DNA from: Gemmatimonadales bacterium
GTDB taxonomy: Bacteria > Gemmatimonadota > Gemmatimonadetes > Gemmatimonadales > GWC2-71-9
DNA: 64,000 nucleotides
Assembly (NCBI GenBank): GCA_036741715.1
Contig: DAINRR010000005.1
Coordinates: 25,203 to 89,202 of the forward strand
Direction: 5' to 3'
Shown: one piece after another, positions 1 through 64,000 of the stretch
Layout of the letters: each line of letters begins with the position of its first letter
Position numbering within the stretch: the first letter of the stretch is position 1
Translations under genes and position numbers: made by a program
The notes under the pieces: model-generated
Told to the model about the DNA's origin: nothing
Database searches by the model: none
Seen by the model: only the letters and a program-made list of their open reading frames with translations

Positions 1-2291
1 ACCCGGAGACCGGTCACCCGCGAAGGCGCGGACGCCATCGCCATGATCGAGGCGACCGTCGTCCCGCTCACTGCCGCGACGAGGTGCTGGCTCACCGTCT
101 CGAGCACGTCGTGCGACTGGTGATAGTGCGGATTCCCCAGAATCGGGTAGGAGCCGATGCCGCCGACGATATCCCCGTACTGCTCGTAGTACGCGTGCGC
201 GTCGGTGTTCTTGTAGTAGCGGGCATCGTAGGTCACGAGATCGGTGAAGAGAAATGCCGCGGCGTGCTGCAGGTCGCGCACGCCGTCGTTCGAGTAGCGG
301 ATCGTGTTGTCGAGCCGGTGATCGTTCATGTACCCGACCATGTCGTTGTTGAGCGCGCCCACGATCCGCTTGCCGCCGGCCACCGCGCGGCGCACATACT
401 CCCGGCTCCCGAGCAGCCCCGCCTCCTCTCCCGTGAAGAACGCGAACTCGATCGTGGCCCCCTGCGGCCGCGCGGCCAGCACGCGTGCGGCCTCGAGGAG
501 CGCCGATGTGCCGGAGGTGTTGTCGTCCGAGCCGGGCCCCTCCTCGACCGAGTCGAAGTGGCTGCTGATCACGTAGACGAGGTCGGGATCCGTCGTTCCC
601 GGCAGCCGGGCGACGACGTTCGCGGTGCGGACGCCCGGCCGTGGCTCGAACCACTGGAGCTCCGGTTCGTAGCCGAACTCGCGGAGCCGGGCTGCGAGGT
701 ATTCGATGGCCCTGGCATTCCCGGGCTGCGTGATGTACTTCGAGCCGAAGGCGTAAAGGTCGCGCGCGTAGCCGTGGATCCGGCTGACGGAGACGTCGCG
801 TACGGCCTCCCGCACGCGGGCCGCGATCGGCTCGAAGGTCGCCTGGCCGCGTTCGCGCAGGTCCCGCTCACCCGCGAGGCTCGCGCTCACGCGTGCGCGG
901 AGCTCGGCCGCGGTGACGCGCCGGGACAAATCGGTGAGATACACCGACCGCTCGGGCGAGATCGTGTTGCCGTCCCGCTCCGCGACGACGAGGAGCTTCG
1001 TCCCGTCCGGAGACGCGGCCCACTCGTACTCGGCCGAGACCGTGCGGACCGTGTTGTTGTGAAATACGCGGATGCGGGCACCGGTGGCGAGGTCGTGAAT
1101 GTGCGCGCGGCGATGGCGCGCCTCCCCGATCACCGCGAGGACGCGGTTCGAGTCGAGGAAGCGCGGGAAGAGGTCGTGCTGGACCTCGTGCGTGATGCGA
1201 CGCTCACCCCGGCCCTCCACCCCGATCACGTACAGCTCCCAGTCCTCGCGCGGCATCATCTGGAACACGACCCGCGACTTGTCGGGCGAGAGCGCCGGGC
1301 TGTCCAGGCGCCGCGTGGTGCGAAGGAGGGTCTGCGGCTCGGCCCCGACGCCCAGCGGGAGGTAGGTGAGCGTGTGATGCGTGCTGTCGCGCTGCACGAA
1401 GACGATCGCGGTGCCGTCGCCTGCCGCCGAAAAGGCGCGTGCGGGAAAGCTGCGCTCACTGCCATCGGTCAGGTCGCGAACCACGACGCCGCGCTGCTCG
1501 AGATAGACCATGTGACGTCCACCCGCCGCGGCGAAGAGGCCCGCCCGCTGTCCCGGCTCATCCACGACCGGGGTCGGCGCGCCCGAGCCCGGAAGAACGT
1601 AGATGTCCGCGCGCTCTGCCTCCGACTCCGGGCCACCGACGAGATAGAGCGCACGCCCGTCGGCCGACCAGGCGAGACTCCGCCGCGAGAGCCCGGGCGC
1701 TGCGACCTCCCGCTCCCTCCCGGTCCGGAGATCGCGAACGCGAATCGTCGCCGTGGTCGCCTCGAGGCGCGAAAGCTCGGCCTGTGCACGGCGGAACGCC
1801 TCGGCGTCGCGGCGCCGGATCGCGGAATCGGCCTGCGCCCTGAGCGCAGCCATTGCCCGGGTCTCGGCGACGCCAAGATAGGCGGCCTCGGTGCCGAGCG
1901 GAGAGAAGACGAGGTTCCGGCCGGGAATCGTCGTCATCCCCCGGCGATCGTCCAGGTTCAGGATGTGCACCTTTCGCTCAGCGCCGGTGCCGCTGGCGAA
2001 GGCGGCGAAACGACCGTCTCGCGTCCACTGCACTTCCCGCCCGTCCGCCGCTATCGAATCGGTGTGAAAGAGCTCGCCGGTAAGGAGCGCGATCCGCTCG
2101 AGCGCGGCGCTCCCGGGCGCGGAGCCGAGCATCGACTCCAGGCGTGCGAGCGCTTCCGGATAATGACCGAGGCTCCACGCATGCTCGATCGAGTCGAGAA
2201 CGGCATCGGCGGGCGCGGCGGCGGCCTGCGCACCGAGCCCGGCAGGGGAGAATGCGAGGAGGAGCACGGCGGCGAATGCGTGACGCGGCAT
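1..2291 (-). CDS. M28 family metallopeptidase (aminopeptidase-like) with N-terminal PD40/TolB-like propeller region; 3' end runs off the window
   Basis: Absent from the ORF track because it has no stop inside the window. Hand translation of the minus strand from ATG 2291-2289 gives an open frame down to position 3. It starts with signal peptide MPRHAFAAVLLLAFSPAGLGAQA and has PD40-like 'LAWSADGRALY', 'ALSPDKSRVVF', 'AASPDGTKLLV'. These are followed by M28 zinc-site motifs 'VISSHFDSV', 'GSDDNTSGTSALLE', 'FFTGEEAGLLGS', 'LNNDMVG'. The plus-strand ORF 84-2780 is its antisense shadow. Confidence 0.85.
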   Translation of the reverse strand, partial: MPRHAFAAVLLLAFSPAGLGAQAAAAPADAVLDSIEHAWSLGHYPEALARLESMLGSAPGSAALERIALLTGELFHTDSIAADGREVQWTRDGRFAAFASGTGAERKVHILNLDDRRGMTTIPGRNLVFSPLGTEAAYLGVAETRAMAALRAQADSAIRRRDAEAFRRAQAELSRLEATTATIRVRDLRTGREREVAAPGLSRRSLAWSADGRALYLVGGPESEAERADIYVLPGSGAPTPVVDEPGQRAGLFAAAGGRHMVYLEQRGVVVRDLTDGSERSFPARAFSAAGDGTAIVFVQRDSTHHTLTYLPLGVGAEPQTLLRTTRRLDSPALSPDKSRVVFQMMPREDWELYVIGVEGRGERRITHEVQHDLFPRFLDSNRVLAVIGEARHRRAHIHDLATGARIRVFHNNTVRTVSAEYEWAASPDGTKLLVVAERDGNTISPERSVYLTDLSRRVTAAELRARVSASLAGERDLRERGQATFEPIAARVREAVRDVSVSRIHGYARDLYAFGSKYITQPGNARAIEYLAARLREFGYEPELQWFEPRPGVRTANVVARLPGTTDPDLVYVISSHFDSVEEGPGSDDNTSGTSALLEAARVLAARPQGATIEFAFFTGEEAGLLGSREYVRRAVAGGKRIVGALNNDMVGYMNDHRLDNTIRYSNDGVRDLQHAAAFLFTDLVTYDARYYKNTDAHAYYEQYGDIVGGIGSYPILGNPHYHQSHDVLETVSQHLVAAVSGTTVASIMAMASAPSRVTGLR

Positions 2292-2405
2292 CGGAGAGTT
2301 CCTGATCGGCGGGTTCAGCGGAATCTATCGAAAAACCTTGCACCCCGCTTCACCGAATCTTCATCGGCCTGGTCCGAGATTGCGGATGAAGATCGGGAGG
2401 GTCTC

Positions 2406-2780
2406 ATGCGGATCGCAATCGCCGTTTTCCTCGCATTGCATGGCTTCGCGCACTTCGTCGGCTTTGCGGGCTCGTTTGGTCTCGCCGAGTCGATTCCCTA
2501 CAAGACCACCGTGCTCGGCGGCACGGTGGACCTGGGGGATGCCGGCATTCGTGCGTTCGGAATGCTCTGGCTGGTAGCCGGGGGTGCCTTCCTCGTCGCT
2601 TCGGCTGCGGCGATGACGAGCCAGGAGTGGTGGGTCAAGGCACTGCTCGTCGCTGCCACGAGCTCGCTCGTGCTGAGCCTCATGGCACTGCCCGAGGCGA
2701 AGGTGGGCGTCCTCCTCAACCTGCTCATCCTCGCCGCGGTAGGTGTCTGGCGGATGGGCTGGCTCCCCGCCAGGATCTGA
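2406..2780 (+). CDS. small integral membrane protein (about 4 hydrophobic segments), unknown function
   Basis: This is the last 124 codons of track ORF 84-2780. ATG at 2406 is preceded by GGGAGGG. The sequence MRIAIAVFLALHGFAHFVGF...LLNLLILAAVGVW is clearly hydrophobic-helical, unlike the Arg/Val/Asp-rich upstream part. Confidence 0.6.
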   Translation: MRIAIAVFLALHGFAHFVGFAGSFGLAESIPYKTTVLGGTVDLGDAGIRAFGMLWLVAGGAFLVASAAAMTSQEWWVKALLVAATSSLVLSLMALPEAKVGVLLNLLILAAVGVWRMGWLPARI

Positions 2781-2792
2781 ATCGCCCGCTCG

Positions 2793-3032
2793 TCAGTCTT
2801 CCCGGGTCGTATCGCTGTCCACAGGCCGGTCTCCCCGGCGCACGGTCGTATCGACCGTGACGTTCGTATCGCGCGTGACGATCACGGTGTCCTGCATCGT
2901 CCGCTCGACCACGGTCGTATCCGCCGAGATGCCTGGCTCCCGGTCGGCCGCGCCCTCGTCCCGGTCGCCATCATTGTCATCGTCGCATGCCACCACCGCT
3001 GCCACCAGCGCCAGCACGGCAAGTCGTCGCAT
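2793..3032 (-). CDS. small acidic lipoprotein, unknown function
   Basis: This is the last 79 codons of track ORF 2793-4250. ATG at 3032 has GGAG about 8 nt upstream. It has lipobox signal MRRLAVLALVAAVVAC followed by a D/T-rich mature part. Confidence 0.5.
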   Translation of the reverse strand: MRRLAVLALVAAVVACDDDNDGDRDEGAADREPGISADTTVVERTMQDTVIVTRDTNVTVDTTVRRGDRPVDSDTTRED

Positions 3033-3133
3033 CAGATTGCTCCTGTCAGAGATCGCCCGCCTGCACCTCCTGAACGATCTCGCCGGCGATGCATGGCTGC
3101 GGTGAGTCGGGTCACACACCGGGACATCGGGGA

Positions 3134-4294
3134 TCAGTCGGCCGCGGCAGCCGCCGGTCGGAGGCGTATGACTTTCCCGTTGTCCGCGTCGGTGACGACG
3201 TAGACCAGCCCGTCGGGACCCTCCTTCACGTCGCGGACACGCGCACCGCCGTCCACCCGGTACCGCTCTTCCCTCGTGATGCGCCGTCCGTCGAGCACCA
3301 GCCGCACGAGTGATCCGCTGCCGAGCGAGCCGATGAGCACGTTGCCCCTCCACCCGGGAAACGCATCGCCGGTATAGAACGTCATGCCCGAAGGCGCGAT
3401 CACCGGATCCCAGTAGTAGACCGGCTGCTCCATCCCTTCCTTCGCCGTGCCTTCCCCGATCCGCATTCCCGAGTAGTCGACGCCGTAGGTGATCACCGGC
3501 CACCCGTAGTTGCGTCCCTTCTCCGGCTGGTTCAGCTCGTCTCCGCCGCGGGCGCCGTGCTCGACCGTCCAGAGGTTGCCGTCCGGGTCGAGCGTCGCCG
3601 CCTGGGCGTTGCGATGGCCGTACGACCAGATCTCCGGGCGCGCCCCCTCGCGATTCACGAACGGATTGTCGCGCGGAACGGTGCCGTCGGCGTTGATGCG
3701 CATGATCTTTCCGATGCCGCTCGAGAGGTCCTGCACCCGGGCCCGCTGGTTCTGCCGGTCTCCCTGCGTCACGAAGAGCGTGCCGTCGGGATGAAAGACG
3801 AGGCGGGACCCGTAATGCCCTCCGCTCCGCACCTTCGACACCTGGCGATAGATGACCTGCACGTTTTCCAGGCCGGTCGCTCCGAGTCGCCCTCGCGCCA
3901 CGGAGGTTCCCGCCGCGCCGCCCTCTCCCGGCTCCGAGAACGAGAGATACACGAACCGGTTCTCGGCGAATTTCGGGTCGAGCGCCACATCGAGGAGACC
4001 GCCCTGGCTTCGGGCCGCGACCTCGGGCACGCCGCCGAGCGGCGGGGATACCTGGCCCCCAGCGGTGACGATCCGCAGCCGGCCCGGCCGCTCGGTGACG
4101 AGCATCCGCCCATCGGGAAGAAACTCCAGTGCCCAGGGGTGCTCGAGCCCCTCGGCGACGACCTCGCTCCGGACGACGCCGTCGGTCGGCTCGGGCGTCG
4201 GCGAGCGCTGGGCCGGCCCCTCCTGGCTCGCAGCGCCGCGCGGCCCGCACGCCGCGAGGATGCCGCCGAGCAGGAGGGCGGAAAATGCACGCAT
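3134..4294 (-). CDS. PQQ-dependent soluble sugar (glucose/sorbosone) dehydrogenase family lipoprotein
   Basis: 386 aa with signal/lipobox LLLGGILAAC. Family-typical blocks are 'GLEHPWALEFLPDGRMLVTERPGRLR', 'GGLLDVALDP', 'HYGSRLVFHPDGTLFVTQGD', 'SYGHRNAQ', 'GGDELN', 'GRNYGWP'. GGAG lies before the ATG. Confidence 0.9.
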   Translation of the reverse strand: MRAFSALLLGGILAACGPRGAASQEGPAQRSPTPEPTDGVVRSEVVAEGLEHPWALEFLPDGRMLVTERPGRLRIVTAGGQVSPPLGGVPEVAARSQGGLLDVALDPKFAENRFVYLSFSEPGEGGAAGTSVARGRLGATGLENVQVIYRQVSKVRSGGHYGSRLVFHPDGTLFVTQGDRQNQRARVQDLSSGIGKIMRINADGTVPRDNPFVNREGARPEIWSYGHRNAQAATLDPDGNLWTVEHGARGGDELNQPEKGRNYGWPVITYGVDYSGMRIGEGTAKEGMEQPVYYWDPVIAPSGMTFYTGDAFPGWRGNVLIGSLGSGSLVRLVLDGRRITREERYRVDGGARVRDVKEGPDGLVYVVTDADNGKVIRLRPAAAAAD

Positions 4295-4309
4295 GATCTT
4301 CGTCTCCGT

Positions 4310-5410
4310 TCAGTGCTGCATGGGTGGCGCCGTGCGCGCCGAATCGGGGGCATTCGGATCGATGGCGCGAAGCACGCCGACCGCGCCCTTCGTGGCGTCG
4401 GCAAAGGCGTGCGTCACGAACGGATAATCGCCGGGCTCGCGCAGGCGCGTCTCGAAGATGGCGCCGCCTCCCACCGGGACGTTCACGGTCTGCACCCCGC
4501 GCAGCGGGTTCGCGAGCGAGCCGTCCTGGAAGACCTGCGAGAAGATTCCGCCGACCACGTGGAACGACGAGATGCGGTTCGGTCCGGCGTTGACGACGTA
4601 CATCCGTACCAGCTCGTTCGGCGCCACCTCGAGGGGGTGCTCCGCGTACTGCGATGCGCGCCCGTTGAAGACGACGTGGTCGGGCGCGAGGCCGAGCATG
4701 CGGTTCCAGTCGATGGTGAACGCGCCGTTCGCGTCCTTGTTGGGTGACAGGTAGAACTCGCTCTGTACCAGCACGAACTCCTTCGCCCGCGGGCGCGGCG
4801 ACGGCGGATCCACGATGAAAGCGCCATACATCCCGTTCGCGATGTGCAACGCGACGGGTGCCGTGCCGCAGTGATACATGAACGCACCCGGAACACGCGC
4901 CACGAAGCGGTACTGGATCGAGTCCCCCGGCATCAGGTTGCGGTAATACTTGTCCGGTGCGATCTCGGCGGCGTGGAAATCGAGACTGTGCGGAATCGGG
5001 GCGCGATTGATCAGGGTGAAATCGATCGTGTCGCCCTGCACGACGCGGAGGACCGGCCCGGGCACTCGGTTGTCGAACGTCCAGCCCGCGTAGGTCTTCC
5101 CAGGGGCGATCGTCACGGTCGCATGCGTCATTTCCAGCCGGAGCCGATGCAGCCGGCGACGCGTGCCCGGTTCGAGTTCCGCCGAAATCGGAGCCGGAGC
5201 CGATCCCGGGCGGCCGACGGGTGCTTCGCCGTGCGAGACATTGGCCGGCGGGTTCGTGTCCGGCCGGGCGGCGCCGGACTGTGGAAGTCCCACCGGGCGA
5301 TCGCCCGGTTGCGCGGCCGCCGACGTGTCACCGGCGGCGGCGGTTCCTTCATTGCGGGCATCACAGGCGGCCAGGAACGCCGCCGCGACGAGAATGACGT
5401 GGTATTTCAA
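4310..5410 (-). CDS. nirK: copper-containing nitrite reductase (NirK-type two-domain multicopper protein), lipoprotein
   Basis: Type-1/type-2 Cu ligand blocks are 'HSLDFHAAE', 'FMYHCGTAPVALHIANGMYGAFIV', 'SSFHVVGGIF', 'YPFVTHAFADATKGAVGVL'. I place the start at TTG 5410 (GGAGAG 4 nt upstream), giving lipobox signal (M)KYHVILVAAAFLAAC. An alternative ATG is at 5479. The track ORF extends to 5794, which I consider an unlikely N-terminus. Confidence 0.8.
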   Translation of the reverse strand: MKYHVILVAAAFLAACDARNEGTAAAGDTSAAAQPGDRPVGLPQSGAARPDTNPPANVSHGEAPVGRPGSAPAPISAELEPGTRRRLHRLRLEMTHATVTIAPGKTYAGWTFDNRVPGPVLRVVQGDTIDFTLINRAPIPHSLDFHAAEIAPDKYYRNLMPGDSIQYRFVARVPGAFMYHCGTAPVALHIANGMYGAFIVDPPSPRPRAKEFVLVQSEFYLSPNKDANGAFTIDWNRMLGLAPDHVVFNGRASQYAEHPLEVAPNELVRMYVVNAGPNRISSFHVVGGIFSQVFQDGSLANPLRGVQTVNVPVGGGAIFETRLREPGDYPFVTHAFADATKGAVGVLRAIDPNAPDSARTAPPMQH

Positions 5411-5518
5411 CGGTCTCTCCGGGTCGGATGAATGTCGTGATCTCACGATCCTCCCGGAATCTATTCCCCGGCCGGACATCGGACGTGCCGGCCCGGGGTG
5501 GCTGGACGTCCTCCGGGT

Positions 5519-6703
5519 ATGAACCGGGCTCGCAGACCCTTGCCGCTCATCCTCCTCGCGCTGCTCTCCTGCAGTGAGCCGACGGAGCCGACGGTTCCCA
5601 TCATCCGCGCGGTTACGACCCTTGCCGTCGGTGCCGGGCATGCATGCCGGGTGGCGCCGACTTCGCACGTTTACTGCTGGGGCCGTGGCAGCGAGGGACA
5701 GCTCGGCCATGGCCAATTCGTGCCGGTGCCGGCACCGCCCTCTGAGGTATTCGATGCCGCGTCGTACCGGAGCGTTGTCGGCGGCCGCTCGCACACCTGC
5801 GCGCTCGACGCCGAGGGCGGCGCGTGGTGCTGGGGCGCGAACGACCGGGGCCAGCTCGGCATTGATCCAGCGGATTTCGTCACCTGCGGTGCCGCGTCAT
5901 GCAGTCCGGTACCGGCACCGGTCGTCGGAAATCACCGGTTCGTCGCACTGGCCGCGGGTGACCAGTTCACCTGTGGGCTCGAGGCCAGTGGCAGCGCGTG
6001 GTGCTGGGGCATGGGTGACGTCGGTCAGCTCGGCCAGGCGATTTCCGCGGAGTGCGGCGGCAATCGCTGCTCGATGGTCCCGGTCTCCGTACAGGGCGGG
6101 CACCGCCTTCGTACGCTCAGCGCCGGACTCGCGCATGCGTGCGGCCTCAGCGAAGCCGGCGAGGCCGTCTGCTGGGGCTACAACGATCAGGGCCAGCTTG
6201 GCCGCGGCGACAGAGTGTCCAGCCCGCTGCCTCTCGCCGTCCCGAGCGACGAACGGTTCGTGCAGGTGAGCGCCGGCGGATTGCACACCTGCGCCGTGAC
6301 CGAGGCGGGATCGGCCTGGTGCTGGGGGATCGATGCGCTGGGTGCGGGACCGGCCATTCTCGAAAGCGACGTCCCGGTACCGGTGACAGGCGGCGGCACC
6401 TGGATCCAGGTCGAAGCCGGCCGTGTCTCGACCTGCGCCATCCGGACGGAGCGACGCGTCGAGTGCTGGGGCACCAATCTGAGGAGCGAGATGGGCTTTC
6501 CCGAGGAAGAGATCCACCACCTCTTCCCGGCCCCGCGGCCCACCGACAGCGATCGGCCTTTCGACACGATCGCGGGCGAGTACCAGACCTACTGCGGTAT
6601 CAATCCCGCGGGCGAAGTCTGGTGCTGGGGTGCCGGATCCCAGGGGCAGCTCGGGTCGGGGACGATGGACAGCGCGGAGCCCATCCGCGTTCCCCTCCCG
6701 TAA
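5519..6703 (+). CDS. RCC1-repeat (beta-propeller) lipoprotein
   Basis: Signal/lipobox MNRARRPLPLILLALLSC. It has repeated 'H(T/A)C(A/G)L...G..WCWG.N..GQLG' units about seven times. A GTG at 5498 is an alternative start. Confidence 0.8.
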   Translation: MNRARRPLPLILLALLSCSEPTEPTVPIIRAVTTLAVGAGHACRVAPTSHVYCWGRGSEGQLGHGQFVPVPAPPSEVFDAASYRSVVGGRSHTCALDAEGGAWCWGANDRGQLGIDPADFVTCGAASCSPVPAPVVGNHRFVALAAGDQFTCGLEASGSAWCWGMGDVGQLGQAISAECGGNRCSMVPVSVQGGHRLRTLSAGLAHACGLSEAGEAVCWGYNDQGQLGRGDRVSSPLPLAVPSDERFVQVSAGGLHTCAVTEAGSAWCWGIDALGAGPAILESDVPVPVTGGGTWIQVEAGRVSTCAIRTERRVECWGTNLRSEMGFPEEEIHHLFPAPRPTDSDRPFDTIAGEYQTYCGINPAGEVWCWGAGSQGQLGSGTMDSAEPIRVPLP

Positions 6704-6713
6704 CCCCCGGGGC

Positions 6714-7919
6714 TCACCGCGCCGACGCCTCCAGTCTGGACGTCACGCTCGTCAGCTTTTCCGCCGAAGCATCGAGGACGGGATCATTGTTCTTCCGCGC
6801 GAGCGCCACCGCGCGCGCAAAGCTTTCACGCGCATTCTGCAATTCCCCGGCAGCCTCGTATCCGTCGCCCAGGCTGTCGAAGGTGTTCGCGGACTGTGGA
6901 TAGCGTTCCGTGTTCACCTTGAACACCGCGATCGCCTCCTGGGAGAGGTTGCGCCCGAGAAGGATGTACCCCAGCCGGTTGATCATCGGCTCGGTGACGG
7001 GGATCGTGTAGCCGTACTTCCGGGAAAGCGTCTCGTACCGCCGCTCGAGATCGGCCACGCTGCGCATCGTCGTGTCGAGCTCGAGCCGCAGGTCCGCGAA
7101 CATCGCCTCCAGCCCGTCGTAGAGCGACCGGTGCGGGATCGACCCGTGCGATTCCGCAGGCATGTGATGAAACTGCCACTGCATCGTGGCCGGGGCGTCT
7201 CGCTTCAGGATTTCCGCGATGCGCTGCGCGCTCGAGAGCATCTCGCCGCCCTCATTGCCTGTGGTCATGTAGAGCGATGCGCGAAGGTCGCGCTGCTTTG
7301 CGAGAAAGTCCGGGAGGGCCGACACCAGCGCCTGCTGGTTCCACCAGGTGGACGGGCTGATGGCGATGTACCCGTCGAACACCTCCGGCCGCGCCATCAG
7401 CGCGTGCAGGGCGAAGAGCCCGCCGAACGAGTGGCCCACCAGCACCCGGTAATCGAGCGTGCGATTCGTCTCGTCGAGATACGGGATCAGCTCGTCGCCC
7501 AGGAAGCGGAGGAACTGGTCGGCCCCGCCCGTGCGATCCCGGAATTGCGGGTCGTTCGTCGGCGGCGTGAGGTCGCGCGTGCGGTCCCGGTTGCCGACGC
7601 CCACCACGATCATCGGCGGAATCCGCTGATTGGCGACGAGGAAGTCCACCACCCCTGACGCATGGTGGAAATGTCCGTCGCCGTCCAGGAGGATCAGGAG
7701 CGGGTAGCGCTCGTTGTTCCGCTCGTACCCGCCTGGCCGATAGATCACGAGCGGATACTCCGCGCGCAGAATCGCCGAGCGGAACGTGGTGCGCTCGCCG
7801 ATGATGACGGGGAGTGACGGGGTCGTGAGGCTGGACGGCGGGCTTCCGCTCTGAGAGGAGAGCGGCGCAGCCCGGACGAGGACGGCGGCAGCCAGGACGA
7901 CGAACGTACGGATGCGCAT
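6714..7919 (-). CDS. alpha/beta hydrolase (putative esterase family) with C-terminal TPR-like region
   Basis: Signal peptide MRIRTFVVLAAAVLVRAAPLSSQ. Nucleophile elbow 'VGHSFGG'. 'PLLILLDGD' and 'ISPSTWW' are typical of the putative-esterase fold. The C-terminus is helical-repeat. Confidence 0.85.
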   Translation of the reverse strand: MRIRTFVVLAAAVLVRAAPLSSQSGSPPSSLTTPSLPVIIGERTTFRSAILRAEYPLVIYRPGGYERNNERYPLLILLDGDGHFHHASGVVDFLVANQRIPPMIVVGVGNRDRTRDLTPPTNDPQFRDRTGGADQFLRFLGDELIPYLDETNRTLDYRVLVGHSFGGLFALHALMARPEVFDGYIAISPSTWWNQQALVSALPDFLAKQRDLRASLYMTTGNEGGEMLSSAQRIAEILKRDAPATMQWQFHHMPAESHGSIPHRSLYDGLEAMFADLRLELDTTMRSVADLERRYETLSRKYGYTIPVTEPMINRLGYILLGRNLSQEAIAVFKVNTERYPQSANTFDSLGDGYEAAGELQNARESFARAVALARKNNDPVLDASAEKLTSVTSRLEASAR

Positions 7920-8073
7920 GCCAGGCTCCTGTGGCCGGGGGAAGCGTGGGGGATTCGTACCCTACGTGGACAGGCCACGAACGGTTGCGTGGGCCTCTGC
8001 CGGGACGCTTCGGTAAAGGAATCTTCCAGCGGCATTCACGGCCATATCACCGGCAGGAGGCGAAATTGCCGGC

Positions 8074-8622
8074 ATGACGACTCCATCGAAAGCCCTTCGG
8101 GCCACTCTGTTTGCCGCCGCGCTCACGGTTCCCGGCGCAGCCGCCGCCCAGCATGCCGACCATGCCGGCCATGGCGCCGGTCTTCCCTCCATTCCCGGCT
8201 CGATCCGTGCCGAGCACCAGGAGATTCACGCGCGACTCGAAGCCGCGACGAAGGCGCCTGGCGCCACTGGCCGGGCCGCTCGCGAGCTGGCCGCCGTCCT
8301 TCACCCGCATTTCCTCCGCGAGGAACAGATCGCGCTGCCCCCGCTTGGCCTGCTCGCTCCACTCGCGCGCGGTGAATTCGGTCCGGAAATGCGCAGCGTG
8401 CTTCCGCTCACCGATTCACTTCGCGCCGAGCTGCCCCGGATGCTCACGGAGCATGAGGCCATCCACGCAGCGACGGCCCGGCTTCTCGAAGCCGCGCGCG
8501 CCGAGCACCAGGCCGAGGCCGTCGGGCTTGCCGAAGCACTCGCACTCCATGCGACGAGCGAAGAAGAGATCTTCTATCCCGCGGCCGTGCTCGTCGGGGA
8601 TCTCGTCCGGGCACACAGATGA
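8074..8622 (+). CDS. hemerythrin (HHE cation-binding) domain protein with N-terminal signal peptide
   Basis: Two H..xH / H...EE half-sites: 'IRAEHQEIHARL...LHPHFLREEQIALP' and 'LTEHEAIHAA...LHATSEEEIFYPA'. N-terminus is MTTPSKALRATLFAAALTVPGAAAAQ. Confidence 0.8.
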   Translation: MTTPSKALRATLFAAALTVPGAAAAQHADHAGHGAGLPSIPGSIRAEHQEIHARLEAATKAPGATGRAARELAAVLHPHFLREEQIALPPLGLLAPLARGEFGPEMRSVLPLTDSLRAELPRMLTEHEAIHAATARLLEAARAEHQAEAVGLAEALALHATSEEEIFYPAAVLVGDLVRAHR

Positions 8623-9152
8623 CCATCACGCTCCCGCCGGAACAGCATCTGGAGGTCCGCGCTGCGCTTCCCGGGCTCACGCTCGCCGTGATCACCCTGC
8701 TCTTCGGCTTCGGGCTCGGCATCGTCTTCGGGCTCAACGAGGACGCGATCAAGTCACGTTTCGTCGCGTCTGCCGCCGCCGTACAGGAAACGGTCTACCG
8801 GGGCGATTCGGCCGCGGCGAAGCCCGTGCTCGACAAGTCGTGGAGCTACGCCCAGCGCGCCCACCTGCATGCCGGCAGCCTCGGTGCGTCGGGGATCGCA
8901 CTCACGGTCACGCTGCTCCTGATCGGCACGGGCCCCGGCCTCACGCGGGTACTGTCCCTCGCGTTCGGAATCGGCGGACTCGGCTACTCGGCCTTCTGGC
9001 TGCTCGCGGCGTTTCGGGCACCCGGGCTCGGCAGCACCGGAGCCGCGAAGGAGTCACTCGCCTGGCTGGCGATGCCCTCGGCGGGACTCTTCGTGGCGGC
9101 AACGGCGGTGGTGGCGCTCCTCTGCCTTCGCGGGCTCTTCCGGCGGCGGTAG
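8619..9152 (+). CDS. membrane protein (4 predicted TM segments), unknown function
   Basis: Its ATG overlaps the stop of the hemerythrin gene (ATGA at 8619-8622). Hydrophobic segments include LTLAVITLLFGFGLGIVFGL, IALTVTLLLIG, LGYSAFWLLAAF, LFVAATAVVALLCL. Confidence 0.7.
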   Translation: MTITLPPEQHLEVRAALPGLTLAVITLLFGFGLGIVFGLNEDAIKSRFVASAAAVQETVYRGDSAAAKPVLDKSWSYAQRAHLHAGSLGASGIALTVTLLLIGTGPGLTRVLSLAFGIGGLGYSAFWLLAAFRAPGLGSTGAAKESLAWLAMPSAGLFVAATAVVALLCLRGLFRRR

Positions 9153-9176
9153 ACCGGCGGCGTTGATCCAGCGGGG

Positions 9177-11186
9177 TCAGTCGCGACGTCCCATGCCTTC
9201 GATTGGCCGTCCGCGCGCGTGCCTGGGCGCCGGCATCCGGAGCCAGGCACTCGCGGTCGGCGCCGCATCGATCGTGCGGGCAGGCGGGAGACGGCCGGCC
9301 GCTACCGCGGCACCCACGGCACAGAACGCGGTATGCATGTCGGCAGCAGTGGAGGGAAAGCCGTGGTCCGCGCCGACCCACCCGGACCCGGCCGCAGGAC
9401 CTGTGGTGCTGCGGGACCAGACGTACCCCGGCGCCGTCTCGTAATACAACTGGCCGCCGACCGGCCCGCCGCGACCCAGCGAGTCCGGTCCGCGCACCTG
9501 CCACGTCCGGGTGACGACCGGAATTCCATCCTCGCCACGCACCGCCCGCAGCGCGCTGTCGGCGCGCTCGAGGACACTCGCCACCGAGTCCGGCGCCACC
9601 ACGCCGTCGAGCCAGTCCGTCGTATTGACCGAGACATACAATCCATCGGGCGAGTAGGCCTCCGTGCGCGATGCGATGGCGCGGCCGGAATCGTCCGTCG
9701 CCAGGAGCCCGGCCGCCGTGAGCGCGACGTTCGGACGAAAGACGCGCCACGTCGGCCGCATCCCGTGATCCCCGGACACGAAGAGCACGGCGCTGCTGTC
9801 GCCGTCGACGAGACGGCGGAGACCCTCGAGTTTCACGTCCACCAGTTCCCACGCGCGCTCGCGCATCGCCTGGATCGCCCCGGCGAGCGGCTCGCGGTAC
9901 GCCGGTGAGTCGCGCGCCACGAAGCCGTACCACATGTGATCGACTTCGTCCGCGACCGGGAAGTAGTCGAGCATCAGGTCCGGCCCCTGCGCCCAGCCCC
10001 ATTCACTTCCGCGCATGAACTGCCGCGTCACCAGCTCCAGGCTCTCGAGATAGCGCAGCTCCGCCGTGCCGTCGCCTCCATTCTGCAGCGTCGGCCCGAG
10101 CTGGCCGTCGATCAGGAGGTTCTGCGCGCCGTTTCCCACCCACCCGCCGATCGCATCCCCATAGGCGCGCGCCTCCGCAGCGTGGTTCGACTCGACCACG
10201 GATGGGGCAGGCTGGAAGATGAGGAAGCGCGAAGCGTCGGGGGCGAGCGCGAAGACGCGGATCCGGAGATGGACGCGGCCGGCCTCGACATCGAGCGGCA
10301 GTGCCTCCGAGAAGTGCCGCGCGAGCGGGTGCGCCCGCACGGAACCGCGCTCGGGCGGCGCGGCGTGCGCCACCACACCGGATGCCGCATCGCGGGTCGG
10401 AGAGAGGAACACCGACTGATACGTTCCCCGGCCGAAGATCAGCGCGAACACGGAGTCGCCTCCGGCGGTCCAGGCGATTTCTCTCGGTGGAATCATCGCG
10501 CCGAGGCGATCGAGGTTGCGCCACCCGATGGCCGGCCGCGGCGGCGAGGTGCGCTCGGTGATGGCCAGGTCGGGACCGTGGAGGCGATTGTATCCGTTGA
10601 GCACGACCGCCCTGGGATCACGAAGCGAGCGCTGCGCGTCCGCTCGAGCGCGCTCGCGCGTGTCGTTCGCGTCATCGGAATCCTGCGCCCCATAGCCGGG
10701 CACTCCCGGGGCCTGCGTCGTATGGTGCGCGACCACCCGCCGGCCGGCCAGCGCGGCAGTGACCCAGATGGGTTCCGCGCGGAGCGCGGCGGATCCGTAC
10801 CCGGAGGTCCCCTCGGTGATGCGATGACGATCACGCGGCAGCGCCGGCTGCCAGTTCGCCGCGATGCCGTTGACGTCTCCGTACGCGCCGGTCCAGAGTG
10901 ACGCATGCGATGCGGCTGTCTTGCTCGGCCACGCCGGCAGCGCGTACTCGGCGCATGCGCCATCACTGAACAGCGCGCGGAACGCCGGCACGGCATGCGC
11001 CGGCAGCGTCTCCAGGGCGCGCCGTTCGTTCAGGGCGTCGAAGCTGACCAGAATGGCGCGACGATGGGAGGGTGCCGGTTGCGGGACGTCGGACTCGGAA
11101 GCGGGCCGTGCGCAGCCTGCCAGCAGAAGGACGATTCCGGCAGTGCGGGCGCGAGCGTGCCAGCGGCCCGGAGTGCCTTCAGACAA
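9177..11186 (-). CDS. alkaline-phosphatase superfamily, nucleotide pyrophosphatase/phosphodiesterase (NPP)-like lipoprotein
   Basis: Lipobox 'IVLLLAGC'. NPP blocks are 'ILVSFDALN', 'PSKTAASHASLWTGAYGDVNGI' (Thr nucleophile) and 'VLFVSGDHGM'. The start is TTG at 11186, which overlaps the stop of the upstream M24 gene by 8 nt. Confidence 0.85.
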   Translation of the reverse strand: MSEGTPGRWHARARTAGIVLLLAGCARPASESDVPQPAPSHRRAILVSFDALNERRALETLPAHAVPAFRALFSDGACAEYALPAWPSKTAASHASLWTGAYGDVNGIAANWQPALPRDRHRITEGTSGYGSAALRAEPIWVTAALAGRRVVAHHTTQAPGVPGYGAQDSDDANDTRERARADAQRSLRDPRAVVLNGYNRLHGPDLAITERTSPPRPAIGWRNLDRLGAMIPPREIAWTAGGDSVFALIFGRGTYQSVFLSPTRDAASGVVAHAAPPERGSVRAHPLARHFSEALPLDVEAGRVHLRIRVFALAPDASRFLIFQPAPSVVESNHAAEARAYGDAIGGWVGNGAQNLLIDGQLGPTLQNGGDGTAELRYLESLELVTRQFMRGSEWGWAQGPDLMLDYFPVADEVDHMWYGFVARDSPAYREPLAGAIQAMRERAWELVDVKLEGLRRLVDGDSSAVLFVSGDHGMRPTWRVFRPNVALTAAGLLATDDSGRAIASRTEAYSPDGLYVSVNTTDWLDGVVAPDSVASVLERADSALRAVRGEDGIPVVTRTWQVRGPDSLGRGGPVGGQLYYETAPGYVWSRSTTGPAAGSGWVGADHGFPSTAADMHTAFCAVGAAVAAGRLPPARTIDAAPTASAWLRMPAPRHARGRPIEGMGRRD

Positions 11187-12363
11187 CGATCAGCTCGCGC
11201 TGGTAATCCCGCGGCGTGACATCGAGGCCATCGGCGCGTGCATGCGCGTTCACTTCGCTGCGGAGCCCGATCTCCCCCGCGATGTAGATGCCCGGCTCGA
11301 TCGAGAACCCGCTCCCCGGCAGGATCTGCCGGCCGTCGTAGCTCTCGGTGTCGTCGATCGTGGGTCCGTAACCGTGGAGGCCGAACCGGTCGATCGAGTG
11401 CCCGGTGCGGCAGATGATCCGGTCGCCGAAACCGGCGTCGTCGATCACCTGCCGCGCAGCGCGATCCGCTTCGGCCCCCGTCACCGGCGTTCCCGCCGCG
11501 AGTCGCGACTGCAGGAGATCGATGGCCGCATCCCGCGCGCTCCGTACGATCGTCCAGAGGACGCCTGCGCGTTCGGAGGGCGGACCGAACGATGCCATCC
11601 ACGTCTGGTCGGCGAACACGCCGCCAGGCTCCCTGGCCCACAGGTCGAGCAGCATCAGGGCTCCGGGCACGAGCGGCGCCGACCCTTCCGGCGGCGCATC
11701 GTAGTGGGCGCGCGCCGCGTGCGGTCCGTACGACACGCTGGGCGACCACACCGTCTCGAGCCCCGTCCGCTCGAAGGCCTGCATGATCCAGGTAGTGAGG
11801 GCGTGCTCGGACAACGGCTCATCGGTGCGAGAACGCTCGCCGGCGAGCGCTATCGCGGAGCGCGCGATGTCGGCGATCGCCTCTGCCGCGCGCAGGTGAC
11901 TGGCCAGATCCGCCGGAGTCCACGCCGAGCAGCACCGCGTCACGAGCTCGGCCGACGAGACCGGCGTGGCACCCGCCGCGCGCACGAGCTCGAGCGTGCC
12001 GGCGGGGACATAGTCGCCATAGGGCACGTTTCCCTGCGGCGAATATTCCATCGCGACGGTCCTGCCGCCGACGAGCGCCGCGAGCTCGCGCGCCAGCGCC
12101 TCGCGGCGAATCCAGACGATCTTCCGCCACTCGGCGGGCCAGCCTCGCCAGAGCTCCGCGTCGACCGCATGCACGATGGCCGTCGGCGTTCCATCACGCG
12201 GCACCCACACGTACGCGCGCCGGGAGCCCACCACTTCCGGACCCGCGACGGCAGCCATGACCGGGTTGATGCCGCGGAAATCGAAGAGCAGCCAGCCGTC
12301 CAGGGCGTCGGACGCATCGGCGAGGGCGGCGTGCAGTCTGGGGAGCTCGGACGGATTCAGCAT
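11179..12363 (-). CDS. M24 family metallopeptidase (Xaa-Pro dipeptidase/aminopeptidase-like)
   Basis: I trimmed the start to ATG 12363 (MLNPSELPRL). The pita-bread C-terminal half has 'LLDLWA', 'ADQTWM', 'GHSID', 'FSIEPGIY', 'RSEVN'. The upstream 170 codons of the track ORF are Arg-rich and implausible. Confidence 0.85.
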   Translation of the reverse strand: MLNPSELPRLHAALADASDALDGWLLFDFRGINPVMAAVAGPEVVGSRRAYVWVPRDGTPTAIVHAVDAELWRGWPAEWRKIVWIRREALARELAALVGGRTVAMEYSPQGNVPYGDYVPAGTLELVRAAGATPVSSAELVTRCCSAWTPADLASHLRAAEAIADIARSAIALAGERSRTDEPLSEHALTTWIMQAFERTGLETVWSPSVSYGPHAARAHYDAPPEGSAPLVPGALMLLDLWAREPGGVFADQTWMASFGPPSERAGVLWTIVRSARDAAIDLLQSRLAAGTPVTGAEADRAARQVIDDAGFGDRIICRTGHSIDRFGLHGYGPTIDDTESYDGRQILPGSGFSIEPGIYIAGEIGLRSEVNAHARADGLDVTPRDYQRELIVV

Positions 12364-12473
12364 GATCGGAATCTGCAGGGGATCGGGTGCGTGCGGTAGA
12401 CAGCCGGCGACAAGTGCGCACGGGAAACGGCCAGGGGCGAAAGGCTTCGTGCTCGCGAGCAGATGGTGGCGGC

Positions 12474-13076
12474 CTACCCCACGTTCCCCTTCCACTGAAC
12501 GACCCGGTACACGTACCCGAAGGCCAGCACGATGAGAATTCCATTCGTCACCGGGCCGAGATAGCGCTCGACCGCCGCGTGATTCTCGCCGAGCAGGCTT
12601 CCGGCAGCTGCCAGCGCAGCGGTCCAGACGAGCGAGCCGATCGCCGAGAAGAGCAGGAACTTCGGCAATGGCATGCCCGCGACTCCCGCCGGCACCGAGA
12701 TGAGCGTGCGGACCGCCGGAATCAGCCGGCCGAAAAGGACCGCCTTGGTACAGTGCTTCTCGAACCACTGCTGCGCCTTCTCGACGTCGCCCGGGGCGAG
12801 TGCGAGCCACCGCCCGTGCTTTCGGGACCACGCGGCCAGGCGCCGGATCCCGATCCAGTGACCGATCCCGTACCACGGCAGCGTACCGAGCACCGAGCCG
12901 AGTGAGCCCGCGAGGATGACGATCGGGAGGCTGAGCTCTCCCTTGCCCGCCGTGTATCCGGCGAGCGGCATGATCACTTCCGACGGAATCGGCGGGAAGA
13001 CGTTCTCCAGCAGCATGAGCGCAGCCACCGCGAAATAGCCGCCGCTCTCGAGGAGCCCCGTGATCCAGTCGTGCAT
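12474..13076 (-). CDS. DedA/SNARE-associated family membrane protein
   Basis: 'LLENVFPPIPSEVIMPLAGY' and 'FGRLIPAVRTLISVPAG' are hallmark DedA motifs. Confidence 0.9.
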   Translation of the reverse strand: MHDWITGLLESGGYFAVAALMLLENVFPPIPSEVIMPLAGYTAGKGELSLPIVILAGSLGSVLGTLPWYGIGHWIGIRRLAAWSRKHGRWLALAPGDVEKAQQWFEKHCTKAVLFGRLIPAVRTLISVPAGVAGMPLPKFLLFSAIGSLVWTAALAAAGSLLGENHAAVERYLGPVTNGILIVLAFGYVYRVVQWKGNVG

Positions 13077-13083
13077 CCGCGCG

Positions 13084-13644
13084 TCAGCGCTGCGTGAGCG
13101 CGGCGACCCAGCGCGCGAATGCCTCCCCGAACTTCCGCAGGAAATCGCGCGTGCTCTCGTTCACCAGCCTGCCGTCCGGTCCCAGCAGCGTCATCGCGTT
13201 GGCGATGTACGCCTCCGGGTGCGCCATGGCGGGCGCATTCACCGCCATGAGCGCCTGGCGCAGGTGATGATTCGCGCCCAGTGCGCCAAGTCCGCCGGTG
13301 GTGACGCTGATGATCGCGGCCGGCCTGCCACTCCATGCATTCTGGGTCTTCGGCCGGGATCCGACGTCGATGGCGTTCTTGAGCACGCCGGGAATCGATC
13401 GGTTGTACTCCGGCGTCGCGAAGAGCAGCGCGTCTTTCGAGCGGATGCGCTCGCGGAACGCGATCCACTCGGGCGGCCGCTCGGGCGCGTCCTCGAGATC
13501 CTGGTTGTATAAAGGAAGGGCGCCGATGTCGATTGTTTCGAAGGCGAGGGTTTCGGGCGCGAGCTCCATGAGCGCGTTGGCGATCTTCCGGGTGAAGGAC
13601 TCACGCCGGAGGCTGCCGATCACGGTGGCGACGGTATATGTCAT
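13084..13644 (-). CDS. NADPH-dependent FMN reductase (ChrR/YieF-like)
   Basis: Start trimmed to ATG 13644 (MTYTVATVIGSLR). 'FATPEYNRSIPGVLKNAID' is the family signature. Confidence 0.9.
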   Translation of the reverse strand: MTYTVATVIGSLRRESFTRKIANALMELAPETLAFETIDIGALPLYNQDLEDAPERPPEWIAFRERIRSKDALLFATPEYNRSIPGVLKNAIDVGSRPKTQNAWSGRPAAIISVTTGGLGALGANHHLRQALMAVNAPAMAHPEAYIANAMTLLGPDGRLVNESTRDFLRKFGEAFARWVAALTQR

Positions 13645-13728
13645 GCAGGATGGTAACACTGGTGGTGCCGATTCACCTGCGAGCAGCACTCCACGCAGCG
13701 ACGATGATGCTGGGCACTTCGGCGTGGT

Positions 13729-14751
13729 TCAGATCGCGCCCGTCGGCACCTCGAGCCGGCTGAGGAGCCCGAGGATCAGGGCAAGGCCTGCGTAAAGGCC
13801 GAGCATCGCGTTGTCGCCCTCGTCGGGCGCCTGGGACAATGCGTTGACGACCCCCGCAATACCGAGGAGGAAGAGGAGCGGCTCGGCGGTGAGGAACCAG
13901 ACGCCACCGAGCACGGCTACGGCCGTCCACCGCTGCCGCCGCGAGAGCGCGCGGAAGCCGCGCCCCCCGTCGAGCTGCCAGACGGGGAGGAGATTGAACA
14001 GGTTGATCCACGCGCCGAACCGCGCGATGGCAGCCCAGATCGGGGCGCCGGTGGCGAGATGGATCCCGAGCGCGGCGAGTGCCGCCCCGAGCCCCCAGAG
14101 CGGACCCGCGAGGCCGACCCGTGCATCTTCGCCGACCGTCGCCGGGTGCTGGTGCAGTCGCACGATGGCGCCGAAGCCCGGAATGAACATCGGCGCGCTC
14201 GCCCTGATGCCGAAGTGCCGGAGCGCGGCGACGTGGCCCATCTCGTGGATGTAGATCGAGCCCACGATTCCGAACGCGAACTTCCATCCCCAGAGACTCC
14301 AGTACACCCCGGCCGCGGCGAGCATCGAGAGCAGGGTCGACGCCTTCGTGAGCCCGAGGAGCAGGAACTTCGCCTTGGTCAGCACGAAGACGAGGATGAA
14401 CTTGAGCTTCCAGAGAATGAGGGCGAGGCCGAAGAGCCACGGTCCCAATCGCCGAAGCGCCGCTGGCGGCGCGGGCGCCGCCTCGGCGCCTGCGCCGGCC
14501 GCCACCAGCGCGGCCACCCGGCGCTGGACCGACTCGGCCTGTGGTGCGTCGGCCGGAAGCAGCGACAGCGCCATGCGCCACGCGCCGAGCGCTTCCTCTC
14601 GCCGCCCGCCGGTCTCGAGCTCGGCCGCCTCGCGCGCAAGGCGTGAGAGCTCGGCTGCGTGCGCGAGCGCTCGGCACGCGGGACAGCGAAGGAGGGCGGG
14701 GGCGAGCTCCGTGCCGCAACTCGCACAGACGGTGGATGCGTAGCTGGTCAT
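13729..14751 (-). CDS. M50 (site-2 protease) family zinc metalloprotease with N-terminal zinc-ribbon
   Basis: Start is ATG 14751, overlapping the upstream stop (ATGA). It has 'CASCGTEL...CPAC' ribbon, 'HEMGH' and 'NLLPVWQLDGG' catalytic motifs, and is multi-TM. Confidence 0.85.
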   Translation of the reverse strand: MTSYASTVCASCGTELAPALLRCPACRALAHAAELSRLAREAAELETGGRREEALGAWRMALSLLPADAPQAESVQRRVAALVAAGAGAEAAPAPPAALRRLGPWLFGLALILWKLKFILVFVLTKAKFLLLGLTKASTLLSMLAAAGVYWSLWGWKFAFGIVGSIYIHEMGHVAALRHFGIRASAPMFIPGFGAIVRLHQHPATVGEDARVGLAGPLWGLGAALAALGIHLATGAPIWAAIARFGAWINLFNLLPVWQLDGGRGFRALSRRQRWTAVAVLGGVWFLTAEPLLFLLGIAGVVNALSQAPDEGDNAMLGLYAGLALILGLLSRLEVPTGAI

Positions 14752-15416
14752 GACCCCTGCGGTGCTCCGGCCCGCGCGCCGCCCACGGCATAGGGACCCG
14801 AGATCACGAGCGGACGCCGCGCATTCATCTGCCAGGCCTGCCAGAGGGCGAATCCGATGATGAGAAGGCCGATGATGTTCTTCAGCCCCGCGAGAAACGG
14901 GGCCGCCAGCGCCGTCAGGAGGATGACCGCTCCCTCGAGCGGACCGAGCCCGACATCCGGCGAGCCGCCGAATGCATCGAGGATATACGGGATGTACGTG
15001 CTGACGATCGCGACGTACGTGAGCCCCACGGCGAGTATCTGGTAGACTCGGCCACCGCGATGGCGTGACCCGAGCTGAACGGCGCGTCCCACCAGCCACC
15101 CGACCGCGATGGCGACGAGCCCGATCTCATACCCCGTGAGCGCCACGATGCCGTAGTAGAGGGCCGCCCCGGCGGCCGCGCCGCCGAAACCATAGACGAG
15201 AGCGCGCGTGAACCGGCCGCCGGGGCTTCCTTCATCGATTTCCGACGCGAGTGCCGCGCTGCATGCCTGGCAGACGATAGCGCCCGCCACCTCGAAGTAC
15301 TCGGACTCGATCGCCTGTCCGCACCGGGCGCACGCCGGGGCGGCCGGGGCGTCGGTCGGTGCCTCGTCGAATCGCAGATCGGTGTCGAGCCGCTCGCTGG
15401 CGGATTCAGGATACAT
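14748..15416 (-). CDS. membrane protein with N-terminal zinc-ribbon, unknown function
   Basis: 'CARCGQAIESEYFEVAGAIVCQAC' is followed by about 5 hydrophobic helices. It is translationally coupled to the M50 gene. Confidence 0.7.
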   Translation of the reverse strand: MYPESASERLDTDLRFDEAPTDAPAAPACARCGQAIESEYFEVAGAIVCQACSAALASEIDEGSPGGRFTRALVYGFGGAAAGAALYYGIVALTGYEIGLVAIAVGWLVGRAVQLGSRHRGGRVYQILAVGLTYVAIVSTYIPYILDAFGGSPDVGLGPLEGAVILLTALAAPFLAGLKNIIGLLIIGFALWQAWQMNARRPLVISGPYAVGGARAGAPQGS

Positions 15417-15562
15417 GCGCGGTCCTTTCGCCGGCGGTCACGCGACGCGACCCTCCCCGGCAGAGGCCGGGACGTGCGGACTCGAAGCTCGATCTCGCTG
15501 TCGGGGGTCGCGTGAAAGATACATCCCTGACGCGCCGCGCAATCGGGCGGTAGTTTCGCCGG

Positions 15563-16105
15563 GTGCCGGACGAACCTGCCCTGACCACTCGCAGCGGTCG
15601 CCGCGTCGTGAAACGCCTGCTGATCGCCGGCGGCGCGCTCCTCGCGCTCGTCGCCCTGGTCACGGCAATCGGCTCGGCGCTCCCGATCCGGCACACGGCA
15701 GCGCTCGAATCGGTCTTTCCCGCCCCGCGTAATTCGCTGTACGCCCTGATCACCGACGTGGCGCGGTACCCTGAGTGGCGCGCGGGTGTCGAGCGCGTCG
15801 AACTGCACCCCGCTGCCGGAAGGCTGCGTTGGGCCGAAACCGGCGCCGACGGGAAAATTCTCTATGAGGCCGTCGAGTCGGTCCCGGGCATTCGGCTGGT
15901 CACGCGCATCGCCGATCCCGGCCTCCCCTTCGGCGGGTCATGGACGTTCGAGCTCGAGGACACGCCTGCGGGGACGCGGCTCCGGATCACCGAGGACGGC
16001 GAGGTGTACAATCCAGTCTTCAGGTTCCTGTCCCGATTCGTGTTCGGCCACGACCGGACGATCGAGCGCTTTCTGGCCGACTTGAGGACCGCGATCGGCA
16101 GCTGA
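15563..16105 (+). CDS. SRPBCC (START/polyketide cyclase-like) family protein with N-terminal TM anchor
   Basis: TM segment LLIAGGALLALVALVTAIG, then 'LYALITDVARYPEWRAGV...WTFELEDTPAGTRLRITEDGEVYNPVFRFL', typical of the SRPBCC fold. Confidence 0.8.
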   Translation: MPDEPALTTRSGRRVVKRLLIAGGALLALVALVTAIGSALPIRHTAALESVFPAPRNSLYALITDVARYPEWRAGVERVELHPAAGRLRWAETGADGKILYEAVESVPGIRLVTRIADPGLPFGGSWTFELEDTPAGTRLRITEDGEVYNPVFRFLSRFVFGHDRTIERFLADLRTAIGS

Positions 16106-16142
16106 TCCGCGCCGGTCTCGCCCCCGGCTCTGCGACCGTTTG

Positions 16143-16364
16143 CTACATCGGTCGGGTCAGCGAGTGCGTCGGGGCGCAGCCGAACAGCCCGAACCGGCCG
16201 AGGATCCGCTCGAGCGGGCAGAAGTTCGTGAACGACGACTGCAGCAGGTTGAAGCCGACGAAGGCTGTGAAGAACAGCCACGCCGGATTCACCAGCCAGC
16301 CGAGCAGCAGCGAGCCGAGCACGAAGAGGCCGGCGATGCGCCGGATGATGCGATCGTTGCACAT
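16143..16364 (-). CDS. DUF2892 (YgaP-like) small membrane protein
   Basis: This is the last 73 codons of track ORF 16143-16586, starting at ATG 16364. 'RIIRRIAGLFVLGSLLLGW...FFTAFVGFNLLQSSFTNFCPLE' matches the two-TM DUF2892 pattern. Confidence 0.75.
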   Translation of the reverse strand: MCNDRIIRRIAGLFVLGSLLLGWLVNPAWLFFTAFVGFNLLQSSFTNFCPLERILGRFGLFGCAPTHSLTRPM

Positions 16365-16375
16365 GCAGCACGCTC

Positions 16376-16666
16376 CTAGAGAAATCGTTCGACCGGCAGC
16401 TCCGCCACGTGAAGGCGCTCGCCGGGCACCGCATCCGAAGTCTGGTCGCGCAGTGCGGCGATGACCGACTCGATCACCGTTTCGTCCGCGACCGAGAAAT
16501 AGACTTCCGAGTCCCCGGGCCAGGCGCGCGTTCCCTCGCGCCGCCCGCTCCTCCCTGCACCCCGCCCCTCGGCGAGCTGCGTCCACCCCGACACACCGAT
16601 CCGGTCGAGAATTGCCGGGACGAGGTCGCGCCTGGGCCCGCCGTAGATCACGACCAGCATTTTCAT
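16376..16666 (-). CDS. small PII-like/DUF3240-like protein at the end of the RND operon
   Basis: ATG 16666 overlaps the RND stop (ATGA). The 96-aa MKMLVVIYGG...LDRIGVSGWTQL...VYFSVADETVIESVIAALRD has a beta-alpha-beta pattern. The family assignment is tentative. Confidence 0.6.
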   Translation of the reverse strand: MKMLVVIYGGPRRDLVPAILDRIGVSGWTQLAEGRGAGRSGRREGTRAWPGDSEVYFSVADETVIESVIAALRDQTSDAVPGERLHVAELPVERFL

Positions 16667-19600
16667 GGGGTCCGTGTCTCCCGCCGCCGCTGCAGCTCCC
16701 AGTAGAGAAGCGGCACGACGACCATCGTGAGCAGTGTCGCCACCACCGCCCCGCTCATCAGCGCGACGGCAAGGCCCTGGAAGATCGGATCGAGCACCAT
16801 GACGAGCCCGCCGACGACGACAGCCGCCGCGGTGAGCGCAATTGGCCGTGCCCGGACGCTCCCTGCCTCGATCACCGCCTCGGCGAGCGGCGCACCCCGC
16901 TCCTCCGCGAGCTGGATGAAATCCACGAGCAGGATCGAGTTCCGGACGATGATGCCCGCCAGCGCGATCATGCCGATCATCGAGGTCGCCGTGAAGAAGG
17001 CACCGGTGACGGCGTGTCCCGGCAGGATGCCGACCAGCGTGAGCGGAATCGGCGCCATGATGACGAGCGGAATCGTGAACGACTGGAACCAGCCGACCAC
17101 CAGCACATAGATGAGGATGAGAACCGCGGCGAAGGCGATCCCGAGATCCCGGAACACCTCGATGGTGATCTGCCACTCGCCGTCCCATTTCATCGCGGTC
17201 TCGTCGAGGCGTTCGGGCTGCACCGCGTTGTATCGACCGATCTCGGCGCCCCCGACCCGCACGGTGTCGAGCGCCCGGTTCATCGCCAGAATCGCGTACA
17301 CTGGAGACTCGATGGTGCCGGCCACATCGCCGGTCACGTAGATGACCGGACGCAGGTCCTTCCGGAACCGCGCCGGCTCCCTGCGGGCTGAATCCATAGT
17401 CACGAAGCGCGCGAGGGGCTGCGGCCCGCTGGCCGTGGCGACCGGAATCGCCAGCAGGGCCTCCCCGCTCGAGCGCGAGGCGAGCGGAAGCCGCGGCACG
17501 ATGGCCACCGCTTCGCGAGCCGACGGATGGCTCGCAAGCCCGACGACGCCGCCGGAATGTGCCAGCGCCACGGCCTGGGCGATCTGCTCGACACTCGCTC
17601 CCGCCGTGGCTGCGCGCACCCGGTCCACCCGGAAGTCGAGCTGACGCTGCGGCGCCTCGACGGTCCAGTCCACGTCCACCACCCCGCTCGTGGATTCGAA
17701 GACCTCGCGCACCCGGCGCGCCGTCTCGAGCCGGGTCGAGTCGTCCGCCGCATAGATCTCGGCGACGAGCGTCGAAAGCACGGGCGGGCCCGGCGGGATC
17801 TCGGCCACCTTCGCGCTGGCGCCGAAGCGGCGGGCGATCGAGTCGACACCCGGCCGTACGGCGACAGCGATCTCGTGGCTCAGGCGGCTCCGCTCCCCCT
17901 TCTCGAGGAGATTCACCTGCACGTCCGCCACGTTCGAGCCGCGGCGCATGAAGTAGTGCCGCACGAGGCCGTTGAAGTTGAACGGCGCCGCGGTGCCCGC
18001 GTAGACCTCGGTACTCAGCACCTCCGGAATCGTGCGGAGATAGCCCGCCACCTCGGCACCGAGCGCCGCACTCGTCTCCAGCGACGTCCCTTCCGGCAGG
18101 TCGAGCACCACCTGGAACTCACTCTTGTTGTCGAACGGGAGCATCTTCACCGACACGGCCCGCAGCGCAACGAGACCCACCGAGATCACCAGCAGGGCGC
18201 CCACGACACCATAGAAGAGGTGCCGGCGCCGTGGCTGCTCCATGAGCCCCGACATGATGCCCCGGTAGAGGCGGGCAAAACGACTCGGCCGGCCCGCGCC
18301 CGGCCCGCGCTCGTGCCCCCCCGCATGCACATGTCCCCGCAGCAGCCGGAGCGCGAGATACGGAGTCACGATGAACGCGACGCCGAGCGACGCCAGCATC
18401 GCCACGGATGCGCCGACGGGAATCGGCCGCATGTACGGTCCCATGAGGCCGGTCACGAACGCCATCGGCAGGATCGCCGCGATGACGGTGAAGGTGGCGA
18501 GGATCGTCGGGTTCCCGACCTCGTCGACCCCCTCGATCGCCGCGGTGGCGGGGTCCTTCCCGCCCAGCGCGAGGTGCCGGTAGATGTTCTCGACCACGAC
18601 GATGGCGTCGTCCACCAGGATGCCGATCGAGAAGATCAGCGCGAACAGCGTGATCCGGTTGAGCGAGTAGCCGAGCGCGTAATAGGCGAAGAGGGTGAGC
18701 GCGAGAGTGACCGGAACGGCCACCAGCACCACGACCGCCTCCCGCCAGCCGAGGAAGAAACCGATGAGGATCGTGACGGAGAGCGTCGCGATCGCGAGGT
18801 GCAGGATCAGCTCATTCGCTTTTTCGCTTGCCGTTTCGCCGTAGTCGCGCGTCACGGCCACCCCGACATCCGCCGGGAGGATCCGGTTCCGCGCCGCCTC
18901 GACGCGGGCCATGACCGCATGCGCCACCTCGGTCGCATTCGCCCCGGGGCGCTTGGCGACACTGATCGTCACGGCGCTTTCACTCGCGCCGTCCGCCGCT
19001 GCATGCGACACGTAGTCGGTCCGCTCGCCGAACTCCTCCGTGATGGACGCGACGTCCCGCAGGTAGACGGGCTCCGGACCACGCGTCGAGACGATGACGC
19101 TCCCGGCATCGGCCGCCGTGACGAGGGGCGCGCCGACGCGCACCAGGTGCACCTCGTCCGCCGCAGCGAGCTCGCCGGCCTGCAGCCTGACGTTCGCGCT
19201 CCGGAGCGAGGCCGCGACTTCGCCGGGCGTGACACCCGCCGCCGCGAGGCGGCTCGGCTCGAGCGTGACCCGGATCTGCTCCGCCTGCCCCCCGATCACG
19301 GAGGTCGCCGCGACGTCCGGCACCGTGCGGACCTCGTCCTCGAGATGGATGGCGATCGCGCGCAGCTCGTTCGAGCCGTAGCGGCGGGAATGCAGCGTGA
19401 GCGTGAGGATCGGGACGTCGTCGATCGAATGCGGTTTGACCAGCGGGGGCAGCGCGCCGGGAGGGGCCTCGTCCATGGCGGAGAGGAGCCGCGCATGCAC
19501 CTTGACGATGCTGGTCTCCTGGTTCTCCCCGACGTCGAAGCGCACGGTCACCAGGGCCCAGCCGTCGCCGGCCGTCGAGTAGATATGGTCGACGCCGGCG

Positions 19601-19830
19601 ATTTCGTACATGCGGCGCTCGATGGGCCGGACGAGCAGGTTCTCCGTTTCCGCCGGGGTCGCGCCCGGCAGCGCCACGAGCACGTCGATCATCGGCACGG
19701 AAATCTGCGGCTCCTCCTCGCGGGGAGTGGCGAGCATCGCCATGAGCCCCACGGCGAGCGACGCGACCGTGATGAGCGGCGTCAGCTTCGAATGCAGGAA
19801 CCGGCCGGCCACCCGGCCCGCGATGCCCAT
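16663..19830 (-). CDS. RND efflux transporter permease subunit (AcrB/CzcA superfamily)
   Basis: About 1055 aa with 12-TM RND architecture throughout. Start set to ATG 19830 (MGIAGRVAGRFL), with GGGAGGA 7 nt upstream and 1 nt after the MFP stop. The track start is GTG 19848. Confidence 0.95.
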   Translation of the reverse strand: MGIAGRVAGRFLHSKLTPLITVASLAVGLMAMLATPREEEPQISVPMIDVLVALPGATPAETENLLVRPIERRMYEIAGVDHIYSTAGDGWALVTVRFDVGENQETSIVKVHARLLSAMDEAPPGALPPLVKPHSIDDVPILTLTLHSRRYGSNELRAIAIHLEDEVRTVPDVAATSVIGGQAEQIRVTLEPSRLAAAGVTPGEVAASLRSANVRLQAGELAAADEVHLVRVGAPLVTAADAGSVIVSTRGPEPVYLRDVASITEEFGERTDYVSHAAADGASESAVTISVAKRPGANATEVAHAVMARVEAARNRILPADVGVAVTRDYGETASEKANELILHLAIATLSVTILIGFFLGWREAVVVLVAVPVTLALTLFAYYALGYSLNRITLFALIFSIGILVDDAIVVVENIYRHLALGGKDPATAAIEGVDEVGNPTILATFTVIAAILPMAFVTGLMGPYMRPIPVGASVAMLASLGVAFIVTPYLALRLLRGHVHAGGHERGPGAGRPSRFARLYRGIMSGLMEQPRRRHLFYGVVGALLVISVGLVALRAVSVKMLPFDNKSEFQVVLDLPEGTSLETSAALGAEVAGYLRTIPEVLSTEVYAGTAAPFNFNGLVRHYFMRRGSNVADVQVNLLEKGERSRLSHEIAVAVRPGVDSIARRFGASAKVAEIPPGPPVLSTLVAEIYAADDSTRLETARRVREVFESTSGVVDVDWTVEAPQRQLDFRVDRVRAATAGASVEQIAQAVALAHSGGVVGLASHPSAREAVAIVPRLPLASRSSGEALLAIPVATASGPQPLARFVTMDSARREPARFRKDLRPVIYVTGDVAGTIESPVYAILAMNRALDTVRVGGAEIGRYNAVQPERLDETAMKWDGEWQITIEVFRDLGIAFAAVLILIYVLVVGWFQSFTIPLVIMAPIPLTLVGILPGHAVTGAFFTATSMIGMIALAGIIVRNSILLVDFIQLAEERGAPLAEAVIEAGSVRARPIALTAAAVVVGGLVMVLDPIFQGLAVALMSGAVVATLLTMVVVPLLYWELQRRRETRTP

Positions 19831-19831
19831 C

Positions 19832-20905
19832 TCAGCGTCCTCCCGCACTGGTCGCCGGAACCAGGACGCGGTCGCCGGCGCGGATGCCCGACAGCACCTC
19901 CACCAGCTCGCCGTGCGTGTCGCCCAGCCGGATCCAGCGGAGCTCGCCGCCCGTGGCTCCGACGACCCGCACGCCGGTGAGGTCTCCCTCCGCGATGAGT
20001 GCCGCTGCCGGGATGAACAACCCGCTCCGGGTCCCGCCCGGGAGCCGGAGCGTCGCCGTGCCGCCCGACGGGAATGTGCCGCCGACGTTGTTCACCACGG
20101 CGTTCACGGTGTATACGGCGCCCGATGACGGCACGACCCCTTCGATCACCGCCTCGACCGGAGTGCCCTCGATCGTTCCGCCGATGCTCGTCCCTGCCGC
20201 GAGACGACCCGCAGCCGGGGTCGTCGTGACGCGGAGCCGGAGACGACTCGCGTCCTCGATCGTGACGACCGGCGCGCCCGGCGCGACGAAGGCACCGGGA
20301 TCGACGAATCGCCGCGTGACGATGCCCGGGAACGGGGCCTGGATCCTGGCGTAGGCGCCGAGCGCGTCGACCTCGGCCGCGCCCGCGCGCGCCGAGGCCG
20401 CCGCCGCTGCGGCCCGCGCGAGACCGGTCTCGGCAGCCTCGAGCTGGACCCGCGTCGCGGCGCTCTCGGCGTACAGGGCGCTCATGCGCGCAAGCTGCGT
20501 CTCCGCGTCACGGTGCATCGCGTCCGCGGCGGCGCTGCCGGCGGCGACCTGCGTGCGCCGCGCGGCGATGTCGCGCGCGTCGATCGTGGCGACCACCTGG
20601 CCGGCGCGAACGCGCTCGCCCTCCCGCACCGTGACGGTGGTGACGGCGCCCATCAGCTTCGTACTGAGGGTCGCGCGCTGGATCGGTTCCGCGATGCCCG
20701 CTGCCTCGAGCGTCGCATCGATGACGGTGTCGCGCACCGTCACGATCGACCCGGCAGCGGAGCCGGCCATCGCCGTCGCCGTCGCCGTGGCCTCAGGCTC
20801 GGGCGCGCCGCCGCCGCAGGCGGCGACGAGGAGGGCCGCCATGGCGTAGCGGGCCGGCCGGCGGAACGGGTGGGCGCGAAAGGCCGTGCGGGTCGGCTCG
20901 CTCAT
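19832..20905 (-). CDS. RND efflux periplasmic adaptor (membrane-fusion protein, HlyD family), lipoprotein
   Basis: Lipobox 'ALLVAAC', Ala-rich coiled-coil hairpin, and lipoyl/beta-barrel blocks 'IQAPFPGIVTRRFVDPGAFV'. Confidence 0.9.
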   Translation of the reverse strand: MSEPTRTAFRAHPFRRPARYAMAALLVAACGGGAPEPEATATATAMAGSAAGSIVTVRDTVIDATLEAAGIAEPIQRATLSTKLMGAVTTVTVREGERVRAGQVVATIDARDIAARRTQVAAGSAAADAMHRDAETQLARMSALYAESAATRVQLEAAETGLARAAAAAASARAGAAEVDALGAYARIQAPFPGIVTRRFVDPGAFVAPGAPVVTIEDASRLRLRVTTTPAAGRLAAGTSIGGTIEGTPVEAVIEGVVPSSGAVYTVNAVVNNVGGTFPSGGTATLRLPGGTRSGLFIPAAALIAEGDLTGVRVVGATGGELRWIRLGDTHGELVEVLSGIRAGDRVLVPATSAGGR

Positions 20906-22248
20906 TACTGTCCATCCTCGAGAGTGACGATCGCGGAGACGTCTCCGCCCCGTGCCTGCAGCCGCTCGGCCGCAGCGATGATTGCCTGATACCGCGATTC
21001 GGCAAAAGCGAGCCGCGCACCTGTCTCCGCGGCAGCCGCGTCGAAGAGCTCGGTGATCGAGGCGACGCCGCCTTCGTATTTCCGCGTGACGATCCGGTGG
21101 GCTTCGACGCTCTGCGCCACTGCCCGCTCGGCGAGATCCATCCGCGCGAGCGCCACTGCCGCCCGCGTCTCCGCGGACCGCACGTCGAGCCGTGCCTGTG
21201 CTCCTGCCGCCTCCGCCCTCGCCGCGGCGCTCTCGCGCCGCGCCCGGGCTGCGCGCCCTTCGGCGAGCTCCGATCCCCCACTGAACGGCGACCAGCTCAG
21301 CATGATGCCGGCGGTCCAGCTTTCGTCTCCACCGAACGGCGTGCCGGCGGTGTTCCAGTCGAGCCGACCGAAGGCATTGACGCGCGGAAGGAGGAGCGCT
21401 GAAGCACGCCGGGCGTCGGCGCGCGCGGCGTCGAGTCCGAGGCGAGCGGCGCGGACATCGGGCCGCTCGATGGCGGGCGGGAGGGGGGCCGTGAGGATCG
21501 TACGGATCCGGGAGACATCCGGGAGCACCACGGCCTGGATGCTCACACTGTCGAGCGGTGCGCCGATGGCGAGCGCAACGCGCGCGCCGGAAAGTGATGA
21601 ATCGCCACGCGCGCCGACGAGCCGCGCCTCGACCTCGCCCGCGCGCACCGCGGCGAGCAGCGCATCGGATCGCGTCACCACCCCGTTACGATGCAGCGAC
21701 TCGGCCTGCCGCTGGTGTGCCAGCGCGGAGGCCAGTGCCGTGTCGAGGGCCAGGACCGTCTCGTGCGCCAGCACGGCGCCATAGTAGGCCGCGATCACGC
21801 CCACCCGGGTGCCGCTCCGCGCCCATGCCTCCGAAGCACGCGCCGCATCGGCGGCGCGCACTGCCGCGCGCCGGGCGTAGAGCACGTCGGCATTGAAGAT
21901 CGGCTGCTCCACGATGGCCCCTGCGGCCAGATTCCCGATCGCGGCGGGCCGATTGAGGCGTGCCGGGTCGAAGGCCTCGGGCGTCACGGCGCGCTGGCGC
22001 AGCAGGTAGCCGAAGGCACCGAGCGGGTCGGTCGTGCGGGTGTATCCCCCTTCGAGACGAACGGTCGGGAGCACGCCCCGGGGGGAGGCGGAGGCCGCAG
22101 CGGCGCGCGCCCGCGTTTCCCCTGCAGCGCCGCGGTTCGCGAAGCCGTCCGCCTCCGCCCGGGCGAGAGCCTCACGGAGCGAGATCGCCTGCGCCGCGAG
22201 GGGATCGGCAGCGCCCGCCAGAAGGAGGAAAAGTCCGATCAGTCGCAT
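20905..22248 (-). CDS. TolC-family outer membrane efflux protein
   Basis: Start trimmed to ATG 22248 (MRLIGLFLLLAGAADPLAAQ). It has two TolC repeats with 'SLREALARA' and 'AAR...LLPRV' patterns. TAATG overlaps the MFP start at 20905. Confidence 0.9.
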   Translation of the reverse strand: MRLIGLFLLLAGAADPLAAQAISLREALARAEADGFANRGAAGETRARAAAASASPRGVLPTVRLEGGYTRTTDPLGAFGYLLRQRAVTPEAFDPARLNRPAAIGNLAAGAIVEQPIFNADVLYARRAAVRAADAARASEAWARSGTRVGVIAAYYGAVLAHETVLALDTALASALAHQRQAESLHRNGVVTRSDALLAAVRAGEVEARLVGARGDSSLSGARVALAIGAPLDSVSIQAVVLPDVSRIRTILTAPLPPAIERPDVRAARLGLDAARADARRASALLLPRVNAFGRLDWNTAGTPFGGDESWTAGIMLSWSPFSGGSELAEGRAARARRESAAARAEAAGAQARLDVRSAETRAAVALARMDLAERAVAQSVEAHRIVTRKYEGGVASITELFDAAAAETGARLAFAESRYQAIIAAAERLQARGGDVSAIVTLEDGQ

Positions 22249-22267
22249 CCATGCACCCGGAAGGAAG

Positions 22268-22300
22268 ATTACTACCGTATGACTATATAGTAATATACTA
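22268..22300. promoter_or_regulatory. AT-rich dyad-symmetry region upstream of the TolC-MFP-RND operon (candidate promoter/operator)
   Basis: This is the only AT-rich patch in its neighbourhood. It contains perfect palindrome ACTATATAGT (22282-22291), arms ATTACTA (22268-22274) / TAGTAAT (22288-22294), and TAGTA-ATA-TACTA (22288-22300). It lies 20-50 nt upstream of ATG 22248. Confidence 0.35.
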
Positions 22301-22385
22301 ACGCCGGAACCCACAGCAAGTGTGCGCTGCAGCTGCTGTAGCGGGGATGAGGGAATCAGGAAGATTGGTTCAGGCGGCCCGGGCG

Positions 22386-23063
22386 CTACCGCAGGGGAAC
22401 GCCCCGGTCCGCTGCGGGCACGCCCCTGTCGCCCGTACGAAACACCACCTCGGTGGTATATCCGTCTGCCTGGATGAGCGCTTCGAGCAATCGCCTGGCG
22501 CTCGTGTCGGCGGCAACGAGCGCGCCGCTCTCGGCGGCCCCGGCCGCGAGCTGACGGCGGGCCAGGGCGAAGATGGTATCACGATCCGCGGGCCTGAACC
22601 GGTTCAGGATCCCGTTCTGCTCGTCCCAGGTCCGCATCTCGGTGATTTCCACCGCGAGGACGCTCGCCGCAGGCAGCTCGATGCGCACCTTCCGCTCCGC
22701 ATGGTCGATGGCGACCTCGGTCCCCCGGTCGAGATCGATCCCCGCCAGGATCCTGCCGGAAACGACGACGAGGGCCCGCTTGGTCGAGCCGAGCCGCCGA
22801 TTCTCGTAGGTCACGACATCGCGCACCGTGGTCTCGTTCGTGACGAGCTGGGCCACGGTGCGCATCTTCCCCACGATCACGGCCTGCGTCACCGACGTCT
22901 CCCCCGCGCGCGCCTTCCCGAGTCCGAAGGGATCGAATGCGCGCACGATCGACCGGACGGCGAGGAACGCCAGCAGGAAGAGAATTGCGGCGATGGCGGG
23001 CCGCAGGAAGGGCCGCCAGGCCGGCGCAGCGGGGATGCGGGAGTCGTCGTTCGGCGAGGTCAT
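22386..23063 (-). CDS. DUF4230-like membrane-anchored protein
   Basis: N-terminal TM segment AIAAILFLLAFLAV, then 'VTQAVIVGKMRTVAQLVTNETTVRDVVTYE...VVVSGRILAGIDL'. The family call is from memory and moderately sure. Confidence 0.7.
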   Translation of the reverse strand: MTSPNDDSRIPAAPAWRPFLRPAIAAILFLLAFLAVRSIVRAFDPFGLGKARAGETSVTQAVIVGKMRTVAQLVTNETTVRDVVTYENRRLGSTKRALVVVSGRILAGIDLDRGTEVAIDHAERKVRIELPAASVLAVEITEMRTWDEQNGILNRFRPADRDTIFALARRQLAAGAAESGALVAADTSARRLLEALIQADGYTTEVVFRTGDRGVPAADRGVPLR

Positions 23064-23099
23064 GGATTAAGGTTACCCGGATTCCCCGACGGAGGCAGG

Positions 23100-23531
23100 A
23101 TGAGCACCATCGATATCCGGATACTGACGCAGGTGGATGCGGTCCTGCTCGAGACGGTCGCTCCCGACGTCTTCGACGAGCCGATCGATGCGAACTGGAG
23201 CGCCGAGTTCCTCGCCGACGCTCGGCACCACCTCGCGGTGGCGATCGACGATGGAGTAATCGTCGGGATGGCGTCGGCCGTGCACTACATCCATCCCGAC
23301 AAGCCGCCCGAGCTCTGGATCAACGAGGTCGGCGTGGCGGAGACGCACCGGCGCCGGGGGCTCGCGCGCCGGCTGCTCGAAGCGCTCTTCGAGCGTGGTC
23401 GCGGCCTCGGGTGCTCGGAGGCGTGGGTGCTGGCCGATCAGTCGAACGACGGCGCGCGCCGCCTGTACGAGAGCGCGGGCGGGAGGGCGGCCCCGGAGCC
23501 GGCGATCATGTTCGAGTTCCCGCTGATCTGA
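23100..23531 (+). CDS. GNAT family N-acetyltransferase
   Basis: ATG 23100 is preceded by GGAGGCAGG. Acetyl-CoA motif is 'INEVGVAETHRRRGLARRLLEAL' ... 'GARRLYESAG'. The upstream part of track ORF 22320-23531 is antisense to the DUF4230 gene. Confidence 0.85.
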   Translation: MSTIDIRILTQVDAVLLETVAPDVFDEPIDANWSAEFLADARHHLAVAIDDGVIVGMASAVHYIHPDKPPELWINEVGVAETHRRRGLARRLLEALFERGRGLGCSEAWVLADQSNDGARRLYESAGGRAAPEPAIMFEFPLI

Positions 23532-24309
23532 TCGCCGGCCGGCTCACCGTCACCACCCTTCCCCGCCACCGATCCCCGTCCCACTCCGCCAGGACGACGC
23601 ATTCGCCGGTTCGTGGCGCCGCGGCAAGTAGCCGGCCGGCGTCGTCCCACGCGGCCGTACCGCCCGCGGCTTCGAGCTCGGGCGAATCCGCGAAATTCGC
23701 CATCAGCGCCGGGACGCCGAGCGTCTGCGTGCACGTGGTGAGGCGCAGGAAATCCTTCTCGTACCCGCGCGGCGAGAGGAAGCTGCTCGCCGCATAGACC
23801 CGCGCCCCACTCGCCACCGTATCGGGGAAGTGCGCCGGATGGTTCACCTCGGCGCAGATGGCGAGGCCCACCGCCGTACCGCGCACGCTCAGCATCGGAC
23901 CGCCGTTTCCCTGCGCGAACACCGGCGTCTCGCTCTCGTGCAGGTAGCGCTTGGTGTACGTCCCGCGCATGCCGTCCGCTCCGAAGATGATGCTTCCGAT
24001 CATGAGGCCCTGCCCGGCCGCCAGCGGCGCCCCGGCGACGATCGTGATCCCGCGGCGCGCCGCCAGCTCCGCGAGCGGCTCGAGCACCCCATCACCCGGC
24101 CCGATCGCATCGCCGAGCGTGAGCGTGTCGCGGTATCCCGTGAGGGAGAGCTCGGGGAAGATCACGAGTGACGCCCCTGCGTCCGCCGCCGTCTCTGCGA
24201 GCCGCAGGTGCGCTTCGATCGACTCTTCCATCTTTCCCGGCCGCGCCTCCACCTGCGCCGCAGCCAGGGTGCGAGCCTGGCGCTCGCCCGACCCGTTCGA
24301 TAGACGCAT
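23506..24309 (-). CDS. carbon-nitrogen hydrolase (nitrilase superfamily)
   Basis: Glu-Lys-Cys triad blocks are 'VIFPELSLTGY', 'YTKRYLH', 'GLAICAE'. Start set at ATG 24309 (MRLSNG...). The 3' end overlaps the convergent GNAT gene by 26 nt. Confidence 0.85.
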   Translation of the reverse strand: MRLSNGSGERQARTLAAAQVEARPGKMEESIEAHLRLAETAADAGASLVIFPELSLTGYRDTLTLGDAIGPGDGVLEPLAELAARRGITIVAGAPLAAGQGLMIGSIIFGADGMRGTYTKRYLHESETPVFAQGNGGPMLSVRGTAVGLAICAEVNHPAHFPDTVASGARVYAASSFLSPRGYEKDFLRLTTCTQTLGVPALMANFADSPELEAAGGTAAWDDAGRLLAAAPRTGECVVLAEWDGDRWRGRVVTVSRPAIRSAGTRT

Positions 24310-24630
24310 CGCCGCTCCACTCGTCAGGAAACACTCGACCGCCGGTGGTATCAATTAGGCCGCCGATCTCGCCGGCCGTCAAGCAACACCCACTCCCCCC
24401 TCCGTCCTCCGCAGTTCCCGGTGCCAGCGTGGTCACTTACGGTCACTGTCCGGGGACCCGCGCATTGACAGGATGAGCGGCCGGCCGGAAACTGGAGCAG
24501 CGCGCCGTCGGGGCGCCTCCTGTCCGCGGCAAGGGAGCCTGCTCCCACCCGATCCGGTTCATCGCCCTTCGATCGAACCTTCTTCCTGCCTGCCGATCAG
24601 CGGACCTCAGGCGTTACGGGAGGAGGTCTC

Positions 24631-26559
24631 ATGTCCAGGCACATTTCGCCTGCTACCACGCTCGACACGCTGAAACAGGATGCGAAGCGCTGGCATCGCA
24701 GCCTTCTCGCCGGCGATGCCGAGGCGCACGCCCGCTTCCGGGCGGCGGCGTCCGGCGCCGCCGCCTCGTCCACCGCTCCCACTCTCCGCGCCGTCCAGCA
24801 CGCCCTCGCCCGCGAGTACGGCTTTTCCGGCTGGGCGGCGCTGAGGCGGCAGATCGAGAACGCAGCGCTCACGCGGTATGAAGCCGTGGCCGAAGCGCTC
24901 GTACGGGCGTATCGCGCGCCTGAGCCCGACGCGATGCGAGTCGTGCACGAGTATTTCGGTCACCGGCGCGCGTGGGACGGCATGCGCCGCTACATCCGCC
25001 TCGACCTCGGCGGCCCCGAGGAAGTCGCGGACGCCGCGGAGGACTTCATTACGATCGCACAGGCGCGCCACCTCGTCGCGCGCCGGCAGGGGTTTCCGGG
25101 GTGGGACGCGCTCCTCGCATTCACCGAGTCGATCCCTCCGGGAAAGCCGATTCTGCCGAAGCAGGTCGGCGCATGCGTCGCCGGCGATCCCGATCCGCTC
25201 GAATCGCCGACGACAGTGCTGGCGCGGAACTGGGACGACCTCATCGACGCGCTCGCCGGGCGCCGGCTCACGGCGGTCCACGCCGCCGGCCAGATGACCG
25301 ACGCCGTGCTCGAGCGGATCGCGCGGCTCGATCACATCGAGGAGCTCGACCTCAGCGGCTCGCGAGGCATCACCGACGAAGGACTTCGCTGCCTCGCAGG
25401 GCTCACGCGCCTCACGAGCCTGCAGCTCGGCGGCTGTGCGACAGGCGATGCGGGCGTCGAAGCGGTAGGACTGATCCCGAGTCTCGAGAAACTGGGACTC
25501 GGCGGGACCCGCGTTTCGGACGCCGGTGTCGCACATCTGGCGCGATGCGAGCGCCTCCGGATGGTCGATCTTTCCGGCACCCATACGGGCGATGCCGCCA
25601 TCCGGGTGCTCGCCGGCAAGCCGGCGCTCCGGCATTTTCGCTCGGGCGAGCACGTCACCGACACCGGGCTCGCCGCTTTCAGGGACTATCCCGCGCTCCG
25701 CACCTGGAGCGGAGACGAGCCGCCGCTTCATCTCTTCAGCTACGACGAGCATCCGACGCAGCTCCGCCTCCGCGGATCATTCACCGACGCGGGGCTCGCC
25801 CGCCTCGCCGCGTGCGATGGCCTCTACGCTCTCGACCTCGACAGCGACCGCCTGGCCGTCACCGGCGCCGGCCTGGCCCCGCTCGCCGCACTGCCCCACC
25901 TCTCGGCGCTCGCATTCGACGCCGAGGACGCCGACATGCCGTACATCGCGGCACTCCCACGGCTCCGCCATCTCGTGTGCCAGGATACGACCGCGGGCGA
26001 CGGCGGCTTCGCAGCGCTCGGCGCGTCACGTTCGCTCGAGTTCCTCTGGGGGCGGCGTTGCCACAACCTGCACCGCCGCGGCTTCGTGGCGCTCGCGAAC
26101 ATCCCGACGCTCCGCTCGCTTTCGGTGAGCTGCCTCAACGTCGATGATGCAGGCCTGGCCACGCTGCCGCACTTCCCGGCGCTGACCGAGCTCATGCCGA
26201 TGGACGTCCCCGATGAGGGATTCCGGCACATCGCCCGCTGCCCGAACCTCGAGTCGCTCGTCCTCATGTACTGCCGCGAGACGGGGGACCGGGGGACCGA
26301 GCATATCGCGGGCATGGGCCTCAGGAAATACTTCGCCAGCTACAACCGGATCACGGACCGGACGCCGGAGCTCCTGAGCGGGATGATGACACTCCAGGAC
26401 GTGACCCTCGACTCCTGTGGAAGACTCACCGATGCGGGTATAGCCGCGCTTGCGAGACTTCCCGCGCTGAGATTGCTGCGGATTTCCGGCATGCGCGGGG
26501 TGACGCGCGACGTGATCCGCGTCTTCGGAGCGGGGGTCAGGGTCGCCTACGCCCCGTGA
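24631..26559 (+). CDS. leucine-rich repeat protein of the RNI/F-box-LRR (cysteine-containing LRR) type with helical N-terminal domain
   Basis: Strong RBS GGGAGGAGG before the ATG. The C-terminal roughly 400 aa has repeated 'L..L.L.(G/S)...(T/I)(T/G)D.G(L/V)..LA..P.L' units. The N-terminus has two 'A(Q/R)..(L/V)AR..GF.GW.AL' helical motifs. Confidence 0.85.
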   Translation: MSRHISPATTLDTLKQDAKRWHRSLLAGDAEAHARFRAAASGAAASSTAPTLRAVQHALAREYGFSGWAALRRQIENAALTRYEAVAEALVRAYRAPEPDAMRVVHEYFGHRRAWDGMRRYIRLDLGGPEEVADAAEDFITIAQARHLVARRQGFPGWDALLAFTESIPPGKPILPKQVGACVAGDPDPLESPTTVLARNWDDLIDALAGRRLTAVHAAGQMTDAVLERIARLDHIEELDLSGSRGITDEGLRCLAGLTRLTSLQLGGCATGDAGVEAVGLIPSLEKLGLGGTRVSDAGVAHLARCERLRMVDLSGTHTGDAAIRVLAGKPALRHFRSGEHVTDTGLAAFRDYPALRTWSGDEPPLHLFSYDEHPTQLRLRGSFTDAGLARLAACDGLYALDLDSDRLAVTGAGLAPLAALPHLSALAFDAEDADMPYIAALPRLRHLVCQDTTAGDGGFAALGASRSLEFLWGRRCHNLHRRGFVALANIPTLRSLSVSCLNVDDAGLATLPHFPALTELMPMDVPDEGFRHIARCPNLESLVLMYCRETGDRGTEHIAGMGLRKYFASYNRITDRTPELLSGMMTLQDVTLDSCGRLTDAGIAALARLPALRLLRISGMRGVTRDVIRVFGAGVRVAYAP

Positions 26560-26610
26560 TCAGGCCGGCGCCCGCATGGGGCCGCCTCCTCTATTCAGAA
26601 CGGACAAGCG

Positions 26611-27414
26611 ATGATGCCCGAACGTGACGATCCGGAACAGGCAACGCGCGAAGAGCGCAGCGAGCGCACGGCAGCCCTGACGCAGCTCGAAGCGTGGCTC
26701 GAGTGGCCGATGCAGATCCTCGGCTTCGTCTGGCTGGGGCTCCTCGTCATCGAGCTGACGGAGGGGCTGACACCGGTCCTGGCGGCGCTCAGCACGGTAA
26801 TCTGGATCGTGTTCATCCTCGACTTCGCGCTCAGGCTCACACTCGCCCCCGAGAAGGGCCGCTACCTCAAATCCAATTGGCTCACCGTCATCTCGCTCGC
26901 CGTCCCGGCGCTGCGTGTGCTGCGTCTCGCGCGGGCATTCCGCCTGCTTCGCGCCGGCCGGGCGGTGCGCGGGGTGCGGCTCGTCAAGGTCATCGGCTCG
27001 ATCAATCGCGGGATGGGAGCGCTCGGCCGCAGTATGGGGCGCCGTGGCCTCGGCTATGTCGTGATGCTCACGCTGCTGATCACCTTCGCCGGCGCCGCGG
27101 GCATGTACGCCTTCGAGCGCGAGACACCGGGCGGTGCAATCGTCGACTACCCGACCGCGCTCTGGTGGACGGCGATGATCATGACGACGATGGGGTCGGA
27201 GTACTGGCCGAAGACGGCCGAAGGACGGGCGCTCTGCATTCTCCTCGCGCTCTACGCCTTTGCCGTCTTCGGCTACGTCACGGCGTCCCTGGCGACGTAC
27301 TTCGTGGGGCAGGAAGCGGAGTCGAGCGACTCGGAGCTCGCCGGCGCAGCGGCGATCCGCGCGCTGCAGGCGGACATCGCCGAGCTCACGGCGGAAGTGC
27401 GGGCGAGGATGTGA
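26611..27414 (+). CDS. six-TM voltage-sensor-containing cation channel (Ion_trans family) with atypical pore signature
   Basis: S4 is 'LRVLRLARAFRLLRAGRAVRGVRLVK', with a basic residue every third position nine times. The pore is 'ALWWTAMIMTTMGSEYWP', S6 is 'LCILLALYAFAVFGYVTASLATYF', and there is a C-terminal coiled-coil. Confidence 0.85.
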   Translation: MMPERDDPEQATREERSERTAALTQLEAWLEWPMQILGFVWLGLLVIELTEGLTPVLAALSTVIWIVFILDFALRLTLAPEKGRYLKSNWLTVISLAVPALRVLRLARAFRLLRAGRAVRGVRLVKVIGSINRGMGALGRSMGRRGLGYVVMLTLLITFAGAAGMYAFERETPGGAIVDYPTALWWTAMIMTTMGSEYWPKTAEGRALCILLALYAFAVFGYVTASLATYFVGQEAESSDSELAGAAAIRALQADIAELTAEVRARM

Positions 27415-27420
27415 GGGACG

Positions 27421-29007
27421 TCAGGGGGTCAACGAGTAGACGCGCGTCTCACCTTCAGCATCGTAGATGGCGTGGAGCGCCGTGCCCGCCGCAGCGAGGA
27501 ACGCCGCGTTGCCCGCACTGGGGGAAGGCCACGGCGCCACGACTTGCCACGCGTCTGCGACTGGGTCATAACCGGCCAGATCGGAACCGAGCGAGTACAG
27601 CCTGCCGCCGAGGATCCCCGTCGCCCGGTAGGTGACGCTGGGAGTGGCGGCACGCGTCGACCAGGTGTCGGTCGCCGGATCGTACGCTTCGACAGTCGTG
27701 GTGTAGCCGCCACCGGCCTCCGGCGAGGTAGGCGCTCCGTTGATCACGTGGAGCAATCCGTCCACGACGCCGACGCCGACGGCAATGCGCGGAGTCGGCA
27801 TGTCGCGCTTCCGGGCCCAGCTGTCCGTGGCGGGATCGTACGCCTCGATGACGCCGCCGTTGTGGAGCCCACCGACCGCGTACAGGACGCCTCCCACGAC
27901 GCCGACGCCGAGCGCCAGCCTCGGTGTCGGCATCGAGGCTCGAGTCGTCCAGGTGTCCGTGACAGGGTCGTAGGCTTCGACGGTGCCCACCATGTCATTC
28001 CCATCGTAACCGCCCACTGCGTAGAGGATCCCGTTCACGACGCCGACGGCGAAATCGTGCCGCGGCGTCGGCATCGGTGACCGTGTCGCCCATTCCCCGG
28101 TGGCCAGGTCGAATGACTCGACGGTACCGACCGGCTCACTCGGGACGGGGTCCCAGGGGCAGCAGTCCGTCCGACCGCCGACGACATAAAGGATGCCGTC
28201 GATCGCGGCGCCGGCGGTTCGATAGCGAGTGGTGCTCCTCGTGCCTGTCAGTCCCCACGTCGACGCCTGCGCCGGGGGCGGCGGTCCCGCGCTCGACGTG
28301 CTGAACTCGAACGTGGTCGGCCCTTCGATCCGTTCACCCGTGCGGTCGGCGACGTCCTCTGCGACGACGACCTGATACGCGACGCCAGAGGTGAGCGATG
28401 CCGCCGGTACGAACTCGACCGCCAGGTGCCCCGGGCCGAGGCGCAGGGAGCCTTCGACCGCGCCCCCCTGATGCAGCAGCCGCACCGACGCCATGTCGAG
28501 TGTCGTCGAATCGATGGGTTCGCTGAAGACCACGACGATCGACCCGTTGAGGGCGACATCCGTGCGGCCCTTCGCCGGGCTTGTCCTGACGACGCGGGGA
28601 CGCCGAGCCGCGGGCACGACGGCCCGGGCCGTGAGCACGCCGGGAGGCCGCACAGCGGCGAGCTCGAGGGTATCGCCGACTTCCGCGATGATACCCACCG
28701 GATCGAAGCCGCCATCGAACATCACGCGACGGAACGTCTCGCCGTTGGCGAGATTCGTCACGGTCGCCGACTGCCCGTCAGGGATCGATCCCGGAGGCAG
28801 TGCGACGTATGCCAGGGGATCCACGGAGTGGTTGCCGGCCGAGAAACTCGCCACGCCCGGCACGACGCCGCCGATTGGGGCGTCCGAAATGATGAGAGGC
28901 GCGGGCTCGCCGTCCTGAGGACTGACCGGCGAATCGCCGCACGCCACAGCCATGGCGAGCGACACCGGAGCGACAGTGCGCACCGCTGCACGAGTCGGTA
29001 GTCTCAC
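27421..29007 (-). CDS. lipoprotein: Ig-like (SbsA/Big_5-type) module + Kelch-repeat beta-propeller
   Basis: Start set to GTG 29007 (GGGAGGGG upstream), giving (M)RLPTRAAVRTVAPVSLAMAVAC. It has Kelch units 'ILYAVGGY...VEAYDP.TD.W..(R)..MPTPR' about five times. The track start is 29034. Confidence 0.85.
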   Translation of the reverse strand: MRLPTRAAVRTVAPVSLAMAVACGDSPVSPQDGEPAPLIISDAPIGGVVPGVASFSAGNHSVDPLAYVALPPGSIPDGQSATVTNLANGETFRRVMFDGGFDPVGIIAEVGDTLELAAVRPPGVLTARAVVPAARRPRVVRTSPAKGRTDVALNGSIVVVFSEPIDSTTLDMASVRLLHQGGAVEGSLRLGPGHLAVEFVPAASLTSGVAYQVVVAEDVADRTGERIEGPTTFEFSTSSAGPPPPAQASTWGLTGTRSTTRYRTAGAAIDGILYVVGGRTDCCPWDPVPSEPVGTVESFDLATGEWATRSPMPTPRHDFAVGVVNGILYAVGGYDGNDMVGTVEAYDPVTDTWTTRASMPTPRLALGVGVVGGVLYAVGGLHNGGVIEAYDPATDSWARKRDMPTPRIAVGVGVVDGLLHVINGAPTSPEAGGGYTTTVEAYDPATDTWSTRAATPSVTYRATGILGGRLYSLGSDLAGYDPVADAWQVVAPWPSPSAGNAAFLAAAGTALHAIYDAEGETRVYSLTP

Positions 29008-29100
29008 GGCCCCTCCCTGAACATCCCAGTCCATGGCCCGGTGGTGCGGCGAATAGCTCGCCAGTATTGAACGGACGGCGGCTGCCGGACTACTCAGGCA

Positions 29101-29994
29101 TCACGGAATCTCGAAGAGCTCGATCATCCCCATCTGGATGTGCAGCACCGTGCCGGTCGAATCCTGCTCCGGCGTCCCGCAGCCGGCGAAGTACCGGCCC
29201 GGCTCGAGATCGAGCTCGACCAATCCCTCGCGGCCGGGCGCGAGCGTCACCATGCCGCCGACAGGGATTGCGGGGGGATCCCCCGCCCGCGTCGCGTACC
29301 AGGTGGCGAAATCGCGGATGGTGCGCCCCGGCGCGAAGCGGTAGAACGTGAGGTCGTGTGGCCGCTCGCCGGTATTCCGGACGCGCAGGAGGTTTGCGCC
29401 GCGGCGATACGTTCCCGAATCGTGCACGATCCGGAAATCCTCGAGCATGACGTCACCGGTTGCGACGGGAGTGGCGACCGGCTCCGGCGCGGCCGACTCG
29501 CCGGTGACGGAGATGACGAGCGTCGAGATCATCCCGGCATTCACATGATTGTCCGCCCAGCAGACGACGGCATAGCGACCCGGCTCGAGCTCGAGCACGA
29601 CTTCCGATGAATCCCCTGCCGCCACCTTCCCCGGCCCACCGATGTCCGTGGCTGCGACAGGGAAGGCATTGCCCGCGCGCGCCTCGGCGAGATACTGGTC
29701 GGCCGAGACCGTATCGGGAAGCCGGGTGAGCAACGCCTCATGCCAGGACGGCCCGTGATTCACCAGGCGCACTCGGGTGAGTCCGGCGGAGACGATCGTA
29801 TCGCCGGAGAACGAGAAGTCGTGGGCCTCGAGCCGGAGGAGCGCCGGTTCAGCGGGCGGCGCCACGCGCCCGTCGCCGGCACACGCCGCAAGCGCGGTGA
29901 TCAACCACGCCAGAGAGTGGCGGGCGAGATCGAGCGACCGGATCTTCGCGGTGGCGAGGGCGCGAAGCACGGGATCGCCGTTCGGTGTGGCCAT
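29101..29994 (-). CDS. lipoprotein with two tandem cupredoxin-like domains
   Basis: Lipobox 'LITALAAC'. Domain 1 ligand-like pattern is 'VNHGPSWHEA' ... 'VVCWADNHVNAGM' (C-x4-H-x4-M). Domain 2 is 'VRNTGERPHDL' ... 'AGCGTPEQDSTGTVLHIQMGM'. Confidence 0.7.
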   Translation of the reverse strand: MATPNGDPVLRALATAKIRSLDLARHSLAWLITALAACAGDGRVAPPAEPALLRLEAHDFSFSGDTIVSAGLTRVRLVNHGPSWHEALLTRLPDTVSADQYLAEARAGNAFPVAATDIGGPGKVAAGDSSEVVLELEPGRYAVVCWADNHVNAGMISTLVISVTGESAAPEPVATPVATGDVMLEDFRIVHDSGTYRRGANLLRVRNTGERPHDLTFYRFAPGRTIRDFATWYATRAGDPPAIPVGGMVTLAPGREGLVELDLEPGRYFAGCGTPEQDSTGTVLHIQMGMIELFEIP

Positions 29995-30113
29995 GACTGC
30001 TCCTCGGATCGCGGGACATCAACCCGATCATAAAGATACGAGCAGACCTGGGATCCGAAACGTTCCTGCCAAGCGACCAGTGCCAGGGCGAGCGAGGCAA
30101 ACCGCTCCGGCGT

Positions 30114-30217
30114 GTCGCGGCGTCACTGGCGAACTACTTTGTGGGGCACGAAGCGGAGTCGAGCGAGTCCGAGGTCGCGGGCGGGAGCCCACGGCGGAAC
30201 TGCGGGCGAGCAGGTGA
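30114..30217 (+). pseudogene. relic 3' end of a paralogue of the ion-channel gene 26611-27414
   Basis: Hand alignment shows 30114-30229 matches 27277-27426 at most positions. The match includes the block TGGGGCA(G/C)GAAGCGGAGTCGAGCGA, the last codons ACGGCGGAA(G/C)TGCGGGCGAG and the TGA. An internal deletion of about 34 nt breaks the frame. There is no start and no upstream channel sequence. Confidence 0.6.
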
Positions 30218-30223
30218 GCGACG

Positions 30224-32350
30224 CTACGGCCGCCACGCCGGATCGAATCCGTCACTGATCGTGGCGGACGTGCCGGTTCCATCCGTGCGCAGATAGGTGA
30301 TTCCCGGACAGCCGCTGCACTGGGAATACGCGAACGTGCTTCCGTCCGGGGACCAGGCCGGTCGATGCATCCATCCGGCAAGGGGGATGATGGTACTCCC
30401 CCGTCCGATGAGCGGACGGATCTCGAGCGAGAGCTTCGTGCACTCCCCGTCGATCGGGTCGCGACAGGTGAAGACCGCGATCCTCCGACCATCCGGCGAC
30501 CAGGCGGGAGACTCCCACGTCGCCATGCCCGCGACATCGTCGAGGATCTCCAGCATGTAGGTCCCGCCGGCGTCGGCGATCCGGACGCTCCTTCCCCAGA
30601 TGTATGCGATCCTCGAATCCACCGGGGACCACGAGTAGGTCCCGAACGACAGGCCGGTGATGGTGAACTGTCGCACGGCCGGAGCTCCGTACTCGCCAAT
30701 GTAGCCGTCGGCCGGCACGATATAGGTGATTCGATCCGTTGCGAGGGCAAGCTCCTGCCCACCAGAAACCCATGCAAGCGAATGTATGGCTCCCGGATCG
30801 AAGGGAAGTTCGCGCTGCCTGAGGCCGGACCCGTCGGCATTCGCGACGTACACCTGCGACCCGTTCCATTCGTAGCCACGAAGGAATGCGAGCTTCGTAC
30901 CGTCGGGAGACCAGGCCGGGAGCCGATCCCACGCGCTCCCGTCGGTGATCTGGACGCGATTCGAGCCGTCGGCATCGGCGACCACGATCGCCGACGACCC
31001 TTCCGCGATGTACGAAGCGAAGGCAATCCGTCCGGCAGGGATGAAGTCGGGAGTGCATACGAGCGAGAACGCCACCGTCCCGGCCTCGCCTGCGGAGAGA
31101 TCGACGAGTCGCCGAAGCGTGTTGGGGTCCCTGCAATTGCCGCGCACACCGCTCAGCGTCACGACGTTGGTCCCGTAGCGCACCGCGCGGAGCTGCAGTG
31201 TGCCTTCCGTGGGTACGTCACTGATCCACTCGCGATTCACCACGACCTGGTACCCATCCTCGTCGGGCGGGGCTCCCGTGGTCGCCACGCGAAGCTCGAG
31301 CTGGGGAAGGTCGGTGCAGGTCACGTTGAAGGTGACCGTGGCGTCCTGCGTACGCGTGAGTCTCGCCTGACGGTAGAGGCCACCGGTCGCATAGCAGTAA
31401 TCGCTCATCGCCGACAGGAGCACATGATGCTCGCCGGCGCCGAGCCCGGTGATCACGACGGTGTCGCTGACGCCGATGCGCTCGGCCAACCTCCCGTCCA
31501 CCATGATGTCGTAGCCGTCCGGCCTGTCGGTCCCCTGCGTGCTCGTGATCACCGTGAGCGCGCCCGTCCCGCCCTCGCCGAACGTGACGAACTCGACCGG
31601 CTCGGGAACCTCGAGCGGGTCGCCCGAAAGGTCGAGGATTCGAGTGTCGAAGACGAGCTTGTAGGCCGTTCCCGGCAGGAGCGCTTCGGCAGGAACGAAT
31701 TCGACGCCCGGGACCGCGCCTGCGGTCGGCCTGAGGGTGCCGCGAACGGCGATCCCGTCACGCAGCAGCCGGACCGTCGAGTCGCGGAGCGTCGTCGGGT
31801 TGATCGGCTCGCTGAAGACGGTGGTGACGATCGAATTGATGGCGACGTCCCGTCTCCCACGCGCCGGGTGCGTGCGCACGACCCTCGGCCTGCGGCGGGC
31901 CGGCACTGCCGCCCGCACCGCCATGACGCCCCCGGCGACGAGCGTGAAGCGGAATTCGAGTGAGTCCCCCACGACCGCTGCGAGGGTCACCGGATCGAAG
32001 CCGCCGGCCACGAGCTGCGCTGACGTCGTCTGCTGCAGGCGCAGGTTCTCGATCTCGACCGCGTTCGCACCCGCCACGCTTCCAGGTTCGGCTGATATGT
32101 ACGCCGAGCCCTCGTTCATCCGGAAGCTGGTCGTCATTCCGGAGCCGATCCCCGCCCCGGATGCCTGCATGGCGCGCGCCGGCTCTGACACGATGAGCGA
32201 AACCGCGGACCCGGTGCTCGGATTCGGATCGAGGGGGGACGACGAGTCGCACCCGCCGATGGCGAGCGCGACTGAAAGCACCACGATGAGAGAACCCTGG
32301 GTAGACCGGGCCATTGGCACCGACCTGAAGTGGCGAGACCGCCTGACCAT
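30224..32350 (-). CDS. lipoprotein: Ig-like (SbsA/Big_5-type) module + PD40/TolB-like beta-propeller
   Basis: Lipobox 'LSVALAIGGC' (an alternative start ATG 32314 gives MARSTQGSLIVVL...). PD40 units are 'PAWSPDGTKLAF', 'YSWSPVDSRIAY', 'PAWSPDGRRIAVF', 'PAWSPDGSTFAY'. Confidence 0.85.
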   Translation of the reverse strand: MVRRSRHFRSVPMARSTQGSLIVVLSVALAIGGCDSSSPLDPNPSTGSAVSLIVSEPARAMQASGAGIGSGMTTSFRMNEGSAYISAEPGSVAGANAVEIENLRLQQTTSAQLVAGGFDPVTLAAVVGDSLEFRFTLVAGGVMAVRAAVPARRRPRVVRTHPARGRRDVAINSIVTTVFSEPINPTTLRDSTVRLLRDGIAVRGTLRPTAGAVPGVEFVPAEALLPGTAYKLVFDTRILDLSGDPLEVPEPVEFVTFGEGGTGALTVITSTQGTDRPDGYDIMVDGRLAERIGVSDTVVITGLGAGEHHVLLSAMSDYCYATGGLYRQARLTRTQDATVTFNVTCTDLPQLELRVATTGAPPDEDGYQVVVNREWISDVPTEGTLQLRAVRYGTNVVTLSGVRGNCRDPNTLRRLVDLSAGEAGTVAFSLVCTPDFIPAGRIAFASYIAEGSSAIVVADADGSNRVQITDGSAWDRLPAWSPDGTKLAFLRGYEWNGSQVYVANADGSGLRQRELPFDPGAIHSLAWVSGGQELALATDRITYIVPADGYIGEYGAPAVRQFTITGLSFGTYSWSPVDSRIAYIWGRSVRIADAGGTYMLEILDDVAGMATWESPAWSPDGRRIAVFTCRDPIDGECTKLSLEIRPLIGRGSTIIPLAGWMHRPAWSPDGSTFAYSQCSGCPGITYLRTDGTGTSATISDGFDPAWRP

Positions 32351-32528
32351 GCAACGTGGAACGGACGAGACCGGCGCAATTGCTCACGACGCCTCGTGAT
32401 CGGGCCGCGGTGAGAACATACCCCGCGTACGCGGCGGCGATAGGGATGGCCCGGTCCGAGCCCCCCGGGCGGGGGCCGCACGATATATTGGGAACACGGC
32501 CCCAACCCGCTGTATCCCGGAACGCGCG

Positions 32529-34820
32529 ATGAGCACCTCCCCCGCAATCCATCTCAGGCTCTTCGGGAGCCCCTCGCTCGAGCGGGAGGACGGGAGTGTG
32601 CTCGCAGGGCGCGCCGCCCAGCGGCACCGCCTCGCCCTCCTCGCCCTCCTCTCGCTCGCCCCCGGTCATCGCATCAGCCGCGACAAGCTCATGGCCTGGC
32701 TCTGGCCCGAGGCCGACGGCAAGCGTGCGCGCAATCTGCTCAACGTCTCGACGCATGTGCTGCGCGGCGTTCTCGGCGAGACCTCGATCGTCTCGGCGGG
32801 TGAGGACCTGCGACTGGATGTGGCCGCGGTGCGGCCGGACGTGGCCGAATTCGAGCGCGCGATGCAGGCGGGAGACGAGGAGAGCGCGGTCGCACTCTAT
32901 CGCGGACCGTTCCTGGACGGGTTCTTCCTCCCCGAGGCGGAGGAGTTCGACCAGTGGAGCGGCCGGGAGCGACAGCGGCTGGCCGATATATATGGAAAGG
33001 CACTCGAGGGTCTGGCCGAGCGGGCCGAAGCCGCCGGTGACTTCGGCACCGCGGCCGTGCGGTGGCGCGCGCGGGCGGCGCACGATCCGCTGGATTCGCG
33101 CGTTGCCCTTCGCCTGATGCGGGCGCTCGATGCCAGCGGAAATCCGGCGGCCGCGATTCAGCACGGGGCGGCGCATGCCCGCCTCCTGAGCGAGGAACTC
33201 GGCTCGAGCGCCCCCGAAGTCACCGCCCTGTCTGACCACCTTCGCCGCCATCCCCGGCCCCATCCGTTCCCGGAACGGCCCGTCATCGGCAGCCCGGCGT
33301 CGGAAGCGCCGACACCCGTGCCGGCGCACGAGGCCCCTCGGCCGCGGCAGCTTCCATTCCCCCGCTGGGCAGCCGCTGCAGCCCTCGCCGTCGTCGCGCT
33401 GTCGTTCACTGCCTGGCTCGCCGTTGCCGGCGCGCCCGCGGCCGATCCGTCGATCGTCGTCCTGCCGTTCGCGAATCTCGCGCCCGGCGCGGCCCCCGAT
33501 TATCTGAGCGACGGGCTCACCGACGAGATCATCGCCGGCCTGGCGACCGTCCCGCGACTCACCGTCATCGCGCGCAATTCCGCAGACCGCTATGCGAGCT
33601 CCGTGGCCACCCTTCCGGAGATCGCACGCGAGCTCGGCGTCTCGCATGTGCTCCATGGCACGGTCCGCCCGGAGGGAGGCCAGGTACGGGTCACGGCGCG
33701 TCTCGTCGCGGCCGAGCGGGAGCGCGTCGTGTGGGCGCAGACGTACGATGCGCGCGAGGGGCAGCTCGCGCGGATTCAGGACGACATCGGGCGGGATGTC
33801 GTGCGCGCGCTCAAGCTCGAGCTGGTGGGGGACAGCGCGCCGGCGCAGCGGGGCACGCGCAATCCAGAGGCGTACGAGCTCTACCGCCGGGGACGGTTCC
33901 ATTGGGCCACGCGCACCCGCGAAGGTCACGAGGCGGCCATCGCCTATTTCGAGCGCGCGATCGCCCTCGATTCGAACTACGCGGATGCGTACGCGGCGCT
34001 CGCCGACGCCCACCTCACGAGCCGGCGGCTCGGCATGAGCCCGCACTCGGAGGAGGAAGCCCAGGCGCTGGTGACGCGCGCCGCGGAACGGGCGCTCGCG
34101 CTCGACGACGCATCGGCCGACGCGCACAACGCCTTCGCCAACGTCCTCTGGTGGCAGAAGAACTGGCCCGGCGCGGAGCGGGAGCTCCGGCGCGCACTCG
34201 AGCTCAACCCGAACCATGCCGGTGCGCACAACTTCTATGCACTCCTCCTCCACGGCATGGGCCGCCAGCAGGAAGCGCTGAGCGAGGCCCGGCGCGCCGC
34301 CGAGCTCGATCCGTTCGCGATGATGGTCGTCATGACCTACGGCTTCCTGTGTTACGTGACGGACGACCTGGAGTGCGCGATCGAACAGTTCGACCGGGTG
34401 GTCGAGCTGAACCCCGCATGGGGAATCGCCCTGCGCCGCAAGGCGATCGTACAGGCCATGCTGGGGCAGCACGCCGAGGCGCAGGCGAGCATTCGCCAGG
34501 CTCATGAAGTCGAGCCGGACAATGCGTACGGGCTCATCGATCGCGCGATCGTTCTCGCCCTCGCCGGCGATACCGCCGCTGCGCGAGCCGCGCTCCGGGC
34601 TGCGGAAGGCGCCACGGGATCGACCGTCGACTTCAATCTCGCGCGGGCCTACACCACCCTCGGCGACCGGGACAGCGCCTTCGCGGCCCTCGAGCGCTAC
34701 GATGGCTGGCTCTGGCCCGGCGTCAGCGCGCTCGCCGAGCCGCTGTTCGATCCGATCCGCACCGATCCGCGGTTCGTGGCGCTGGAAGACCGGGTGCTGC
34801 GGGAAATGGGCGTGAGGTAG
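32529..34820 (+). CDS. SARP/BTAD-family transcriptional regulator: winged-helix + BTAD + TM + periplasmic TolB_N-like + TPR domains
   Basis: 'LRLFGSPSLE...QRHRLALLALLS...SRDKLMAWLWPE' is the OmpR-type wHTH. 'FERAMQAGD...YRGPFLDGF...EFDQWSGRERQRL' is the BTAD. One TM segment is AAALAVVALSFTAWLAV. 'VVLPFANL...LSDGLTDEIIAGL' and TPR repeats follow. Confidence 0.9.
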   Translation: MSTSPAIHLRLFGSPSLEREDGSVLAGRAAQRHRLALLALLSLAPGHRISRDKLMAWLWPEADGKRARNLLNVSTHVLRGVLGETSIVSAGEDLRLDVAAVRPDVAEFERAMQAGDEESAVALYRGPFLDGFFLPEAEEFDQWSGRERQRLADIYGKALEGLAERAEAAGDFGTAAVRWRARAAHDPLDSRVALRLMRALDASGNPAAAIQHGAAHARLLSEELGSSAPEVTALSDHLRRHPRPHPFPERPVIGSPASEAPTPVPAHEAPRPRQLPFPRWAAAAALAVVALSFTAWLAVAGAPAADPSIVVLPFANLAPGAAPDYLSDGLTDEIIAGLATVPRLTVIARNSADRYASSVATLPEIARELGVSHVLHGTVRPEGGQVRVTARLVAAERERVVWAQTYDAREGQLARIQDDIGRDVVRALKLELVGDSAPAQRGTRNPEAYELYRRGRFHWATRTREGHEAAIAYFERAIALDSNYADAYAALADAHLTSRRLGMSPHSEEEAQALVTRAAERALALDDASADAHNAFANVLWWQKNWPGAERELRRALELNPNHAGAHNFYALLLHGMGRQQEALSEARRAAELDPFAMMVVMTYGFLCYVTDDLECAIEQFDRVVELNPAWGIALRRKAIVQAMLGQHAEAQASIRQAHEVEPDNAYGLIDRAIVLALAGDTAAARAALRAAEGATGSTVDFNLARAYTTLGDRDSAFAALERYDGWLWPGVSALAEPLFDPIRTDPRFVALEDRVLREMGVR

Positions 34821-34832
34821 CCGCAGCACCAC

Positions 34833-34872
34833 TCGCCTGCCGCCGCCGGCGCGGGTCGGCAGAGGCAGGCGA
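34833..34872. terminator. GC-rich hairpin between convergent genes (candidate bidirectional terminator)
   Basis: TCGCCTGCC (34833-34841) pairs with GGCAGGCGA (34864-34872), and an inner GCCG...CGGC pairing is possible. It lies between the stop at 34820 (+) and the stop at 34881 (-). There is no clear U-tract. Confidence 0.4.
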
Positions 34873-34880
34873 GCGCCGGG

Positions 34881-35492
34881 TCAATGTACCCGCACCTCGC
34901 CGGTCATTCCCGCGTGCAGGTTGCACCGATACGGGAAGATGCCGCTGCTGGCGAAAGTGCGGCTCGCCGACGTGTTCTGGATCGGCGGGATGTCCGACGG
35001 GGCGCCCGCCGAGGTGAAATCCACGTCATGCTGGACGGCGGCGATCGTCCACGTCACTGCCCCTCCTGCCGCGATATCCACGACCCTCGGTGAAAAGAGC
35101 GTTTGGGGCGCCGTCACCGTCGCGGTGGCGGAAGCGGCTTCGACCGTCACCTGGGTCGTGCCGGTCGCCGTCGCGCCACCCAGGGTAATCGAGGCCGTGA
35201 TCTGCGCCATCCCGGGACCGACGCCCGTCACGGTCCCGTCTTCCGCGACGGTCGCCACGGCCGGGGCGCTGGTGGTGAACCCGAGGTCGCCTCCGCTTAC
35301 CGGCTGGCCATCGTCGTCCCGACCCACCACGGTCAGCTTGACCGTATTGCCGGGCGCGGCCGAGAAGAGCTCCGCTGCGTCGGGCGTGACATCGACGGTG
35401 GCGAGACCGCCACCCCCGCCGGGGCCGCTTTCCCCGCCGCACGCGGACACGAGGACGAGCACGATCGAGGCGAGAAGGAATCGAGCAGACAT
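34881..35492 (-). CDS. lipoprotein: Big_2 (bacterial Ig-like) domain + type-1 copper cupredoxin domain
   Basis: GGAGG before the ATG and lipobox 'VLVLVSAC'. Big_2 block is 'VTLTVVGRDDDGQPV...TVTGVGPGMAQITASI'. Cupredoxin ligands are 'VQHDVDF' ... 'YRCNLHAGMTGEVRV' (C-x2-H-x2-M). Confidence 0.85.
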   Translation of the reverse strand: MSARFLLASIVLVLVSACGGESGPGGGGGLATVDVTPDAAELFSAAPGNTVKLTVVGRDDDGQPVSGGDLGFTTSAPAVATVAEDGTVTGVGPGMAQITASITLGGATATGTTQVTVEAASATATVTAPQTLFSPRVVDIAAGGAVTWTIAAVQHDVDFTSAGAPSDIPPIQNTSASRTFASSGIFPYRCNLHAGMTGEVRVH

Positions 35493-35708
35493 GGTAACCT
35501 CCGGGGTTCAGAAGCCGTGGTATGCCACGCCGCCGGCACCGAGCCGGCAGGCGACGCGACATATTCGGCGCCCCCGGTGAACGGCCGCTGTCGGGCGGCT
35601 GTACCACCGGTGAACTCGGAGGATTGGGGGTAAGGCGGGTCCGGGAGGGAGGATGCAGGGAGGGTGCGGGTCGAAGCCGAGCGCGCGGGACGGAACTGGG
35701 GGAACCGC

Positions 35709-36596
35709 TCAGTCCCCCCGCGATGCGAGAAGCCGCTCCACCCCGCCGATCCCTCCATCGCCCCGCCACTCGAGCCGGCCGTCAGGCCCGAGCACGAAGA
35801 CCGTGGTCGCATGGTCCACGTCGCCGGTCGTCTCGTTGCGCCGCCGCGCGACCCCGAGGCTGTCGAGGACGGACTCGACGTCCTCGACCGTGCCGGAAAG
35901 AACGCGATCATTGGGACCCAGTTCCCAGTGCCGGGCCAGTGAGACCAGGCGCTCGGGGGTGTCCCGCCAGGGGTCGAGCGTGACGACGATGAGTGCGACG
36001 TCGGGGCGGTTCGAGCGCCGGCGGGCGGCACGGAGGTCGTTGACGACCAGCGGGCAGACCGTGGCGCAGTGGCCGAAGGCGAAGGTGACGAGTGCGGGAC
36101 GGCCCCGCCACTCCCCCAGGGAATAGCGCCGTCCATGCTGGTCCACCAGCCGGACGCCCGGCGCCTCGTGCTCGGCCGGACGCAGCGTGGCGAGATCCGG
36201 CGCGTACGCGACCCGCCCGCCTTCCCACGCCCGCGCAACACGCACACCGAGTGTGAGGGTGCCCACGACGGATGCCGCCGCCACGGTCAGTCCCGCGATG
36301 CGACGCCAGGGCGAAGCCCCCAGCCACGCCAGGTCGCGCCGGAGCCCGCGATTCCCGATGGCGAGGAGCATCCCGAGCATCCCGAAGGGCTCGCCGATCA
36401 GGATGATCCAGCCGCGCGTGTCCGGCAGTCCGCCCCGTTCCGATCCGAAGCACGCGGCGCGCGTCCGGGTAAGCCACTCCGGCTCCGCGGTCGCGGGCCA
36501 GAGCGCGAGCGCCCACCACGCTGCGGTGATCACGAGGATCGCCACGAGTGCGGTGAGCGCGAGCCCGGGCCGCTCGTCGCGGCCCGTCGCGTCCAT
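35709..36596 (-). CDS. SCO1/SenC-family copper chaperone fused to an N-terminal 3-TM domain
   Basis: Thioredoxin-fold block 'ALVTFAFGHCATVCPLV' (CxxxC) and 'DHATTVFVLGPDG'. Its ATG overlaps the subunit I stop by 1 nt (TGATG at 36594-36598). Confidence 0.85.
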   Translation of the reverse strand: MDATGRDERPGLALTALVAILVITAAWWALALWPATAEPEWLTRTRAACFGSERGGLPDTRGWIILIGEPFGMLGMLLAIGNRGLRRDLAWLGASPWRRIAGLTVAAASVVGTLTLGVRVARAWEGGRVAYAPDLATLRPAEHEAPGVRLVDQHGRRYSLGEWRGRPALVTFAFGHCATVCPLVVNDLRAARRRSNRPDVALIVVTLDPWRDTPERLVSLARHWELGPNDRVLSGTVEDVESVLDSLGVARRRNETTGDVDHATTVFVLGPDGRLEWRGDGGIGGVERLLASRGD

Positions 36597-38344
36597 CAGC
36601 CGATTCTCCAGAGGAAGCTCAGCAGCTTCCAGTTGGTGAAGTAGTAGAGCATGAAGGCGAGGAAGAAGATGCCCACGAGCACGAGCGTGCCGGGCGTCGG
36701 GCCGGCCCAGCCGCGCGCGGGGGCGTGCAGCTCTTCATTGAGCGCATCGGCGCCCGGGCCGTGCACTGGCGGGTTGGTGAGCCCCTGGGGAATACCGCGG
36801 ATCGGCTTCCCGCGCGGGAACTCGGTCACGCGCTCGCCAAAGAACACCGACGTGACCGCGATCAGGATGAAGGCGAAGGCCCCCGTCGCCGCGATGACGC
36901 CGCCGATTCCGACCATCGCCATGAAGAGGTCCACCACCGGGCTGAACGGCACGTCGTGCGCCGACTGCGCAAAGCTGATGTCCCAGTGCCGGCGCGGGAC
37001 GCCGAAGCTGCCGGCGAACGTCATGCCGAACTCGAGGAGCAGCAGCCCGCCGGCGAACAGGTACGGCTGGATCTTCGCGAGCCCCCAGAACGCCACCTTC
37101 CGCTGGAAGATGAGCGGCAGGAGGTAGTAGGTCGCGCCCATGAAGGCCACGGCCGTGCCGCTCACCACCGTCGCATGGAAGTGGCCCGGAATGCGCAGCG
37201 TGTTGTGCGCGATGATGTTGATCTGCTCGGTGCCGATCGTGACGCCGGTGATCCCGCCGAAGAAGCCGAACACGACGACCGAGAGCACGAGCGACGAGAA
37301 GCCGGGGTCGCCCCAGGGCGCCTTGCGCAGCCACTCGAACAGTCCCTTCGTGTACCCGCGCAGTCGCATGCCGAGCTCGAGCCCGGCCGGCACCGTGAAC
37401 CCGTGGATCATCGACGCCAGCACCGCCATGTACATGAAGTAGGAGGTGTTGACGATCTTCCACGCCGGCCCGAAGCCCGGGTCCACGAGGAGGTGGTGCG
37501 CCGAAGCCATCGAGATGAAGAGGATGTAGAGCACGAAGGCCCATCGGCTCACCTTCTCGTTCAGCACGACCGCACCCACGGTGAGCGCACCCAGCATGTA
37601 CCAGATCGCCACCATCGCCGCGACGTTGATCTGCTGGGCCGAGTGCCCGAGCCCCCACCAGAGGAGCCGGTACATCTGGGGATTGACGCTGTCGACGAGG
37701 CCGATGGACCAGAGGAAGGTGGGGATGTAGACCATCGCCCCATGGAGCAGCGTGATGACGGCGATGATGGCCGCGGTCATCGCGCCGTAGACGACGAGCG
37801 GCATCGATCCTTCGTACGTCCGCTCGCGCTTCGCGATCGTGAGCGTCACGAAGAACTGGCCCACGACGCTCAGCGCGCCGACGGCGAAGAGGATGATGCC
37901 GAGATAGAAGAGCGGGTGCGCCTTGAGCGGCGGATACGAGGTGTAGAGCACGTCCGCCTTGCCGCTCCACTGCATCGCCTCGACCATCAGCGACCCGACC
38001 ACCATCAGCCCGAAGTTGAACCAGCCGTACCGCGGTGCCGCGGGTCGCGCGTTGAGCAGCACCGTGGCCGCGAACCAGAGCACCGCCATCTCGAAGAAGA
38101 TGATGAAGAAGATCAGCATGTTCATCCCGTGCACGCCGAGAATGCGGTAGTACCACTCGGCGGGCAGGAGATGGATCGCCTGCCAGCGGGTCAGCGCGAG
38201 GAGCAGGGCCGCAACGGCGCCGATCAGGAGCGCCACCACCGACACCACGGCGTTCGCGCGGATGAGGCGCTCCGCCTGCAGGTCGATGCGCCGGGTCGTG
38301 ATCGGGCAGGTCCGCACGGGGCGCTCGAGGGCCGTCGTGGTCAC
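36596..38344 (-). CDS. heme-copper oxidoreductase subunit I, ba3 (B-family)-like but lacking the helix-VI cross-link tyrosine
   Basis: Start is GTG 38344 (GGAGG 6 nt upstream), overlapping the subunit II stop (GTGA). Blocks 'YYRILGVHGMN', 'VLYTSYPPLKAH', 'LWWGLGHSAQQ', 'SAHHLLVDPG', 'NTLRIPGHFHATV' run collinear with ba3 subunit I. The track ORF 36596-39004 over-extends the N-terminus. Confidence 0.9.
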   Translation of the reverse strand: MTTTALERPVRTCPITTRRIDLQAERLIRANAVVSVVALLIGAVAALLLALTRWQAIHLLPAEWYYRILGVHGMNMLIFFIIFFEMAVLWFAATVLLNARPAAPRYGWFNFGLMVVGSLMVEAMQWSGKADVLYTSYPPLKAHPLFYLGIILFAVGALSVVGQFFVTLTIAKRERTYEGSMPLVVYGAMTAAIIAVITLLHGAMVYIPTFLWSIGLVDSVNPQMYRLLWWGLGHSAQQINVAAMVAIWYMLGALTVGAVVLNEKVSRWAFVLYILFISMASAHHLLVDPGFGPAWKIVNTSYFMYMAVLASMIHGFTVPAGLELGMRLRGYTKGLFEWLRKAPWGDPGFSSLVLSVVVFGFFGGITGVTIGTEQINIIAHNTLRIPGHFHATVVSGTAVAFMGATYYLLPLIFQRKVAFWGLAKIQPYLFAGGLLLLEFGMTFAGSFGVPRRHWDISFAQSAHDVPFSPVVDLFMAMVGIGGVIAATGAFAFILIAVTSVFFGERVTEFPRGKPIRGIPQGLTNPPVHGPGADALNEELHAPARGWAGPTPGTLVLVGIFFLAFMLYYFTNWKLLSFLWRIG

Positions 38345-38946
38345 AGGGCACCTCCATGCTCGATGCCGGCCGGCTTGTCGGCCACGGTGTTCCCGACCGA
38401 GTCCACCACGATCACGCGGCCCACCATCGTGTGGTGGCCGATCCCGCAGAACTCGTTGCAGATGATGCGGAAATCGCCGGACGAGGTGGGCGTCACGCGC
38501 AGGGCGTAGTCGAAGCCGGGCACGACGGCGAAGTTGATGTTCAGCGGATAGAGCGAGAAGCCGTGGTTCACGTCGAGCGCGGAGAGGTGGAGCATGTACT
38601 CCTTCCCCTGCTCGAGCTGCAGGATCGGATACCACTGGTAGGTGAGCCCCACGAGATAGACATCGGCGCCCGGCGGCGGCGCGGCGATCGGCATGCCGGC
38701 GTCGGTGCCGATCTCGTACTGCTTCGCGAACTCCACCGTGCGCTGGTAGAAGGCGCGGGGCTCCACGCGGCTCCGGACGCCGGCCGGATTCTGTCCCCCC
38801 TTCCAGTGCCAGAGCGGCATCATCGCGAAGAGCACGATGCACCAGGCGAACGCGATCGAGACCCAGATCCGCTCCGCCTTGTGCGCCGGTTTCCACCACA
38901 CGCCCGGGACCGGATCGATACCGGTATGGACCTTGGTCAGCGGCAT
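38341..38946 (-). CDS. heme-copper oxidoreductase subunit II with CuA centre
   Basis: One TM segment (IWVSIAFAWCIVLFAMMPLW). CuA ligands are 'DVNHGFSL' and 'ICNEFCGIGHHTM' (C-x-E-x-C-G-x2-H-x2-M). GGAGAA lies before the ATG. Confidence 0.9.
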   Translation of the reverse strand: MPLTKVHTGIDPVPGVWWKPAHKAERIWVSIAFAWCIVLFAMMPLWHWKGGQNPAGVRSRVEPRAFYQRTVEFAKQYEIGTDAGMPIAAPPPGADVYLVGLTYQWYPILQLEQGKEYMLHLSALDVNHGFSLYPLNINFAVVPGFDYALRVTPTSSGDFRIICNEFCGIGHHTMVGRVIVVDSVGNTVADKPAGIEHGGAL

Positions 38947-38955
38947 GCCGTTCTC

Positions 38956-39129
38956 CTAGGGAAGCGTGGCGGCGGGGAGGGAGACGATCTCCCAGAGGCC
39001 CCACCCGGTGAAGACGACGAGCATCACGAGCACGCCGAGGAAGAGCAGCAGGTACATGTTGTCGAAGACGCGCTGGCCGAGCGGGATCCGCTCACCGGCA
39101 TCGTCGTGGGGAGGGACTGACGGATCCAT
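38956..39129 (-). CDS. 57-aa single-TM peptide upstream of subunit II (not in ORF track)
   Basis: Hand translation gives ATG 39129 ... TAG 38958-38956. The product is MDPSVPPHDDAGERIPLGQRVFDNMYLLLFLGVLVMLVVFTGWGLWEIVSLPAATLP. GAGG lies 6 nt upstream and overlaps the Rrf2 stop region. It is packed 9 nt from both neighbours. It falls below the track length cut-off. Confidence 0.6.
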   Translation of the reverse strand: MDPSVPPHDDAGERIPLGQRVFDNMYLLLFLGVLVMLVVFTGWGLWEIVSLPAATLP

Positions 39130-39138
39130 GCGGCTACC

Positions 39139-39582
39139 TCACTTGGGTGAGCGGGTCAGGGCGTGCAGTCGGTGCCGTCTGGTCGCGACCGAATCCTCGA
39201 GCAGCGTGGCGATGGTCGTGGTGGTGAAATAGTTCTCGACCGTGCTCGCGACTTCGCTCCAGCGGGCGTGGGCCGCGCAGGGATTGCGGTCGCCGCAGGT
39301 CGGGCGGCCAAGCAGGCAGCGGAGGCCCGGCCGGGAGAAGGGCGCGATCACCACGGCCAGCGTCAGACGCTCGGGAGCGTGCGCGAGCCGGAAGCCACCG
39401 CGAGGGCCTCGCTCCGACGTCAGGACGCCGGCGCGCGACAGTGCGTGCAGGACCTTCGAGAGGTAGTTCCGCGGGAAGCCGGTCGCTGCCGCGATGCCGT
39501 CCACGCGGAGCGGCTCCCCACCCTCCCGCGCAACACAGAGGACGGCGTGAATCGCCTGCTGGGCCGTGCTGGAAAGCCACAT
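39139..39582 (-). CDS. Rrf2-family transcriptional regulator with three-Cys Fe-S cluster motif (NsrR/IscR-like)
   Basis: wHTH block 'AQQAIHAVLCVAREGGEPLRVDGIAAATGFPRNYLSKVLHALSRAGVLTSERGPRGGFRL'. Cys motif is 'RCLLGRPTCGDRNPCAAH' (C-x6-C-x5-C). Confidence 0.9.
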   Translation of the reverse strand: MWLSSTAQQAIHAVLCVAREGGEPLRVDGIAAATGFPRNYLSKVLHALSRAGVLTSERGPRGGFRLAHAPERLTLAVVIAPFSRPGLRCLLGRPTCGDRNPCAAHARWSEVASTVENYFTTTTIATLLEDSVATRRHRLHALTRSPK

Positions 39583-39611
39583 TCGATCGATGTCCGGGGG
39601 GAGGTACTGGA

Positions 39612-39633
39612 TTTATCATGCATTCATGATAAA
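39612..39633. promoter_or_regulatory. perfect 9-4-9 AT-rich inverted repeat, candidate Rrf2 operator in the divergent intergenic region
   Basis: TTTATCATG (39612-39620) - CATT - CATGATAAA (39625-39633). It lies in the 53-bp gap between Rrf2 ATG 39582 (-) and TTG 39636 (+), the only AT-rich patch locally. Confidence 0.5.
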
Positions 39634-39635
39634 CT

Positions 39636-41228
39636 TTGCGCAAGACCCTCGTGCGAATCCTTGAACGCGGTGCCCGACGCCTCCTCGGCGCTCTCGACGC
39701 CGGCGCCACCCGTGCCTGGGGATGGCGCTGGAATCCGCTGCACCAGAGCGGCACCATCGCCGTCGCCATGCTGCTGGCGCTCCTGGCGACGGGCATCTAC
39801 CTCGTCTTCGTCTATCGCGTCGGCGCTCCCTCCGCGTCCGTGGCTCGCATCGCCGCCGACCCGTGGCTCGGCGGCTGGATCCGGAGCCTGCACCGCTACA
39901 CGTCCGATCTCTTCATCGTCGCCGCGGCGCTCCACTTCCTCCGCATGTTCGCGCAGGCACGAAGCTGGGGCCCGCGCCGGCTCGCGTGGATCTCGGGTCT
40001 GATGCTGCTCGGCGCCGGCCTCGTCTGCGCCTGGACCGGCTTCGTGATGGCGTGGGACAGCTTCGGCGAGCGCCTCGCGCGCGAAGGGGCGCGGCTGCTC
40101 GACCTGCTCCCTGTGCTGTCGGAACCGCTGAGCCGCCTCTTTGCGGGAGACCGGCCGCTGCCGGACGCGTTCTTCTTCGTCAACCTCTTCGTGCACATCG
40201 GGCTGCCGCTCGCGATGGGAGCCCTCCTCTGGCTGCACGTCTCGCGCGTCGCGCGACCGGTGCTGCTGCCGCCGAAGCGCATCACGTGGACGATCCTCGC
40301 GGCGCTCACGGTCACCGCAGTGCTCCTTCCTGCCCCGCTCGGTCCGGCAGCCGATCCGTTCCGGCTTCCCTTCGACACGCCGACCAATCTCTTCTCCGCC
40401 TGGTGGCTGCCGTTCACCGAGCGGATGTCGCGCGGCGCCGTGTGGGGCGTCGGGCTGGGCCTGTCCGTCGCGCTCCTGCTCGTGCCGCGATTCACGCGGC
40501 GGCCGCGCGTCGAGCGCTGGGCGCCGAGCGTCGTGGATCCGCGGCTCTGTACCGGGTGCAACCAGTGCCCGCAGGACTGTCCGTGGGATGCGATCACGAT
40601 GGTCGAGCGGGACGACGACCGCCCGTCGCTCGTGGCGCTCGTGAATCCGGCGCGCTGCGTGAGCTGCGGCATCTGCGCCGGCTCCTGCCCGCCGATGGGC
40701 GTCGGGCCCCCGGGACGTACCGGGCGGGATCAGCTCGCTGCGGCGCGGGTGGTGATCGGTGCGGGGCTCGGGGACGCGGGGCGCGAGGGGGTGGGGGCGG
40801 GCAGTATCGTCGCCATCTGCTGCAGCATGGCGCCCGATTCCCATGTGGTGGCCCTCCGCGAGCGTGGCGCACACGTCCACCAGGTCACGTGCGTCGGCAA
40901 TCTCCATTCGTCGGTCGTGGAGACGTTCGTGCGGAGCGGCACGCCGGGAGTGGTGATCTGCGGTTGCCCGCCGCGCGACTGCGTCGGCCGCGAGGGGCCG
41001 AAGTGGCTGCACGAGCGCCTGTTCAACGCGCGCGAGGCCGAGCTCAAGCCGCGGGTCGATCGCCGGCGCGTCCGGACACTGACGCTCGCGCCGGGCGCGC
41101 GCGGCGAGGCACTTGCCGGGTACGACGCCATCGCACGCGATTTCGCGGCGCTCGATCTGCCGGGCGCCGAGCAGGTCGAGCCGGATCTCGTGTGCGTTCC
41201 GGTGCCGCTGGAGGAGGAGGATCGATGA
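39636..41228 (+). CDS. fusion protein: di-heme cytochrome b (N-terminal domain type) + 2x[4Fe-4S] ferredoxin + MvhD/FlpD-like domain
   Basis: Heme ligand pairs are 'SLHRYTSDLFIVAAALHFL' and 'FVHIGLPLAMGALLWLHV' (each H-x13-H). Two further TM segments follow. Then come 'CTGCNQCPQDCP' and 'CVSCGICAGSCP', then 'IVAICCSMA...VTCVGNLHSSVVETFVRSGTPGVVICGCPPRDC'. The start is uncertain (TTG 39636; GTG 39651 is possible). Confidence 0.85.
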   Translation: MRKTLVRILERGARRLLGALDAGATRAWGWRWNPLHQSGTIAVAMLLALLATGIYLVFVYRVGAPSASVARIAADPWLGGWIRSLHRYTSDLFIVAAALHFLRMFAQARSWGPRRLAWISGLMLLGAGLVCAWTGFVMAWDSFGERLAREGARLLDLLPVLSEPLSRLFAGDRPLPDAFFFVNLFVHIGLPLAMGALLWLHVSRVARPVLLPPKRITWTILAALTVTAVLLPAPLGPAADPFRLPFDTPTNLFSAWWLPFTERMSRGAVWGVGLGLSVALLLVPRFTRRPRVERWAPSVVDPRLCTGCNQCPQDCPWDAITMVERDDDRPSLVALVNPARCVSCGICAGSCPPMGVGPPGRTGRDQLAAARVVIGAGLGDAGREGVGAGSIVAICCSMAPDSHVVALRERGAHVHQVTCVGNLHSSVVETFVRSGTPGVVICGCPPRDCVGREGPKWLHERLFNAREAELKPRVDRRRVRTLTLAPGARGEALAGYDAIARDFAALDLPGAEQVEPDLVCVPVPLEEEDR

Positions 41229-41848
41229 TCCGAAGCGCCGGCCGGAGCATCGCGACGATCGTCGTCAGCGCGGCCGCCGCGATGGGTATTGCCGCCGGAT
41301 CGGGGGTCGCGGTGCCGTACCACGCCGATGACGCCGCGCGCCTCCGGCTCTCATGGAGCGCGCGGCCGGAGCGGATCGAGCAGTGCCGCACGCTGTCCGA
41401 AGAGGAGCTCGCGCTCCGGCCGGAGCACATGCGCCAGCGCATCGAGTGCGAGGGCGGCTTCGCGACCTACGCGCTGGCGATCGCGATCGACGGCCGGCGG
41501 GTCGACGAGGCGGTGCTCCTGGGCGGCGGTGTTCGCAACGACCGGCCGATCCACGACCTCAGGGACCTCGATGTCTCGCCCGGCCGGCACCGGGTGCAGA
41601 TCTCACTCACGCGGCGCGAGGCCGATGCGTCGGGAGACGAGGACGACGATGAGGATGACGACGACGATGCCGGCATCTCCGCCGACCGCGCGCAGCGCGA
41701 GCGGACGGAGCGCACGCGCCGCCAGCGCGCGGCGCTTCCGGCGGCGGTGACGCTCGATACGACGATGGTGCTTGAGGCCGGCCGGGTCGCGGTCATCACC
41801 TTCGATGCCGGGCGGCGCAGCTTCATGATCGTGCCGGGTGCGCCCTGA
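41225..41848 (+). CDS. membrane-anchored hypothetical protein with poly-acidic insert
   Basis: ATG 41225 overlaps the stop of the cytochrome b fusion (ATGA). N-terminal anchor is IATIVVSAAAAMGIAAG. Acidic run is 'SGDEDDDEDDDDDAG'. This is only the last 207 codons of track ORF 39722-41848. Confidence 0.65.
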   Translation: MIRSAGRSIATIVVSAAAAMGIAAGSGVAVPYHADDAARLRLSWSARPERIEQCRTLSEEELALRPEHMRQRIECEGGFATYALAIAIDGRRVDEAVLLGGGVRNDRPIHDLRDLDVSPGRHRVQISLTRREADASGDEDDDEDDDDDAGISADRAQRERTERTRRQRAALPAAVTLDTTMVLEAGRVAVITFDAGRRSFMIVPGAP

Positions 41849-43807
41849 GCTCGCCAACTTCGCCAGCCGGAACGCCACGACGTAGTCCCCTTCCCCGAAC
41901 GGCCCCCCTCCCCCGACCGCGATCGCCACGAACTGCTCGCCGGTCGCGAGCTGCCACGTCATCGGCGTCGCCTTCCCGCTCTCGGGAAGCGGGCCGCGCC
42001 AGAGCTCGCGTCCGCTCTCGATGTCGTACGCCTTGAGCGAGCGATCGAGCGCTGCGCCGATGAAGACCAGGCCACCCGCCGTCGTGATCGGGCCGCCGAG
42101 GTTGATCGAGCCCCAGTCGGGCGGCAGCGGTGTGCCCTCCGGAACCAGGCGCTCGAGCGAGCCGAGCGGGACCGTCCAGCGATGCTTTCCGGTGTCGAGA
42201 TCGATCGCGACGAGCGCGCCGAACGGGGGCGGGGTGCACGGAAGGCCGGATGGCGCGCGCAGCAGGCGCCGCCGCATCACGTACGGCGTCCGGCTCATGA
42301 TGTTGTATTCGTAGCCCAGGCCGAGCCGCTCGCTCTCCGCCTCCGCCGCGTCGAAGTCCACCGACTCGCGCGGAAGCAGCTGCACTTCGGCCGCGATGCG
42401 ATTGACGGGCACGACGGCGATCCGCCGCACCGGGTCCCACGCGAGCCCGCCCCAGTGCGCGCCGCCGATGTTGGACGGCATGACGAGCGTGCCCTGGGTG
42501 TCCGGAGGCGTGAAGATCCCCTCGTTCCGGAGCGGCGCGATCATGGCGCGACAGGCCGCACGGTCCGCCTCGGCCGCGCCCCAGGCGTCGTCGGCCGTGA
42601 AGGCGTGCGGACTGAGCGGCGCGATGCCCGTCGTGAACGGCTGCGTCCGCGACGCCTCCTCACCGGGGATCCGGCTTGCCGGCACGGGGCGCTCTTCGAC
42701 GGGAAAGAGCGGCTCGCCGGTTTCGCGGTGCAGCACGAAGAGCATGCCGGTCTTCGTCGCCTGCAGCACGGCGGGGACCTCGACGCCATCGCGCACGAGC
42801 ATCACGAGCGCAGGCGGGGCCGCGTTGTCGTAGTCCCAGAGATCGTGGTGCACGCTCTGGAACGACCAGACGCGCTTGCCGGTCGAGGCGCGGAGTGCCA
42901 CGAGCGAGTTGGCGTAGCGGTTGTCCCCGAGCCGGAGCGCCCCGTAGTAGTCGGGCGCGGCGCTGCCGGTCGGAATGAAGACGAGATCGCGCTCGGCGTC
43001 CGCCACCAGGACCGACCAGGCGTTGGCTCCGCCGGTTCCGTGCGCGAGCTTGCCGCGCCAGTCGCCGAAGGCGGGGTCGGCCGAATCCTGCGGAATCGGG
43101 TCCCAGCTCCAGCGCAACGCGCCGGTGCGCGCGTCGTACGCCCGCACCTCGCCGCTCGGCAGGTCGGGGCGGGTGTTGTCGCCGATCGACGAGCCGGTGA
43201 TCACGAGATCGTTCACGACCGCGGGCGGCGACGTCATCGTGTACGCCGCCGGCTCGAACGGCGCGATGCGGAGGCCGCGCGTGAGGTCCACGATGCCGTT
43301 CTCACCGAACCGGCGGCAGACCGACCCGCTCGCCGCGTCGAGCGCGATGAGCTGCGACTGCGCGGTCGCGACGAAGATGCGGCGGCGGCACGGCGCGCCG
43401 CTTGCCGCCTTCGGATCCACCCACAGCGATACGCCGCGGCTCGCGAAATCTCCATAATCGACATCGCGGCGGATCTTCGGGTCGTAGACCCACCGTTCGC
43501 GGCCCGTCGCGGCGTCGAGCGCGATCACCCGGCCGAGCGGCGTGCCGATGTACATCAGACCCTCGTGCACGAGAGGCGTCGCCTCGAAGGAGGCAGGGGT
43601 CGACGTGGCGTAGGCGGGCCCCGACTCGCCCGTGCGGTACGTCCATGCGACGTGCAGGCGAGTCACGTTCTCGCGAGTGATCGCGGCCGCGGGCGAGTGG
43701 CGCGTGCCGCCGGCGTCGCGACCGTTCGCTTCCCAGCCGATTTCCTGCGCGGCGGCGGACGCGTTGACGGTGATCAGGGCGGCCGCGAGAGTGATCAGGC
43801 ATTTCAC
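41603..43807 (-). CDS. PQQ-dependent dehydrogenase (quinoprotein glucose/alcohol dehydrogenase family), secreted
   Basis: Propeller blocks are 'TRHSPAAAITRENVTRLHVAWTYRTG', 'EATPLVHEGLMYIGT', 'GANAWSVLVADAERDLVFIPTGSAAPDYYG', 'SVHHDLWDYD', 'GGAHWGG', 'LKAYDIESGRELW'. Start set to GVG-type GTG 43807 ((M)KCLITLAAALITVNASAAAQE, GGAGCG upstream). The track start is 43852. The last roughly 86 codons (41606-43863 region end, i.e. 41606-41863) are a doubtful extension; see findings. Confidence 0.85.
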   Translation of the reverse strand: MKCLITLAAALITVNASAAAQEIGWEANGRDAGGTRHSPAAAITRENVTRLHVAWTYRTGESGPAYATSTPASFEATPLVHEGLMYIGTPLGRVIALDAATGRERWVYDPKIRRDVDYGDFASRGVSLWVDPKAASGAPCRRRIFVATAQSQLIALDAASGSVCRRFGENGIVDLTRGLRIAPFEPAAYTMTSPPAVVNDLVITGSSIGDNTRPDLPSGEVRAYDARTGALRWSWDPIPQDSADPAFGDWRGKLAHGTGGANAWSVLVADAERDLVFIPTGSAAPDYYGALRLGDNRYANSLVALRASTGKRVWSFQSVHHDLWDYDNAAPPALVMLVRDGVEVPAVLQATKTGMLFVLHRETGEPLFPVEERPVPASRIPGEEASRTQPFTTGIAPLSPHAFTADDAWGAAEADRAACRAMIAPLRNEGIFTPPDTQGTLVMPSNIGGAHWGGLAWDPVRRIAVVPVNRIAAEVQLLPRESVDFDAAEAESERLGLGYEYNIMSRTPYVMRRRLLRAPSGLPCTPPPFGALVAIDLDTGKHRWTVPLGSLERLVPEGTPLPPDWGSINLGGPITTAGGLVFIGAALDRSLKAYDIESGRELWRGPLPESGKATPMTWQLATGEQFVAIAVGGGGPFGEGDYVVAFRLAKLASSGRTRHDHEAAPPGIEGDDRDPAGLKHHRRIERHRRRKRRALAARALRPLALRAVGGDAGIVVVILIVVLVSRRIGLAPRE

Positions 43808-43824
43808 GAATGCACGCTCCGGTC

Positions 43825-44754
43825 TCAGTGCAGAGGCTTCTCGTAGCGCCACACCGTGATCGCCACGATCCCTTCAGGCGTCGTCAGGTTGCTCACGACC
43901 TCGCCCGTCCGGCGCCATCCGCTCTTCTCGTAGAAACGGGCGGCGCGATGGTTGCCGATGGCGCAGTCGAGCCACGCCACGGTGAAACCCCGCGCCACGA
44001 GCTGCCGTTCCGCGTCGGCGATGAGCGCGGAGGCCACGCCGGCGCCTCGGGCGCGGGCCGAAACGTAGAGCTGGTTCAGCTCGCCACCCTTCAGCATGTG
44101 AAACCCGCGCGGATCGCGGGGCGGGCCGGCAACGCGGACATCCGATAGGGCCGCCGAGAGGCGTTCCGCGAACCGCTCCGGGGTACGATCGCGCTTCAGC
44201 TCCTCGGGGAGGATGGCAGCGTGGGCATCCTGCCAGCCGTCGAACCAGAGGGCGGCCAGGGGCTCGATGTCAGCGGGGCTCGCGTCGCGGACGGCGACGC
44301 TGCCCTCGACGAGTCGCGCCAGCTTCCCCAGCGACAGCCGCCAGCCGAGCTCGTTGTCGGCCGGCGACAATCCGGAAGGAAGCCCGGCGTGGACAGCGAC
44401 GAGCTCGGTCCCGCCATCCCGATCGGCGAGCGAGAACGTCACCGTCATTTCGCCCTGCATCGTCGGATCCTGCGTTTCGAACTCGACGGTGTGCACGACC
44501 CGCTCGCCGGGCACGAGCTCGAGGTAGCGCCCGTGCCAGGTATCGGTGTGTGCGGTGGTCTTTCCCGCCGGCCCGGGCTCGTCATAGGTGAGCGAGACGC
44601 GGATCCGCCCGCCCGCGCGCGTATCGAGCTCGTGCACTTCGCTCGACATGCCGTCGGGGACCATCCAGGCGCGCAGCGACTCCGCCTCGACGAGGGCGCG
44701 GTAGACGGCGCTGCGCGGAGCGGCAATATGCCGGATGAGGCGAGTCGATGACAT
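43825..44754 (-). CDS. fusion of SRPBCC/AHSA1-like domain and GNAT acetyltransferase domain
   Basis: The N-terminal half has 'RHIAAPRSAVYRALVEAESLRAWMVPDGM...VTFSLADRDGGTELV'. The C-terminal half has 'LYVSARARGAGVASALIADAE...NHRAARFYEKSGW'. Start is ATG 44754 (the track uses TTG 44760). Confidence 0.85.
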   Translation of the reverse strand: MSSTRLIRHIAAPRSAVYRALVEAESLRAWMVPDGMSSEVHELDTRAGGRIRVSLTYDEPGPAGKTTAHTDTWHGRYLELVPGERVVHTVEFETQDPTMQGEMTVTFSLADRDGGTELVAVHAGLPSGLSPADNELGWRLSLGKLARLVEGSVAVRDASPADIEPLAALWFDGWQDAHAAILPEELKRDRTPERFAERLSAALSDVRVAGPPRDPRGFHMLKGGELNQLYVSARARGAGVASALIADAERQLVARGFTVAWLDCAIGNHRAARFYEKSGWRRTGEVVSNLTTPEGIVAITVWRYEKPLH

Positions 44755-44763
44755 CGGCAACTC

Positions 44764-46860
44764 TCACTCGAGATTCATCGCGCGCATCAGCGCCTGGAAC
44801 CGCGGATGCTCGCGGAGCGGCACGAAGAGAAACGATCCCTTGATGCTGTAGGTCGGTCCCGTGCGATCGGCAACCGCCCGCTCGAGGTAATCGAGCGCCC
44901 GGTCCGGTTCACCGAGGCCGGTGTGGATGTAGGCTAAATGGTATGGCGAGACGAACTCCCGCCCGGCGCGCTCCTCGAGCTCGCGGAGGAGCGCGCGCGC
45001 TTCCGCGACCCGGCCATCCATGCCGAGCATTTCCCCGAGCTGCGCGACCCAGAGCGGCGTCCGCGCCGAGCATTCGACGGCCCGCTCCAGCTCGGCGATG
45101 CCGCCTTCGCGGTCGCCGGTGAGGAAGCGGGCCCAGCCGAGGGTTGCGCGGGCGCGCGGGTGGTCCGGCTCGACCTCGACGACCTGCCGGACGTTCACGA
45201 GCGCCTCATCATACCGCCCGGCGCGGAGGAGCATCGTGGACATGTCCGTTCGATTCGCGGCCGGATCGAGCTCCTGCGCCTGCCGGCCGAGCGGGATCGC
45301 TTCCTCGAACCGGCCCGTCGCCCAGCAGAGGCGCGCCAGAAGATCGATCGCGTACCCGCTGCCGGGGCTCAGCTCGACGGCGCGCCGCAGCCCCGCCTCG
45401 GCCGTGCGCCAGTCGAAGTCCGCGACCATCCTCAGGTAGCCCCGGGTGGCGTGCGCGTCGCTCAGGTCGGGCGCGAGCTCGAGGGCGCGCGCCGCGGCGA
45501 CGGTGGCGCACGCGAAAAGCTCCTTGGTCGGCCTCGCCGCCAGCTCCGCAAGCTCGACGAACGTCATCGCGAGGAGCGAGTGCGCGAGGGCGAATCCGGG
45601 ATCTCGCGCGATCGCCGCCCCGAGCAGCGTCACGGCGCGCTCCATTTCGGGCGCCGTGAACTGGATGAACGCCTGCCGGCCCCGGAGGAAGAGGCGGTAC
45701 GCCTGGATGTCCTGCGTCGGCTCCGCGCGCACGCGGCCCCGCTCGTCGGGGGAGAGCTCGGCCCGGAGCGCGGCGGCGATCTGCAGCGCGAGGTCGGTCT
45801 GGATCGCGAAGATGTCGCTGATCTCGCGATCGTAGGTCTCGCTCCAGAGGGGCCGCCCCGACGCCGCATCCAGGAGCGTCGCCACGACGCGCACGCGATT
45901 CCCCGCATGACGCACGCTGCCATCCAGGACGGTCCGGACGCCGAGCGCCGCGGCGATCTCCCCGACCGGTCGGTCGCGGGAGCGGAACGGCATGACGGAC
46001 GATCGGGCGATGACGCGCAGCGACCGGATCTTCGAGAGATGCGCAATCACGTCCTCGGTGACGCCGTCGGCGAAGTACTCCTGCTCGCCGGCGCCTCCGA
46101 GACCGAGGAACGGCAGCACCGCCACGGATGGCATCGGGGCCGCCGCCGCGGGGGCGCGGCGCAGCTCGTCGGCAAGCGCCTGCACCGCGGGCTCGGGCGG
46201 AAGTTCGAGGTCCTTCCGCACGCGGTGTGCGTGATCCGCGGCATGACGGAGCGCGGCAGGACGGTCACCCCCGGCGTCGAGGGCGCGCATGAGGCGGCAG
46301 GCGTGGTGGGCGGAGTGCGGATCGAGTGCGGCCAGCCGGCGGGCCGCAGCGAGGCGCGCAGCGATGTCGCCCGACCGCTCCGCGGCGTCGCCGGCCGCGA
46401 CAAGGATGCGCGCGTATTCCGCGGCGAGCTGGCTCCGCCGCGCATCGAGCCACTGCATGAACTCGGACGACTCGGGGAGATGGAACCCCTCGAGGAGCGT
46501 GCCGGCGTACGCCTGTGTGGCGGCTTCCGCATCGCGGGCGGCGAGCGCGGCGCGGAGCTCGTGGAAGTCGCACTGGACGCCGGCGGGCTCGAAGACGAGA
46601 CCATCCCCTACCGACCGGATGACCCCTTCGCCGAGCGCGCCGCGGAGAACGTGGACGGAAAGGTTGAGGAGCCGCCGGGCGGCCGCATCGTCGCGCTCGG
46701 GCCAGAGGAGTGCGAAGGCGCGATCGCGGGCGAGCGGCCGCGGCCAGGCGTCAATGACGAGCGTGAGGAGTGCAACGCGGTGGCGCTGCGACGGCGGGCC
46801 GCTCAGCACCGTGTCGCCGGCGCGGAGGCAGGCCCCGCCGAGGAGGGAGATCGCAATCAT
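44764..46860 (-). CDS. SARP/BTAD-family regulator with periplasmic TolB_N-like and TPR domains (paralogue 2)
   Basis: wHTH 'QRHRVALLTLVIDAWPRPLARDRAFALLWPE', BTAD 'FHELRAALAARD...YAGTLLEGFHLPESSEFMQWLDARR', then 'VAVLPFLGLGG...FADGVTEDVIAHL' and TPR repeats. Confidence 0.9.
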   Translation of the reverse strand: MIAISLLGGACLRAGDTVLSGPPSQRHRVALLTLVIDAWPRPLARDRAFALLWPERDDAAARRLLNLSVHVLRGALGEGVIRSVGDGLVFEPAGVQCDFHELRAALAARDAEAATQAYAGTLLEGFHLPESSEFMQWLDARRSQLAAEYARILVAAGDAAERSGDIAARLAAARRLAALDPHSAHHACRLMRALDAGGDRPAALRHAADHAHRVRKDLELPPEPAVQALADELRRAPAAAAPMPSVAVLPFLGLGGAGEQEYFADGVTEDVIAHLSKIRSLRVIARSSVMPFRSRDRPVGEIAAALGVRTVLDGSVRHAGNRVRVVATLLDAASGRPLWSETYDREISDIFAIQTDLALQIAAALRAELSPDERGRVRAEPTQDIQAYRLFLRGRQAFIQFTAPEMERAVTLLGAAIARDPGFALAHSLLAMTFVELAELAARPTKELFACATVAAARALELAPDLSDAHATRGYLRMVADFDWRTAEAGLRRAVELSPGSGYAIDLLARLCWATGRFEEAIPLGRQAQELDPAANRTDMSTMLLRAGRYDEALVNVRQVVEVEPDHPRARATLGWARFLTGDREGGIAELERAVECSARTPLWVAQLGEMLGMDGRVAEARALLRELEERAGREFVSPYHLAYIHTGLGEPDRALDYLERAVADRTGPTYSIKGSFLFVPLREHPRFQALMRAMNLE

Positions 46861-46970
46861 CGCAGCCCGGCTAATTCCCGGCTAACGCGGAGGAGCAGGG
46901 CGCGTAAACCGGCGTCGCGCATGTTGCCCCCTCACATGGAAGTACTCTCACCTCGACTCCGGAGCGTTTC

Positions 46971-47552
46971 ATGAAGCCATCCATTCTCCTCCTCGCTGCG
47001 GCCGTGCTCGTCGCCGCCTGTGATGCGGGCACGCCCGTCGCCACCGAATCGCCGTCCGTCGTGAGCGCGGCCATGGGCGGGCTCGCTCCCGACGAGCTGT
47101 CGCCCGAGCTCATGAAGGACCTGGCACGCGCCCGGTCGGCCACGGCGCGCTTCCATCGCTTCGCCGCCGCGGACGCCGCCGAATACGACTTCCTGTTCAT
47201 GGATATGTGCATGGAGAACCAGCCCACGGGCGGCATGGGCTATCACTATGTCAATGTCGGGCTGCTGAACGACGTTGTCGAGGTCGAGCACCCCGAGGCG
47301 GTCATGTACGAACCGGGCCCGAACGGGCAGCTCCGGCTGGTGGGGCTGGAATACGTGATTCCGGCAGCGGCGTGGACCTCGGAGGACCCACCGGTGCTCT
47401 TCGGGCAGGAGTTCACGCTCAACCAGTTCGACCTCTGGGCGCTGCACGTCTGGATCTGGAAGGAGAACCCGCGCGGGATCTTCGCGGACTGGAACCCGAG
47501 GGTCGGCTGCGCGAATGCGACCGAGGTGACCGGCGCGGGGAGCCACCACTGA
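46971..47552 (+). CDS. lipoprotein of unrecognised family (paralogue of 60280-60897)
   Basis: GGAG before the ATG and lipobox 'AAVLVAAC'. Blocks shared with the paralogue are 'ARFHR', 'GGMGYHYVN', 'EHPEAVMYEPGPNGQLRLVGLEYV' and 'HVWIWKENPRGIFADWNP.V.C'. Confidence 0.75.
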   Translation: MKPSILLLAAAVLVAACDAGTPVATESPSVVSAAMGGLAPDELSPELMKDLARARSATARFHRFAAADAAEYDFLFMDMCMENQPTGGMGYHYVNVGLLNDVVEVEHPEAVMYEPGPNGQLRLVGLEYVIPAAAWTSEDPPVLFGQEFTLNQFDLWALHVWIWKENPRGIFADWNPRVGCANATEVTGAGSHH

Positions 47553-47851
47553 TGCCCCGCTACCTCATCGAGCGGGAGATTCCCGACGCGGGCGCACTCT
47601 CGCCGGCGGAGCTGAGGGCGATCGCGGAGAAATCGTGCGCCGTGCTTCGCGACATGGGGCCCACGATCCAGTGGGTGCAGAGCTACGTGACCGAGGACAA
47701 GATCACCTGCGTCTATCTCGCACCCAATGCTGACCTCCTCCGCGAGCACGCCCGGCTCGGCAGGTTCCCGGCGGACCGGGTGCTCGAGGTGGCAGCGGTG
47801 ATCGATCCGACGACGGCAGAGCTGGGGATGCTGTCGGAGGCAGGGGCGTAG
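47552..47851 (+). CDS. DUF4242-like small protein
   Basis: ATG 47552 overlaps the preceding stop (TGATG). 'MPRYLIEREIPDAGALSPAELRAIAEKSCAVLRDMGPTIQWVQSYVTEDKITCVYLAPN' fits the DUF4242 pattern from memory. Confidence 0.75.
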   Translation: MPRYLIEREIPDAGALSPAELRAIAEKSCAVLRDMGPTIQWVQSYVTEDKITCVYLAPNADLLREHARLGRFPADRVLEVAAVIDPTTAELGMLSEAGA

Positions 47852-47882
47852 GGCGGTTCAGGCGTCGTTGCGGGGAGCGAAG

Positions 47883-47931
47883 CGACGAAGCAATCGGGTT
47901 GCGTACTCACCGCGACCCGATTGCTTCGTCG
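47883..47931. terminator. 17-bp perfect stem hairpin between convergent genes (candidate bidirectional terminator)
   Basis: CGACGAAGCAATCGGGT (47883-47899) and ACCCGATTGCTTCGTCG (47915-47931) with a 15-nt loop. It lies between the stop at 47851 (+) and the stop at 47966 (-). Confidence 0.5.
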
Positions 47932-47965
47932 GTCGCTTTGCGGCCTCCTCGCAATGACCGCCCGC

Positions 47966-48292
47966 TCAATCGCAGTTCGGGGCTCCGATGAAGCAGGGAA
48001 GCTGGTCCACGAGAAGCGAGCCCCAGAGCCACGCGGCGACGAGAACGATCGAAGCCGCGAGGAGCACCCGGCCGCGCGGCCGGCTGGTCGCCCCCGCCGG
48101 CCGGTGGAGGAGCCTGAAGGAGGAGCTGATCGACACCGTCGGGAGGAGCCAGAGGAGAGCGAAGAGCGCCGTTACCCCGACGATCCCATTCCGGCTTACG
48201 CCACCGCTCCGGATCTGGAGGATCGCAAAGGGCAGGATGAGGGCGAGTCCGGCGAGGGCGGCGAACCGATAGGGGTGCGCTCCGGTCGTCAT
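47966..48292 (-). CDS. small 3-TM membrane protein with C-terminal Cys pair
   Basis: Start trimmed to ATG 48292 (MTTGAHPYRFAALAGLALILPF...), with GAGG about 6 nt upstream. It ends '...QLPCFIGAPNCD'. Confidence 0.6.
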   Translation of the reverse strand: MTTGAHPYRFAALAGLALILPFAILQIRSGGVSRNGIVGVTALFALLWLLPTVSISSSFRLLHRPAGATSRPRGRVLLAASIVLVAAWLWGSLLVDQLPCFIGAPNCD

Positions 48293-48467
48293 GGCTGCCT
48301 CGGGAAGTGGAGGTCGGGAGTGCCACGCGGTGCTCGGACTACGACTTGCCGTCTCAATTATAGCAATTCCGGTTCGCAAACGCCCGCCCGCGCCCGGAAA
48401 CTACTCGCTCCCCGCCACGTATTACGTTTAGGTCTGCAACATCACCCTCGCCGGGAGGCTCCGCGCA

Positions 48468-48797
48468 ATGGCCCTCAACCCTCGCCTCTGGCAGCCCATC
48501 GCCGCATTCCTGTCGGTCGCCAACCTCGTGGGCGCGGGGATTCACCTGGGCATGGAACAGGGGGAAGGCGCGGCGATTCATGCACTGCTCGCCGCCGGCG
48601 CAGCCTGGTGGGCCGTCCGGCTCGGCCGGCATCGTGCCGCGGAACTTCAGAACCCGGATGCCGAGGAGCGCATGGAGCAGCTCGAGACGGAGTTGATGCA
48701 GCAGCGTCAGGAGCTGGCCGAGGCGCAGGAGCGGCTCGACTTCGCGGAGCGGCTGCTGGCGCAGAATGTCGAGCGGAAGCGGGACCTGCCGGGGTGA
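48468..48797 (+). CDS. small protein with two TM segments and a C-terminal coiled-coil, unknown function
   Basis: MALNPRLWQPIAAFLSVANLVGAGIHL...LLAAGAAWWAVRL, then 'MEQLETELMQQRQELAEAQERLDFAERLL'. It has no homology anchor. The competing minus ORF 48475-49341 is Arg/Pro-rich junk. Confidence 0.5.
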   Translation: MALNPRLWQPIAAFLSVANLVGAGIHLGMEQGEGAAIHALLAAGAAWWAVRLGRHRAAELQNPDAEERMEQLETELMQQRQELAEAQERLDFAERLLAQNVERKRDLPG

Positions 48798-48857
48798 GCT
48801 GAAACAGTCCGGATCGGACGCTGAGTCGTGGCCCCGGCCACGCGCCCCGTCTGAGCT

Positions 48858-49490
48858 CTATCGCGCTCCCTCCGGACTCGCGCGATACAGCTGCAGGGAA
48901 ACCACCGCCAGCCACGCCCACCCCATCACCACACTGAACCAGATACCGGTGATCCCCGCCGGCCCGAGCATCGCGCCGCCGAAGAAGCCCAGGAGGACGG
49001 CGAGCCCGCTCAGCAGGGAGAAGCCGGCGAGCGCCTTCGCTCCTCGTCTCCTGAACGCAGCTGCGGCGGAGAAACAGCTGATCGCGAGCGCCATGAAGCC
49101 GAGCGTGCCGGCAATGAAGTGGATCATGCCGGCGGTGCTGATGGCGGTGGGAAAGCCTTCGGGCGTGCCGGGCGGGAACCCGTCCACGGGGTCCGCGCGA
49201 AAGACGGCTGCGACGAGCATGCCCGCTCCGAACACGGAGAGAAAGAAGCTCGTTGCGCGCGAGCCGAGCGCCCGGCGAATGCCCGCAGCGGCGGCGATGA
49301 CGAGAAGGCCCGAGACGACGAAATTCGCAGTCTGCACCCACCCGCCTGGTCCGTTCGCGAGGACGCTGAGCGGATGGCGCGCGAAGTCGAAGCCCTCGCG
49401 CGTGAAGGCCTGGGCGAGACCCACGGCAAGGTAGAGCGGGCCGACGATGACTCCGGAACGGAGAAGGGACTGCGTGGCGCGGTCAGCCAC
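48858..49490 (-). CDS. DUF998-like multi-TM membrane protein
   Basis: I place the start at GTG 49490 ((M)ADRATQSLLRSGVIVGPLYL), overlapping the amidase stop by 8 nt. It has six hydrophobic helices. The upstream part of track ORF 48858-49706 is implausible. Confidence 0.7.
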   Translation of the reverse strand: MADRATQSLLRSGVIVGPLYLAVGLAQAFTREGFDFARHPLSVLANGPGGWVQTANFVVSGLLVIAAAAGIRRALGSRATSFFLSVFGAGMLVAAVFRADPVDGFPPGTPEGFPTAISTAGMIHFIAGTLGFMALAISCFSAAAAFRRRGAKALAGFSLLSGLAVLLGFFGGAMLGPAGITGIWFSVVMGWAWLAVVSLQLYRASPEGAR

Positions 49491-51081
49491 CCGGCGCCCT
49501 GAACCGCTTCGACTGCCGCTCGTATGCATGCGCGAGCGCGAGCACCTGCGCGTCCTCGCCGGGCAGGCCGACGACCGAGAGATTGAGCGCCGGCATCCCG
49601 TCATCATCATACCCTGCCGGCACCGACACTTCCGGCAACCCGAGCCAGTTCCCGTAGCCGAGCGCGGTCCGGACATCGGGCCACTCGTCGGGGAGCGGGA
49701 ACGCATTGAACGGCATCGTCGGGTAGACCATCGCCTTCACGCCCGCCGTCCGCATCGCGCTCGCGAGGCTCGAGACCACTTCCTCCCGCGACTTGGCGAA
49801 CGATTGCCCCGCAGGATCCTGCGCCATCGGCTGTCCGAAGAGCGGCTCGCACTCTTCGAACGTCTCGGGAAGCACGTCGTAGAATTTCCGGTAGGCGGGA
49901 TAGCCGATGCGAACGGCTTCGCGCGGGTCGGCGGTGCGGCCGGCGAAATAGGTGTAGAGCGCGTTGGCGGTCGGCGCGGGGGAGCGCGGGTCGGGCCCCA
50001 CGTCACCCCTCTGCTCGGCGGCTTCGGTGAAGAGCGCGCGGAAATTGGCGAGCGTCACCGGCGCGTCGAAGCGATCGATGACGGCGCCGGCCGAGCGGAG
50101 ATCGGCGACCGCGCGATCCCACGTCGCCACGGCGCTCGGCGTCATCTGCGCGCGGGGCACGTGCGCCTCGACGACGCCCAGCTGCACGCCCTCGAGCGCA
50201 TCGTCGCGGAGCGAGGTGAGGCGTGTCCCGTCCCACAGCCCGGCGAGGGCCAGCGGGTCCGACGGATCGGCGCCGGCGATCACGGCGAGCATCAGCGCGG
50301 CATCGGTCACCGTGCGCGCGAGCGGGCCGTGCGTATCGAGGTACGGCCAGGTGGGAATGACGCCGGTGCGCGGCACGAGACCGAACGTCGGCTTCATGCC
50401 GACGACGCCGGTGCACACCGCCGGGATCCGGTTCGACCCGCCGTCATCGGTGCCGAGCGCCGCGAACGCCATTCCGCACGCGACGGCGACGGCCGACCCC
50501 GCGCTCGACCCACCGGGCGTGCGCGTGCGCGTGCGATCGTACGGATTGATCACCTGGCCCGTGTGACTGCTCGTCCCCTCGCCTTCATAGGCAAAATCAT
50601 CTGCCGCCGTCTTGCCGAGGACGATCGCGCCGGCAGCACGGAGGCGGGAGACCTCGAGCGCGTCGCGGGATACGGGACTCGGGAAGAGCCGGGCCCACTC
50701 GGCGCTCGACGCCGTCGTGGGAAGGCCGGCCATGTCGTAGATCGACTTCGCGAACATCGGCACGCCCTCGAGCGGGCGCCGGAGCGTGCCCGCCCTGCGC
50801 CGCGCATCGGCCGCGCGCGCCTCGTCGAGTGCCGTGGGCGCGAGCGCGTCGATGGCGTGGAGCGCCATGCCCTGCCCCCGGCACCGCTCGAGTGCCGCCG
50901 CCGTGACCTCGGCCGAGGACCACCGGCCACGATGGAAGCCGGCGAGATACTCGGCGATGGTGCCGTCGAGCGGATCGTCGTCGGAGCCGCCGCCGGAGCG
51001 GGACACGGCACAGCCGGGAATTGCGGTCATGGCGGCGAGGGCGGCGAGCCGGGCGATGGCGTCGCGTCGGGAGAGAGACAT
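49483..51081 (-). CDS. amidase-signature family amidase with twin-arginine (Tat) signal
   Basis: Start is ATG 51081: 'MSLSRRDAIARLAALAAMTAIPGCAVS'. AS signature is 'GGSSAGSAVAVACGMAFAALGTDDGGSNRIPA'. Confidence 0.9.
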   Translation of the reverse strand: MSLSRRDAIARLAALAAMTAIPGCAVSRSGGGSDDDPLDGTIAEYLAGFHRGRWSSAEVTAAALERCRGQGMALHAIDALAPTALDEARAADARRRAGTLRRPLEGVPMFAKSIYDMAGLPTTASSAEWARLFPSPVSRDALEVSRLRAAGAIVLGKTAADDFAYEGEGTSSHTGQVINPYDRTRTRTPGGSSAGSAVAVACGMAFAALGTDDGGSNRIPAVCTGVVGMKPTFGLVPRTGVIPTWPYLDTHGPLARTVTDAALMLAVIAGADPSDPLALAGLWDGTRLTSLRDDALEGVQLGVVEAHVPRAQMTPSAVATWDRAVADLRSAGAVIDRFDAPVTLANFRALFTEAAEQRGDVGPDPRSPAPTANALYTYFAGRTADPREAVRIGYPAYRKFYDVLPETFEECEPLFGQPMAQDPAGQSFAKSREEVVSSLASAMRTAGVKAMVYPTMPFNAFPLPDEWPDVRTALGYGNWLGLPEVSVPAGYDDDGMPALNLSVVGLPGEDAQVLALAHAYERQSKRFRAPGG

Positions 51082-51232
51082 GAGAGCAGGGTCGAAAGGA
51101 ATCGGAACGCGAGACTGGCGACTGCCAGGGAAGTCAACGGGCAACATACTGCGTGTCGGCCAGTTGCGCAGGGGATGCGCGGGAGCGGATCCGGAGCGAA
51201 AGCAGGGGGCGTCGGAGCACGATCACAGAAGC

Positions 51233-51263
51233 GCGCAGCGGGGCCGGGTCAGGGACCCGGCCC
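51233..51263. repeat. asymmetric GC hairpin element, left copy
   Basis: GCGCAGCG-GGGCCGGGT-caggg-ACCCGGCCC. Its exact reverse complement (apart from the loop) is at 51859-51889. Confidence 0.7.
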
Positions 51264-51294
51264 TACGTGAGCGGATTCGTGGGCTCCGTTTTTT

Positions 51295-51340
51295 CGCGGC
51301 TGAAGCCGCGGCTCGGCTGGTGGTCGCTGAAGCGACCTGG
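51295..51340. repeat. double-hairpin repeat element, orientation A
   Basis: CGCGGC-TGAA-GCCGCG, linker GCTCGGCTGGT, GGTCGC-TGAA-GCGACC. The same element occurs inverted at 51503, 51643, 51783 and 58022, and directly at 58152. Confidence 0.75.
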
Positions 51341-51416
51341 TGCCGTGTGCGGGCGAGGACCGAGCCCTGTGATGACATCCGGAGCGTGTCCGGAGGGGAA
51401 CGGAGGGTACTCGGGA

Positions 51417-51829
51417 TCCCACGGTCGCCCGGGAAGAATCGCGGGAATCAGGTTTCAGCTACCGGGCGCCCCGGGGTGCAACGTCGGCGGGCATGAGCGG
51501 AGCCAGGTCGCTTCAGCGACCACCATCTGAGCCGCGGCTTCAGCCGCGAGCGAGAGGCATCCCGCGGTCGTCCGAGGAAATTGCGGGATAAAATCTCAGA
51601 GGCGGGGCGCCCCGGGTGCGACGGCCGCGGGCATGAGCGGAGCCAGGTCGCTTCAGCGACCACCAGCCGAGCCGCGGCTTCAGCCGCGAGCGAGAGGCAT
51701 CCCGCGGTCGTCCGAGGAAATTGCGGGATAAAATCTCAGAGGCGGGGCGCCCCGGGTGCGACGGCCGCGGGCATGAGCGGAGCCAGGTCGCTTCAGCGAC
51801 CACCAGCCGAGCCGCGGCTTCAGCCGCGA
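51417..51829. repeat. direct tandem repeat, 140-bp period, about 3 copies, each carrying one inverted double-hairpin element
   Basis: Units 51491-51630 and 51631-51770 differ at only 2 positions by my reading (CATCTGA vs CAGCCGA). The third unit is truncated near 51829. A diverged partial unit precedes at about 51417-51490. Elements lie at 51503-51548, 51643-51688 and 51783-51828. Confidence 0.8.
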
Positions 51830-51858
51830 ACGAGCCGGGACGCCGACATATGAACACA

Positions 51859-51889
51859 GGGCCGGGTCATCGACCCGGCCCCGCTGCGC
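51859..51889. repeat. asymmetric GC hairpin element, right (inverted) copy; possible terminator of the cupin gene
   Basis: GGGCCGGGT-catcg-ACCCGGCCC-CGCTGCGC, 37 nt downstream of the cupin gene stop (51926, minus strand). Confidence 0.7.
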
Positions 51890-51925
51890 TCGCATGAAAT
51901 CGCGCGCCCGGAAACTCCCGTCAAT

Positions 51926-52498
51926 TCAGAACGGGCAGTTCGTCGGCGCCGGCGCGTCGATGCGGAGCGGTTTGCCGGGAGGCGCCAGGTACACCACCGT
52001 ATTCACGGCAGGCTCGTCCGTCTCGTTCCGCGCGATGTGCGCATGCTCCCCCTTGTCGAGATAGCCCTGCCCTGCCGTACGCACGATCGGCGTGCAGGTC
52101 GGATCGTCCGACTCGTAGAACGTCATCGTGCCGGACAGCACCTGAATGAAGACCGGCCCCGGGTGGCGGTGCCAACCGCTGTACGAGCCGGGCGCGAAGT
52201 TGATCGACTGGACCGCCACGTCGAGTCCGCGGAGCGCCTTGACCTCCACGTGCCAGTCGCCCTCGATCCGCTTGACCTTGAAGGTCTGCTCGCCCGGGGT
52301 GGTGAAGGTGGCGCGTCCGAGCGGTGTGGAGCTCGACCCGGACCCGACGGTGAAATGCATGTCCTCGTGGGCGTCGGTCGTCATCGGAACGGCCGGGGGC
52401 GCGGTGGCCGGCTCGAACGGCTTCTCGGCATCGGTGCAGGCGAGGAATGGTGCGCCCAGCAGAACGACGGCCAGCGGATAACGGCGATGAAAACGCAT
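51926..52498 (-). CDS. cupin-domain lipoprotein
   Basis: Start is ATG 52498 with GGAGG 6 nt upstream. Signal/lipobox is 'MRFHRRYPLAVVLLGAPFLAC'. Cupin core is 'GSYSGWHRHPGPVFIQVLSGTMTFYE...GEHAHIARN'. Confidence 0.8.
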   Translation of the reverse strand: MRFHRRYPLAVVLLGAPFLACTDAEKPFEPATAPPAVPMTTDAHEDMHFTVGSGSSSTPLGRATFTTPGEQTFKVKRIEGDWHVEVKALRGLDVAVQSINFAPGSYSGWHRHPGPVFIQVLSGTMTFYESDDPTCTPIVRTAGQGYLDKGEHAHIARNETDEPAVNTVVYLAPPGKPLRIDAPAPTNCPF

Positions 52499-52677
52499 GA
52501 GTGCCTCCAGGGGGAAAGTGCCTCGGGAGGGCGCAGCAATCTGTCCGCGGTTCCGGCCGAGCCATATATTGGCGTCGAACGAGCCGGGTGCTCCCTCTTC
52601 CCCTTGTACGGGATGCGCTGGCGAATCCCGACATCGCCGTTTTCCGCGAATCGTGCCGCCTTCCCGGAGAGCCCTCC

Positions 52678-53238
52678 ATGGATCGTGATGCGCCGCCGTC
52701 CGGTGCCGGCGGGATGCCCGGCAGCGGGGGGCAGGAGTCGCTCGAACGGGTCGTCGCACTCACCTATCAGGACCTGCGTGCGATCGCGCATCGCCGGCTC
52801 AGGGCGCACGCTCGCGGCGGCACGCTGTCCACGACGGCGCTCGTGCACGAGGCCTACCTCAAGCTTTTTCATGCCTCGCGCGCCTCGTGGGAAGACGTCG
52901 CGCACTTCCTCGCGCTCGCGTCGACCGCGATGCGGCACGTGCTGATCGATCGCGCGCGCGAGCGCAGCGCCCTCAAGCGCGGCGGCGCGCGGCAGCGGAT
53001 CTCCCTCGATGCCGATGCACTCGCCATCGAGGACCAGCCCGATGCCCTGCTGCAGCTCGACGACGCGCTCGATCGCCTCGCGAAGCTCGAGCCGCGCCTC
53101 GCGCAGGTCGTGGAGTGCCGCTTCTTCGGCGGCCTCACGGAGCCGGAGACCGCGGAGGCGCTCGGCGTCACCGAGCGCACCGTGCAGCGGGACTGGGTCA
53201 AGGCGCGCGTGCTGCTGCGCCGGCTCCTCGGGCCCTGA
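52678..53238 (+). CDS. ECF-type sigma-70 family RNA polymerase sigma factor
   Basis: ATG 52678 (GGAGAG upstream). Region 2 is 'TTALVHEAYLKLF...FLALASTAMRHVLIDRAR'. Region 4 is 'LAQVVECRFFGGLTEPETAEALGVTERTVQRDW'. Confidence 0.9.
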   Translation: MDRDAPPSGAGGMPGSGGQESLERVVALTYQDLRAIAHRRLRAHARGGTLSTTALVHEAYLKLFHASRASWEDVAHFLALASTAMRHVLIDRARERSALKRGGARQRISLDADALAIEDQPDALLQLDDALDRLAKLEPRLAQVVECRFFGGLTEPETAEALGVTERTVQRDWVKARVLLRRLLGP

Positions 53239-53255
53239 CCGCCCGCGCATCGCCC

Positions 53256-56207
<2,952 letters not shown>

Positions 56208-56235
56208 GGCGGAAGCCTGGGCGTGACGGCCGACA

Positions 56236-57843
56236 TCAGTCGGCCAGAAATGCGCGCGCCTCGCCGATCGCCGCGCGCCGGCTGTCGCCGGCCACCACGA
56301 GCAGCGCCTCGTAGGAGGCGCGCGCCATCCCGGTATCGCCCACCGTGCGGGCGGCGCGCGCCGAGCCGAGCAGGCTATTGAAGCGGCGCGGATAGAGGTC
56401 GAGCGATCGCCGATAGGCGGCGAGAGCTTCGGCCGGGCGTTCCTGCGTGAGGAGCAGGTCGCCGAGGAGCTCGTGCGCCGGGAGTGTCGGCGCCGGCGTG
56501 ACGGCGTGCTTCGGCGTTGCGAGCTCGAGCTCGGCCGCCGCGGTCATGAGCGCCACCGCCGAGTCGGCGTGTCGTTCGCCTTGCAGGATCCATGCATCGA
56601 GCTCGAGCTGGAGAACGCGGATGTTGCGAGCGAAGAGCGCTTCGCCCGCTGCGGTTGCAGCGCGCTCGAGGGCGGCGAGGCGCGCCGCCGCCTCCCGCGC
56701 CGGCGGAAGGGACGACGCGCGGGCGGCGCCGAGGCCGCGCGCAAACCAGGTGATCGCCTCGGGCCAGGGAAAGCGGTCCCAGGCGAGCGTTGCGGGTGCG
56801 CGGACCGGCAACGCGGCCGCCTCGAGCCAGGACTTTCGCTCCAGCGCGTCACGCGCGGCGGTAGAGGCGAGGTGGAACGCCGTCTTGAAGGTGGGCTCGA
56901 GTCGCGGAGTGGCGCGGAGCCGGTGGAGCTCCGCACGGGCGGCGCTGTCCGCACCGAGCTGAAGCAGGGCGTAGACGAGGTACTCGATCGCGTGGGGGAA
57001 TTCGTCCCACACCAGCTCTCGCTGCTCGCCCGCGGGGTGCGCGAGCGCCGCCTCCGCCGCGCGCCGGTTGCCCGCGATCACGGCGAGCCAGTCGCCCTGC
57101 CGCACGTAGATGTGCGTCGGCATGTGCAGCGCATGCGGATTCTCCGGGGCCTCGGCGGCGTAGCGCCGCACCACCTCCGGCGATCGCCCCTCACGACCCG
57201 GTGCATCGTTGGCGTGCACGAGATAGTGCTGCGCGCCCGGGTGGTGCGGATTGCGGTCGAGGAGGCCGAGCAGCAGCGCCGCAGCGCGATCCGCATTCCG
57301 TGAGGACGACGAGTCGGATGGCGCGACGGCGAGAAGGGCGAGCGCACGGAACGCCGCGATCTCGTCGTCATCGGGGTGCGCAGCGTGAGCCTCCGCCATC
57401 GCCCGCTCCCACCGCCGGATGCGCTCCCAGTAATCCGCTGCCGGCTCGCGATAGAACGCCTCCGCCGCGGCGATGAGGCTGCGCTCGCGAGGTCCCGGAT
57501 CCTGCGCGAGTGCGTCCGCAACGGCTTCCCGCCCGCGGCGCAGCTCTTCCGGCCCCGGCCGCGTGGGCCAGAGCGGCTGGAAAAGGCTCATGGCCACGCC
57601 CCAGTGCGCGATGGCGCAACGGGGATCGATCCGCGCCGCGCGCCTGAACGCCGCGCGCGCTTCCGGGTACGTCATGTGATGCAACAGGACCAGTCCCTGC
57701 TCGAACGCGGCCCGAGCCGGCGCCGTGCACGCGACGGACGGCGCACGCGCGCCGCTCGACGATGGGACCTGGGCGGACGCAGTCATCGGGATCGCAGCCA
57801 GGGCGGCGATGACCGCGACGATCGGGACACTGGCACGGGGCAT
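56236..57843 (-). CDS. secreted all-helical (TPR-like) protein, unknown function
   Basis: Start trimmed to ATG 57843 (MPRASVPIVAVIAALAAIPMTASAQ). It is helical-repeat throughout, with conserved-looking 'HYLVHANDAPG' and 'HALHMPTHIY'. Confidence 0.75.
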   Translation of the reverse strand: MPRASVPIVAVIAALAAIPMTASAQVPSSSGARAPSVACTAPARAAFEQGLVLLHHMTYPEARAAFRRAARIDPRCAIAHWGVAMSLFQPLWPTRPGPEELRRGREAVADALAQDPGPRERSLIAAAEAFYREPAADYWERIRRWERAMAEAHAAHPDDDEIAAFRALALLAVAPSDSSSSRNADRAAALLLGLLDRNPHHPGAQHYLVHANDAPGREGRSPEVVRRYAAEAPENPHALHMPTHIYVRQGDWLAVIAGNRRAAEAALAHPAGEQRELVWDEFPHAIEYLVYALLQLGADSAARAELHRLRATPRLEPTFKTAFHLASTAARDALERKSWLEAAALPVRAPATLAWDRFPWPEAITWFARGLGAARASSLPPAREAAARLAALERAATAAGEALFARNIRVLQLELDAWILQGERHADSAVALMTAAAELELATPKHAVTPAPTLPAHELLGDLLLTQERPAEALAAYRRSLDLYPRRFNSLLGSARAARTVGDTGMARASYEALLVVAGDSRRAAIGEARAFLAD

Positions 57844-58021
57844 CTGTGCTCCAGGCGGAATGCGCCCACCATATTCGCCGCGGGAAGGCGGAGGGGCAAG
57901 CACGATCAGACCACTCGGGCGGGACGGCAGGGCTCTCACGACAGAAGAGGCATTCCTCGGCTGGGGAGCGTCGATGCGGAGACCTCAGCCTGGGCGCGCG
58001 AAGTAATTCGCCGGGTTCTGC

Positions 58022-58064
58022 GCCCGCTTCAGCGGGCACCAGCCGAGCCGCGGCTTCAGCCGCG
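58022..58064. repeat. double-hairpin repeat element, inverted orientation, variant second stem
   Basis: GCCCGC-TTCA-GCGGGC, linker ACCAGCCGAGC, CGCGGC-TTCA-GCCGCG. Confidence 0.75.
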
Positions 58065-58095
58065 AATGCGCGCGATCCGCGTCCCTGCGGACAAG

Positions 58096-58120
58096 GGGCC
58101 CGGGTCTCCGACCCGGGCCC
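58096..58120. repeat. GC hairpin related to the 51-kb hairpin elements
   Basis: GGGCCCGGGT-ctccg-ACCCGGGCCC followed by TTCTC. It sits between the two 58-kb double-hairpin elements. Confidence 0.6.
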
Positions 58121-58151
58121 TTCTCGAACAAACACGTTATCCTCGCGGTCT

Positions 58152-58197
58152 CGCGGCTGAAGCCGCGGCTCGGCTGGTGGCCCCTGAAGGGGCCTGG
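58152..58197. repeat. double-hairpin repeat element, orientation A, variant second stem
   Basis: CGCGGC-TGAA-GCCGCG, linker GCTCGGCTGGT, GGCCCC-TGAA-GGGGCC, then TGG. Confidence 0.75.
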
Positions 58198-58301
58198 CTC
58201 CGCTGCCCGTACAGCTCCCGCTCGCATCCTTTGATCATGTTTCTCCGTAGTGTTCTCTGCAGCAGCGCCCGCGATCCCTCTCCAACCGATCCGAGACGAT
58301 C

Positions 58302-59549
58302 ATGCCATCCTCGCTGTGTCGCACCGTCATGGTCTTGTGCCTCGCTCTCGCCGTGGCCTCGTGCGCGGCGGAGCCCGCCGAGTCGTGGGGCTTCGTCGCG
58401 ACGCTCGGCGACGACACGACCTCCGTGGAGCGCGTCACCCGCGAGGGCAACCGGATCACGGGGGACGCCGTCGGCCGCTCGCCGATGGTAGTGCGCCGCC
58501 ACTGGGAGGCGACGCTCGCGCCGGACGGGTCGGTCGAGCGCTGGGTGATGGATACGCACATCCCGAACGCGCCCGAGGGCGAGCGCGATCTGCACCACGA
58601 GATCGAGCGACGGGACGGCAGCATCCGCATGGTGCGGCAGGCGGGAAAGGACTCGATGGACCGCACGGTGCGCGAGGCCTCCATCCGCACGGTGCCGTGG
58701 AACGCCTTCCTCTATGCGACGTCGGAGCTGCTCTTCCAGAACGCGCGCGGGCTGCCGGATACGGCGCGAGTCGGGCAGTACTTCTTCGAGGGATGGGCCG
58801 AAGGGAAGCTCGGCTTTGCGCGAGTTCGGCCGCTCGGCAACGGGCGCGTCTCGATCACGAGCACGGGCCTCGCCGGCTCCGGCGTGGCGGAGCTCGACGA
58901 CTCGGCGCGAATGCTTTCCTATTCGGGTGCTGGCACCACGTATCACCAGGAAGTGCGACGAGTGAGCGATGTGCCGGACCTCGATCCGATCCTGCAACGA
59001 TTCGCGGCCGAAGAGCGCTCGAAGGGAGTTCAGCGCTGGCTCAGCGTGCGGGATACGATGCGGGCGACGGTGTCGGATAAGGCGGACGAGGCGGACGAGG
59101 CGGACGAGAGGGTGGAGCTGATTGTCGATTACGGGCGGCCGCTGCGGCGGGGGCGCACGCTGCTCGGCAATCTCATTCCGTACGGCCAGGTCTGGCGCAC
59201 CGGTGCCAACGCCGCGACGCAGTTCACGGCCTCGGCGCCGATCCGCCTCGGCGGCGTGCCGCTCGACAGCGGGACGGTGACGCTCTGGACGCTCCCCACC
59301 GAGCGGGACGTGCAGCTCATCATCAACCGGGAGACCGGGCAGTGGGGCACGTCGTACCGCGCGGAGAACGACATCGCGCGGATCGCGATGCAGGTGGACA
59401 CGCTGGGAACGCCGGTCGAGGTGTTTACGATCGCCGTGGACAGTGCGAGCTCGCGGCTGGTGATGGAATGGGGCACGTTCAGTTGGAGCGTGCCGGTGAG
59501 CGCGTCCGTGAGCCAGGCCACACCCCGCGCGACGCGTCCTCGGCCGTAG
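58302..59549 (+). CDS. lipoprotein with C-terminal DUF2911-like domain
   Basis: Lipobox 'LALAVASC'. The C-terminal 'VDYGRPLRRGRTLLGNLIPYGQVWRTGANAATQFT...LWTLPT' matches the DUF2911 pattern from memory. Confidence 0.8.
   Translation: MPSSLCRTVMVLCLALAVASCAAEPAESWGFVATLGDDTTSVERVTREGNRITGDAVGRSPMVVRRHWEATLAPDGSVERWVMDTHIPNAPEGERDLHHEIERRDGSIRMVRQAGKDSMDRTVREASIRTVPWNAFLYATSELLFQNARGLPDTARVGQYFFEGWAEGKLGFARVRPLGNGRVSITSTGLAGSGVAELDDSARMLSYSGAGTTYHQEVRRVSDVPDLDPILQRFAAEERSKGVQRWLSVRDTMRATVSDKADEADEADERVELIVDYGRPLRRGRTLLGNLIPYGQVWRTGANAATQFTASAPIRLGGVPLDSGTVTLWTLPTERDVQLIINRETGQWGTSYRAENDIARIAMQVDTLGTPVEVFTIAVDSASSRLVMEWGTFSWSVPVSASVSQATPRATRPRP
59082..59108 (+). repeat. in-frame 9-bp tandem repeat GCGGACGAG x3 inside the DUF2911 lipoprotein gene
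   Basis: It encodes ADEADEADE at the junction between the N-terminal region and the DUF2911 domain. The 9-mer is the same as one unit of the kinase repeat. Confidence 0.9.
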
Positions 59550-59598
59550 ACCTCACCCTGCCACCACTACAGAATGCAGCCTCACGCTGGAGGTGGAT

Positions 59599-60024
59599 AT
59601 GGCCACACGGACGATCGACGCGGAAGTGCTGGAGCTGGAGCAGCGCTTCTGGCAGGCGCTCAAGGACATGGATGTGGAGACGGCGGCGAGCCTGATGGAC
59701 GAGCCATCCCTGCTGACCGGGGCGCAGGGCGTGGGCATGGTGGACCGGAAGTCGTTCCGGGAGATGATGGCGGCTCCAAACTACACACTCGACCGGTTCG
59801 AGCTGAAGGACGGGGCCCAGGTACGCCAGCTGAGCGATGACATCGTGATCATCGGCTACGAGGCACATGAGGAGCTGACGGTCGAAGGGAAGCCGGTGAC
59901 CGTGGACGTCGTGGATACCTCCGTCTGGGTCCGGAAGGAGGGGCGCTGGCTCTGCGCGGCGCATACCGAAGCGATCCGGGGTGATCCGTTCGGCCGGGAT
60001 AGGACCGTCGCGCCTTCCCGTTGA
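59599..60024 (+). CDS. NTF2-like (SnoaL/DUF4440-type) small protein
   Basis: ATG 59599 with GGAGG 5 nt upstream (the track start is GTG 59593). 'LELEQRFWQALKDMDVETAASLM...VDTSVWVRKEGRWLCAAHTE' is typical of the NTF2-like fold. Confidence 0.8.
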   Translation: MATRTIDAEVLELEQRFWQALKDMDVETAASLMDEPSLLTGAQGVGMVDRKSFREMMAAPNYTLDRFELKDGAQVRQLSDDIVIIGYEAHEELTVEGKPVTVDVVDTSVWVRKEGRWLCAAHTEAIRGDPFGRDRTVAPSR

Positions 60025-60038
60025 TCGACGAATAGATT

Positions 60039-60070
60039 CGCCGCTGCCCGCTACGAAGCGGGCAGCGGCG
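60039..60070 (+). terminator. intrinsic-terminator-like hairpin after the NTF2-like gene
   Basis: CGCCGCTGCCCGC (60039-60051) - tacgaa - GCGGGCAGCGGCG (60058-70), a 13-bp perfect stem. It lies 15 nt after the stop and is followed by ACTGGCTTTCCC. Confidence 0.6.
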
Positions 60071-60279
60071 ACTGGCTTTCCCTCCCCCCATCAAGACACC
60101 CATCTTCGGCACGCGCCTGGCACCCTCGCCAGAATCGGCGCTGATGAATCCCGAGCTCGCGTGCCGTCTCATGGGGACTGGACATCGGTGCGTCCAGGTT
60201 ATTCGCCGCCGCCGCTTCCGAGCGGCGGCTCATCCATTCGCAGTCAGGGCCCGGAGTGCCTGAAAGACCGGAGGCCACC

Positions 60280-60897
60280 ATGAAGCGTGCAGTCGACACT
60301 CTCTTCGCGTTCGTCGCCTCTTTCCTGCTCGCTGCCTGCAGCGAAGGCACCACTCCAGTGGCGCCCGCCCCGGACCTGGCGGCGCACCAGGCCGCCGCGC
60401 CGGAAGCCGGCGTCGCGGCACACGATCACATCGCCCTGACCGCCGGCGTGCAGGATGAACTCGCACAGGTGCGGAGGGCGACTGCCCGGTTCCACCGGGT
60501 CGAGGAGGCGATCGCGGCCGGATACGAGCTCGGCTGGGTTAACGGGTCAGGCGTCCGCATCATCACCGGCTGCGTCGCCCACCCCACGGCAGGGGCGATG
60601 GGGTATCACTATTTCAACCAGGAGCTGGTGGACGACCTCGCGGTCGATGCGCTCGAGCCCGAAGTCCTGGTCTACGAGTCTGCGCCCGATGGCGGTCTCA
60701 AGCTCGTCGCCGTGGAGTGGGTCGTTCCCGGGCCGAACACGAACCCCCCTGGCACGGCCGTCGCGCCGAGCGTGCTCGGGGAGGAGATGCACATCCTCGT
60801 TCCCGCGGTCGGGTTCTGGCTCAGGCACGCGTGGATCTGGAAGCACAACCCGGCAGGAATGTTCGCAGACTTCAACCCCGACGTGACGTGCCCATAG
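60280..60897 (+). CDS. lipoprotein of unrecognised family (paralogue of 46971-47552)
   Basis: ATG 60280 with GGAGG 5 nt upstream. Signal/lipobox is 'MKRAVDTLFAFVASFLLAAC'. Shared blocks are 'ARFHR', 'GAMGYHYFN', 'LEPEVLVYESAPDGGLKLVAVEWV', 'HAWIWKHNPAGMFADFNPDVTC'. Confidence 0.75.
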   Translation: MKRAVDTLFAFVASFLLAACSEGTTPVAPAPDLAAHQAAAPEAGVAAHDHIALTAGVQDELAQVRRATARFHRVEEAIAAGYELGWVNGSGVRIITGCVAHPTAGAMGYHYFNQELVDDLAVDALEPEVLVYESAPDGGLKLVAVEWVVPGPNTNPPGTAVAPSVLGEEMHILVPAVGFWLRHAWIWKHNPAGMFADFNPDVTCP

Positions 60898-60924
60898 GCC
60901 CGGACAGGCTGGAGAGCATCACAC

Positions 60925-60959
60925 AGCCGCCGCCGTGTCCGGAGCTGACGGCGGCGGCT
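60925..60959. terminator. 12-bp perfect stem hairpin between convergent genes
   Basis: AGCCGCCGCCGT (60925-60936) and ACGGCGGCGGCT (60948-60959) with an 11-nt loop. It lies between the stop at 60897 (+) and the stop at 61083 (-). Confidence 0.5.
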
Positions 60960-61082
60960 CACTTCCCGCCCTGCTCGATACCGTGACGGCTCGGGAAGTC
61001 CGGCGCACTGGCGAAGGGAAACGCTGGCCGTCGCTGCGCTTGGCGCGCGACGTCGATCGAAGCCCCGGGATGCATCGCAGAA

Positions 61083-63389
61083 TCAGCGCACCGCCATCTC
61101 CCTGAGCACCCTCTCCTCGAGCGCCGCGAACCGCGCATCCCCGCGCACCGGATCGAAGATCGGATCCGCGAGCAGGCCACGGTGCGGCCACTTCCAGTCG
61201 TCGTACCGCTCGAGCGCCGCGAACGCACTGTCGCGCTCGCCGAGTGCGATCCAGGCGCGAGCGAGGTCGAACGCGCTCGTGCGCCCGATCGCACGCTGCA
61301 GCGACGCGCGCGCGGCCGTGGAATCACCGGCCCGGGCCTGGACGATGGCAAGCTCGGCCTGGGCATAGCCGGCTTCCGGCACGAGGCCAAGGACCCTGCG
61401 CATCGCCGCCTCCGCCTCGACGTGCCGTCCGCGCATCGCCTCGGCCATGGCGAGGTACCGGATGGCCTGCACGTATTGCGGGTCGAGCTCGAGCGACCGG
61501 TCGAGCTGCTCGACCGCGCAGCTCCAGTCGCGCACCAGATAGCAGTGCCATCCCCAGCTCTTCACCATGACCACGGCGAACGGATCGAGTTCGGCCGCTC
61601 GGCGTGCCTCCTGCAGCGCTTCGTCCTCACGCCCCATGGCGGCGATCAGCTGGGCGAGCCAGTTGCGCGCGCGGGCGTGACCCGGCGTGAGTTCGACGGC
61701 GCGCCGGAGCTCACGCTCCGCGCCCGGCCAGTTCTTCTGCCACCAGAGCGACATCGCAAAGGAGGTGTGCGCATCCGCTGACGCAGGATCGAGCGACAGC
61801 GCGCGCTCGGCCGCGCGCGTCATCTGCACACGCACTTCCTCTTCCGACAACGCAGTCGCCCCATGGTGCCAGCCCGTCAGGTGGGCGTCGGCGAGCCCGG
61901 CGTAGGCGTCGGCATAGCCCGAATCGAGCGCCAGCGCGCGCTGGAAGTAGGCATGCGCCTGCCGGTGTCCCTCGATGGTACGCCTCGCCCAGTGGAAGCG
62001 GCCCTGCTGATAGAGCGCGTAGGCCTCGGGGTTGCGCGTCTGGCGGCGCACGAGGGTCCGTGTGCTGTCGCCCACCAGCCTGACTTCGAGGGCGCGTACC
62101 ACGTCGTGGGCGATCGCGTCGAGGACCGGCGCGATGCCGTCGACGCTCGCGTCGTACGAGCGCGCCCAGAGCACTCGCTCGCGCTCCGCCTGTACCAGCC
62201 GCGCCGTGACGCGCAGCTGGCCACCGTTCCGCTTCACGGTCCCGTGCAGCACGTGGGCGACCGCGAGCTCGCGCGCAATCTCCGGCAGCGACGCCACCGA
62301 GCTGCCATAGCGCTCGGCCGACTCGGGCGCGATCACCGTGAGGCCGGGAACCGTCGCGAGCCCCGCGATGATCTCGTCGGTGAGGCCGTCGCCCAGGGGA
62401 TTCGACGCGGCACCGGGCGTGAGGTCCGCGAACGGGAGGACGACGAGTGACGGGGCCGGCCGAGGCCCCTGCCAGAGCGACCAGGATACGAGCGCGAGCG
62501 CGAGGACTGCGAAAACCGCGACCGGAATCCGGCGGGACCGCGGCCTCCGCTCGGCCGGTTCCGGAAGTTCCGCTGGCTGCCCCCCGTCGTCCGGCAGCTC
62601 CGCGAGCGGCTCGCGGGCGCCGGCTCGGCGAGCCGCCCGCGGCGGGATGTCCGAGCGCGGCGCCGGGTCAGTGCGCAGCTGCTCCGCCTTCGCGGCGACT
62701 TCGGGCGCGGTGGTGCCCAACTCCTCGTCGAGCAGCCGCTCGTGCACGGCCGCATGCTGGATCGCGCCGGCGCGATTGCCGCTCGCCTCGAGCGCCCCCA
62801 TCAGCCGGAGGGCGATCTCCGAGTCGAGCGGATCGAATGCCGCGCAGGCGCGCCACCGCTCGATCGCCACGCGGAAGTCTCCCGCCGCTTCCGCCGCTTC
62901 CGCCATTCCCGCCAGACTCTTGCGATAGAGCCCGGCGAGCCGCTCCCGCTCTCGCCCGCTCCACTGGTCGAACGCTTCCGCGTCCGGGAGGAAGAACCCG
63001 TCGAGGAACGGTCCGCTGTAGATCGCAACGGCGGCATCCGGGTTGCCACCGGCCACTGCCGCCTCGAACTCGGACACGTCGGACCGGACGAGGGCGTCGT
63101 CGAGCCGGATGTCATCGCCGTGCGAGACGATCGCCGACCGTCCGAGCGCGTCCCTGAGCACGTGAATGGAAACGCTGAGGAGATTCCGGGCCCGCGGGCC
63201 GTCCACGTCCGGCCACAGCCAGCCCATCAGCTTGTCCCGGCTCATCCGGCGGTCGGGCACGAGCGAGAGGAGCGCGAGCAGGGCGATGCGATGCCGCTGC
63301 GCCGGCCGGCCCGATGCGGGAGTGCCATCGGGGAGCTCGAGCGACGGACTGCCGAGGAGTCGAAGGCGGGCCGGGCGGGACAGGGTCAT
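61083..63389 (-). CDS. SARP/BTAD-family regulator with periplasmic TolB_N-like and TPR domains (paralogue 3, closest to 32529-34820)
   Basis: Start trimmed to ATG 63389 (MTLSRPARLRLLGSPSLELPDG). Long stretches are near-identical to paralogue 1, for example 'GLTDEIIAGLATVP.LTVIA', 'LPEIARELxVxHVLHGTV', 'LRVTARLVxAERERVxWA'. Confidence 0.9.
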   Translation of the reverse strand: MTLSRPARLRLLGSPSLELPDGTPASGRPAQRHRIALLALLSLVPDRRMSRDKLMGWLWPDVDGPRARNLLSVSIHVLRDALGRSAIVSHGDDIRLDDALVRSDVSEFEAAVAGGNPDAAVAIYSGPFLDGFFLPDAEAFDQWSGRERERLAGLYRKSLAGMAEAAEAAGDFRVAIERWRACAAFDPLDSEIALRLMGALEASGNRAGAIQHAAVHERLLDEELGTTAPEVAAKAEQLRTDPAPRSDIPPRAARRAGAREPLAELPDDGGQPAELPEPAERRPRSRRIPVAVFAVLALALVSWSLWQGPRPAPSLVVLPFADLTPGAASNPLGDGLTDEIIAGLATVPGLTVIAPESAERYGSSVASLPEIARELAVAHVLHGTVKRNGGQLRVTARLVQAERERVLWARSYDASVDGIAPVLDAIAHDVVRALEVRLVGDSTRTLVRRQTRNPEAYALYQQGRFHWARRTIEGHRQAHAYFQRALALDSGYADAYAGLADAHLTGWHHGATALSEEEVRVQMTRAAERALSLDPASADAHTSFAMSLWWQKNWPGAERELRRAVELTPGHARARNWLAQLIAAMGREDEALQEARRAAELDPFAVVMVKSWGWHCYLVRDWSCAVEQLDRSLELDPQYVQAIRYLAMAEAMRGRHVEAEAAMRRVLGLVPEAGYAQAELAIVQARAGDSTAARASLQRAIGRTSAFDLARAWIALGERDSAFAALERYDDWKWPHRGLLADPIFDPVRGDARFAALEERVLREMAVR

Positions 63390-63625
63390 CGTGAATTGTC
63401 GGGAATGCGGGGATGATTCGACGTACCGTTTCAATGTACCGCGCCCGACCGCGCCCCGCTCGCGGCCGCGCGGCGACGCCGGCACACCCTGCCTAACACC
63501 TTCGCGCACACACACTTCGCTCAGGTGAAATCCAGGCGAAGCCGAGGTGAGCGCGCCTCGTAGCATTCCCTCGTCGGTCGACGGCACTTCCGCCGCCGCC
63601 CCGCCACCATCACGACGAGGGCACC

Positions 63626-64000
63626 ATGAGATCGAAGCTGCTGTACGCGGTCCTGAGCGCCGCCGCGCTCTCCGCCTGCTCCGCCGATGCCGACCCGGTC
63701 GGCCCTTCGGCGGACCCCATCATCGAATCGGCAGCCAGGCCCTCCGCCCCATCGGCCGGCGACGTCGAGGACCTCCAGGACGCGCTCGATCGGATCGCGA
63801 CGAGCCTCGACGGCGCGGCCGCGGGCACGCTGCGCTCGGCGCTGCAGCAGACCATTGCCGCGACGCGCTCGGCCGACGCTGCGGGACGGCGTGGAGCCAT
63901 CGGGGCCGCGCTTCGTGCCGTGGACAATGTCGAGCTCGAGGGCGGTGCAGCTGTCGCCGCCGAGGCGGAAGCGATCCGGCTGGTGCTGCTGGCGCGGCAG
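63626..64000 (+). CDS. lipoprotein, unknown function; 3' end runs off the window
   Basis: Absent from the track because it is edge-truncated. ATG 63626 gives MRSKLLYAVLSAAALSAC (lipobox), followed by an Ala/Asp-rich helical sequence that stays open to the window end. Confidence 0.6.
   Translation, partial: MRSKLLYAVLSAAALSACSADADPVGPSADPIIESAARPSAPSAGDVEDLQDALDRIATSLDGAAAGTLRSALQQTIAATRSADAAGRRGAIGAALRAVDNVELEGGAAVAAEAEAIRLVLLARQ

Follow-up and report, generated by a model that had tools for sequence, protein, structure and literature searches.

The locus described here lies in a window of 64,000 nucleotides, the whole stretch of DNA analysed, from a Gemmatimonadales bacterium (GCA_036741715.1, DAINRR010000005.1:25203-89202). 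The six minus-strand open reading frames of a preliminary description were all found where it had placed them, with each family assignment backed by Pfam/NCBIfam and with the spacings it had reported (from the Rrf2 gene to the cupredoxin gene: 9 nt, 9 nt, a GTGA overlap, a TGATG overlap and 216 nt). The six-gene module as drawn is nevertheless incomplete, since it omits two conserved genes on the plus strand (Table 1).

Table 1. Features of the locus, numbered from the first nucleotide of the window.
Feature	Coordinates	Strand	Remark
Rrf2 regulator gene	39139..39582	-	operon gene 1
57-aa TM peptide ORF	38956..39129	-	between Rrf2 and subunit II
Subunit II, eNOR-type (predicted)	38341..38946	-	CuA site read from sequence
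Subunit I, eNOR-type (predicted), GTG start	36596..38344	-	Pfam COX1
SCO1/SenC fusion	35709..36596	-	final conserved operon gene
Big_2-cupredoxin lipoprotein	34881..35492	-	neighbour, non-conserved
Candidate Rrf2 operator palindrome	39612..39633		9-4-9 inverted repeat
Cytochrome b-2[4Fe-4S]-MvhD fusion	39636..41228	+	divergent; Pfam Cytochrome_B, Fer4_7, FlpD
207-aa anchored protein	41225..41848	+	directly 3' of cytochrome b-FeS gene
NirK lipoprotein, class II copper nitrite reductase	4310..5410	-	PDB and NCBIfam matches

The neighbourhood was surveyed in 80 related loci from Gemmatimonadota and Vicinamibacterales. The order peptide-II-I-SCO is conserved among them, with the SCO gene directly after subunit I in 79 of the 80, and no conserved gene was found downstream of SCO. 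Of the originally described set, the four-gene core is kept and the palindrome tracks the Rrf2 gene, but the Big_2-cupredoxin is not retained.

Heme-copper core and assembly factor

Subunit I matches Pfam COX1 (1e-62) and carries all six metal/heme histidines (His72, His234, His283, His284, His388 and His390); its closest structures are 7deg and the B-family ba3 oxidase of Thermus thermophilus (subunits I, II and IIa; PDB 1XME/1EHK), at ~1e-48. With GHSAQQ aligned to GHPIVY, Gln238 falls on ba3 Tyr237 and replaces the cross-linked Tyr of oxygen reductases. Homologues spanning four phyla (Gemmatimonadota, Acidobacteriota, Alphaproteobacteria, Thermomicrobium and Thermus) all keep the motif GH-x2-QQ-xN, and identity is 44-53% in the last three groups. 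In the literature eNORs are distinguished by Gln at the Tyr position (PMC8756737, Table A4), and the His-to-Lys exchange of a low-spin heme ligand seen in the Thermus homologue is known in some eNORs (PMC11214002). Subunit II consists of one TM helix, as in ba3, and a periplasmic cupredoxin domain; its Pfam COX2 match is right at the cut-off, and its closest solved structure is ba3 subunit II (2.6e-18, over an alignment spanning the TM helix and the CuA loop). The CuA site, described before as complete, is indeed so (H-x34-C-x-E-x-C-x3-H-x2-M) and is kept in 79 orthologues.

The 57-aa peptide has a single TM segment by hydropathy (residues 27-45). It is conserved in 68 related loci, and homologues of 33-47% identity lie immediately upstream of subunit II in Alphaproteobacteria, Thermomicrobium and Thermus, with E13, D23, LLL27-29, W43, G44 and P52 invariant. 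Conservation of the peptide spans four phyla. No match was found in Pfam or among PDB sequences, and similarity to ba3 subunit IIa is not detectable. A small TM peptide gene ahead of subunit II is also a feature of the ba3 gene order. The peptide probably serves the enzyme as a small third subunit, its gene position matching that of subunit IIa. Unlike the present enzyme, ba3 has a His-Tyr cross-link, and it reduces O2.

The SCO1 domain (Pfam SCO1-SenC, about 4.5e-22, residues 149-274) is, as previously reported, fused to an N-terminal domain of three TM segments (residues 12-30, 62-80 and 100-118 by hydropathy). Its copper site, HCATVCP (CxxxC) plus His262, is conserved in 73 orthologues together with the N-terminal motif WWALALWP...AACF, and Cys49 in the periplasmic loop of the three-TM domain is also conserved.

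Gln238, the ba3 structure matches and the complete CuA site support the earlier proposal of a Tyr-less CuA heme-copper core, served by an SCO chaperone, that would reduce NO; a CuA-containing, Tyr-less enzyme with NO as its substrate is most likely. The locus as a whole probably specifies a nitric oxide reductase of the eNOR type, together with the regulator and the assembly factor that go with it (probability roughly 0.75), an assignment drawn from motif and structure matches. It is highly improbable that the enzyme is instead an unusual B-family oxygen reductase. Public database records do label subunit I cytochrome c oxidase subunit I, the six histidines and CuA are all present, and close Tyr-retaining relatives exist: the nearest (GH-x2-QY-xN) are 39-43% identical, slightly more distant than some Tyr-less ones, so that function could have shifted within the clade. 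However, every clade member has Gln for the catalytic Tyr, the eNOR characterised from R. marinus acts on NO but is unable to reduce O2 (PMC11214002), and the clade is linked in genomes to nirK, nirV, NsrR-like regulators and FNR-type boxes.

An eNOR-type assignment would place the locus in a published family (PMC11214002, PMC8756737) from which sco1-bearing operons have already been reported, and the earlier view that this is not a described operon type has to be given up. Shared with that family (R. marinus enzyme; Hemp & Gennis 2008; Murali et al. 2024, PMC11214002) are a subunit I that derives from the B family and has Gln in place of the cross-linked Tyr, a subunit II bearing CuA, sco1 within the operon and ties to nitrite reductase genes. 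To eNOR II, eNOR I and sco1 the common operon adds heme o synthase and a 'scaffold' gene, and eNOR II-I-heme o synthase-sco1 operons have been called 'a very common observation' (2026 preprint, 10.64898/2026.01.22.701106). The Gemmatimonadota operon differs in having the Rrf2 gene first, a three-TM N-terminal domain on SCO, a cytochrome b-FeS gene that is divergent and not in the operon, and no gene for heme o synthase or heme a synthase, such as occurs in other eNOR operons. The biochemically characterised member is the R. marinus enzyme; the Gemmatimonadota one is predicted from sequence.

NO is likely supplied by the NirK lipoprotein encoded 30 kb from the operon. The preliminary description had named it as a NirK lipoprotein; it has a lipobox (FLAAC) and proves to be a true copper nitrite reductase of class II (AniA/Geobacillus-type). 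It matches PDB 3wi9 at 1e-67 and scores 196 bits against TIGR02376, under the cut-off of 296. NirK homologues lie within 10 kb of the operon in 6 of the 80 loci, and on an alphaproteobacterial contig (L094) nirK-nirV-Rrf2 directly precedes the same operon.

Rrf2 regulator and its candidate operator

The regulator (Pfam Rrf2, 3e-27) has the three-Cys motif noted before, to which His105, unmentioned then and lying three residues past the last Cys, is to be added (C-x6-C-x5-C-x2-H). The predicted ligands Cys89, Cys96, Cys102 and His105 are at least 95% conserved in 56 orthologues, and the protein probably carries an Fe-S cluster on this Cys3His set. Its description as NsrR-like is borne out as regards the Rrf2 family and the three cysteines but not further: among NCBIfam models only that of the Rrf2 superfamily passes, IscR (56 bits, cut-off 207) scores higher than NsrR (23.6 bits, cut-off 182), the ligands are IscR-type, and so are the best solved structures.

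The palindrome is a perfect 9-4-9 inverted repeat, TTTATCATG-n4-CATGATAAA. It occupies the middle of the divergent intergenic region (53 nt) and stops 2 nt short of the cytochrome b-FeS start codon. A scan of the window gave this single copy, with 0.16 expected by chance, and no match at the NirK gene or near the cupredoxin gene. Matches with at most 4 mismatches of 16 occur at 39 of 42 loci with an adjacent Rrf2 gene, at 12 of 14 with a displaced one, at 6 of 17 without Rrf2 and in 0 of 400 control windows. The 22-bp palindrome is a conserved candidate operator whose occurrence follows that of the Rrf2 gene. These statistics and the covariation with the Rrf2 gene back the earlier suggestion that the regulator would act here, and Rrf2 genes also lie beside eNOR in Thermus, Hyphomicrobium and contig L094. 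The regulator probably binds the palindrome and would govern its own operon (Rrf2-peptide-II-I-SCO) as well as the two genes on the other strand, with NO, O2 and Fe-S status as candidate signals.

To our knowledge, the operator sequence TTTATCAT-n6-ATGATAAA matches neither the published NsrR nor the published IscR consensus. With both of these regulators the protein shares a winged-helix Rrf2 fold, a C-terminal Cys cluster and an AT-rich palindrome of ~22 bp in its own promoter region, and control of NO-metabolism genes would parallel NsrR. However, it fails both equivalog models, and it combines IscR-like ligands (Cys3His) with an NsrR-like genomic context.

Since the NsrR model is not matched, NO sensing is plausible from genomic context only. 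Fe-S clusters in any Rrf2 type can react with NO. For alphaproteobacterial Rrf2 genes adjoining the same operon NsrR is the best model (105-132 bits), one such operon following nirK-nirV. These points speak against a regulator that senses Fe-S status, O2 or redox state in the manner of IscR or RsrR, not NO, and that switches the module on under microoxic or iron-replete conditions, as do the shortfall of the IscR score from its cut-off and the absence of isc or suf genes from the context. Such a regulator is still a realistic possibility, at less than even odds: the motif fits the Cys3His scheme of IscR, the IscR model outscores that of NsrR, and expression of the R. marinus eNOR required microoxic conditions (PMC11214002).

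Divergent companion genes and possible electron supply

The product of the divergent cytochrome b-FeS-MvhD gene combines cytochrome b helices A-F, which hold two H-x13-H heme motifs, with a ferredoxin domain (2x[4Fe-4S]) and a domain resembling MvhD/FlpD. Its profile matches cytochrome b6 (4e-26), mitochondrial cytochrome b through helix F, and MvhD (2e-8) in the PDB; the AlphaFold2 model is poor (pLDDT 62), and the topology is therefore taken from homology and hydropathy. The gene is conserved in all 73 loci that extend far enough (51-86% identity), with His86, His100, His187, His201 and the cluster cysteines invariant. The 207-aa gene, whose start overlaps the preceding stop (ATGA), follows it immediately in 65 of the 80 loci; its product has an N-terminal anchor or signal segment and invariant Cys 54 and 74, and matches no Pfam family. 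In five alphaproteobacterial loci (L082, L084, L085, L093 and L094) both genes lie within the eNOR operon, the first 34% identical over its full length and the second represented at the same position by a homologous gene of 167-173 aa. By these comparisons the divergent two-gene unit, overlooked in the preliminary description, is a conserved eNOR companion across phyla. It shares the candidate operator, and the module is not self-contained. Homologues are absent within 8 kb of the Thermus and Thermomicrobium eNOR loci, so the unit is not universally required.

The Ferrigenium straubiae eNOR operon, which is expressed under denitrifying conditions, resembles the present locus by description in having eNOR II-I, sco1 and nearby genes that join a cytochrome b to Fe-S domains, the cytochrome b genes being termed 'rather unusual' there (10.64898/2026.01.22.701106). 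Here, by contrast, cytochrome b genes occur in every adequately sampled Gemmatimonadota/Vicinamibacterales locus and also in Alphaproteobacteria, and the Ferrigenium version with FAD and NADH domains, again compared by description, was not seen.

Because cytochrome b helices A-F are followed by cytoplasmic clusters, the two-gene unit most likely forms a transmembrane electron wire. In serving eNOR, this would join a redox partner in the cytoplasm to the quinone pool or the periplasmic side. It seems rather unlikely that the two proteins instead serve eNOR maturation (for example heme modification or metal insertion). In Alphaproteobacteria the pair does follow the structural genes, in the company of heme o synthase and SCO genes for biogenesis; CuA enzymes are usually fed by soluble periplasmic carriers and not by a cytochrome b; and the Gemmatimonadota operon lacks heme a synthase, while the enzyme depends on heme As, which by the known route is made with O2 (PMC11214002; 10.64898/2026.01.22.701106). 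However, the domains are all typical of electron transfer and none is recognisably catalytic, the pair is missing near the Thermus and Thermomicrobium eNOR genes, and the related Ferrigenium cytochrome b-FeS protein with FAD and NADH domains has been proposed to be a quinol:NAD+ oxidoreductase (10.64898/2026.01.22.701106).

No conserved periplasmic electron donor was found near the operon in the neighbourhood survey. The preliminary description had envisaged the six genes as a self-contained path, with the Ig-tethered cupredoxin as a dedicated CuA donor co-expressed under NO control. The protein itself is as described, a lipoprotein joining a Big_2 Ig domain (24 bits) to a type-1 copper domain (Copper-bind 19.5 bits, slightly under the cut-off): its two domains match Big_2 and amicyanin folds (AlphaFold2, pLDDT 90), and the lipobox Cys and the H...C-x2-H-x2-M ligands (Cys18, His155, Cys190, His193 and Met196) are conserved in the family. 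CuA enzymes and NirK are both known to take electrons from cupredoxins, this one is well formed and membrane-tethered, its gene lies on the same strand as SCO across a gap with neither a terminator-like site nor significant RNA structure, and the adjacency recurs, though only in an 81%-identical relative. A dedicated donor is nonetheless improbable. The gene is missing at all 80 related eNOR loci, even where subunit I is 97% identical, and the region 3' of SCO holds nothing conserved; it has its own GGAGG ribosome-binding site and no operator copy close by; and its homologues elsewhere lie beside three-domain (laccase-like) multicopper oxidases, beside ECF-sigma/kinase or BTAD genes, or alone. 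The Big_2-cupredoxin is a local neighbour of the operon and not a conserved member.

In Neisseria, the lipid-modified azurin Laz is a cupredoxin tethered as a lipoprotein via a spacer, and NirK (AniA type) is likewise a lipoprotein. The present organism also combines a lipoprotein-tethered cupredoxin with an AniA-type lipoprotein NirK; unlike in Laz, the spacer is a folded Big_2 Ig domain and not a low-complexity linker, and the cupredoxin is amicyanin-like, not azurin-like, with laccase-like multicopper oxidases as its neighbours elsewhere.

By analogy with the eNOR family, electrons would pass from the periplasmic side to CuA, loaded by SCO, and would reach the binuclear site by way of the low-spin heme. 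There, NO delivered by NirK would be reduced (2 NO + 2 H+ + 2 e- -> N2O + H2O). The eNOR family has already been described, and its product, N2O, is a greenhouse gas.

Family assignment of the CuA enzyme

Six heme-copper (HCO) histidines (one heme ligand in helix II, two heme ligands in helix X and three residues at the active-site metal) are aligned and invariant in subunit I, as His72, His234, His283, His284, His388 and His390. The best PDB matches of the protein are the B-family ba3 enzyme of T. thermophilus and the Aquifex-type enzyme (entry 7deg), at 1e-48, compared to 1e-7 or worse for A-family entries. In the PDB alignment the GHSAQQ segment falls on GHPIVY of ba3, and Gln238 thus stands in the place of the cross-linked ba3 Tyr237; this glutamine is invariant in subunit I homologues across phyla. 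The families can be told apart by the residue at the tyrosine site (PMC8756737, Table A4): oxygen reductases have Y, eNOR has Q, sNOR has N, and cNOR and qNOR have E. Among the K-channel positions of ba3, a Ser and a Thr of VPSLMTAFT and the Tyr 15 residues past the CuB His are kept, and other positions differ. For subunit II the closest PDB chain is ba3 subunit II (2.6e-18, aligned across its one TM helix and the CuA loop), and the CuA motif H-x34-C-x-E-x-C-x3-H-x2-M is read directly in the sequence and kept in 79 orthologues.

Searches of plasmids by tblastn returned subunit I homologues from Defluviimonas (53% identity), Thermomicrobium roseum (50%) and Thermus megaplasmids (44-49%). All share GH-x2-QQ-xN, and the six histidines are shared by all except Thermus, where the sequence GHFK has Lys instead of His as the low-spin heme ligand. 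A His-to-Lys exchange of this ligand is reported in some eNORs (PMC11214002). The same study describes four Tyr-less, B-family-related HCO families with CuA-type second subunits, and shows that the eNOR of Rhodothermus marinus reduces NO and not O2 (PMC11214002). The 44-49% identity to the Thermus homologues with the Lys variant gives indirect support for a grouping with the R. marinus enzyme. The eNOR accession of PMC8756737 is not among the listed members of the cluster to which the Thermus homologue belongs.

Nearest full-length relatives, taken as representatives of 50%-identity clusters, fall into QQ, QY and VY classes, with the protein of the window in the QQ class; the QY class, which keeps the Tyr, is 39-43% identical to it, and the ba3-like VY sequences ~30%. 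The nearest Tyr-containing relatives (cluster representatives P0327, P0328, P0332 and P0342) carry GH-x2-QY-xN at 39-43% identity and have the helix II FFE motif in common with the Tyr-less GH-x2-QQ-xN group; it is possible that they are an oxygen-reductase sister group or a transitional form. Enzymes of the eNOR type are further characterized by heme As in both heme sites and by non-heme Fe at the active site. By the diagnostic Gln, the B-family affinity and the CuA site of subunit II, the enzyme is most probably an eNOR, and the locus a new Gemmatimonadota member of that family.

The conserved operon and its neighbors

The six minus-strand genes were found where the preliminary description had placed them, by ORF listing as well as by direct reading; every motif quoted there is readable in the sequence, and codon-position GC supports all six ORFs as genes. 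From Rrf2 to cupredoxin, successive genes are separated by 9 nt, 9 nt, a GTGA overlap, a TGATG overlap and a 216-nt gap. Scanning 34600-39800 for promoters and terminators turned up no promoter and a single terminator-like site, which lies within a gene; shuffled sequences contained more. Rfam gave no match over 34500-42000, and RNA folding of the SCO-cupredoxin spacer lacked significance (z = -1.36).

Features of the locus and of the surrounding window
Feature	Position	Strand	Support
Rrf2 regulator	39139-39582	minus	Pfam Rrf2 3e-27
57-aa peptide	38956-39129	minus	ORF listing
Subunit II	38341-38946	minus	Pfam COX2 at cut-off
Subunit I	36596-38344	minus, GTG start	Pfam COX1 1e-62
SCO fusion	35709-36596	minus	PF02630 SCO1-SenC 4.5e-22, residues 149-274
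Big_2-cupredoxin	34881-35492	minus	weak matches: Big_2 24 bits, Copper-bind 19.5 bits (cut-off 21.2)
Candidate operator	39612-39633		perfect 9-4-9 inverted repeat
Divergent cytochrome b-FeS-MvhD gene	39636-41228	plus	three parts by Pfam
207-aa partner	41225-41848	plus	
PQQ-dependent dehydrogenase ORF	41603-43852	minus	
NirK	4310-5410		class II, PDB 3wi9 1e-67; lipobox
BTAD + TPR regulator 1	32529-34820	plus	
BTAD + TPR regulator 2	44764-46860	minus	
BTAD + TPR regulator 3	61083-63587	minus	

More than 500 relatives came out of a scan that took one genome per species, and the best 80 loci (73-97% identity; nearly all Gemmatimonadota MAGs, with some Vicinamibacterales) were searched by tblastn with each protein of the window. 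In these best 80 loci the order peptide, subunit II, subunit I, SCO is identical wherever the locus is long enough, and every one of the 73 loci with sufficient flanking sequence has the divergent gene (51-86% identity). The Rrf2 gene lies between the peptide gene and the divergent gene in 42 loci and beyond the divergent gene in 14, and is undetected in 17, which include all Vicinamibacterales loci. In the 5 kb that follows SCO, clustering gave no gene common to more than 9 of 47 loci, and the conserved operon therefore ends at SCO. Five loci (L002, L005, L060, L065 and L067), with subunit I at 74-89% identity to the Gemmatimonadota gene, come from bins labelled Bacillota, Acidobacteria or Bifidobacteriaceae, and mis-binning is probable for some.

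In this survey, which had been proposed as the check, co-occurrence of the six genes holds for the peptide, subunit II, subunit I and SCO, for Rrf2 in part of the loci, and for the cupredoxin in none. Nor is the operon type new, since an operon of eNOR II, eNOR I and sco1 is already on record: a 2026 preprint on Ferrigenium gives the common eNOR operon as eNOR II, eNOR I, heme o synthase, sco1 and a 'scaffold' gene (10.64898/2026.01.22.701106).

In the thioredoxin-like SCO domain, HCATVCP (CxxxC) and His262 are kept in 73 orthologues. The small peptide belongs to a single family conserved from Gemmatimonadota to Thermus, and both its gene position beside subunit II and its single TM segment are seen in five lineages. 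Its place ahead of a single-TM subunit II is reminiscent of ba3 subunit IIa, a one-TM peptide that completes the membrane anchor of subunit II; the possible link is one of gene position, since a sequence search of the 57-aa peptide against PDB chains (E ≤ 10) gave no match.

The Big_2-cupredoxin had been described as a member of the module, which the survey contradicts: it is absent from all of the best 80 loci, one with a subunit I 97% identical among them, and lies beyond the conserved end of the operon. The protein itself is real, a type-1 (blue) copper cupredoxin by fold and ligands. Its AlphaFold2 model (pLDDT 90) consists of a Big_2 domain and an amicyanin-like domain, with a target TM-score of ~0.7 to amicyanin and plastocyanin; of the copper ligands, His193 is conserved to more than 90%, and His155, Cys190 and Met196 show no variation. 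Conservation of the four ligands and of the lipobox Cys extends across a family of ~80 clusters that seems limited to Gemmatimonadota. Some homologues lie directly upstream of three-domain multicopper oxidases, as in L087:7001-9057 and L088:7001-9867, where the oxidases have 483-490 aa; L088 has two Big_2-cupredoxin homologues in tandem. This placement suggests a laccase-like oxidase as the usual partner of the family. The oxidase was considered as a NirK orthologue and rejected, being a three-domain protein with 32% identity to NirK over 109 residues, and the cupredoxin was for this reason dropped as a conserved NirK partner. Other homologues lie beside ECF-sigma and kinase genes or beside a BTAD regulator (L092), and the SCO-cupredoxin-BTAD arrangement is kept only in an 81%-identical relative. 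The cupredoxin may donate electrons to CuA or to NirK in this organism, a role to which conservation lends no support. The window has three paralogous BTAD + TPR regulator genes (~700-830 aa), one of them convergent with the cupredoxin gene.

The NirK reported in the window was verified as a class II enzyme. In the NirK lipoprotein (3134-5410 region) the lipobox is followed by a long linker rich in Ala, Pro and Gly, and 15 nt downstream on the same strand is a soluble glucose/sorbosone dehydrogenase (GSDH, PF07995, 9e-141). Pfam scans of the other large genes of the window found neither NosZ nor other denitrification genes.

The Rrf2 regulator and its candidate operator

The Rrf2 protein had been called NsrR-like, a designation that does not survive comparison with family models. 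It scores 23.6 bits against the NsrR model NF008240 (cut-off 182), with only residues 27-80 matched, and 56 bits against the IscR model TIGR02010 (cut-off 207); the closest solved structures are of IscR type, and the protein was accordingly rejected as an NsrR orthologue. The Cys3His ligands of E. coli IscR have the pattern C-x5-C-x5-C-x2-H. In 56 orthologues of the window protein Cys89, Cys96 and Cys102 are at least 95% conserved and His105 is conserved, which gives the IscR-like Cys3His pattern C-x6-C-x5-C-x2-H, with His105 aligned on IscR His107 in 4hf0. Like NsrR, the regulator has three conserved Cys that could ligate an Fe-S cluster, but it misses the NsrR equivalog model; with IscR it shares Cys3His, but neither the equivalog model nor an isc/suf context, its neighbors being respiratory genes and not Fe-S assembly genes.

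The palindrome between the divergent start codons, noted earlier, was confirmed, and is the sole copy in the window, inside a gap of 53 nt. Other loci have a related site (consensus TTTATCATATCGACATGATAAA, ≤4/16 mismatches) at the corresponding position: 39 of 42 loci with Rrf2 adjacent, 12 of 14 with Rrf2 displaced and 6 of 17 where no Rrf2 was found, as against 0 of 400 control windows. This covariation of site and gene argues for binding of Rrf2 at the candidate operator. At ≤3 mismatches the site is found nowhere else in the window, the regions upstream of NirK and of the cupredoxin included. Four Rrf2-less Vicinamibacterales loci (L060, L064, L065 and L075) are without the TTTATCAT...ATGATAAA operator between the cytochrome b-FeS and peptide genes and share at its position an ATGAC-n4-GTCAT-like inverted repeat, possibly the site of a CRP/FNR-type regulator.

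NsrR repressors leave their operator in response to NO; the signal sensed by the Rrf2 protein of the window could be NO, O2 or cluster status. The genomic context of eNOR operons points to nitrogen oxides: the Rrf2 proteins beside alphaproteobacterial eNOR operons have NsrR as best model (105-132 bits), and on L094:1-9579, a JGI metagenome contig of alphaproteobacterial type, nirK, nirV and Rrf2 stand ahead of the eNOR operon. For the window protein, NO as the signal is rated at somewhat less than an even chance. Ahead of the L094 peptide gene, at about 2428-2441, is TTGATCTAGATCAA, a perfect FNR-type box. The gene order on that contig is nirK (TIGR02376, 375 bits), an FGE-sulfatase gene (nirV-like) and Rrf2 (best model NsrR), followed by a 60-aa peptide, eNOR II, eNOR I, UbiA, SCO, cytochrome b-FeS-FlpD, a 173-aa protein and hemerythrin. 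The Thermus context points the same way: the eNOR homologue of Thermus thermophilus plasmid pTthSNM6-6b (L083:2182-12193), which has the GHFK Lys, is flanked by Rrf2, DUF542, cupin-type and YwiC-like genes, and by genes for cytochrome P460, a cytochrome c, a radical SAM protein and a 450-aa multicopper oxidase.

Taken as a whole, the preliminary interpretation stands for the Tyr-less CuA enzyme with its predicted NO reduction, for the SCO chaperone, for an Rrf2 regulator with a candidate operator and for the NirK link, and falls for the cupredoxin in a conserved module, for the regulator as demonstrably NsrR-like and for the novelty of the operon type.

A cytochrome b-FeS-MvhD protein beside eNOR

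The gene set first described was also incomplete, having missed both the divergent gene and the 207-aa gene, which is found in 65 of the best 80 loci and whose start overlaps the stop codon of the divergent gene. The divergent gene encodes a cytochrome b, a 2x[4Fe-4S] ferredoxin domain and an MvhD/FlpD domain in a single protein with about six TM segments by hydropathy. Its family profile matches cytochrome b6 (4e-26) and MvhD (2e-8) in the PDB, as well as mitochondrial cytochrome b to helix F and the ferredoxin domains of FwdF and HdrA. Cytochrome b of the bc1 and b6f complexes has a four-helix bundle with two H-x13/14-H pairs for two b hemes, and these are also present here: H-x13-H occurs twice, and His86, His100, His187, His201 and the cluster Cys are invariant. 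However, whereas bc1/b6f cytochrome b partners a Rieske protein and a c-type cytochrome, the divergent protein is instead fused to the ferredoxin and MvhD domains, and no Rieske or cytochrome c gene is present in its conserved neighborhood. If cytochrome b topology applies, the Fe-S domains would be cytoplasmic. The AlphaFold2 model is poor (pLDDT 62), and Foldseek returned the same matches as the sequence searches.

The 207-aa protein has an N-terminal anchor and two invariant Cys. Its gene converges with the PQQ-dependent dehydrogenase ORF, with an overlap of 246 nt (41603-41848); the last ~80 codons of that ORF look like read-through past the usual C-terminus.

Both proteins have full-length homologues within alphaproteobacterial operons composed of a 59-60-aa peptide, subunit II, subunit I and heme o synthase, followed by SCO, cytochrome b-FeS-FlpD, a 167-173-aa protein and hemerythrin. 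The cytochrome b/[Fe-S] genes beside the Ferrigenium eNOR operon are called unusual (10.64898/2026.01.22.701106); in the present survey such genes beside eNOR are the rule in several phyla. None is present within 8 kb of the Thermus and Thermomicrobium eNOR loci.

A joint reading of these results, to which a probability of roughly 30% is assigned, is that the fusion protein and its 207-aa partner form a dedicated, co-regulated eNOR redox module spanning Gemmatimonadota/Acidobacteriota to Alpha- and Betaproteobacteria. As a bc-derived transmembrane wire lacking a Rieske protein, the module would link periplasmic NO reduction with either the oxidation of quinol or a redox partner in the cytoplasm, with both halves in Gemmatimonadota under the Cys3His Rrf2 protein and its own operator. 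If true, this would be an undescribed route by which a CuA-type NO reductase is fed or energy is conserved from it. The module, cross-phylum, apparently co-regulated and uncharacterized, is the part most worth following: the divergent protein travels with eNOR across phyla and bears on the question of the family's electron donor, and also on eNOR maturation or energy coupling under scarce O2. The sharply defined pair of candidate operator and regulator offers a handle for NO or O2 sensing.

In some sediments, eNOR genes rank with the NO reductase genes of highest abundance and transcription (PMC13592168). In public annotation every subunit I homologue is a 'cbb3-type' or 'b(o/a)3-type cytochrome c oxidase subunit I'; labelled in this way as oxygen reductases, eNOR NO reductases are therefore missed by genome surveys that rely on product names. 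With eNOR beside NirK-type genes, Gemmatimonadota, a major soil phylum, join the likely producers of N2O.

Follow-up and report, generated by a model that had tools for sequence, protein, structure and literature searches.

A probable eNOR-family nitric oxide reductase encoded in a Gemmatimonadota genome

The question raised by this locus is whether a catalytic subunit that resembles the ba3-type oxygen reductases, but carries glutamine where those enzymes have the cross-linked tyrosine, belongs to a terminal oxidase or to an enzyme of nitric oxide (NO) reduction. The gene lies within a stretch of 64,000 nucleotides (hereafter the window), the relevant features of which are collected in Table 1. 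We consider it probable, on the evidence of sequence comparison, that its product is subunit I of an NO reductase of the eNOR family, and that the enzyme works, is regulated and is supplied with NO by NirK in the manner proposed below. The biochemistry of eNOR is already known; what is new here is a member from a Gemmatimonadota genome.

Table 1. Features of the window discussed in the text, with the evidence for each
Feature	Coordinates	Strand	Evidence
NirK copper nitrite reductase	4310..5479	-	PDB 3wi9/3wkq, E=1e-67; TIGR02376, 195 bits
Lipoprotein-like protein, Big_2 and type-1 cupredoxin (amicyanin-like C-x2-H-x2-M)	34881..35492	-	Pfam, NCBIfam
SCO1/SenC copper chaperone, N-terminal membrane region	35709..36596	-	Pfam SCO1-SenC, 4.5e-22
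Probable eNOR subunit I, 582 aa	36596..38344	-	Pfam COX1, ba3 PDB matches, residue mapping, Q-clade
Tyr273 codon, helix VII, equivalent to ba3 F272	37526..37528	-	Residue alignment
Helix VI motif codons G233-H234-S235-A236-Q237-Q238	37631..37648	-	Alignments; QQ in 240/240 homologues
Probable eNOR subunit II, 201 aa, one TM helix and CuA cupredoxin domain	38341..38946	-	PDB, NCBIfam CoxB
57-aa single-TM peptide upstream of subunit II	38956..39129	-	ORF, homologues
Rrf2-family regulator, three Cys, first operon gene	39139..39582	-	Pfam Rrf2, 3.4e-27
Perfect palindrome TTATCATG-N4-CATGATAA	39613..39632	.	Window scan, conservation
Cytochrome b/Fe-S/FlpD fusion protein	39636..41228	+	Pfam, cytochrome b6 and HdrA PDB matches, motifs
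207-aa protein with no assigned function, downstream of the fusion gene	41225..41848	+	BLASTP

The catalytic subunit and its partner

An initial annotation had described the gene as encoding a subunit I collinear with the B family, and this description is borne out by an intact reading frame, a Pfam COX1 match (E=9.7e-63) and top PDB matches to B-family ba3 oxidases (7deg, 1xme and others, E~1e-48). A-family oxidases match at 1e-7 or worse, and the PDB matches with E<=1e-3 include no cbb3, cNOR or qNOR; judged from these matches, the fold assignment is clear. That the B family holds the nearest oxygen-reductase relatives is also borne out by the neighbour-joining tree described below. The blocks YY..L..HG, VLYT.YPPLK.H, WW..GH, HH...DPG and PGHFH, named in the same annotation, were all seen in the HMMER alignments. 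The frame begins with GTG at 38344, where it overlaps by 4 bp with the subunit II gene upstream and its TGA stop; the alignments with homologues, which are 581-592 aa long, extend over 98-100% of the query.

The active-site residues were tabulated, as had been proposed with the initial annotation, and its claims that the six heme/CuB histidines are kept and that HSAQQ replaces HPxVY both held. H72, H234, H283, H284, H388 and H390 align with ba3 H72, H233, H282, H283, H384 and H386 (T. thermophilus numbering), and at the site where ba3 has GHPVVY subunit I reads GHSAQQ, so that in both HMMER and MAFFT alignments Q238 takes the position of the cross-link Y237, and Q237 that of V236. The motif WWGLGHSAQQINV stands at 37660..37622 on the minus strand, and the Gln238 codon within it (CAG, 37633..37631) is two base changes away from a Tyr codon. 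S[AS]QQ occurs in all 120 of the closest homologues, and G[AT]QQ in each of the 120 homologues found with the Thermomicrobium relative as seed, in a search that returned mostly Chloroflexota and metagenome proteins. QQ was also present in 79 of the best 80 loci of a GTDB scan, six Accumulibacter loci included; these loci are nearly all proteobacterial, and the QQ motif was itself one of the search patterns of the scan. Overall, QQ spans four bacterial phyla plus one haloarchaeon, and since it is invariant in the 240 homologues examined, Gln238 is taken to be a fixed trait of the family and no error.

The partner protein finds its best PDB match in ba3 subunit II (2.6e-18), with DVxHGF and CNxxCGxGHxxM aligned and the CuA ligands H128, C163, C167, H171 and M174 aligning with those of ba3. 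Its E25 corresponds to E15 of ba3 subunit II, the entrance of the K-path; this Glu, S309 (here S311) and Y248 (Y249) are kept, whereas T312 is changed to H314, Y244 to V245 and S261 to N. The 57-aa peptide, which may correspond to ba3 subunit IIa, is a homologue of a Defluviimonas 60-aa ORF that has matches in 72 of 85 fetched loci.

Assignment to the eNOR family

Glutamine in place of the cross-link tyrosine serves as the diagnostic residue for eNOR (PMC8756737 Table A4, after Hemp & Gennis 2008). The same table gives Asn at this site for sNOR and Glu for cNOR, qNOR and nNOR, and marks gNOR by a His-to-Asp change (PMC8756737 Table A4); the active site of bNOR is that of sNOR (Murali et al., PMC11214002). 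Further hallmarks of eNOR are its relationship to the B family, a subunit II with CuA and a K-channel in which the equivalent of S309 is present (PMC11214002; Murali 2024). By these marks Gln238 excludes cNOR, qNOR and nNOR, which have Glu there as an FeB ligand, as well as sNOR and bNOR, in which Asn takes its place, while gNOR (Asp for one His, subunit II without CuA ligands) is excluded by the presence of all three metal-site histidines and the CuA ligands. A B-family O2 reductase of the ba3 type has H-x3-Y on helix VI, where H234-S-A-Q-Q238 is found instead. The C family (cbb3), whose name databases give to these proteins, does not fit either, since the partner subunit carries CuA and not cytochrome c, and the sole helix-VII Tyr, at -10, is common to Tyr-retaining relatives.

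In an unrooted neighbour-joining tree, computed without the Rhodothermus marinus protein Rmar_0161, the sequences with Gln fall together in a single clade (98/100 bootstrap), which includes Accumulibacter, a haloarchaeon (P0128, Natrarchaeobius), a Thermus plasmid copy and Thermomicrobium; RJP50323.1, the eNOR of SURF MAG 42, was not found in cluster look-ups. eNORs are reported from Accumulibacter and hypersaline settings, and some are said to have His/Lys low-spin heme ligation (PMC11214002), as does the Thermus plasmid homologue. The initial annotation had favoured NO reduction, or other non-O2 chemistry, in an enzyme derived from the B family; this is supported, and eNOR is the probable family. 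Its further suggestion of a possibly new heme-copper oxidoreductase family is rejected, since eNOR accounts for the Gln at the cross-link site, for the sequences with which the query groups in this tree and for the make-up of the operon.

The initial annotation had correctly noted a helix-VII Tyr 10 residues before the HH pair (Y273, H283), but its caveat that this might provide the cross-link, in the manner of cbb3, does not stand. Tyr occupies this position in all six Q-clade and all four QY sequences, and F, L or I in the B family; because the QY relatives have it together with the canonical Tyr, it was not acquired as a substitute for the latter. In cbb3 the cross-link Tyr lies 6 residues before the HH pair (Y251/H257), which would leave Tyr273 about one helical turn too deep. 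Tyr273 probably belongs to the proton path. A B-family terminal O2 reductase using this or another Tyr, or another mechanism altogether, would accord with the ba3 oxidases being the closest solved structures, with the intact CuA, heme sites, metal-site histidines and most of the K-path, with the presence of a conserved Tyr on helix VII, and with the link of eNOR expression and heme A synthesis to microoxic conditions (PMC11214002). We regard it as very improbable, in view of the conservation and depth of Tyr273, of models of these NOR families in which no migrated Tyr was found (Murali et al., PMC11214002), and of the R. marinus eNOR, for which NO reduction was shown and O2 reduction was seen with none of the donors tried (PMC11214002). 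Still less credence can be given to a sequencing or assembly error, or a decaying pseudogene, as the origin of the Tyr-to-Gln change: no point in its favour was found, the reading frame is intact and its neighbours are coupled, two substitutions separate CAG from a Tyr codon, and the occurrence of QQ throughout the homologues refutes it.

Gene neighbourhood, regulation and proposed mechanism

The genes follow a conserved module order, namely Rrf2 regulator, 57-aa peptide, subunit II, subunit I and SCO1, the last with its start overlapping the subunit I stop. The common eNOR operon is described as II-I-(heme o synthase)-SCO1 (2026 preprint), and the operon content here was counted as a match. 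The genes ctaA/ctaB (heme A/O synthesis) are common in eNOR operons but not defining; tblastn with heme o synthase queries found none in the window, as against heme o synthase in 69-70 of the 85 fetched loci. SCO1, likely a CuA assembly factor, has tblastn matches in 62 of these 85 loci (E<=1e-6, 22-35% identity), whereas the lipoprotein with Big_2 and cupredoxin domains, a possible periplasmic electron donor, was found in the window only and not in the other loci. The divergently transcribed fusion protein combines a di-heme cytochrome b (H86/H100, H187/H201; about 6 TM segments) with 2x[4Fe-4S] (C305.., C341..) and an FlpD/MvhD domain, and its tblastn matches in 75/85 fetched loci make it a conserved partner of eNOR. 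The 207-aa protein is a homologue of the 172-aa ORF of proteobacterial eNOR clusters (34% over 91 aa, E=2e-9, BLASTP), and hemerythrin is a further conserved partner in proteobacteria. The gene for NirK lies 31 kb from the operon; a NirK-like gene adjoins the Thermus homologue.

The Rrf2 protein is a candidate Fe-S, NO-responsive repressor. Its identification as NsrR is unsupported at the family level, the match being weak (4e-5, 23.6 bits vs a cutoff of 182). The palindrome, probably the operator of this regulator, sits in the 53-bp divergent intergenic region between the operon and the fusion gene, and occurs once in the window vs 0.01 times expected. Loci L086 and L087 have the palindrome, the Rrf2 gene and the 57-aa gene at the same places, and a 210-215-aa gene where the 207-aa gene stands; the Thermus homologue also adjoins an Rrf2 gene. 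Because in Gemmatimonadota the two transcription units flank one conserved palindrome beside the Rrf2 gene, their co-regulation is suggested, and the regulator probably controls expression of the operon through this shared site. A scan of 34700..41900 for sigma-70 promoters and terminators returned nothing above chance.

The reaction proposed for the enzyme is 2 NO + 2 e- + 2 H+ -> N2O + H2O, with NO provided by the NirK encoded in the same window. CuA would be reduced by a periplasmic donor, for which a cytochrome c and a cupredoxin (the blue-copper lipoprotein encoded nearby, for instance) both come into question, and electrons would pass from CuA through the low-spin heme to the centre of high-spin heme and non-heme metal (H234, H283, H284), which would be lined by Q237, Q238 and N240. 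Lacking a redox-active Tyr, this centre would not be supplied with the fourth electron for O2 reduction, whereas the two-electron reduction of NO would be feasible. Protons would probably be taken from the cytoplasm by a K-type path that leads from E25 of subunit II through H314, S311 and Y249, and perhaps Y273, and we therefore propose that the reaction is electrogenic.

In this organism the protein might be an eNOR without a respiratory role, serving only in NO detoxification or in other small-molecule chemistry, such as NO dismutation or the turnover of peroxide or N-oxides, in which the cytochrome b/Fe-S/FlpD protein might take part. NO reduction to N2O has been shown for one eNOR only, which turns over slowly, at 0.68 NO/s (PMC11214002), and a generalized or detoxifying role is deemed possible in the literature, the 2026 preprint included. 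None of the conserved partners, namely the fusion protein, the 172-207-aa protein and the proteobacterial hemerythrin, is assigned to NO respiration, and nos, nar and nap genes were not seen in the window. Such a role nonetheless seems unlikely to us, as NirK is encoded in the same window, R. marinus produces N2O and N2 with eNOR as its sole NOR (PMC11214002), eNOR transcripts and proteins are found in Accumulibacter and Ferrigenium under denitrifying conditions (PMC11214002; 2026 preprint), and the kept K-path argues for an energy-linked enzyme. Of about the same low probability is a wider reading that retains NO reduction: eNOR, the fusion protein and the 172-207-aa protein may form a larger module in Gemmatimonadota and most other hosts, which might connect quinol or cytoplasmic redox carriers with the reduction of NO in a new kind of NO-respiring supercomplex.

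Gemmatimonadota are mostly discussed as a phylum of N2O consumers. If the eNOR assignment is correct, the organism, with NirK in the same window, would turn nitrite into N2O, and databases mislabel its subunit I as cytochrome oxidase. Phylum-wide surveys (PMC9426454, PMC10581226) reported only NorBC or norB, and hence there may be more capacity for NO reduction, and possibly fewer cbb3 oxidases, than has been counted.

Comparison with known systems

The closest systems are the members of the eNOR family, which include R. marinus Rmar_0161, the 'cytochrome a1-like hemoprotein' of Magnetospirillum, and proteins of Accumulibacter, Ferrigenium and haloarchaea. The query shares with them the six histidines, Gln at the Tyr site, an upstream CuA subunit II, the Ser, Tyr and Glu(II) of the K-path, and SCO1, the likeness to Rmar_0161 being drawn from its published description. 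It differs from other eNORs in its Gemmatimonadota host, in an operon that begins with an Rrf2 regulator and is without heme o/a synthase genes, and in the position of the cytochrome b/Fe-S/FlpD gene, which is divergent and not downstream; the proteobacterial members are only 49-56% identical to it. The Tyr-retaining 'GH..QY' relatives from archaea (Hodarchaeales, Thermoproteota), with 39-43% identity, share Q237, H314, Y273 and the FFE motif, but the cross-link Tyr is retained in them, and in the unrooted tree they surround the Q-clade as a paraphyletic group. They are probably the 'K family' O2 reductases, which are said to cluster with eNOR (preprint 10.1101/592808).

Compared with the ba3 oxidases (T. 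thermophilus 1XME/1EHK; Aquifex aeolicus 7DEG), the ligand set, the CuA subunit II and the K-path residues Y248, S309 and E15(II) are alike, and the small third subunit has a possible equivalent, whereas Y237->Q238, V236->Q237, Y244->V245, T312->H314 and F272->Y273 set the query apart; because of these changes, neither a His-Tyr cofactor nor O2 reduction is expected. bNOR (qCuANOR, Bacillus azotoformans) and sNOR are likewise NO reductases derived from the B type, with CuA-type subunit II homologues and proton-channel residues that are conserved (PMC11214002), but have Asn where the query has Gln. cNOR and qNOR, such as P. aeruginosa NorBC, share the heme/non-heme centre, its three histidines, the absence of a cross-link Tyr and the reaction itself; unlike the query, they use Glu to ligate FeB, carry no CuA but a cytochrome c subunit or a site for quinol, and show no conserved cytoplasmic proton channel, although the evidence is ambiguous for qNOR (Murali et al., PMC11214002).

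Active site of subunit I and the helix-VII tyrosine

Subunit I matches Pfam COX1 (E=9.7e-63), and among solved structures it comes closest to the B-family oxidases of Aquifex (7DEG) and Thermus (1XME/1EHK), at E~1e-48 versus 1e-7 or worse for A-family oxidases, while NOR and cbb3 chains were absent from its PDB matches at E<=1e-3. The collinear B-family blocks described in the initial annotation are seen in HMMER alignments to ba3-type structures, in which GHSAQQ stands opposite GHPVVY of Aquifex and opposite GHPINY of the V236N mutant of ba3, the Thermus thermophilus enzyme. Mapping to ba3 numbering in a MAFFT alignment confirmed that the six heme/CuB histidines are kept (H72, H234, H283, H284, H388 and H390), and placed Q238 at the position of the cross-link tyrosine Y237 and Q237 at that of V236. 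The active-site DNA (37660..37625, minus strand) reads TGG TGG GGG CTC GGG CAC TCG GCC CAG CAG ATC AAC, and passing from CAG to a Tyr codon takes two substitutions. S[AS]QQ occurs in all of the 120 nearest database homologues, which are 82-98% identical and, where named, are assigned to Gemmatimonadales, Gemmatimonadaceae or Gemmatimonas, and G[AT]QQ in 120 of 120 homologues of a Thermomicrobium relative. Because the ORF, the alignments, the DNA and these 240 homologues, every one with QQ, agree, the previously noted replacement of GHPxVY by GHSAQQ is borne out, and Gln at the cross-link site is a real, fixed trait.

A helix-VII tyrosine, Y273, lies 10 residues before H283, and it had been noted as a caveat, since cbb3 enzymes supply their Tyr from helix VII, though in a different register. 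In cbb3, the helix-VII Tyr is found 6 residues ahead of the HH pair (P. stutzeri Y251/H257); Y273 is four residues beyond that position, about one helical turn deeper. In the MAFFT alignment, Y273 is kept in all relatives with Gln at the cross-link site (the Q-clade) and in 4/4 archaeal QY sequences, which retain the canonical Tyr, and the position is F, L or I in B-family oxidases. Since it is equally conserved in the Tyr-keeping sequences, Y273 predates the Tyr-to-Gln change, and a relocated cross-link Tyr is ruled out, as these relatives hold both residues. Published models of these NOR families likewise show no migrated Tyr (Murali et al. 2024, PMC11214002). Because the ba3 K-path Y244 site is Val, Ile or Ala in the Q-clade and QY groups, we propose that Y273 may replace Y244 in the proton path.

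Relatives and phylogenetic placement

Plasmid relatives carrying GHxxQQ[IV]N were detected by tblastn in Defluviimonas (53% identity), on a Thermomicrobium roseum megaplasmid (50%) and on Thermus thermophilus plasmids (44%). In the homologue on Thermus plasmid pTthSNM6-6b (11983..13668 of the compared locus), the second His of the low-spin heme is exchanged for Lys (GHFK). Genes beside it encode a NirK-like multicopper protein that carries a cupredoxin domain at its C-terminus, a cytochrome P460, an Rrf2 regulator and a DUF542 protein. At least 491 loci with relatives are present in GTDB species genomes; the motif GHxxQQ[IV]N, which also served as one of two patterns in that search, is found in 79 of the 80 best, six of which are Accumulibacter. 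Full-length Q-bearing representatives of 50% identity clusters are few, and one (P0128) comes from the haloarchaeon Natrarchaeobius.

In a neighbor-joining tree (45 sequences, 499 columns), the Q-bearing sequences including the query are set apart by a single bipartition with 98/100 bootstrap support, and the query is placed among other Gemmatimonadota, beside the representative P0121 and a proteobacterial/Accumulibacter group. The nearest non-members are archaeal GH..QY proteins keeping Tyr (P0125, P0126, P0130 and P0140; Hodarchaeales and Thermoproteota where named), which have Q237, H314, Y273 and an FFE motif in common with eNOR. They are probably the 'K family' said to cluster with eNOR (preprint 10.1101/592808), and look like the oxygen-reducing stock of eNOR, via a single Tyr-to-Gln change. 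Distant HCO representatives with unusual active-site strings were also encountered (P0168, P0177, P0208, P0257, P0268; P0220, P0227, P0264), one set showing FH.xHY with the HH pair changed to YH and another GH.LQ[YF] without the HH pair; these may belong to further families, NOR-like or uncharacterised.

Gene neighbourhood and regulation

Features of the eNOR region and of other genes in the window
Feature	Position	Strand	Remarks
PQQ-type glucose/sorbosone dehydrogenase (second)	3134..4294	-	adjoins nirK
NirK, copper nitrite reductase	4310..5479	-	matches Geobacillus NirK structures (E=1e-67); N-terminus lipoprotein-like
Large regulator (paralogue)	32529..34820	+	
Big_2-cupredoxin, lipoprotein-like	34881..35492	-	216-bp gap after SCO1/SenC
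SCO1/SenC	35709..36596	-	downstream of subunit I
eNOR-type subunit I, 582 aa	36596..38344	-	GTG start at 38344; GTGA overlap with TGA of upstream gene
Subunit II	38341..38946	-	E=2.6e-18 in alignment with ba3 subunit II
57-aa single-TM peptide	38956..39129	-	upstream of subunit II, as in most eNOR loci
Rrf2 regulator	39139..39582	-	first in gene order; three Cys
AT-rich perfect palindrome TTATCATG-N4-CATGATAA	39613..39632		in 53-bp divergent intergenic region, Rrf2/eNOR operon versus cytochrome b fusion
Di-heme cytochrome b/2x[4Fe-4S]/FlpD(MvhD) fusion	39636..41228	+	H-x13-H twice; ~six TM segments; two CxxCxxCxxxCP motifs
207-aa protein	41225..41848	+	second gene of divergent unit
PQQ-dependent dehydrogenase	41603..43852	-	Pfam PQQ E=1e-222; converges on end of cytochrome b/207-aa gene pair
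Large regulator (paralogue)	44764..46860	-	
Large regulator (paralogue)	61083..63587	-	

The minus-strand genes run from Rrf2 through the 57-aa peptide, subunit II and subunit I to SCO1/SenC, with 9-bp gaps or overlaps. Subunit II has a complete set of CuA ligands (H128, C163, C167, H171 and M174), and its E25 is aligned with ba3 E15(II), the entrance of the proton path, of which S311 (=S309) and Y249 (=Y248) are conserved in subunit I. The 57-aa peptide may correspond to ba3 subunit IIa; neither Pfam nor NCBIfam gives a match for it, and plasmid records label it only 'hypothetical protein'. Downstream, the lipoprotein combines a Big_2 domain with a type-1 copper domain resembling amicyanin and is a candidate electron donor; its gene was not found at the other compared loci.

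The Fe-S domains of the divergent cytochrome b fusion are predicted to face the cytoplasm. The 207-aa ORF is homologous to a 172-aa ORF of compared loci, one of which (L002, 13402..15497) holds a counterpart of the pair, and the whole arrangement is repeated in two other Gemmatimonadota contigs (L086 and L087). Across 85 loci (80 GTDB and 5 plasmid; tblastn, E<=1e-6), subunit II was counted in 82, the small ~60-aa ORF in 72, heme o synthase in 69, the 172-aa ORF in 68 and hemerythrin in 56; the cytochrome b/Fe-S/FlpD fusion (75/85, 29-42% identity) and SCO (62/85, 22-35%) were weak matches counted anywhere in the locus. Neither ctaA nor ctaB was found among the ORFs scanned in the 64-kb window. 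The common eNOR operon is described as II-I-heme o synthase-sco1-'scaffold' in a 2026 Ferrigenium preprint, which also reports eNOR proteins under denitrifying conditions and adjoining cytochrome b/Fe-S proteins, called unusual.

The palindrome occurs once in the window, where 0.01 matches are expected by chance, and is kept in both other Gemmatimonadota contigs (L086, about 6047-6068; L087, about 8721-8744). It is a probable operator of the Rrf2 protein, which the NsrR model matches weakly. Three paralogous large regulators with a winged-helix/BTAD domain and TPR repeats, two of them with an FlgO-like segment, are also encoded, and one directly adjoins the eNOR region. NirK, 31 kb from the operon, would be a source of NO within the eNOR host genome; nos, nar and nap genes were not found among the ORFs scanned in the 64-kb window.

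Family assignment and proposed function

The residue at the Tyr site is Gln in eNOR, Asn in sNOR and Glu in cNOR and qNOR (PMC8756737, section 2.7.1, Table A4, after Hemp & Gennis 2008). Together with sNOR, nNOR and gNOR, eNOR is a B-family offshoot with CuA subunit homologues; it retains a ba3-like K-channel including the S309 equivalent, has been reported from Accumulibacter and is frequent in hypersaline environments, and the Rhodothermus marinus enzyme (Rmar_0161) reduced NO at 0.68 per second and did not reduce O2 (Murali et al. 2024, PMC11214002). The query very probably belongs to this family. The initial annotation favoured an NO reductase, or another non-O2 chemistry, over a terminal oxidase. 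Gln, the CuA subunit II and the K-path residues fit published eNOR, and the clade, with Accumulibacter and a haloarchaeon, appears consistent with it; NO reduction is likely to be the main physiological activity, judging from sequence. A new family, left open in the initial annotation, is not supported, as the features match eNOR, which is already described, with curated HMMs, routine metagenome counts and one characterised member. Modest novelty lies in the host: two phylum-wide genomic surveys of Gemmatimonadota list only NorBC or norB, plus caa3, cbb3 and bd oxidases (PMC9426454, PMC10581226). Of the parts described here, only the Rrf2 palindrome and the conserved cytochrome b/Fe-S/FlpD fusion seem under-explored.

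The proposed mechanism builds on what was observed: the family features, the ligands, the CuA site, the conserved path residues, the operon, and a NirK gene elsewhere in the window. Electrons would pass from a periplasmic donor to CuA, which would be loaded by SCO1, then to the low-spin heme and the binuclear centre, presumably lined by Q237, Q238 and N240, where two NO would be reduced by two electrons to N2O. Protons would be taken from the cytoplasm via a K-type path, and the reaction would therefore add to the proton-motive force. Both divergent transcription units would be controlled by the Rrf2 regulator.

Compared with the ba3 proton path, the query clade has His314 for T312, Val for Y244, and Asn or Ser for S261. 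The low-spin heme is His/Lys-ligated in some eNORs (PMC11214002), the same variant as in the Thermus plasmid homologue. With eNOR as described in the literature, the query shares Gln at the Tyr site, a CuA subunit II and the K-path S309 equivalent.

Follow-up and report, generated by a model that had tools for sequence, protein, structure and literature searches.

Introduction

The Qmo complex (QmoB/QmoC) connects quinones with cytoplasmic redox chemistry by pairing a membrane-bound cytochrome b with Fe-S clusters and a domain similar to MvhD, while NarI-NarH and NapGH/NosGH are dedicated quinol-oxidizing membrane Fe-S modules, each serving one terminal N-oxide reductase. In Rieske/cytochrome b complexes of the anammox and 'clade G' types, one subunit is a cytoplasmic Fe-S oxidoreductase that binds NAD(P), and it has been proposed that quinol oxidation on the P-side may drive electrons into a branch of low potential in the cytoplasm (PMC5600118).

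NO reductases of the eNOR type are diagnosed by a Gln at the position of the cross-linked Tyr (PMC8756737, PMC11214002). They are estimated to account for a large proportion, long overlooked, of the NO reductases in the environment and hence of N2O sources, and the only electron donor named in the main text of the same study is the artificial one, TMPD/ascorbate (PMC11214002). The eNOR operon of Ferrigenium straubiae encodes eNOR I/II, heme o synthase, Sco1, and two cytochrome b plus Fe-S proteins; 'Cytbc1CCC-like protein 1' is IMG 2878407319 and 'protein 2' is IMG 2878407323. The proteome reported for denitrifying conditions lists eNOR I and Sco1 along with the two cytochrome b proteins, and the authors, who call the genes 'rather unusual', proposed a supercomplex of the cytochrome b plus Fe-S proteins with eNOR (bioRxiv 10.64898/2026.01.22.701106).

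Here we analyze a gene in a 64,000-nucleotide stretch of DNA from a Gemmatimonadales bacterium (GCA_036741715.1, DAINRR010000005.1:25203-89202), hereafter the window, that encodes a fusion of cytochrome b, ferredoxin, and MvhD-like domains (Table 1). The literature searched held no characterization of this protein family beyond the brief mention of a Chloroflexi member in a table (PMC8756737) and the 2026 Ferrigenium preprint. The latter had probably already glimpsed the family, in that Cytbc1CCC-like protein 2 is a probable member judging by its annotation rather than by alignment.

Table 1. Positions of the fusion gene, its domains, and its neighbors in the window.
Feature	Position	Strand	Remarks
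SCO1/SenC copper chaperone	35709..36596	-	CATVC motif, extended membrane N-terminus
Heme-copper enzyme subunit I	36596..38344	-	B-family-like; PF00115, 1e-62
Heme-copper enzyme subunit II	38341..38946	-	CuA motif H...CNEFCGIGHHTM
57-aa single-TM protein	38956..39129	-	Between subunit II and Rrf2 genes
Rrf2-family regulator, 147 aa	39139..39582	-	PF02082, 3e-27
Perfect 9-4-9 palindrome	39612..39633	.	TTTATCATG-CATT-CATGATAAA; putative operator of divergent Rrf2 regulator
Fusion gene	39636..41228	+	TTG start, 530 aa; cytochrome b + 2x[4Fe-4S] + MvhD-like [2Fe-2S]
Four-helix di-heme cytochrome b6-like core, residues 33-206	39732..40253	+	Pfam PF00033, PDB b6, invariant columns
Helices E and F with ef loop, residues 214-287	40275..40496	+	Profile A5, fold search
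2x[4Fe-4S] ferredoxin domain, residues 298-356	40527..40703	+	Pfam Fer4_7/Fer4, cytoplasmic
MvhD/FlpD-like [2Fe-2S] domain, residues 388-505	40797..41150	+	PF02662, profile, structure match
Partner gene, 207 aa	41225..41848	+	ATGA overlap with fusion stop codon

Architecture of the fusion protein

A preliminary description, made from the sequence of the window alone, had identified a tri-domain protein, and all of the features it listed were located where it had placed them, within one 530-aa protein. Public gene calls start the gene at a GTG at 39651, five codons downstream, giving 525 aa (P0001), and the current annotation, 'hydrogenase iron-sulfur subunit', is a mis-annotation. In the domain scan that the preliminary description had recommended, Cytochrome_B (PF00033; 5e-14, 53 bits against a cut-off of 27.2), Fer4_7 (PF12838; 2e-8), and FlpD (PF02662; 6.7e-7, 29.8 bits against a cut-off of 22.3) each scored above the gathering score, so that the three-part architecture is borne out by Pfam as well as by invariant residues and by profile matches to MvhD. 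It is hardly 'unusual', as had been thought, given its presence in many phyla: one database yielded 2,129 relatives at E<=1e-5, and a second contained 356 clusters (50% identity) at E<=1e-30, making the family large, spread over many phyla, and not rare. We could also dismiss, with near certainty, the idea that the ORF is an annotation or sequencing artifact in which a frameshift has merged two genes, because the architecture is conserved across relatives. Specifically, the best 120 of the 2,129 relatives, from independent assemblies, were full-length with identical domains and no interruption, and the architecture is intact on a RefSeq plasmid of a cultured strain; nothing was found in favor of a frameshift, the finding that the preliminary description had said would count against it.

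The core aligned with cytochrome b6 in the PDB at 3.5e-14. It contains two H-x13-H pairs (H86/H100 and H187/H201), recognized earlier as typical of bc1/b6-type cytochromes b, and its heme ligands are paired H86/H187 and H100/H201. All four His were invariant in 31 diverse relatives, as were the classical cytochrome b glycines (G39, G53, G121, and G135), and the 'PWDQ'-like motif, W140-D141, was likewise invariant. Helix A carries an S38-G39 motif, S/T-G across the family, and Q37 aligns to the Cys35 position of b6; because helix A lacks the CxGG Cys, a heme cn like that of b6f was ruled out.

The 'two more TM helices' of the preliminary description are present, but that account was incomplete, in that they correspond to helices E and F with a PEWY-like Qo motif. 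A profile of residues 206-292 (A5) matched only subunit IV (5.2e-5) and residues 235-313 of bc1 cytochrome b (6.3e-5), and aligned the 'DWFY' of the fusion family with the PEWY of the Qo motif. Moreover, 285-325 columns were aligned between the fusion and bc1 cytochrome b in the fold search, and PF00032 went undetected in the Pfam scan of the fusion protein. By these profile and fold matches, helices 5-6 are homologous to subunit IV of b6f and to helices E-F of bc1. An 'ADLL/PANPL'-like motif is also conserved family-wide, and this conservation, together with that of the PEWY-like and W140-D141 motifs, argues for a working quinol pocket. The acidic position equivalent to that of PEWY is occupied by N251 in the window protein and by Asp in at least 90% of family members. 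At the Qi position, approximately five residues past the bH ligand, the protein reads H201-VSRVARP, with a conserved Arg and no His, and the family consensus likewise has no His there; heme bH would thus most plausibly communicate with the Fe-S domain.

Six hydrophobic helices were identified, and the distribution of Lys and Arg indicates that both the N-terminus and the Fe-S/MvhD part are cytoplasmic, the topology anticipated in the preliminary description. The two CxxCxxCxxxCP motifs of the ferredoxin domain, CTGCNQCPQDCP at 305-316 and CVSCGICAGSCP at 341-352, supply eight Cys (C305/308/311/315 and C341/344/347/351) that were all invariant in the 31 diverse relatives. This domain resembles the C-terminal ferredoxin domain of HdrA, and the Fe-S and MvhD parts together resemble the C-terminus of HdrA2 (1.3e-11). 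A PDB search with a profile of residues 385-500 returned only MvhD chains (4.7e-17 to 4e-9), and C396, C419, C444, and C449 align with the MvhD cysteines and are all conserved. The earlier MvhD/FlpD match is thus backed by both the Pfam score and these four Cys. In the AF2 model, which is of moderate confidence for the whole fusion (pLDDT 66), the MvhD domain was modeled at pLDDT 84-94 and matched 5odc_D and 8rvu_F in Foldseek (TM 0.63-0.70).

Overall, the fusion is a Rieske-less cytochrome b that combines a b6-like di-heme core with helices E-F bearing a Qo-type pocket on the periplasmic side, and the side of heme bH continues in the cytoplasm into two [4Fe-4S] clusters and then one MvhD-type [2Fe-2S] cluster.

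A conserved neighborhood beside an eNOR-type enzyme

The divergent operon encodes a heme-copper enzyme in which subunit I carries GHSAQQ, with a Gln at the cross-linked Tyr position when aligned to ba3 structures. The pattern GH[SAP][SA]QQIN was found in subunit I at 72 of 73 loci, and the closest PDB relatives of the subunit are ba3/B-family enzymes. We therefore assign the enzyme to the eNOR type on its active-site diagnostic, CuA motif, and B-family similarity, a basis other than phylogeny. By analogy, the 57-aa protein is possibly a small oxidase subunit like subunit IIa of ba3. A comparable small ORF lies in the same place in Defluviimonas. Other respiratory or denitrification genes were not seen among the ORFs sampled in the rest of the window.

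The association of the fusion gene with this enzyme is broadly conserved. Among 80 GTDB loci with 45-75% identity to the fusion, from Gemmatimonadota, Acidobacteriota, Myxococcota, and Binatia, nearly all sufficiently long contigs had SCO1-COX1-COX2 upstream and a homologue of the 207-aa protein downstream. Relatives at 26-37% identity, to which some members from Bdellovibrionota and Nitrospinota are related, retained the heme-copper and SCO1 neighbors, as did a plasmid copy from the cultured Defluviimonas sp. SAOS-178_SWC (33% identical; NZ_CP156080.1, WP_347309654.1/WP_347309655.1). In most of these cases, COX2-COX1-(cyoE)-SCO1-fusion formed one operon on the same strand. In total, approximately 90 loci from at least eight phyla or classes placed the fusion and 207-aa pair beside SCO1 and a CuA-type heme-copper enzyme, and the set of SCO1, eNOR I, eNOR II, fusion, and beta-sandwich protein was kept across phyla. 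The suspicion, voiced in the preliminary description, that the heme-copper genes are partners of the fusion gene hence gains weight from a neighborhood that persists from 75% down to 26% identity.

Because it lies adjacent to an eNOR-type NO reductase across many phyla, the fusion probably acts in electron transfer with that enzyme, and we favor, with some confidence, a reading of these gene neighborhoods in which the fusion and the 207-aa membrane protein are a dedicated redox partner of the adjacent CuA-containing NO reductase. The Ferrigenium operon, with its Sco1 and two cytochrome b plus Fe-S proteins, lends this reading independent support. A point that counts against it is N251 of the window protein. 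A Rieske motif was missing from 87 of 88 loci, the lone match lying approximately 5 kb away, and no Rieske or cytochrome c1 partner was found in the neighborhoods examined. Two relatives (P0261 and P0270) have a C-terminal cytochrome c past the beta-sandwich, the former adjoining a Tyr-type B-family oxidase, and in the Chloroflexi member there is an additional cytochrome c domain common to NirS/NirK fusions, as would suit an electron output to the periplasm.

The second suspected partner, the downstream 207-aa gene, was present in nearly all loci, and in many distant relatives its homologue is fused to the C-terminus of the fusion, yielding proteins of 650-790 aa in the alignment. For example, the 207-aa protein matched residues 587-693 of one such Rosetta-stone fusion (P0123) by BLASTP at 1e-21. 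In this protein, an N-terminal TM anchor leads into a periplasmic beta-sandwich, which is followed by an acidic linker, a helix, and three strands, such that the anchor is a seventh TM helix and puts a novel beta-sandwich in the periplasm. The model is confident (pLDDT 88). The protein matched no family in Pfam or NCBIfam, and no fold in the PDB at a significant level, the best Foldseek hits being generic beta-sandwiches (E 0.036). An identity as PCuAC or cupredoxin was accordingly rejected, and a weak match to the copper protein FtrA-P19 (probability 0.41) was set aside. The conserved residues are C54, H68-M69-R70, C75, G102, and D106-R107; no recognizable redox cofactor site was seen in the beta-sandwich, with C54, H68, M69, and C75 the only conserved candidates.

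Of all genes, SCO1 shows the tightest linkage to the fusion, which it adjoins or to which it is translationally coupled in distant relatives, with overlapping stop and start codons in two loci (L085 and L086) and in Defluviimonas. This linkage could equally indicate maturation as electron supply. As a maturation factor rather than an electron donor, the module would carry reducing power across the membrane for SCO1 and the beta-sandwich protein, keeping the CxxxC thiols of SCO1 and apo-CuA reduced, converting Cu(II) to Cu(I), or supporting heme o/a synthesis, as a heme-based counterpart of CcdA/DsbD-TlpA. The two Cys and the His-Met of the 207-aa domain would make a plausible thiol or Cu(I) site, and heme o synthase, CtaA, and a CopD-like gene recur at some loci. 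When neighbors were clustered in search of further conserved partners, the only recurrent ones were CtaA at 12 loci, the CopD-like protein at 10, and a radical-SAM protein at 7, in single-linkage clusters that were partly merged via spurious GC-rich ORFs. Against a role in maturation, most CuA enzymes, B-family oxidases included, mature without a comparable redox module, and the cytochrome c fused in relatives fits respiratory electron delivery, not chaperoning. Likewise, the proteins were detected together with eNOR in the Ferrigenium proteome. An apparent SCO1-cytochrome b fusion (P0245) was set aside as Rosetta-stone evidence, since it looks truncated or frameshifted: it ends just past the ferredoxin domain and has a 207-aa homologue directly downstream, suggesting a frameshifted long-read contig. 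Taken together, we regard a role in maturation as distinctly unlikely.

On the cytoplasmic side, MvhD/FlpD domains usually serve heterodisulfide-reductase-like partners, as the preliminary description stated, but this expectation failed here, with no Hdr-like or hydrogenase gene nearby. No HdrA-type flavoprotein, [NiFe]-hydrogenase, or formate dehydrogenase occurred in the neighborhoods examined, and clustering of the neighbors of these loci exposed no gene for a cytoplasmic partner or donor of MvhD. These results bear on the idea, a narrow form of the preliminary reading, that the fusion works as a NarI/NarH-like loop, passing electrons from quinol to an Hdr-like or other cytoplasmic acceptor, or in reverse, with no relation to the heme-copper neighbor. 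A P-side quinol site, two b hemes, and cytoplasmic Fe-S clusters do resemble NarI-NarH, and the similarity to HdrA2 is compatible with such a loop. However, the surrounding genes include no conserved Hdr, hydrogenase, or cytoplasmic oxidoreductase of another kind, and the linkage to eNOR/SCO1 and the periplasmic partner holds over the full identity range and across phyla, so that we consider this loop very improbable.

Likely regulation by an Rrf2-family protein

The regulator encoded between the fusion gene and the 57-aa gene had been called 'NsrR-like', of which the Fe-S-type Rrf2 part stands: it has a Cys triad of the Fe-S type (C89-x6-C96-x5-C102). It reached neither equivalog cut-off (NsrR, 23.6 bits against 182; IscR, 56 against 207), and at that level an identity as NsrR is unsupported. 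The gap between the fusion and Rrf2 genes is 53 bp and contains the palindrome. Among 47 loci where an Rrf2 gene is adjacent, 32 had a motif of the form TTATCAT-N6-8-ATGATAA at a distance of 11-120 bp upstream of the fusion gene, compared with 7 of 38 loci lacking such a neighbor and six occurrences in approximately 1.06 Mb of control DNA. This motif is lineage-specific, and its distribution suggests that the palindrome is probably the operator of the divergent regulator. Co-regulation of the fusion gene in this lineage by the Fe-S-type Rrf2 protein via the shared operator, as proposed in the preliminary description, is thus likely. A sigma-70 promoter scan of the intergenic region found nothing and is therefore uninformative for this lineage.

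Proposed electron flow through the module

For the favored role as redox partner of eNOR, menaquinol would be oxidized at the Qo-like site of the fusion. One electron would exit on the periplasmic side and reach the CuA of eNOR by way of the beta-sandwich protein, or alongside it, or, in some relatives, via the fused cytochrome c; because the beta-sandwich has no recognizable redox cofactor site, the periplasmic acceptor of this 'first' electron is hypothetical. The second would cross the membrane from heme bL to bH and the Fe-S relay, and MvhD would deliver it to a putative cytoplasmic acceptor, amounting overall to a branched quinol oxidation like that of bc complexes that dispenses with a Rieske protein and a Qi site. 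The preliminary description had cast the fusion as a link between the quinone pool and a cytoplasmic relay, which is plausible but omits the periplasmic, eNOR side.

The cofactors form a linear chain that spans the membrane, and electrons could alternatively run along it from inside to outside, as in NOX/FRE or MsrQ: a cytoplasmic reductant would load the MvhD [2Fe-2S] cluster, which would feed the two [4Fe-4S] clusters, bH, bL, and CuA in turn, giving quinone-independent NO removal switched on by Rrf2, with the Qo-like pocket serving in docking or persisting as a structural relic. Consistent with this, the Qi position is free of His in the window protein and the family consensus, the acidic Qo residue is replaced by N251 in the window protein, and control by an Fe-S Rrf2 protein suits a detoxification regulon. 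Moreover, the Ferrigenium paralogue in which FAD/NADH domains replace MvhD recalls the logic of NADPH-driven transmembrane reductases. Set against these points, the PEWY-like, 'ADLL/PANPL'-like, and W140-D141 motifs are kept family-wide, which speaks for a working quinol pocket, no cytoplasmic donor gene lies nearby, and bypassing the quinone pool would waste energy for a respiratory enzyme. We hold such an outward wire to be unlikely.

Returning to quinol oxidation in the service of eNOR, a stronger version can be formulated in which the Qo-type reaction is a Rieske-independent bifurcation driven by eNOR. The very high potential of NO reduction would draw one electron out on the periplasmic side, and the second would be pushed via hemes bL and bH and the [4Fe-4S]x2/[2Fe-2S] relay to a low-potential cytoplasmic carrier, either ferredoxin-like or, in the FAD/NADH paralogue, NAD(P)+. 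This version is a tentative one that we think unlikely.

Implications

The cytochrome b/Fe-S/MvhD module and its periplasmic partner are an obvious candidate to link eNOR to the electron pools of the cell. If the Qo-like site oxidizes quinol with no Rieske protein involved and supplies the Fe-S relay, the energy yield now ascribed to this branch of denitrification would change, and the fusion would be an experimental model for bc-type complexes before the recruitment of the Rieske protein (a scenario of PMC5600118). Should the bifurcating version be true, denitrification would contain an unrecognized site of energy-conserving or reverse-electron-transport coupling, and the fusion would be a surviving form of the pre-Rieske ancestor that has been proposed for bc complexes. 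The fusion and beta-sandwich gene pair serves well as a genomic marker of eNOR loci that now carry the erroneous annotation 'cbb3-type' or 'cytochrome c oxidase'. Finally, the plasmid copy in the cultured Defluviimonas (NZ_CP156080.1) makes the question of the fusion and eNOR testable.

Comparison with known systems

The fusion shares with Rieske/cytochrome b complexes (b6 plus subunit IV, and bc1) the four-helix di-heme core with its four His and four Gly, the W-D of the 'PWDQ'-like motif, the PEWY-like motif and the 'PANP'-like motif preceding it, and the topology. In contrast to bc1 and b6f, it is a module without a Rieske protein or cytochrome c1/f, it lacks helices G-H and a recognizable Qi-site His, and its cytoplasmic Fe-S domains are covalently attached to the cytochrome b; unlike b6f, it also has no heme cn Cys, with Q37 at the position of b6 Cys35. 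The anammox and 'clade G' complexes resemble the fusion in that an Fe-S oxidoreductase part in the cytoplasm is anchored by a small cytochrome b. However, those complexes keep the Rieske protein, and their FAD/NAD(P) sites are on separate subunits, while the fusion has no Rieske protein and its head is a ferredoxin and MvhD in cis.

MvhD/FlpD and the HdrA2 C-terminus share with the fusion the four-Cys MvhD [2Fe-2S] fold placed after an HdrA-type di-cluster ferredoxin. Unlike Hdr and Qmo, the fusion is accompanied by no HdrA flavoprotein, hydrogenase, or CCG-domain protein, its cytochrome b is of the bc type and not the NarI/HdrE type, and its context is an aerobic or denitrifying heme-copper enzyme as opposed to anaerobic sulfur or methane metabolism. 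NarI-NarH and NapGH/NosGH work in the manner proposed for the fusion module, although their membrane parts are unrelated to it in sequence and the cofactor arrangement and partner enzyme differ. In the Ferrigenium operon, protein 1 differs from the fusion in having FAD/NADH domains in place of MvhD, and genes that appeared 'rather unusual' to those authors would correspond, in the present data, to a widespread companion of eNOR.

Domain architecture of the fusion protein

The divergent fusion gene encoded all of the parts that the preliminary description had read from the sequence. Pfam models for Cytochrome_B (residues 37-202, 5e-14), Fer4_7 (residues 305-352), and FlpD (residues 412-486, 6.7e-7) all exceeded their gathering scores, and the proposed H-x13-H pairs (H86-x13-H100 and H187-x13-H201), two [4Fe-4S] motifs (CTGCNQCPQDCP at 305-316 and CVSCGICAGSCP at 341-352), and C-terminal Cys-bearing domain were present. 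Hydropathy, Lys/Arg distribution, and the AF2 model concurred on six transmembrane (TM) helices and on a cytoplasmic Fe-S/MvhD part, as had been claimed, with the N-terminus likewise cytoplasmic. In an alignment of 31 relatives, with identity down to 26%, the four His, four cytochrome b Gly (G39, G53, G121, and G135), all eight ferredoxin Cys, and C396, C419, and C444 were invariant, and C449 nearly so. A profile of residues 385-500 matched only MvhD chains in the PDB (4.7e-17 to 4e-9), almost end to end and with the four Cys of this domain aligned with MvhD cysteines, while the modeled domain (pLDDT 84-94) superposed on 5odc_D and 8rvu_F with TM-scores of 0.63-0.70.

The possibility that a frameshift had joined two genes was ruled out by 2,129 relatives in one database, the best 120 of which were full-length with the same domains, and by 356 clusters (50% identity, E ≤ 1e-30) in a second. 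The identical protein in public gene calls (P0001) starts at a GTG at 39651, giving 525 aa. In RefSeq and GenBank the relatives are systematically given unspecific or misleading names, those of the fusion being 'hydrogenase iron-sulfur subunit', 'ferredoxin', or 'cytochrome b N-terminal domain-containing protein'.

Features of the window and of related loci
Feature	Sequence	Position	Strand	Remarks
BTAD + TPR paralogue	window	32531-34822	+	
SCO1/SenC	window	35709-36596	-	
eNOR subunit I	window	36596-38344	-	
eNOR subunit II	window	38341-38946	-	
57-aa ORF	window	38956-39129	-	single TM helix; no Pfam call
Rrf2 regulator	window	39139-39582	-	
Fusion ORF	window	39636-41228	+	TTG start, 530 aa
Codon of N251	window	40386-40388	+	
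Partner ORF	window	41225-41848	+	207 aa; start inside fusion stop codon (ATGA), behind GGAGGAGGAGGA stretch
PQQ-dehydrogenase ORF	window	41603-43852	-	
PQQ-dehydrogenase tail	window	41603-41856	-	83 codons beyond likely end, antisense to partner gene
BTAD + TPR paralogue	window	44764-46860	-	
BTAD + TPR paralogue	window	61086-63719	-	
Counterpart of PQQ-dehydrogenase tail	L004	12130-12252		near-identical contig
NnrS	L086	8310-9317		
Hemerythrin	L091	4898-5503		
Hemerythrin	L092	11056-11460		Defluviimonas plasmid
Module	L092			order: small protein, COX2-like, subunit I, haem o synthase, SCO, fusion (WP_347309654.1), 172-aa partner (WP_347309655.1), hemerythrin

A putative Qo-type pocket

The two helices that follow the b6-like core are more than generic, since a profile of residues 206-292 matched only b6f subunit IV (5.2e-5) and residues 235-313 of bc1 cytochrome b (6.3e-5). 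The family motif p-i-D-W-F-Y-l-F-w-l-P aligned on the PEWY motif of the Qo site, and the preceding A-D-L-L on the P-A-N-P stretch. In Foldseek the model aligned with long bc1 cytochromes b over 285-325 columns, versus about 180 for b6, and W140-D141, the counterpart of PWDQ in b6, was invariant. On these grounds the fusion is a cytochrome b with a predicted Qo-type pocket. It differs from b6 in missing the haem cn Cys (Q37 is at the position of b6 Cys35), and from known cytochrome b complexes in the absence of helices G-H and of a recognisable Qi-site His. A Rieske protein was absent from 87 of 88 fusion neighbourhoods.

The acidic position equivalent to that of PEWY is Asn in the window (N251) and Asp in at least 90% of relatives, as well as in the consensus of 45 close relatives. 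The exchange takes a single nucleotide (GAC to AAC type) and might change how protons are handled at the Qo-like site.

The partner protein

The partner matched no Pfam or NCBIfam family and was 'hypothetical' in all annotations. Its homologues lay directly downstream of the fusion gene in almost all loci, and among relatives of 650-790 aa many carried it as a C-terminal extension of the fusion (BLASTP 1e-21 to residues 587-693 of one relative, P0123). In the AF2 model (pLDDT 88), a TM helix at the N-terminus leads into a beta-sandwich at residues 38-130, followed by an acidic linker, a helix, and three further strands; the model gave no significant match when searched against the PDB. Conserved residues were C54, H68-M69-R70, C75, G102, D106-R107, and G120. 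The beta-sandwich has to lie in the periplasm, because it comes after a seventh TM helix that follows the cytoplasmic domain; the cytochrome c domain added after it in two relatives, P0261 and P0270, fits this location.

At the end of the PQQ-dehydrogenase gene, the window and another locus, L001, read AAG TTG GCG, versus AAG TAG (stop) in L004, which differs by one substitution and an indel of 1 bp. The tail therefore seems to be read-through and probably not real protein. On L001-L003, gene callers then pass over the partner gene.

Gene neighbourhood and the haem-copper enzyme

Scanning one genome per GTDB species exposed at least 558 stretches encoding a fusion relative. In the best 80 loci (45-75% identity; Gemmatimonadota, Acidobacteriota, Myxococcota, and Binatia), COX2-COX1-SCO1 lay divergently upstream of the fusion gene wherever the contig was long enough, with an Rrf2 gene between them in about 60%. 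Relatives at 26-37% identity, with related members in Bdellovibrionota and Nitrospinota, kept the haem-copper and SCO1 neighbours, mostly in one same-strand operon (COX2-COX1-SCO1-fusion) in which the SCO1 stop often overlapped the fusion start. A plasmid (NZ_CP156080.1) from the cultured alphaproteobacterium Defluviimonas sp. SAOS-178_SWC also carries the module. The only other recurrent neighbours were CtaA (12 loci), a CopD-like protein (10 loci), and a radical-SAM protein (7 loci).

Among distant relatives, hemerythrin genes adjoined the module in two loci and an NnrS gene in one. Both gene types are classically tied to NO/O2 sensing or stress, and these neighbours fit an NO-related role of the cluster. 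Three large BTAD + TPR regulator-like paralogues of about 700-880 aa lie within 30 kb in the window, and two of them flank the eNOR cluster.

Subunit I was closest to B-family ba3 oxidases in structure-database comparison, with GHSAQQ at the HPEVY position, where Gln replaces the cross-linked Tyr. This Gln is diagnostic of eNOR (PMC8756737), a family shown in Rhodothermus marinus to reduce NO but not O2 (PMC11214002). Of 73 loci, 72 had GH[SAP][SA]QQIN, as did Defluviimonas; subunit II had the full CuA motif and SCO1 the CxxxC. The module and a predicted CuA-dependent NO reductase, with the copper chaperone of the latter, are inherited together. The exception was the locus of P0261, where subunit I keeps Tyr (GHPLVYFW), so the module serves B-family-type CuA enzymes generally and eNOR predominantly. 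P0270 also adjoins COX2 and COX1.

The 57-aa ORF between the Rrf2 and subunit II genes resembles a 60-aa ORF ahead of the COX2-like gene in Defluviimonas, and may encode a small oxidase subunit like ba3 subunit IIa. In SCO1 the N-terminal extension is unusually long, at about 140 aa, and three hydrophobic helices apparently take the place of a single anchor.

Regulation

A perfect 9-4-9 palindrome lies inside the 53-bp gap to the Rrf2 gene. Allowing up to two mismatches, TTATCAT-N6-8-ATGATAA preceded the fusion gene by 11-120 bp in 32 of 47 loci with an adjacent Rrf2 gene versus 7 of 38 without; about 1.06 Mb of control DNA held only six copies. The regulator, previously called NsrR-like, is of the Fe-S Rrf2 type, bearing the C89/C96/C102 triad of such proteins, but scored well short of the equivalog cut-offs for NsrR and IscR; it is a putative NO sensor. 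Rrf2-less loci (L021, L024, L027, L034, and L081) often carried another palindrome, TATGAC-N2-6-GTCATA, some 50-100 bp ahead of the fusion gene, suggesting a possible regulator swap in Acidobacteriota/Binatia-type loci.

Proposed electron path and relation to known systems

A cofactor chain, [2Fe-2S] - 2x[4Fe-4S] - haem bH - haem bL, spans the membrane and ends at the periplasmic Qo-type pocket; its gene is linked to that of the periplasmic domain, and many species have the two joined covalently. We infer that the module supplies electrons to eNOR. Conservation of the whole Qo signature favours quinol oxidation at the Qo-like site, from which one electron branch would exit periplasmically toward CuA, a periplasmic output being supported by the cytochrome c-bearing variants. 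A second branch would cross the membrane into the Fe-S relay, given the lack of an evident Qi site and the position of bH next to the ferredoxin domain. Flow with the reverse polarity, from a cytoplasmic donor through Fe-S and the b haems to CuA, as in NOX or MsrQ, is a less favoured possibility encouraged by the FAD/NADH domains of the Ferrigenium paralogue and by the Asn at 251 in the window protein; a maturation role tied to SCO1 would be a third option. Physiological electron entry into eNOR bears on N2O; for it this locus supplies a concrete candidate, open to testing in a strain already in culture.

The module is real, widespread, and uncharacterised; no characterisation turned up in the literature searches, and a Chloroflexi member appears solely as a table entry in PMC8756737. 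Each part has the features of its family (cytochrome b, subunit IV, di-cluster ferredoxin, and MvhD). Yet the module is not a bc1/b6f complex, since it lacks a Rieske protein, haem cn, and a recognisable Qi site, nor an Mvh/Hdr module, since neither HdrA nor a hydrogenase accompanies the fusion. It is a cytochrome b-anchored, Rieske-less, MvhD-headed Fe-S oxidoreductase probably dedicated to eNOR, with a mechanism that we infer. The three closest described systems are the anammox-type Rieske/cytochrome b complexes, which have cytoplasmic oxidoreductase subunits, a hypothetical pre-Rieske ancestor (PMC5600118), and the 'Cytbc1CCC-like proteins' of the Ferrigenium straubiae eNOR operon. The 2026 preprint on the latter deemed them unusual and proposed a quinol:NAD+ link (bioRxiv 10.64898/2026.01.22.701106), partly anticipating the idea developed here.
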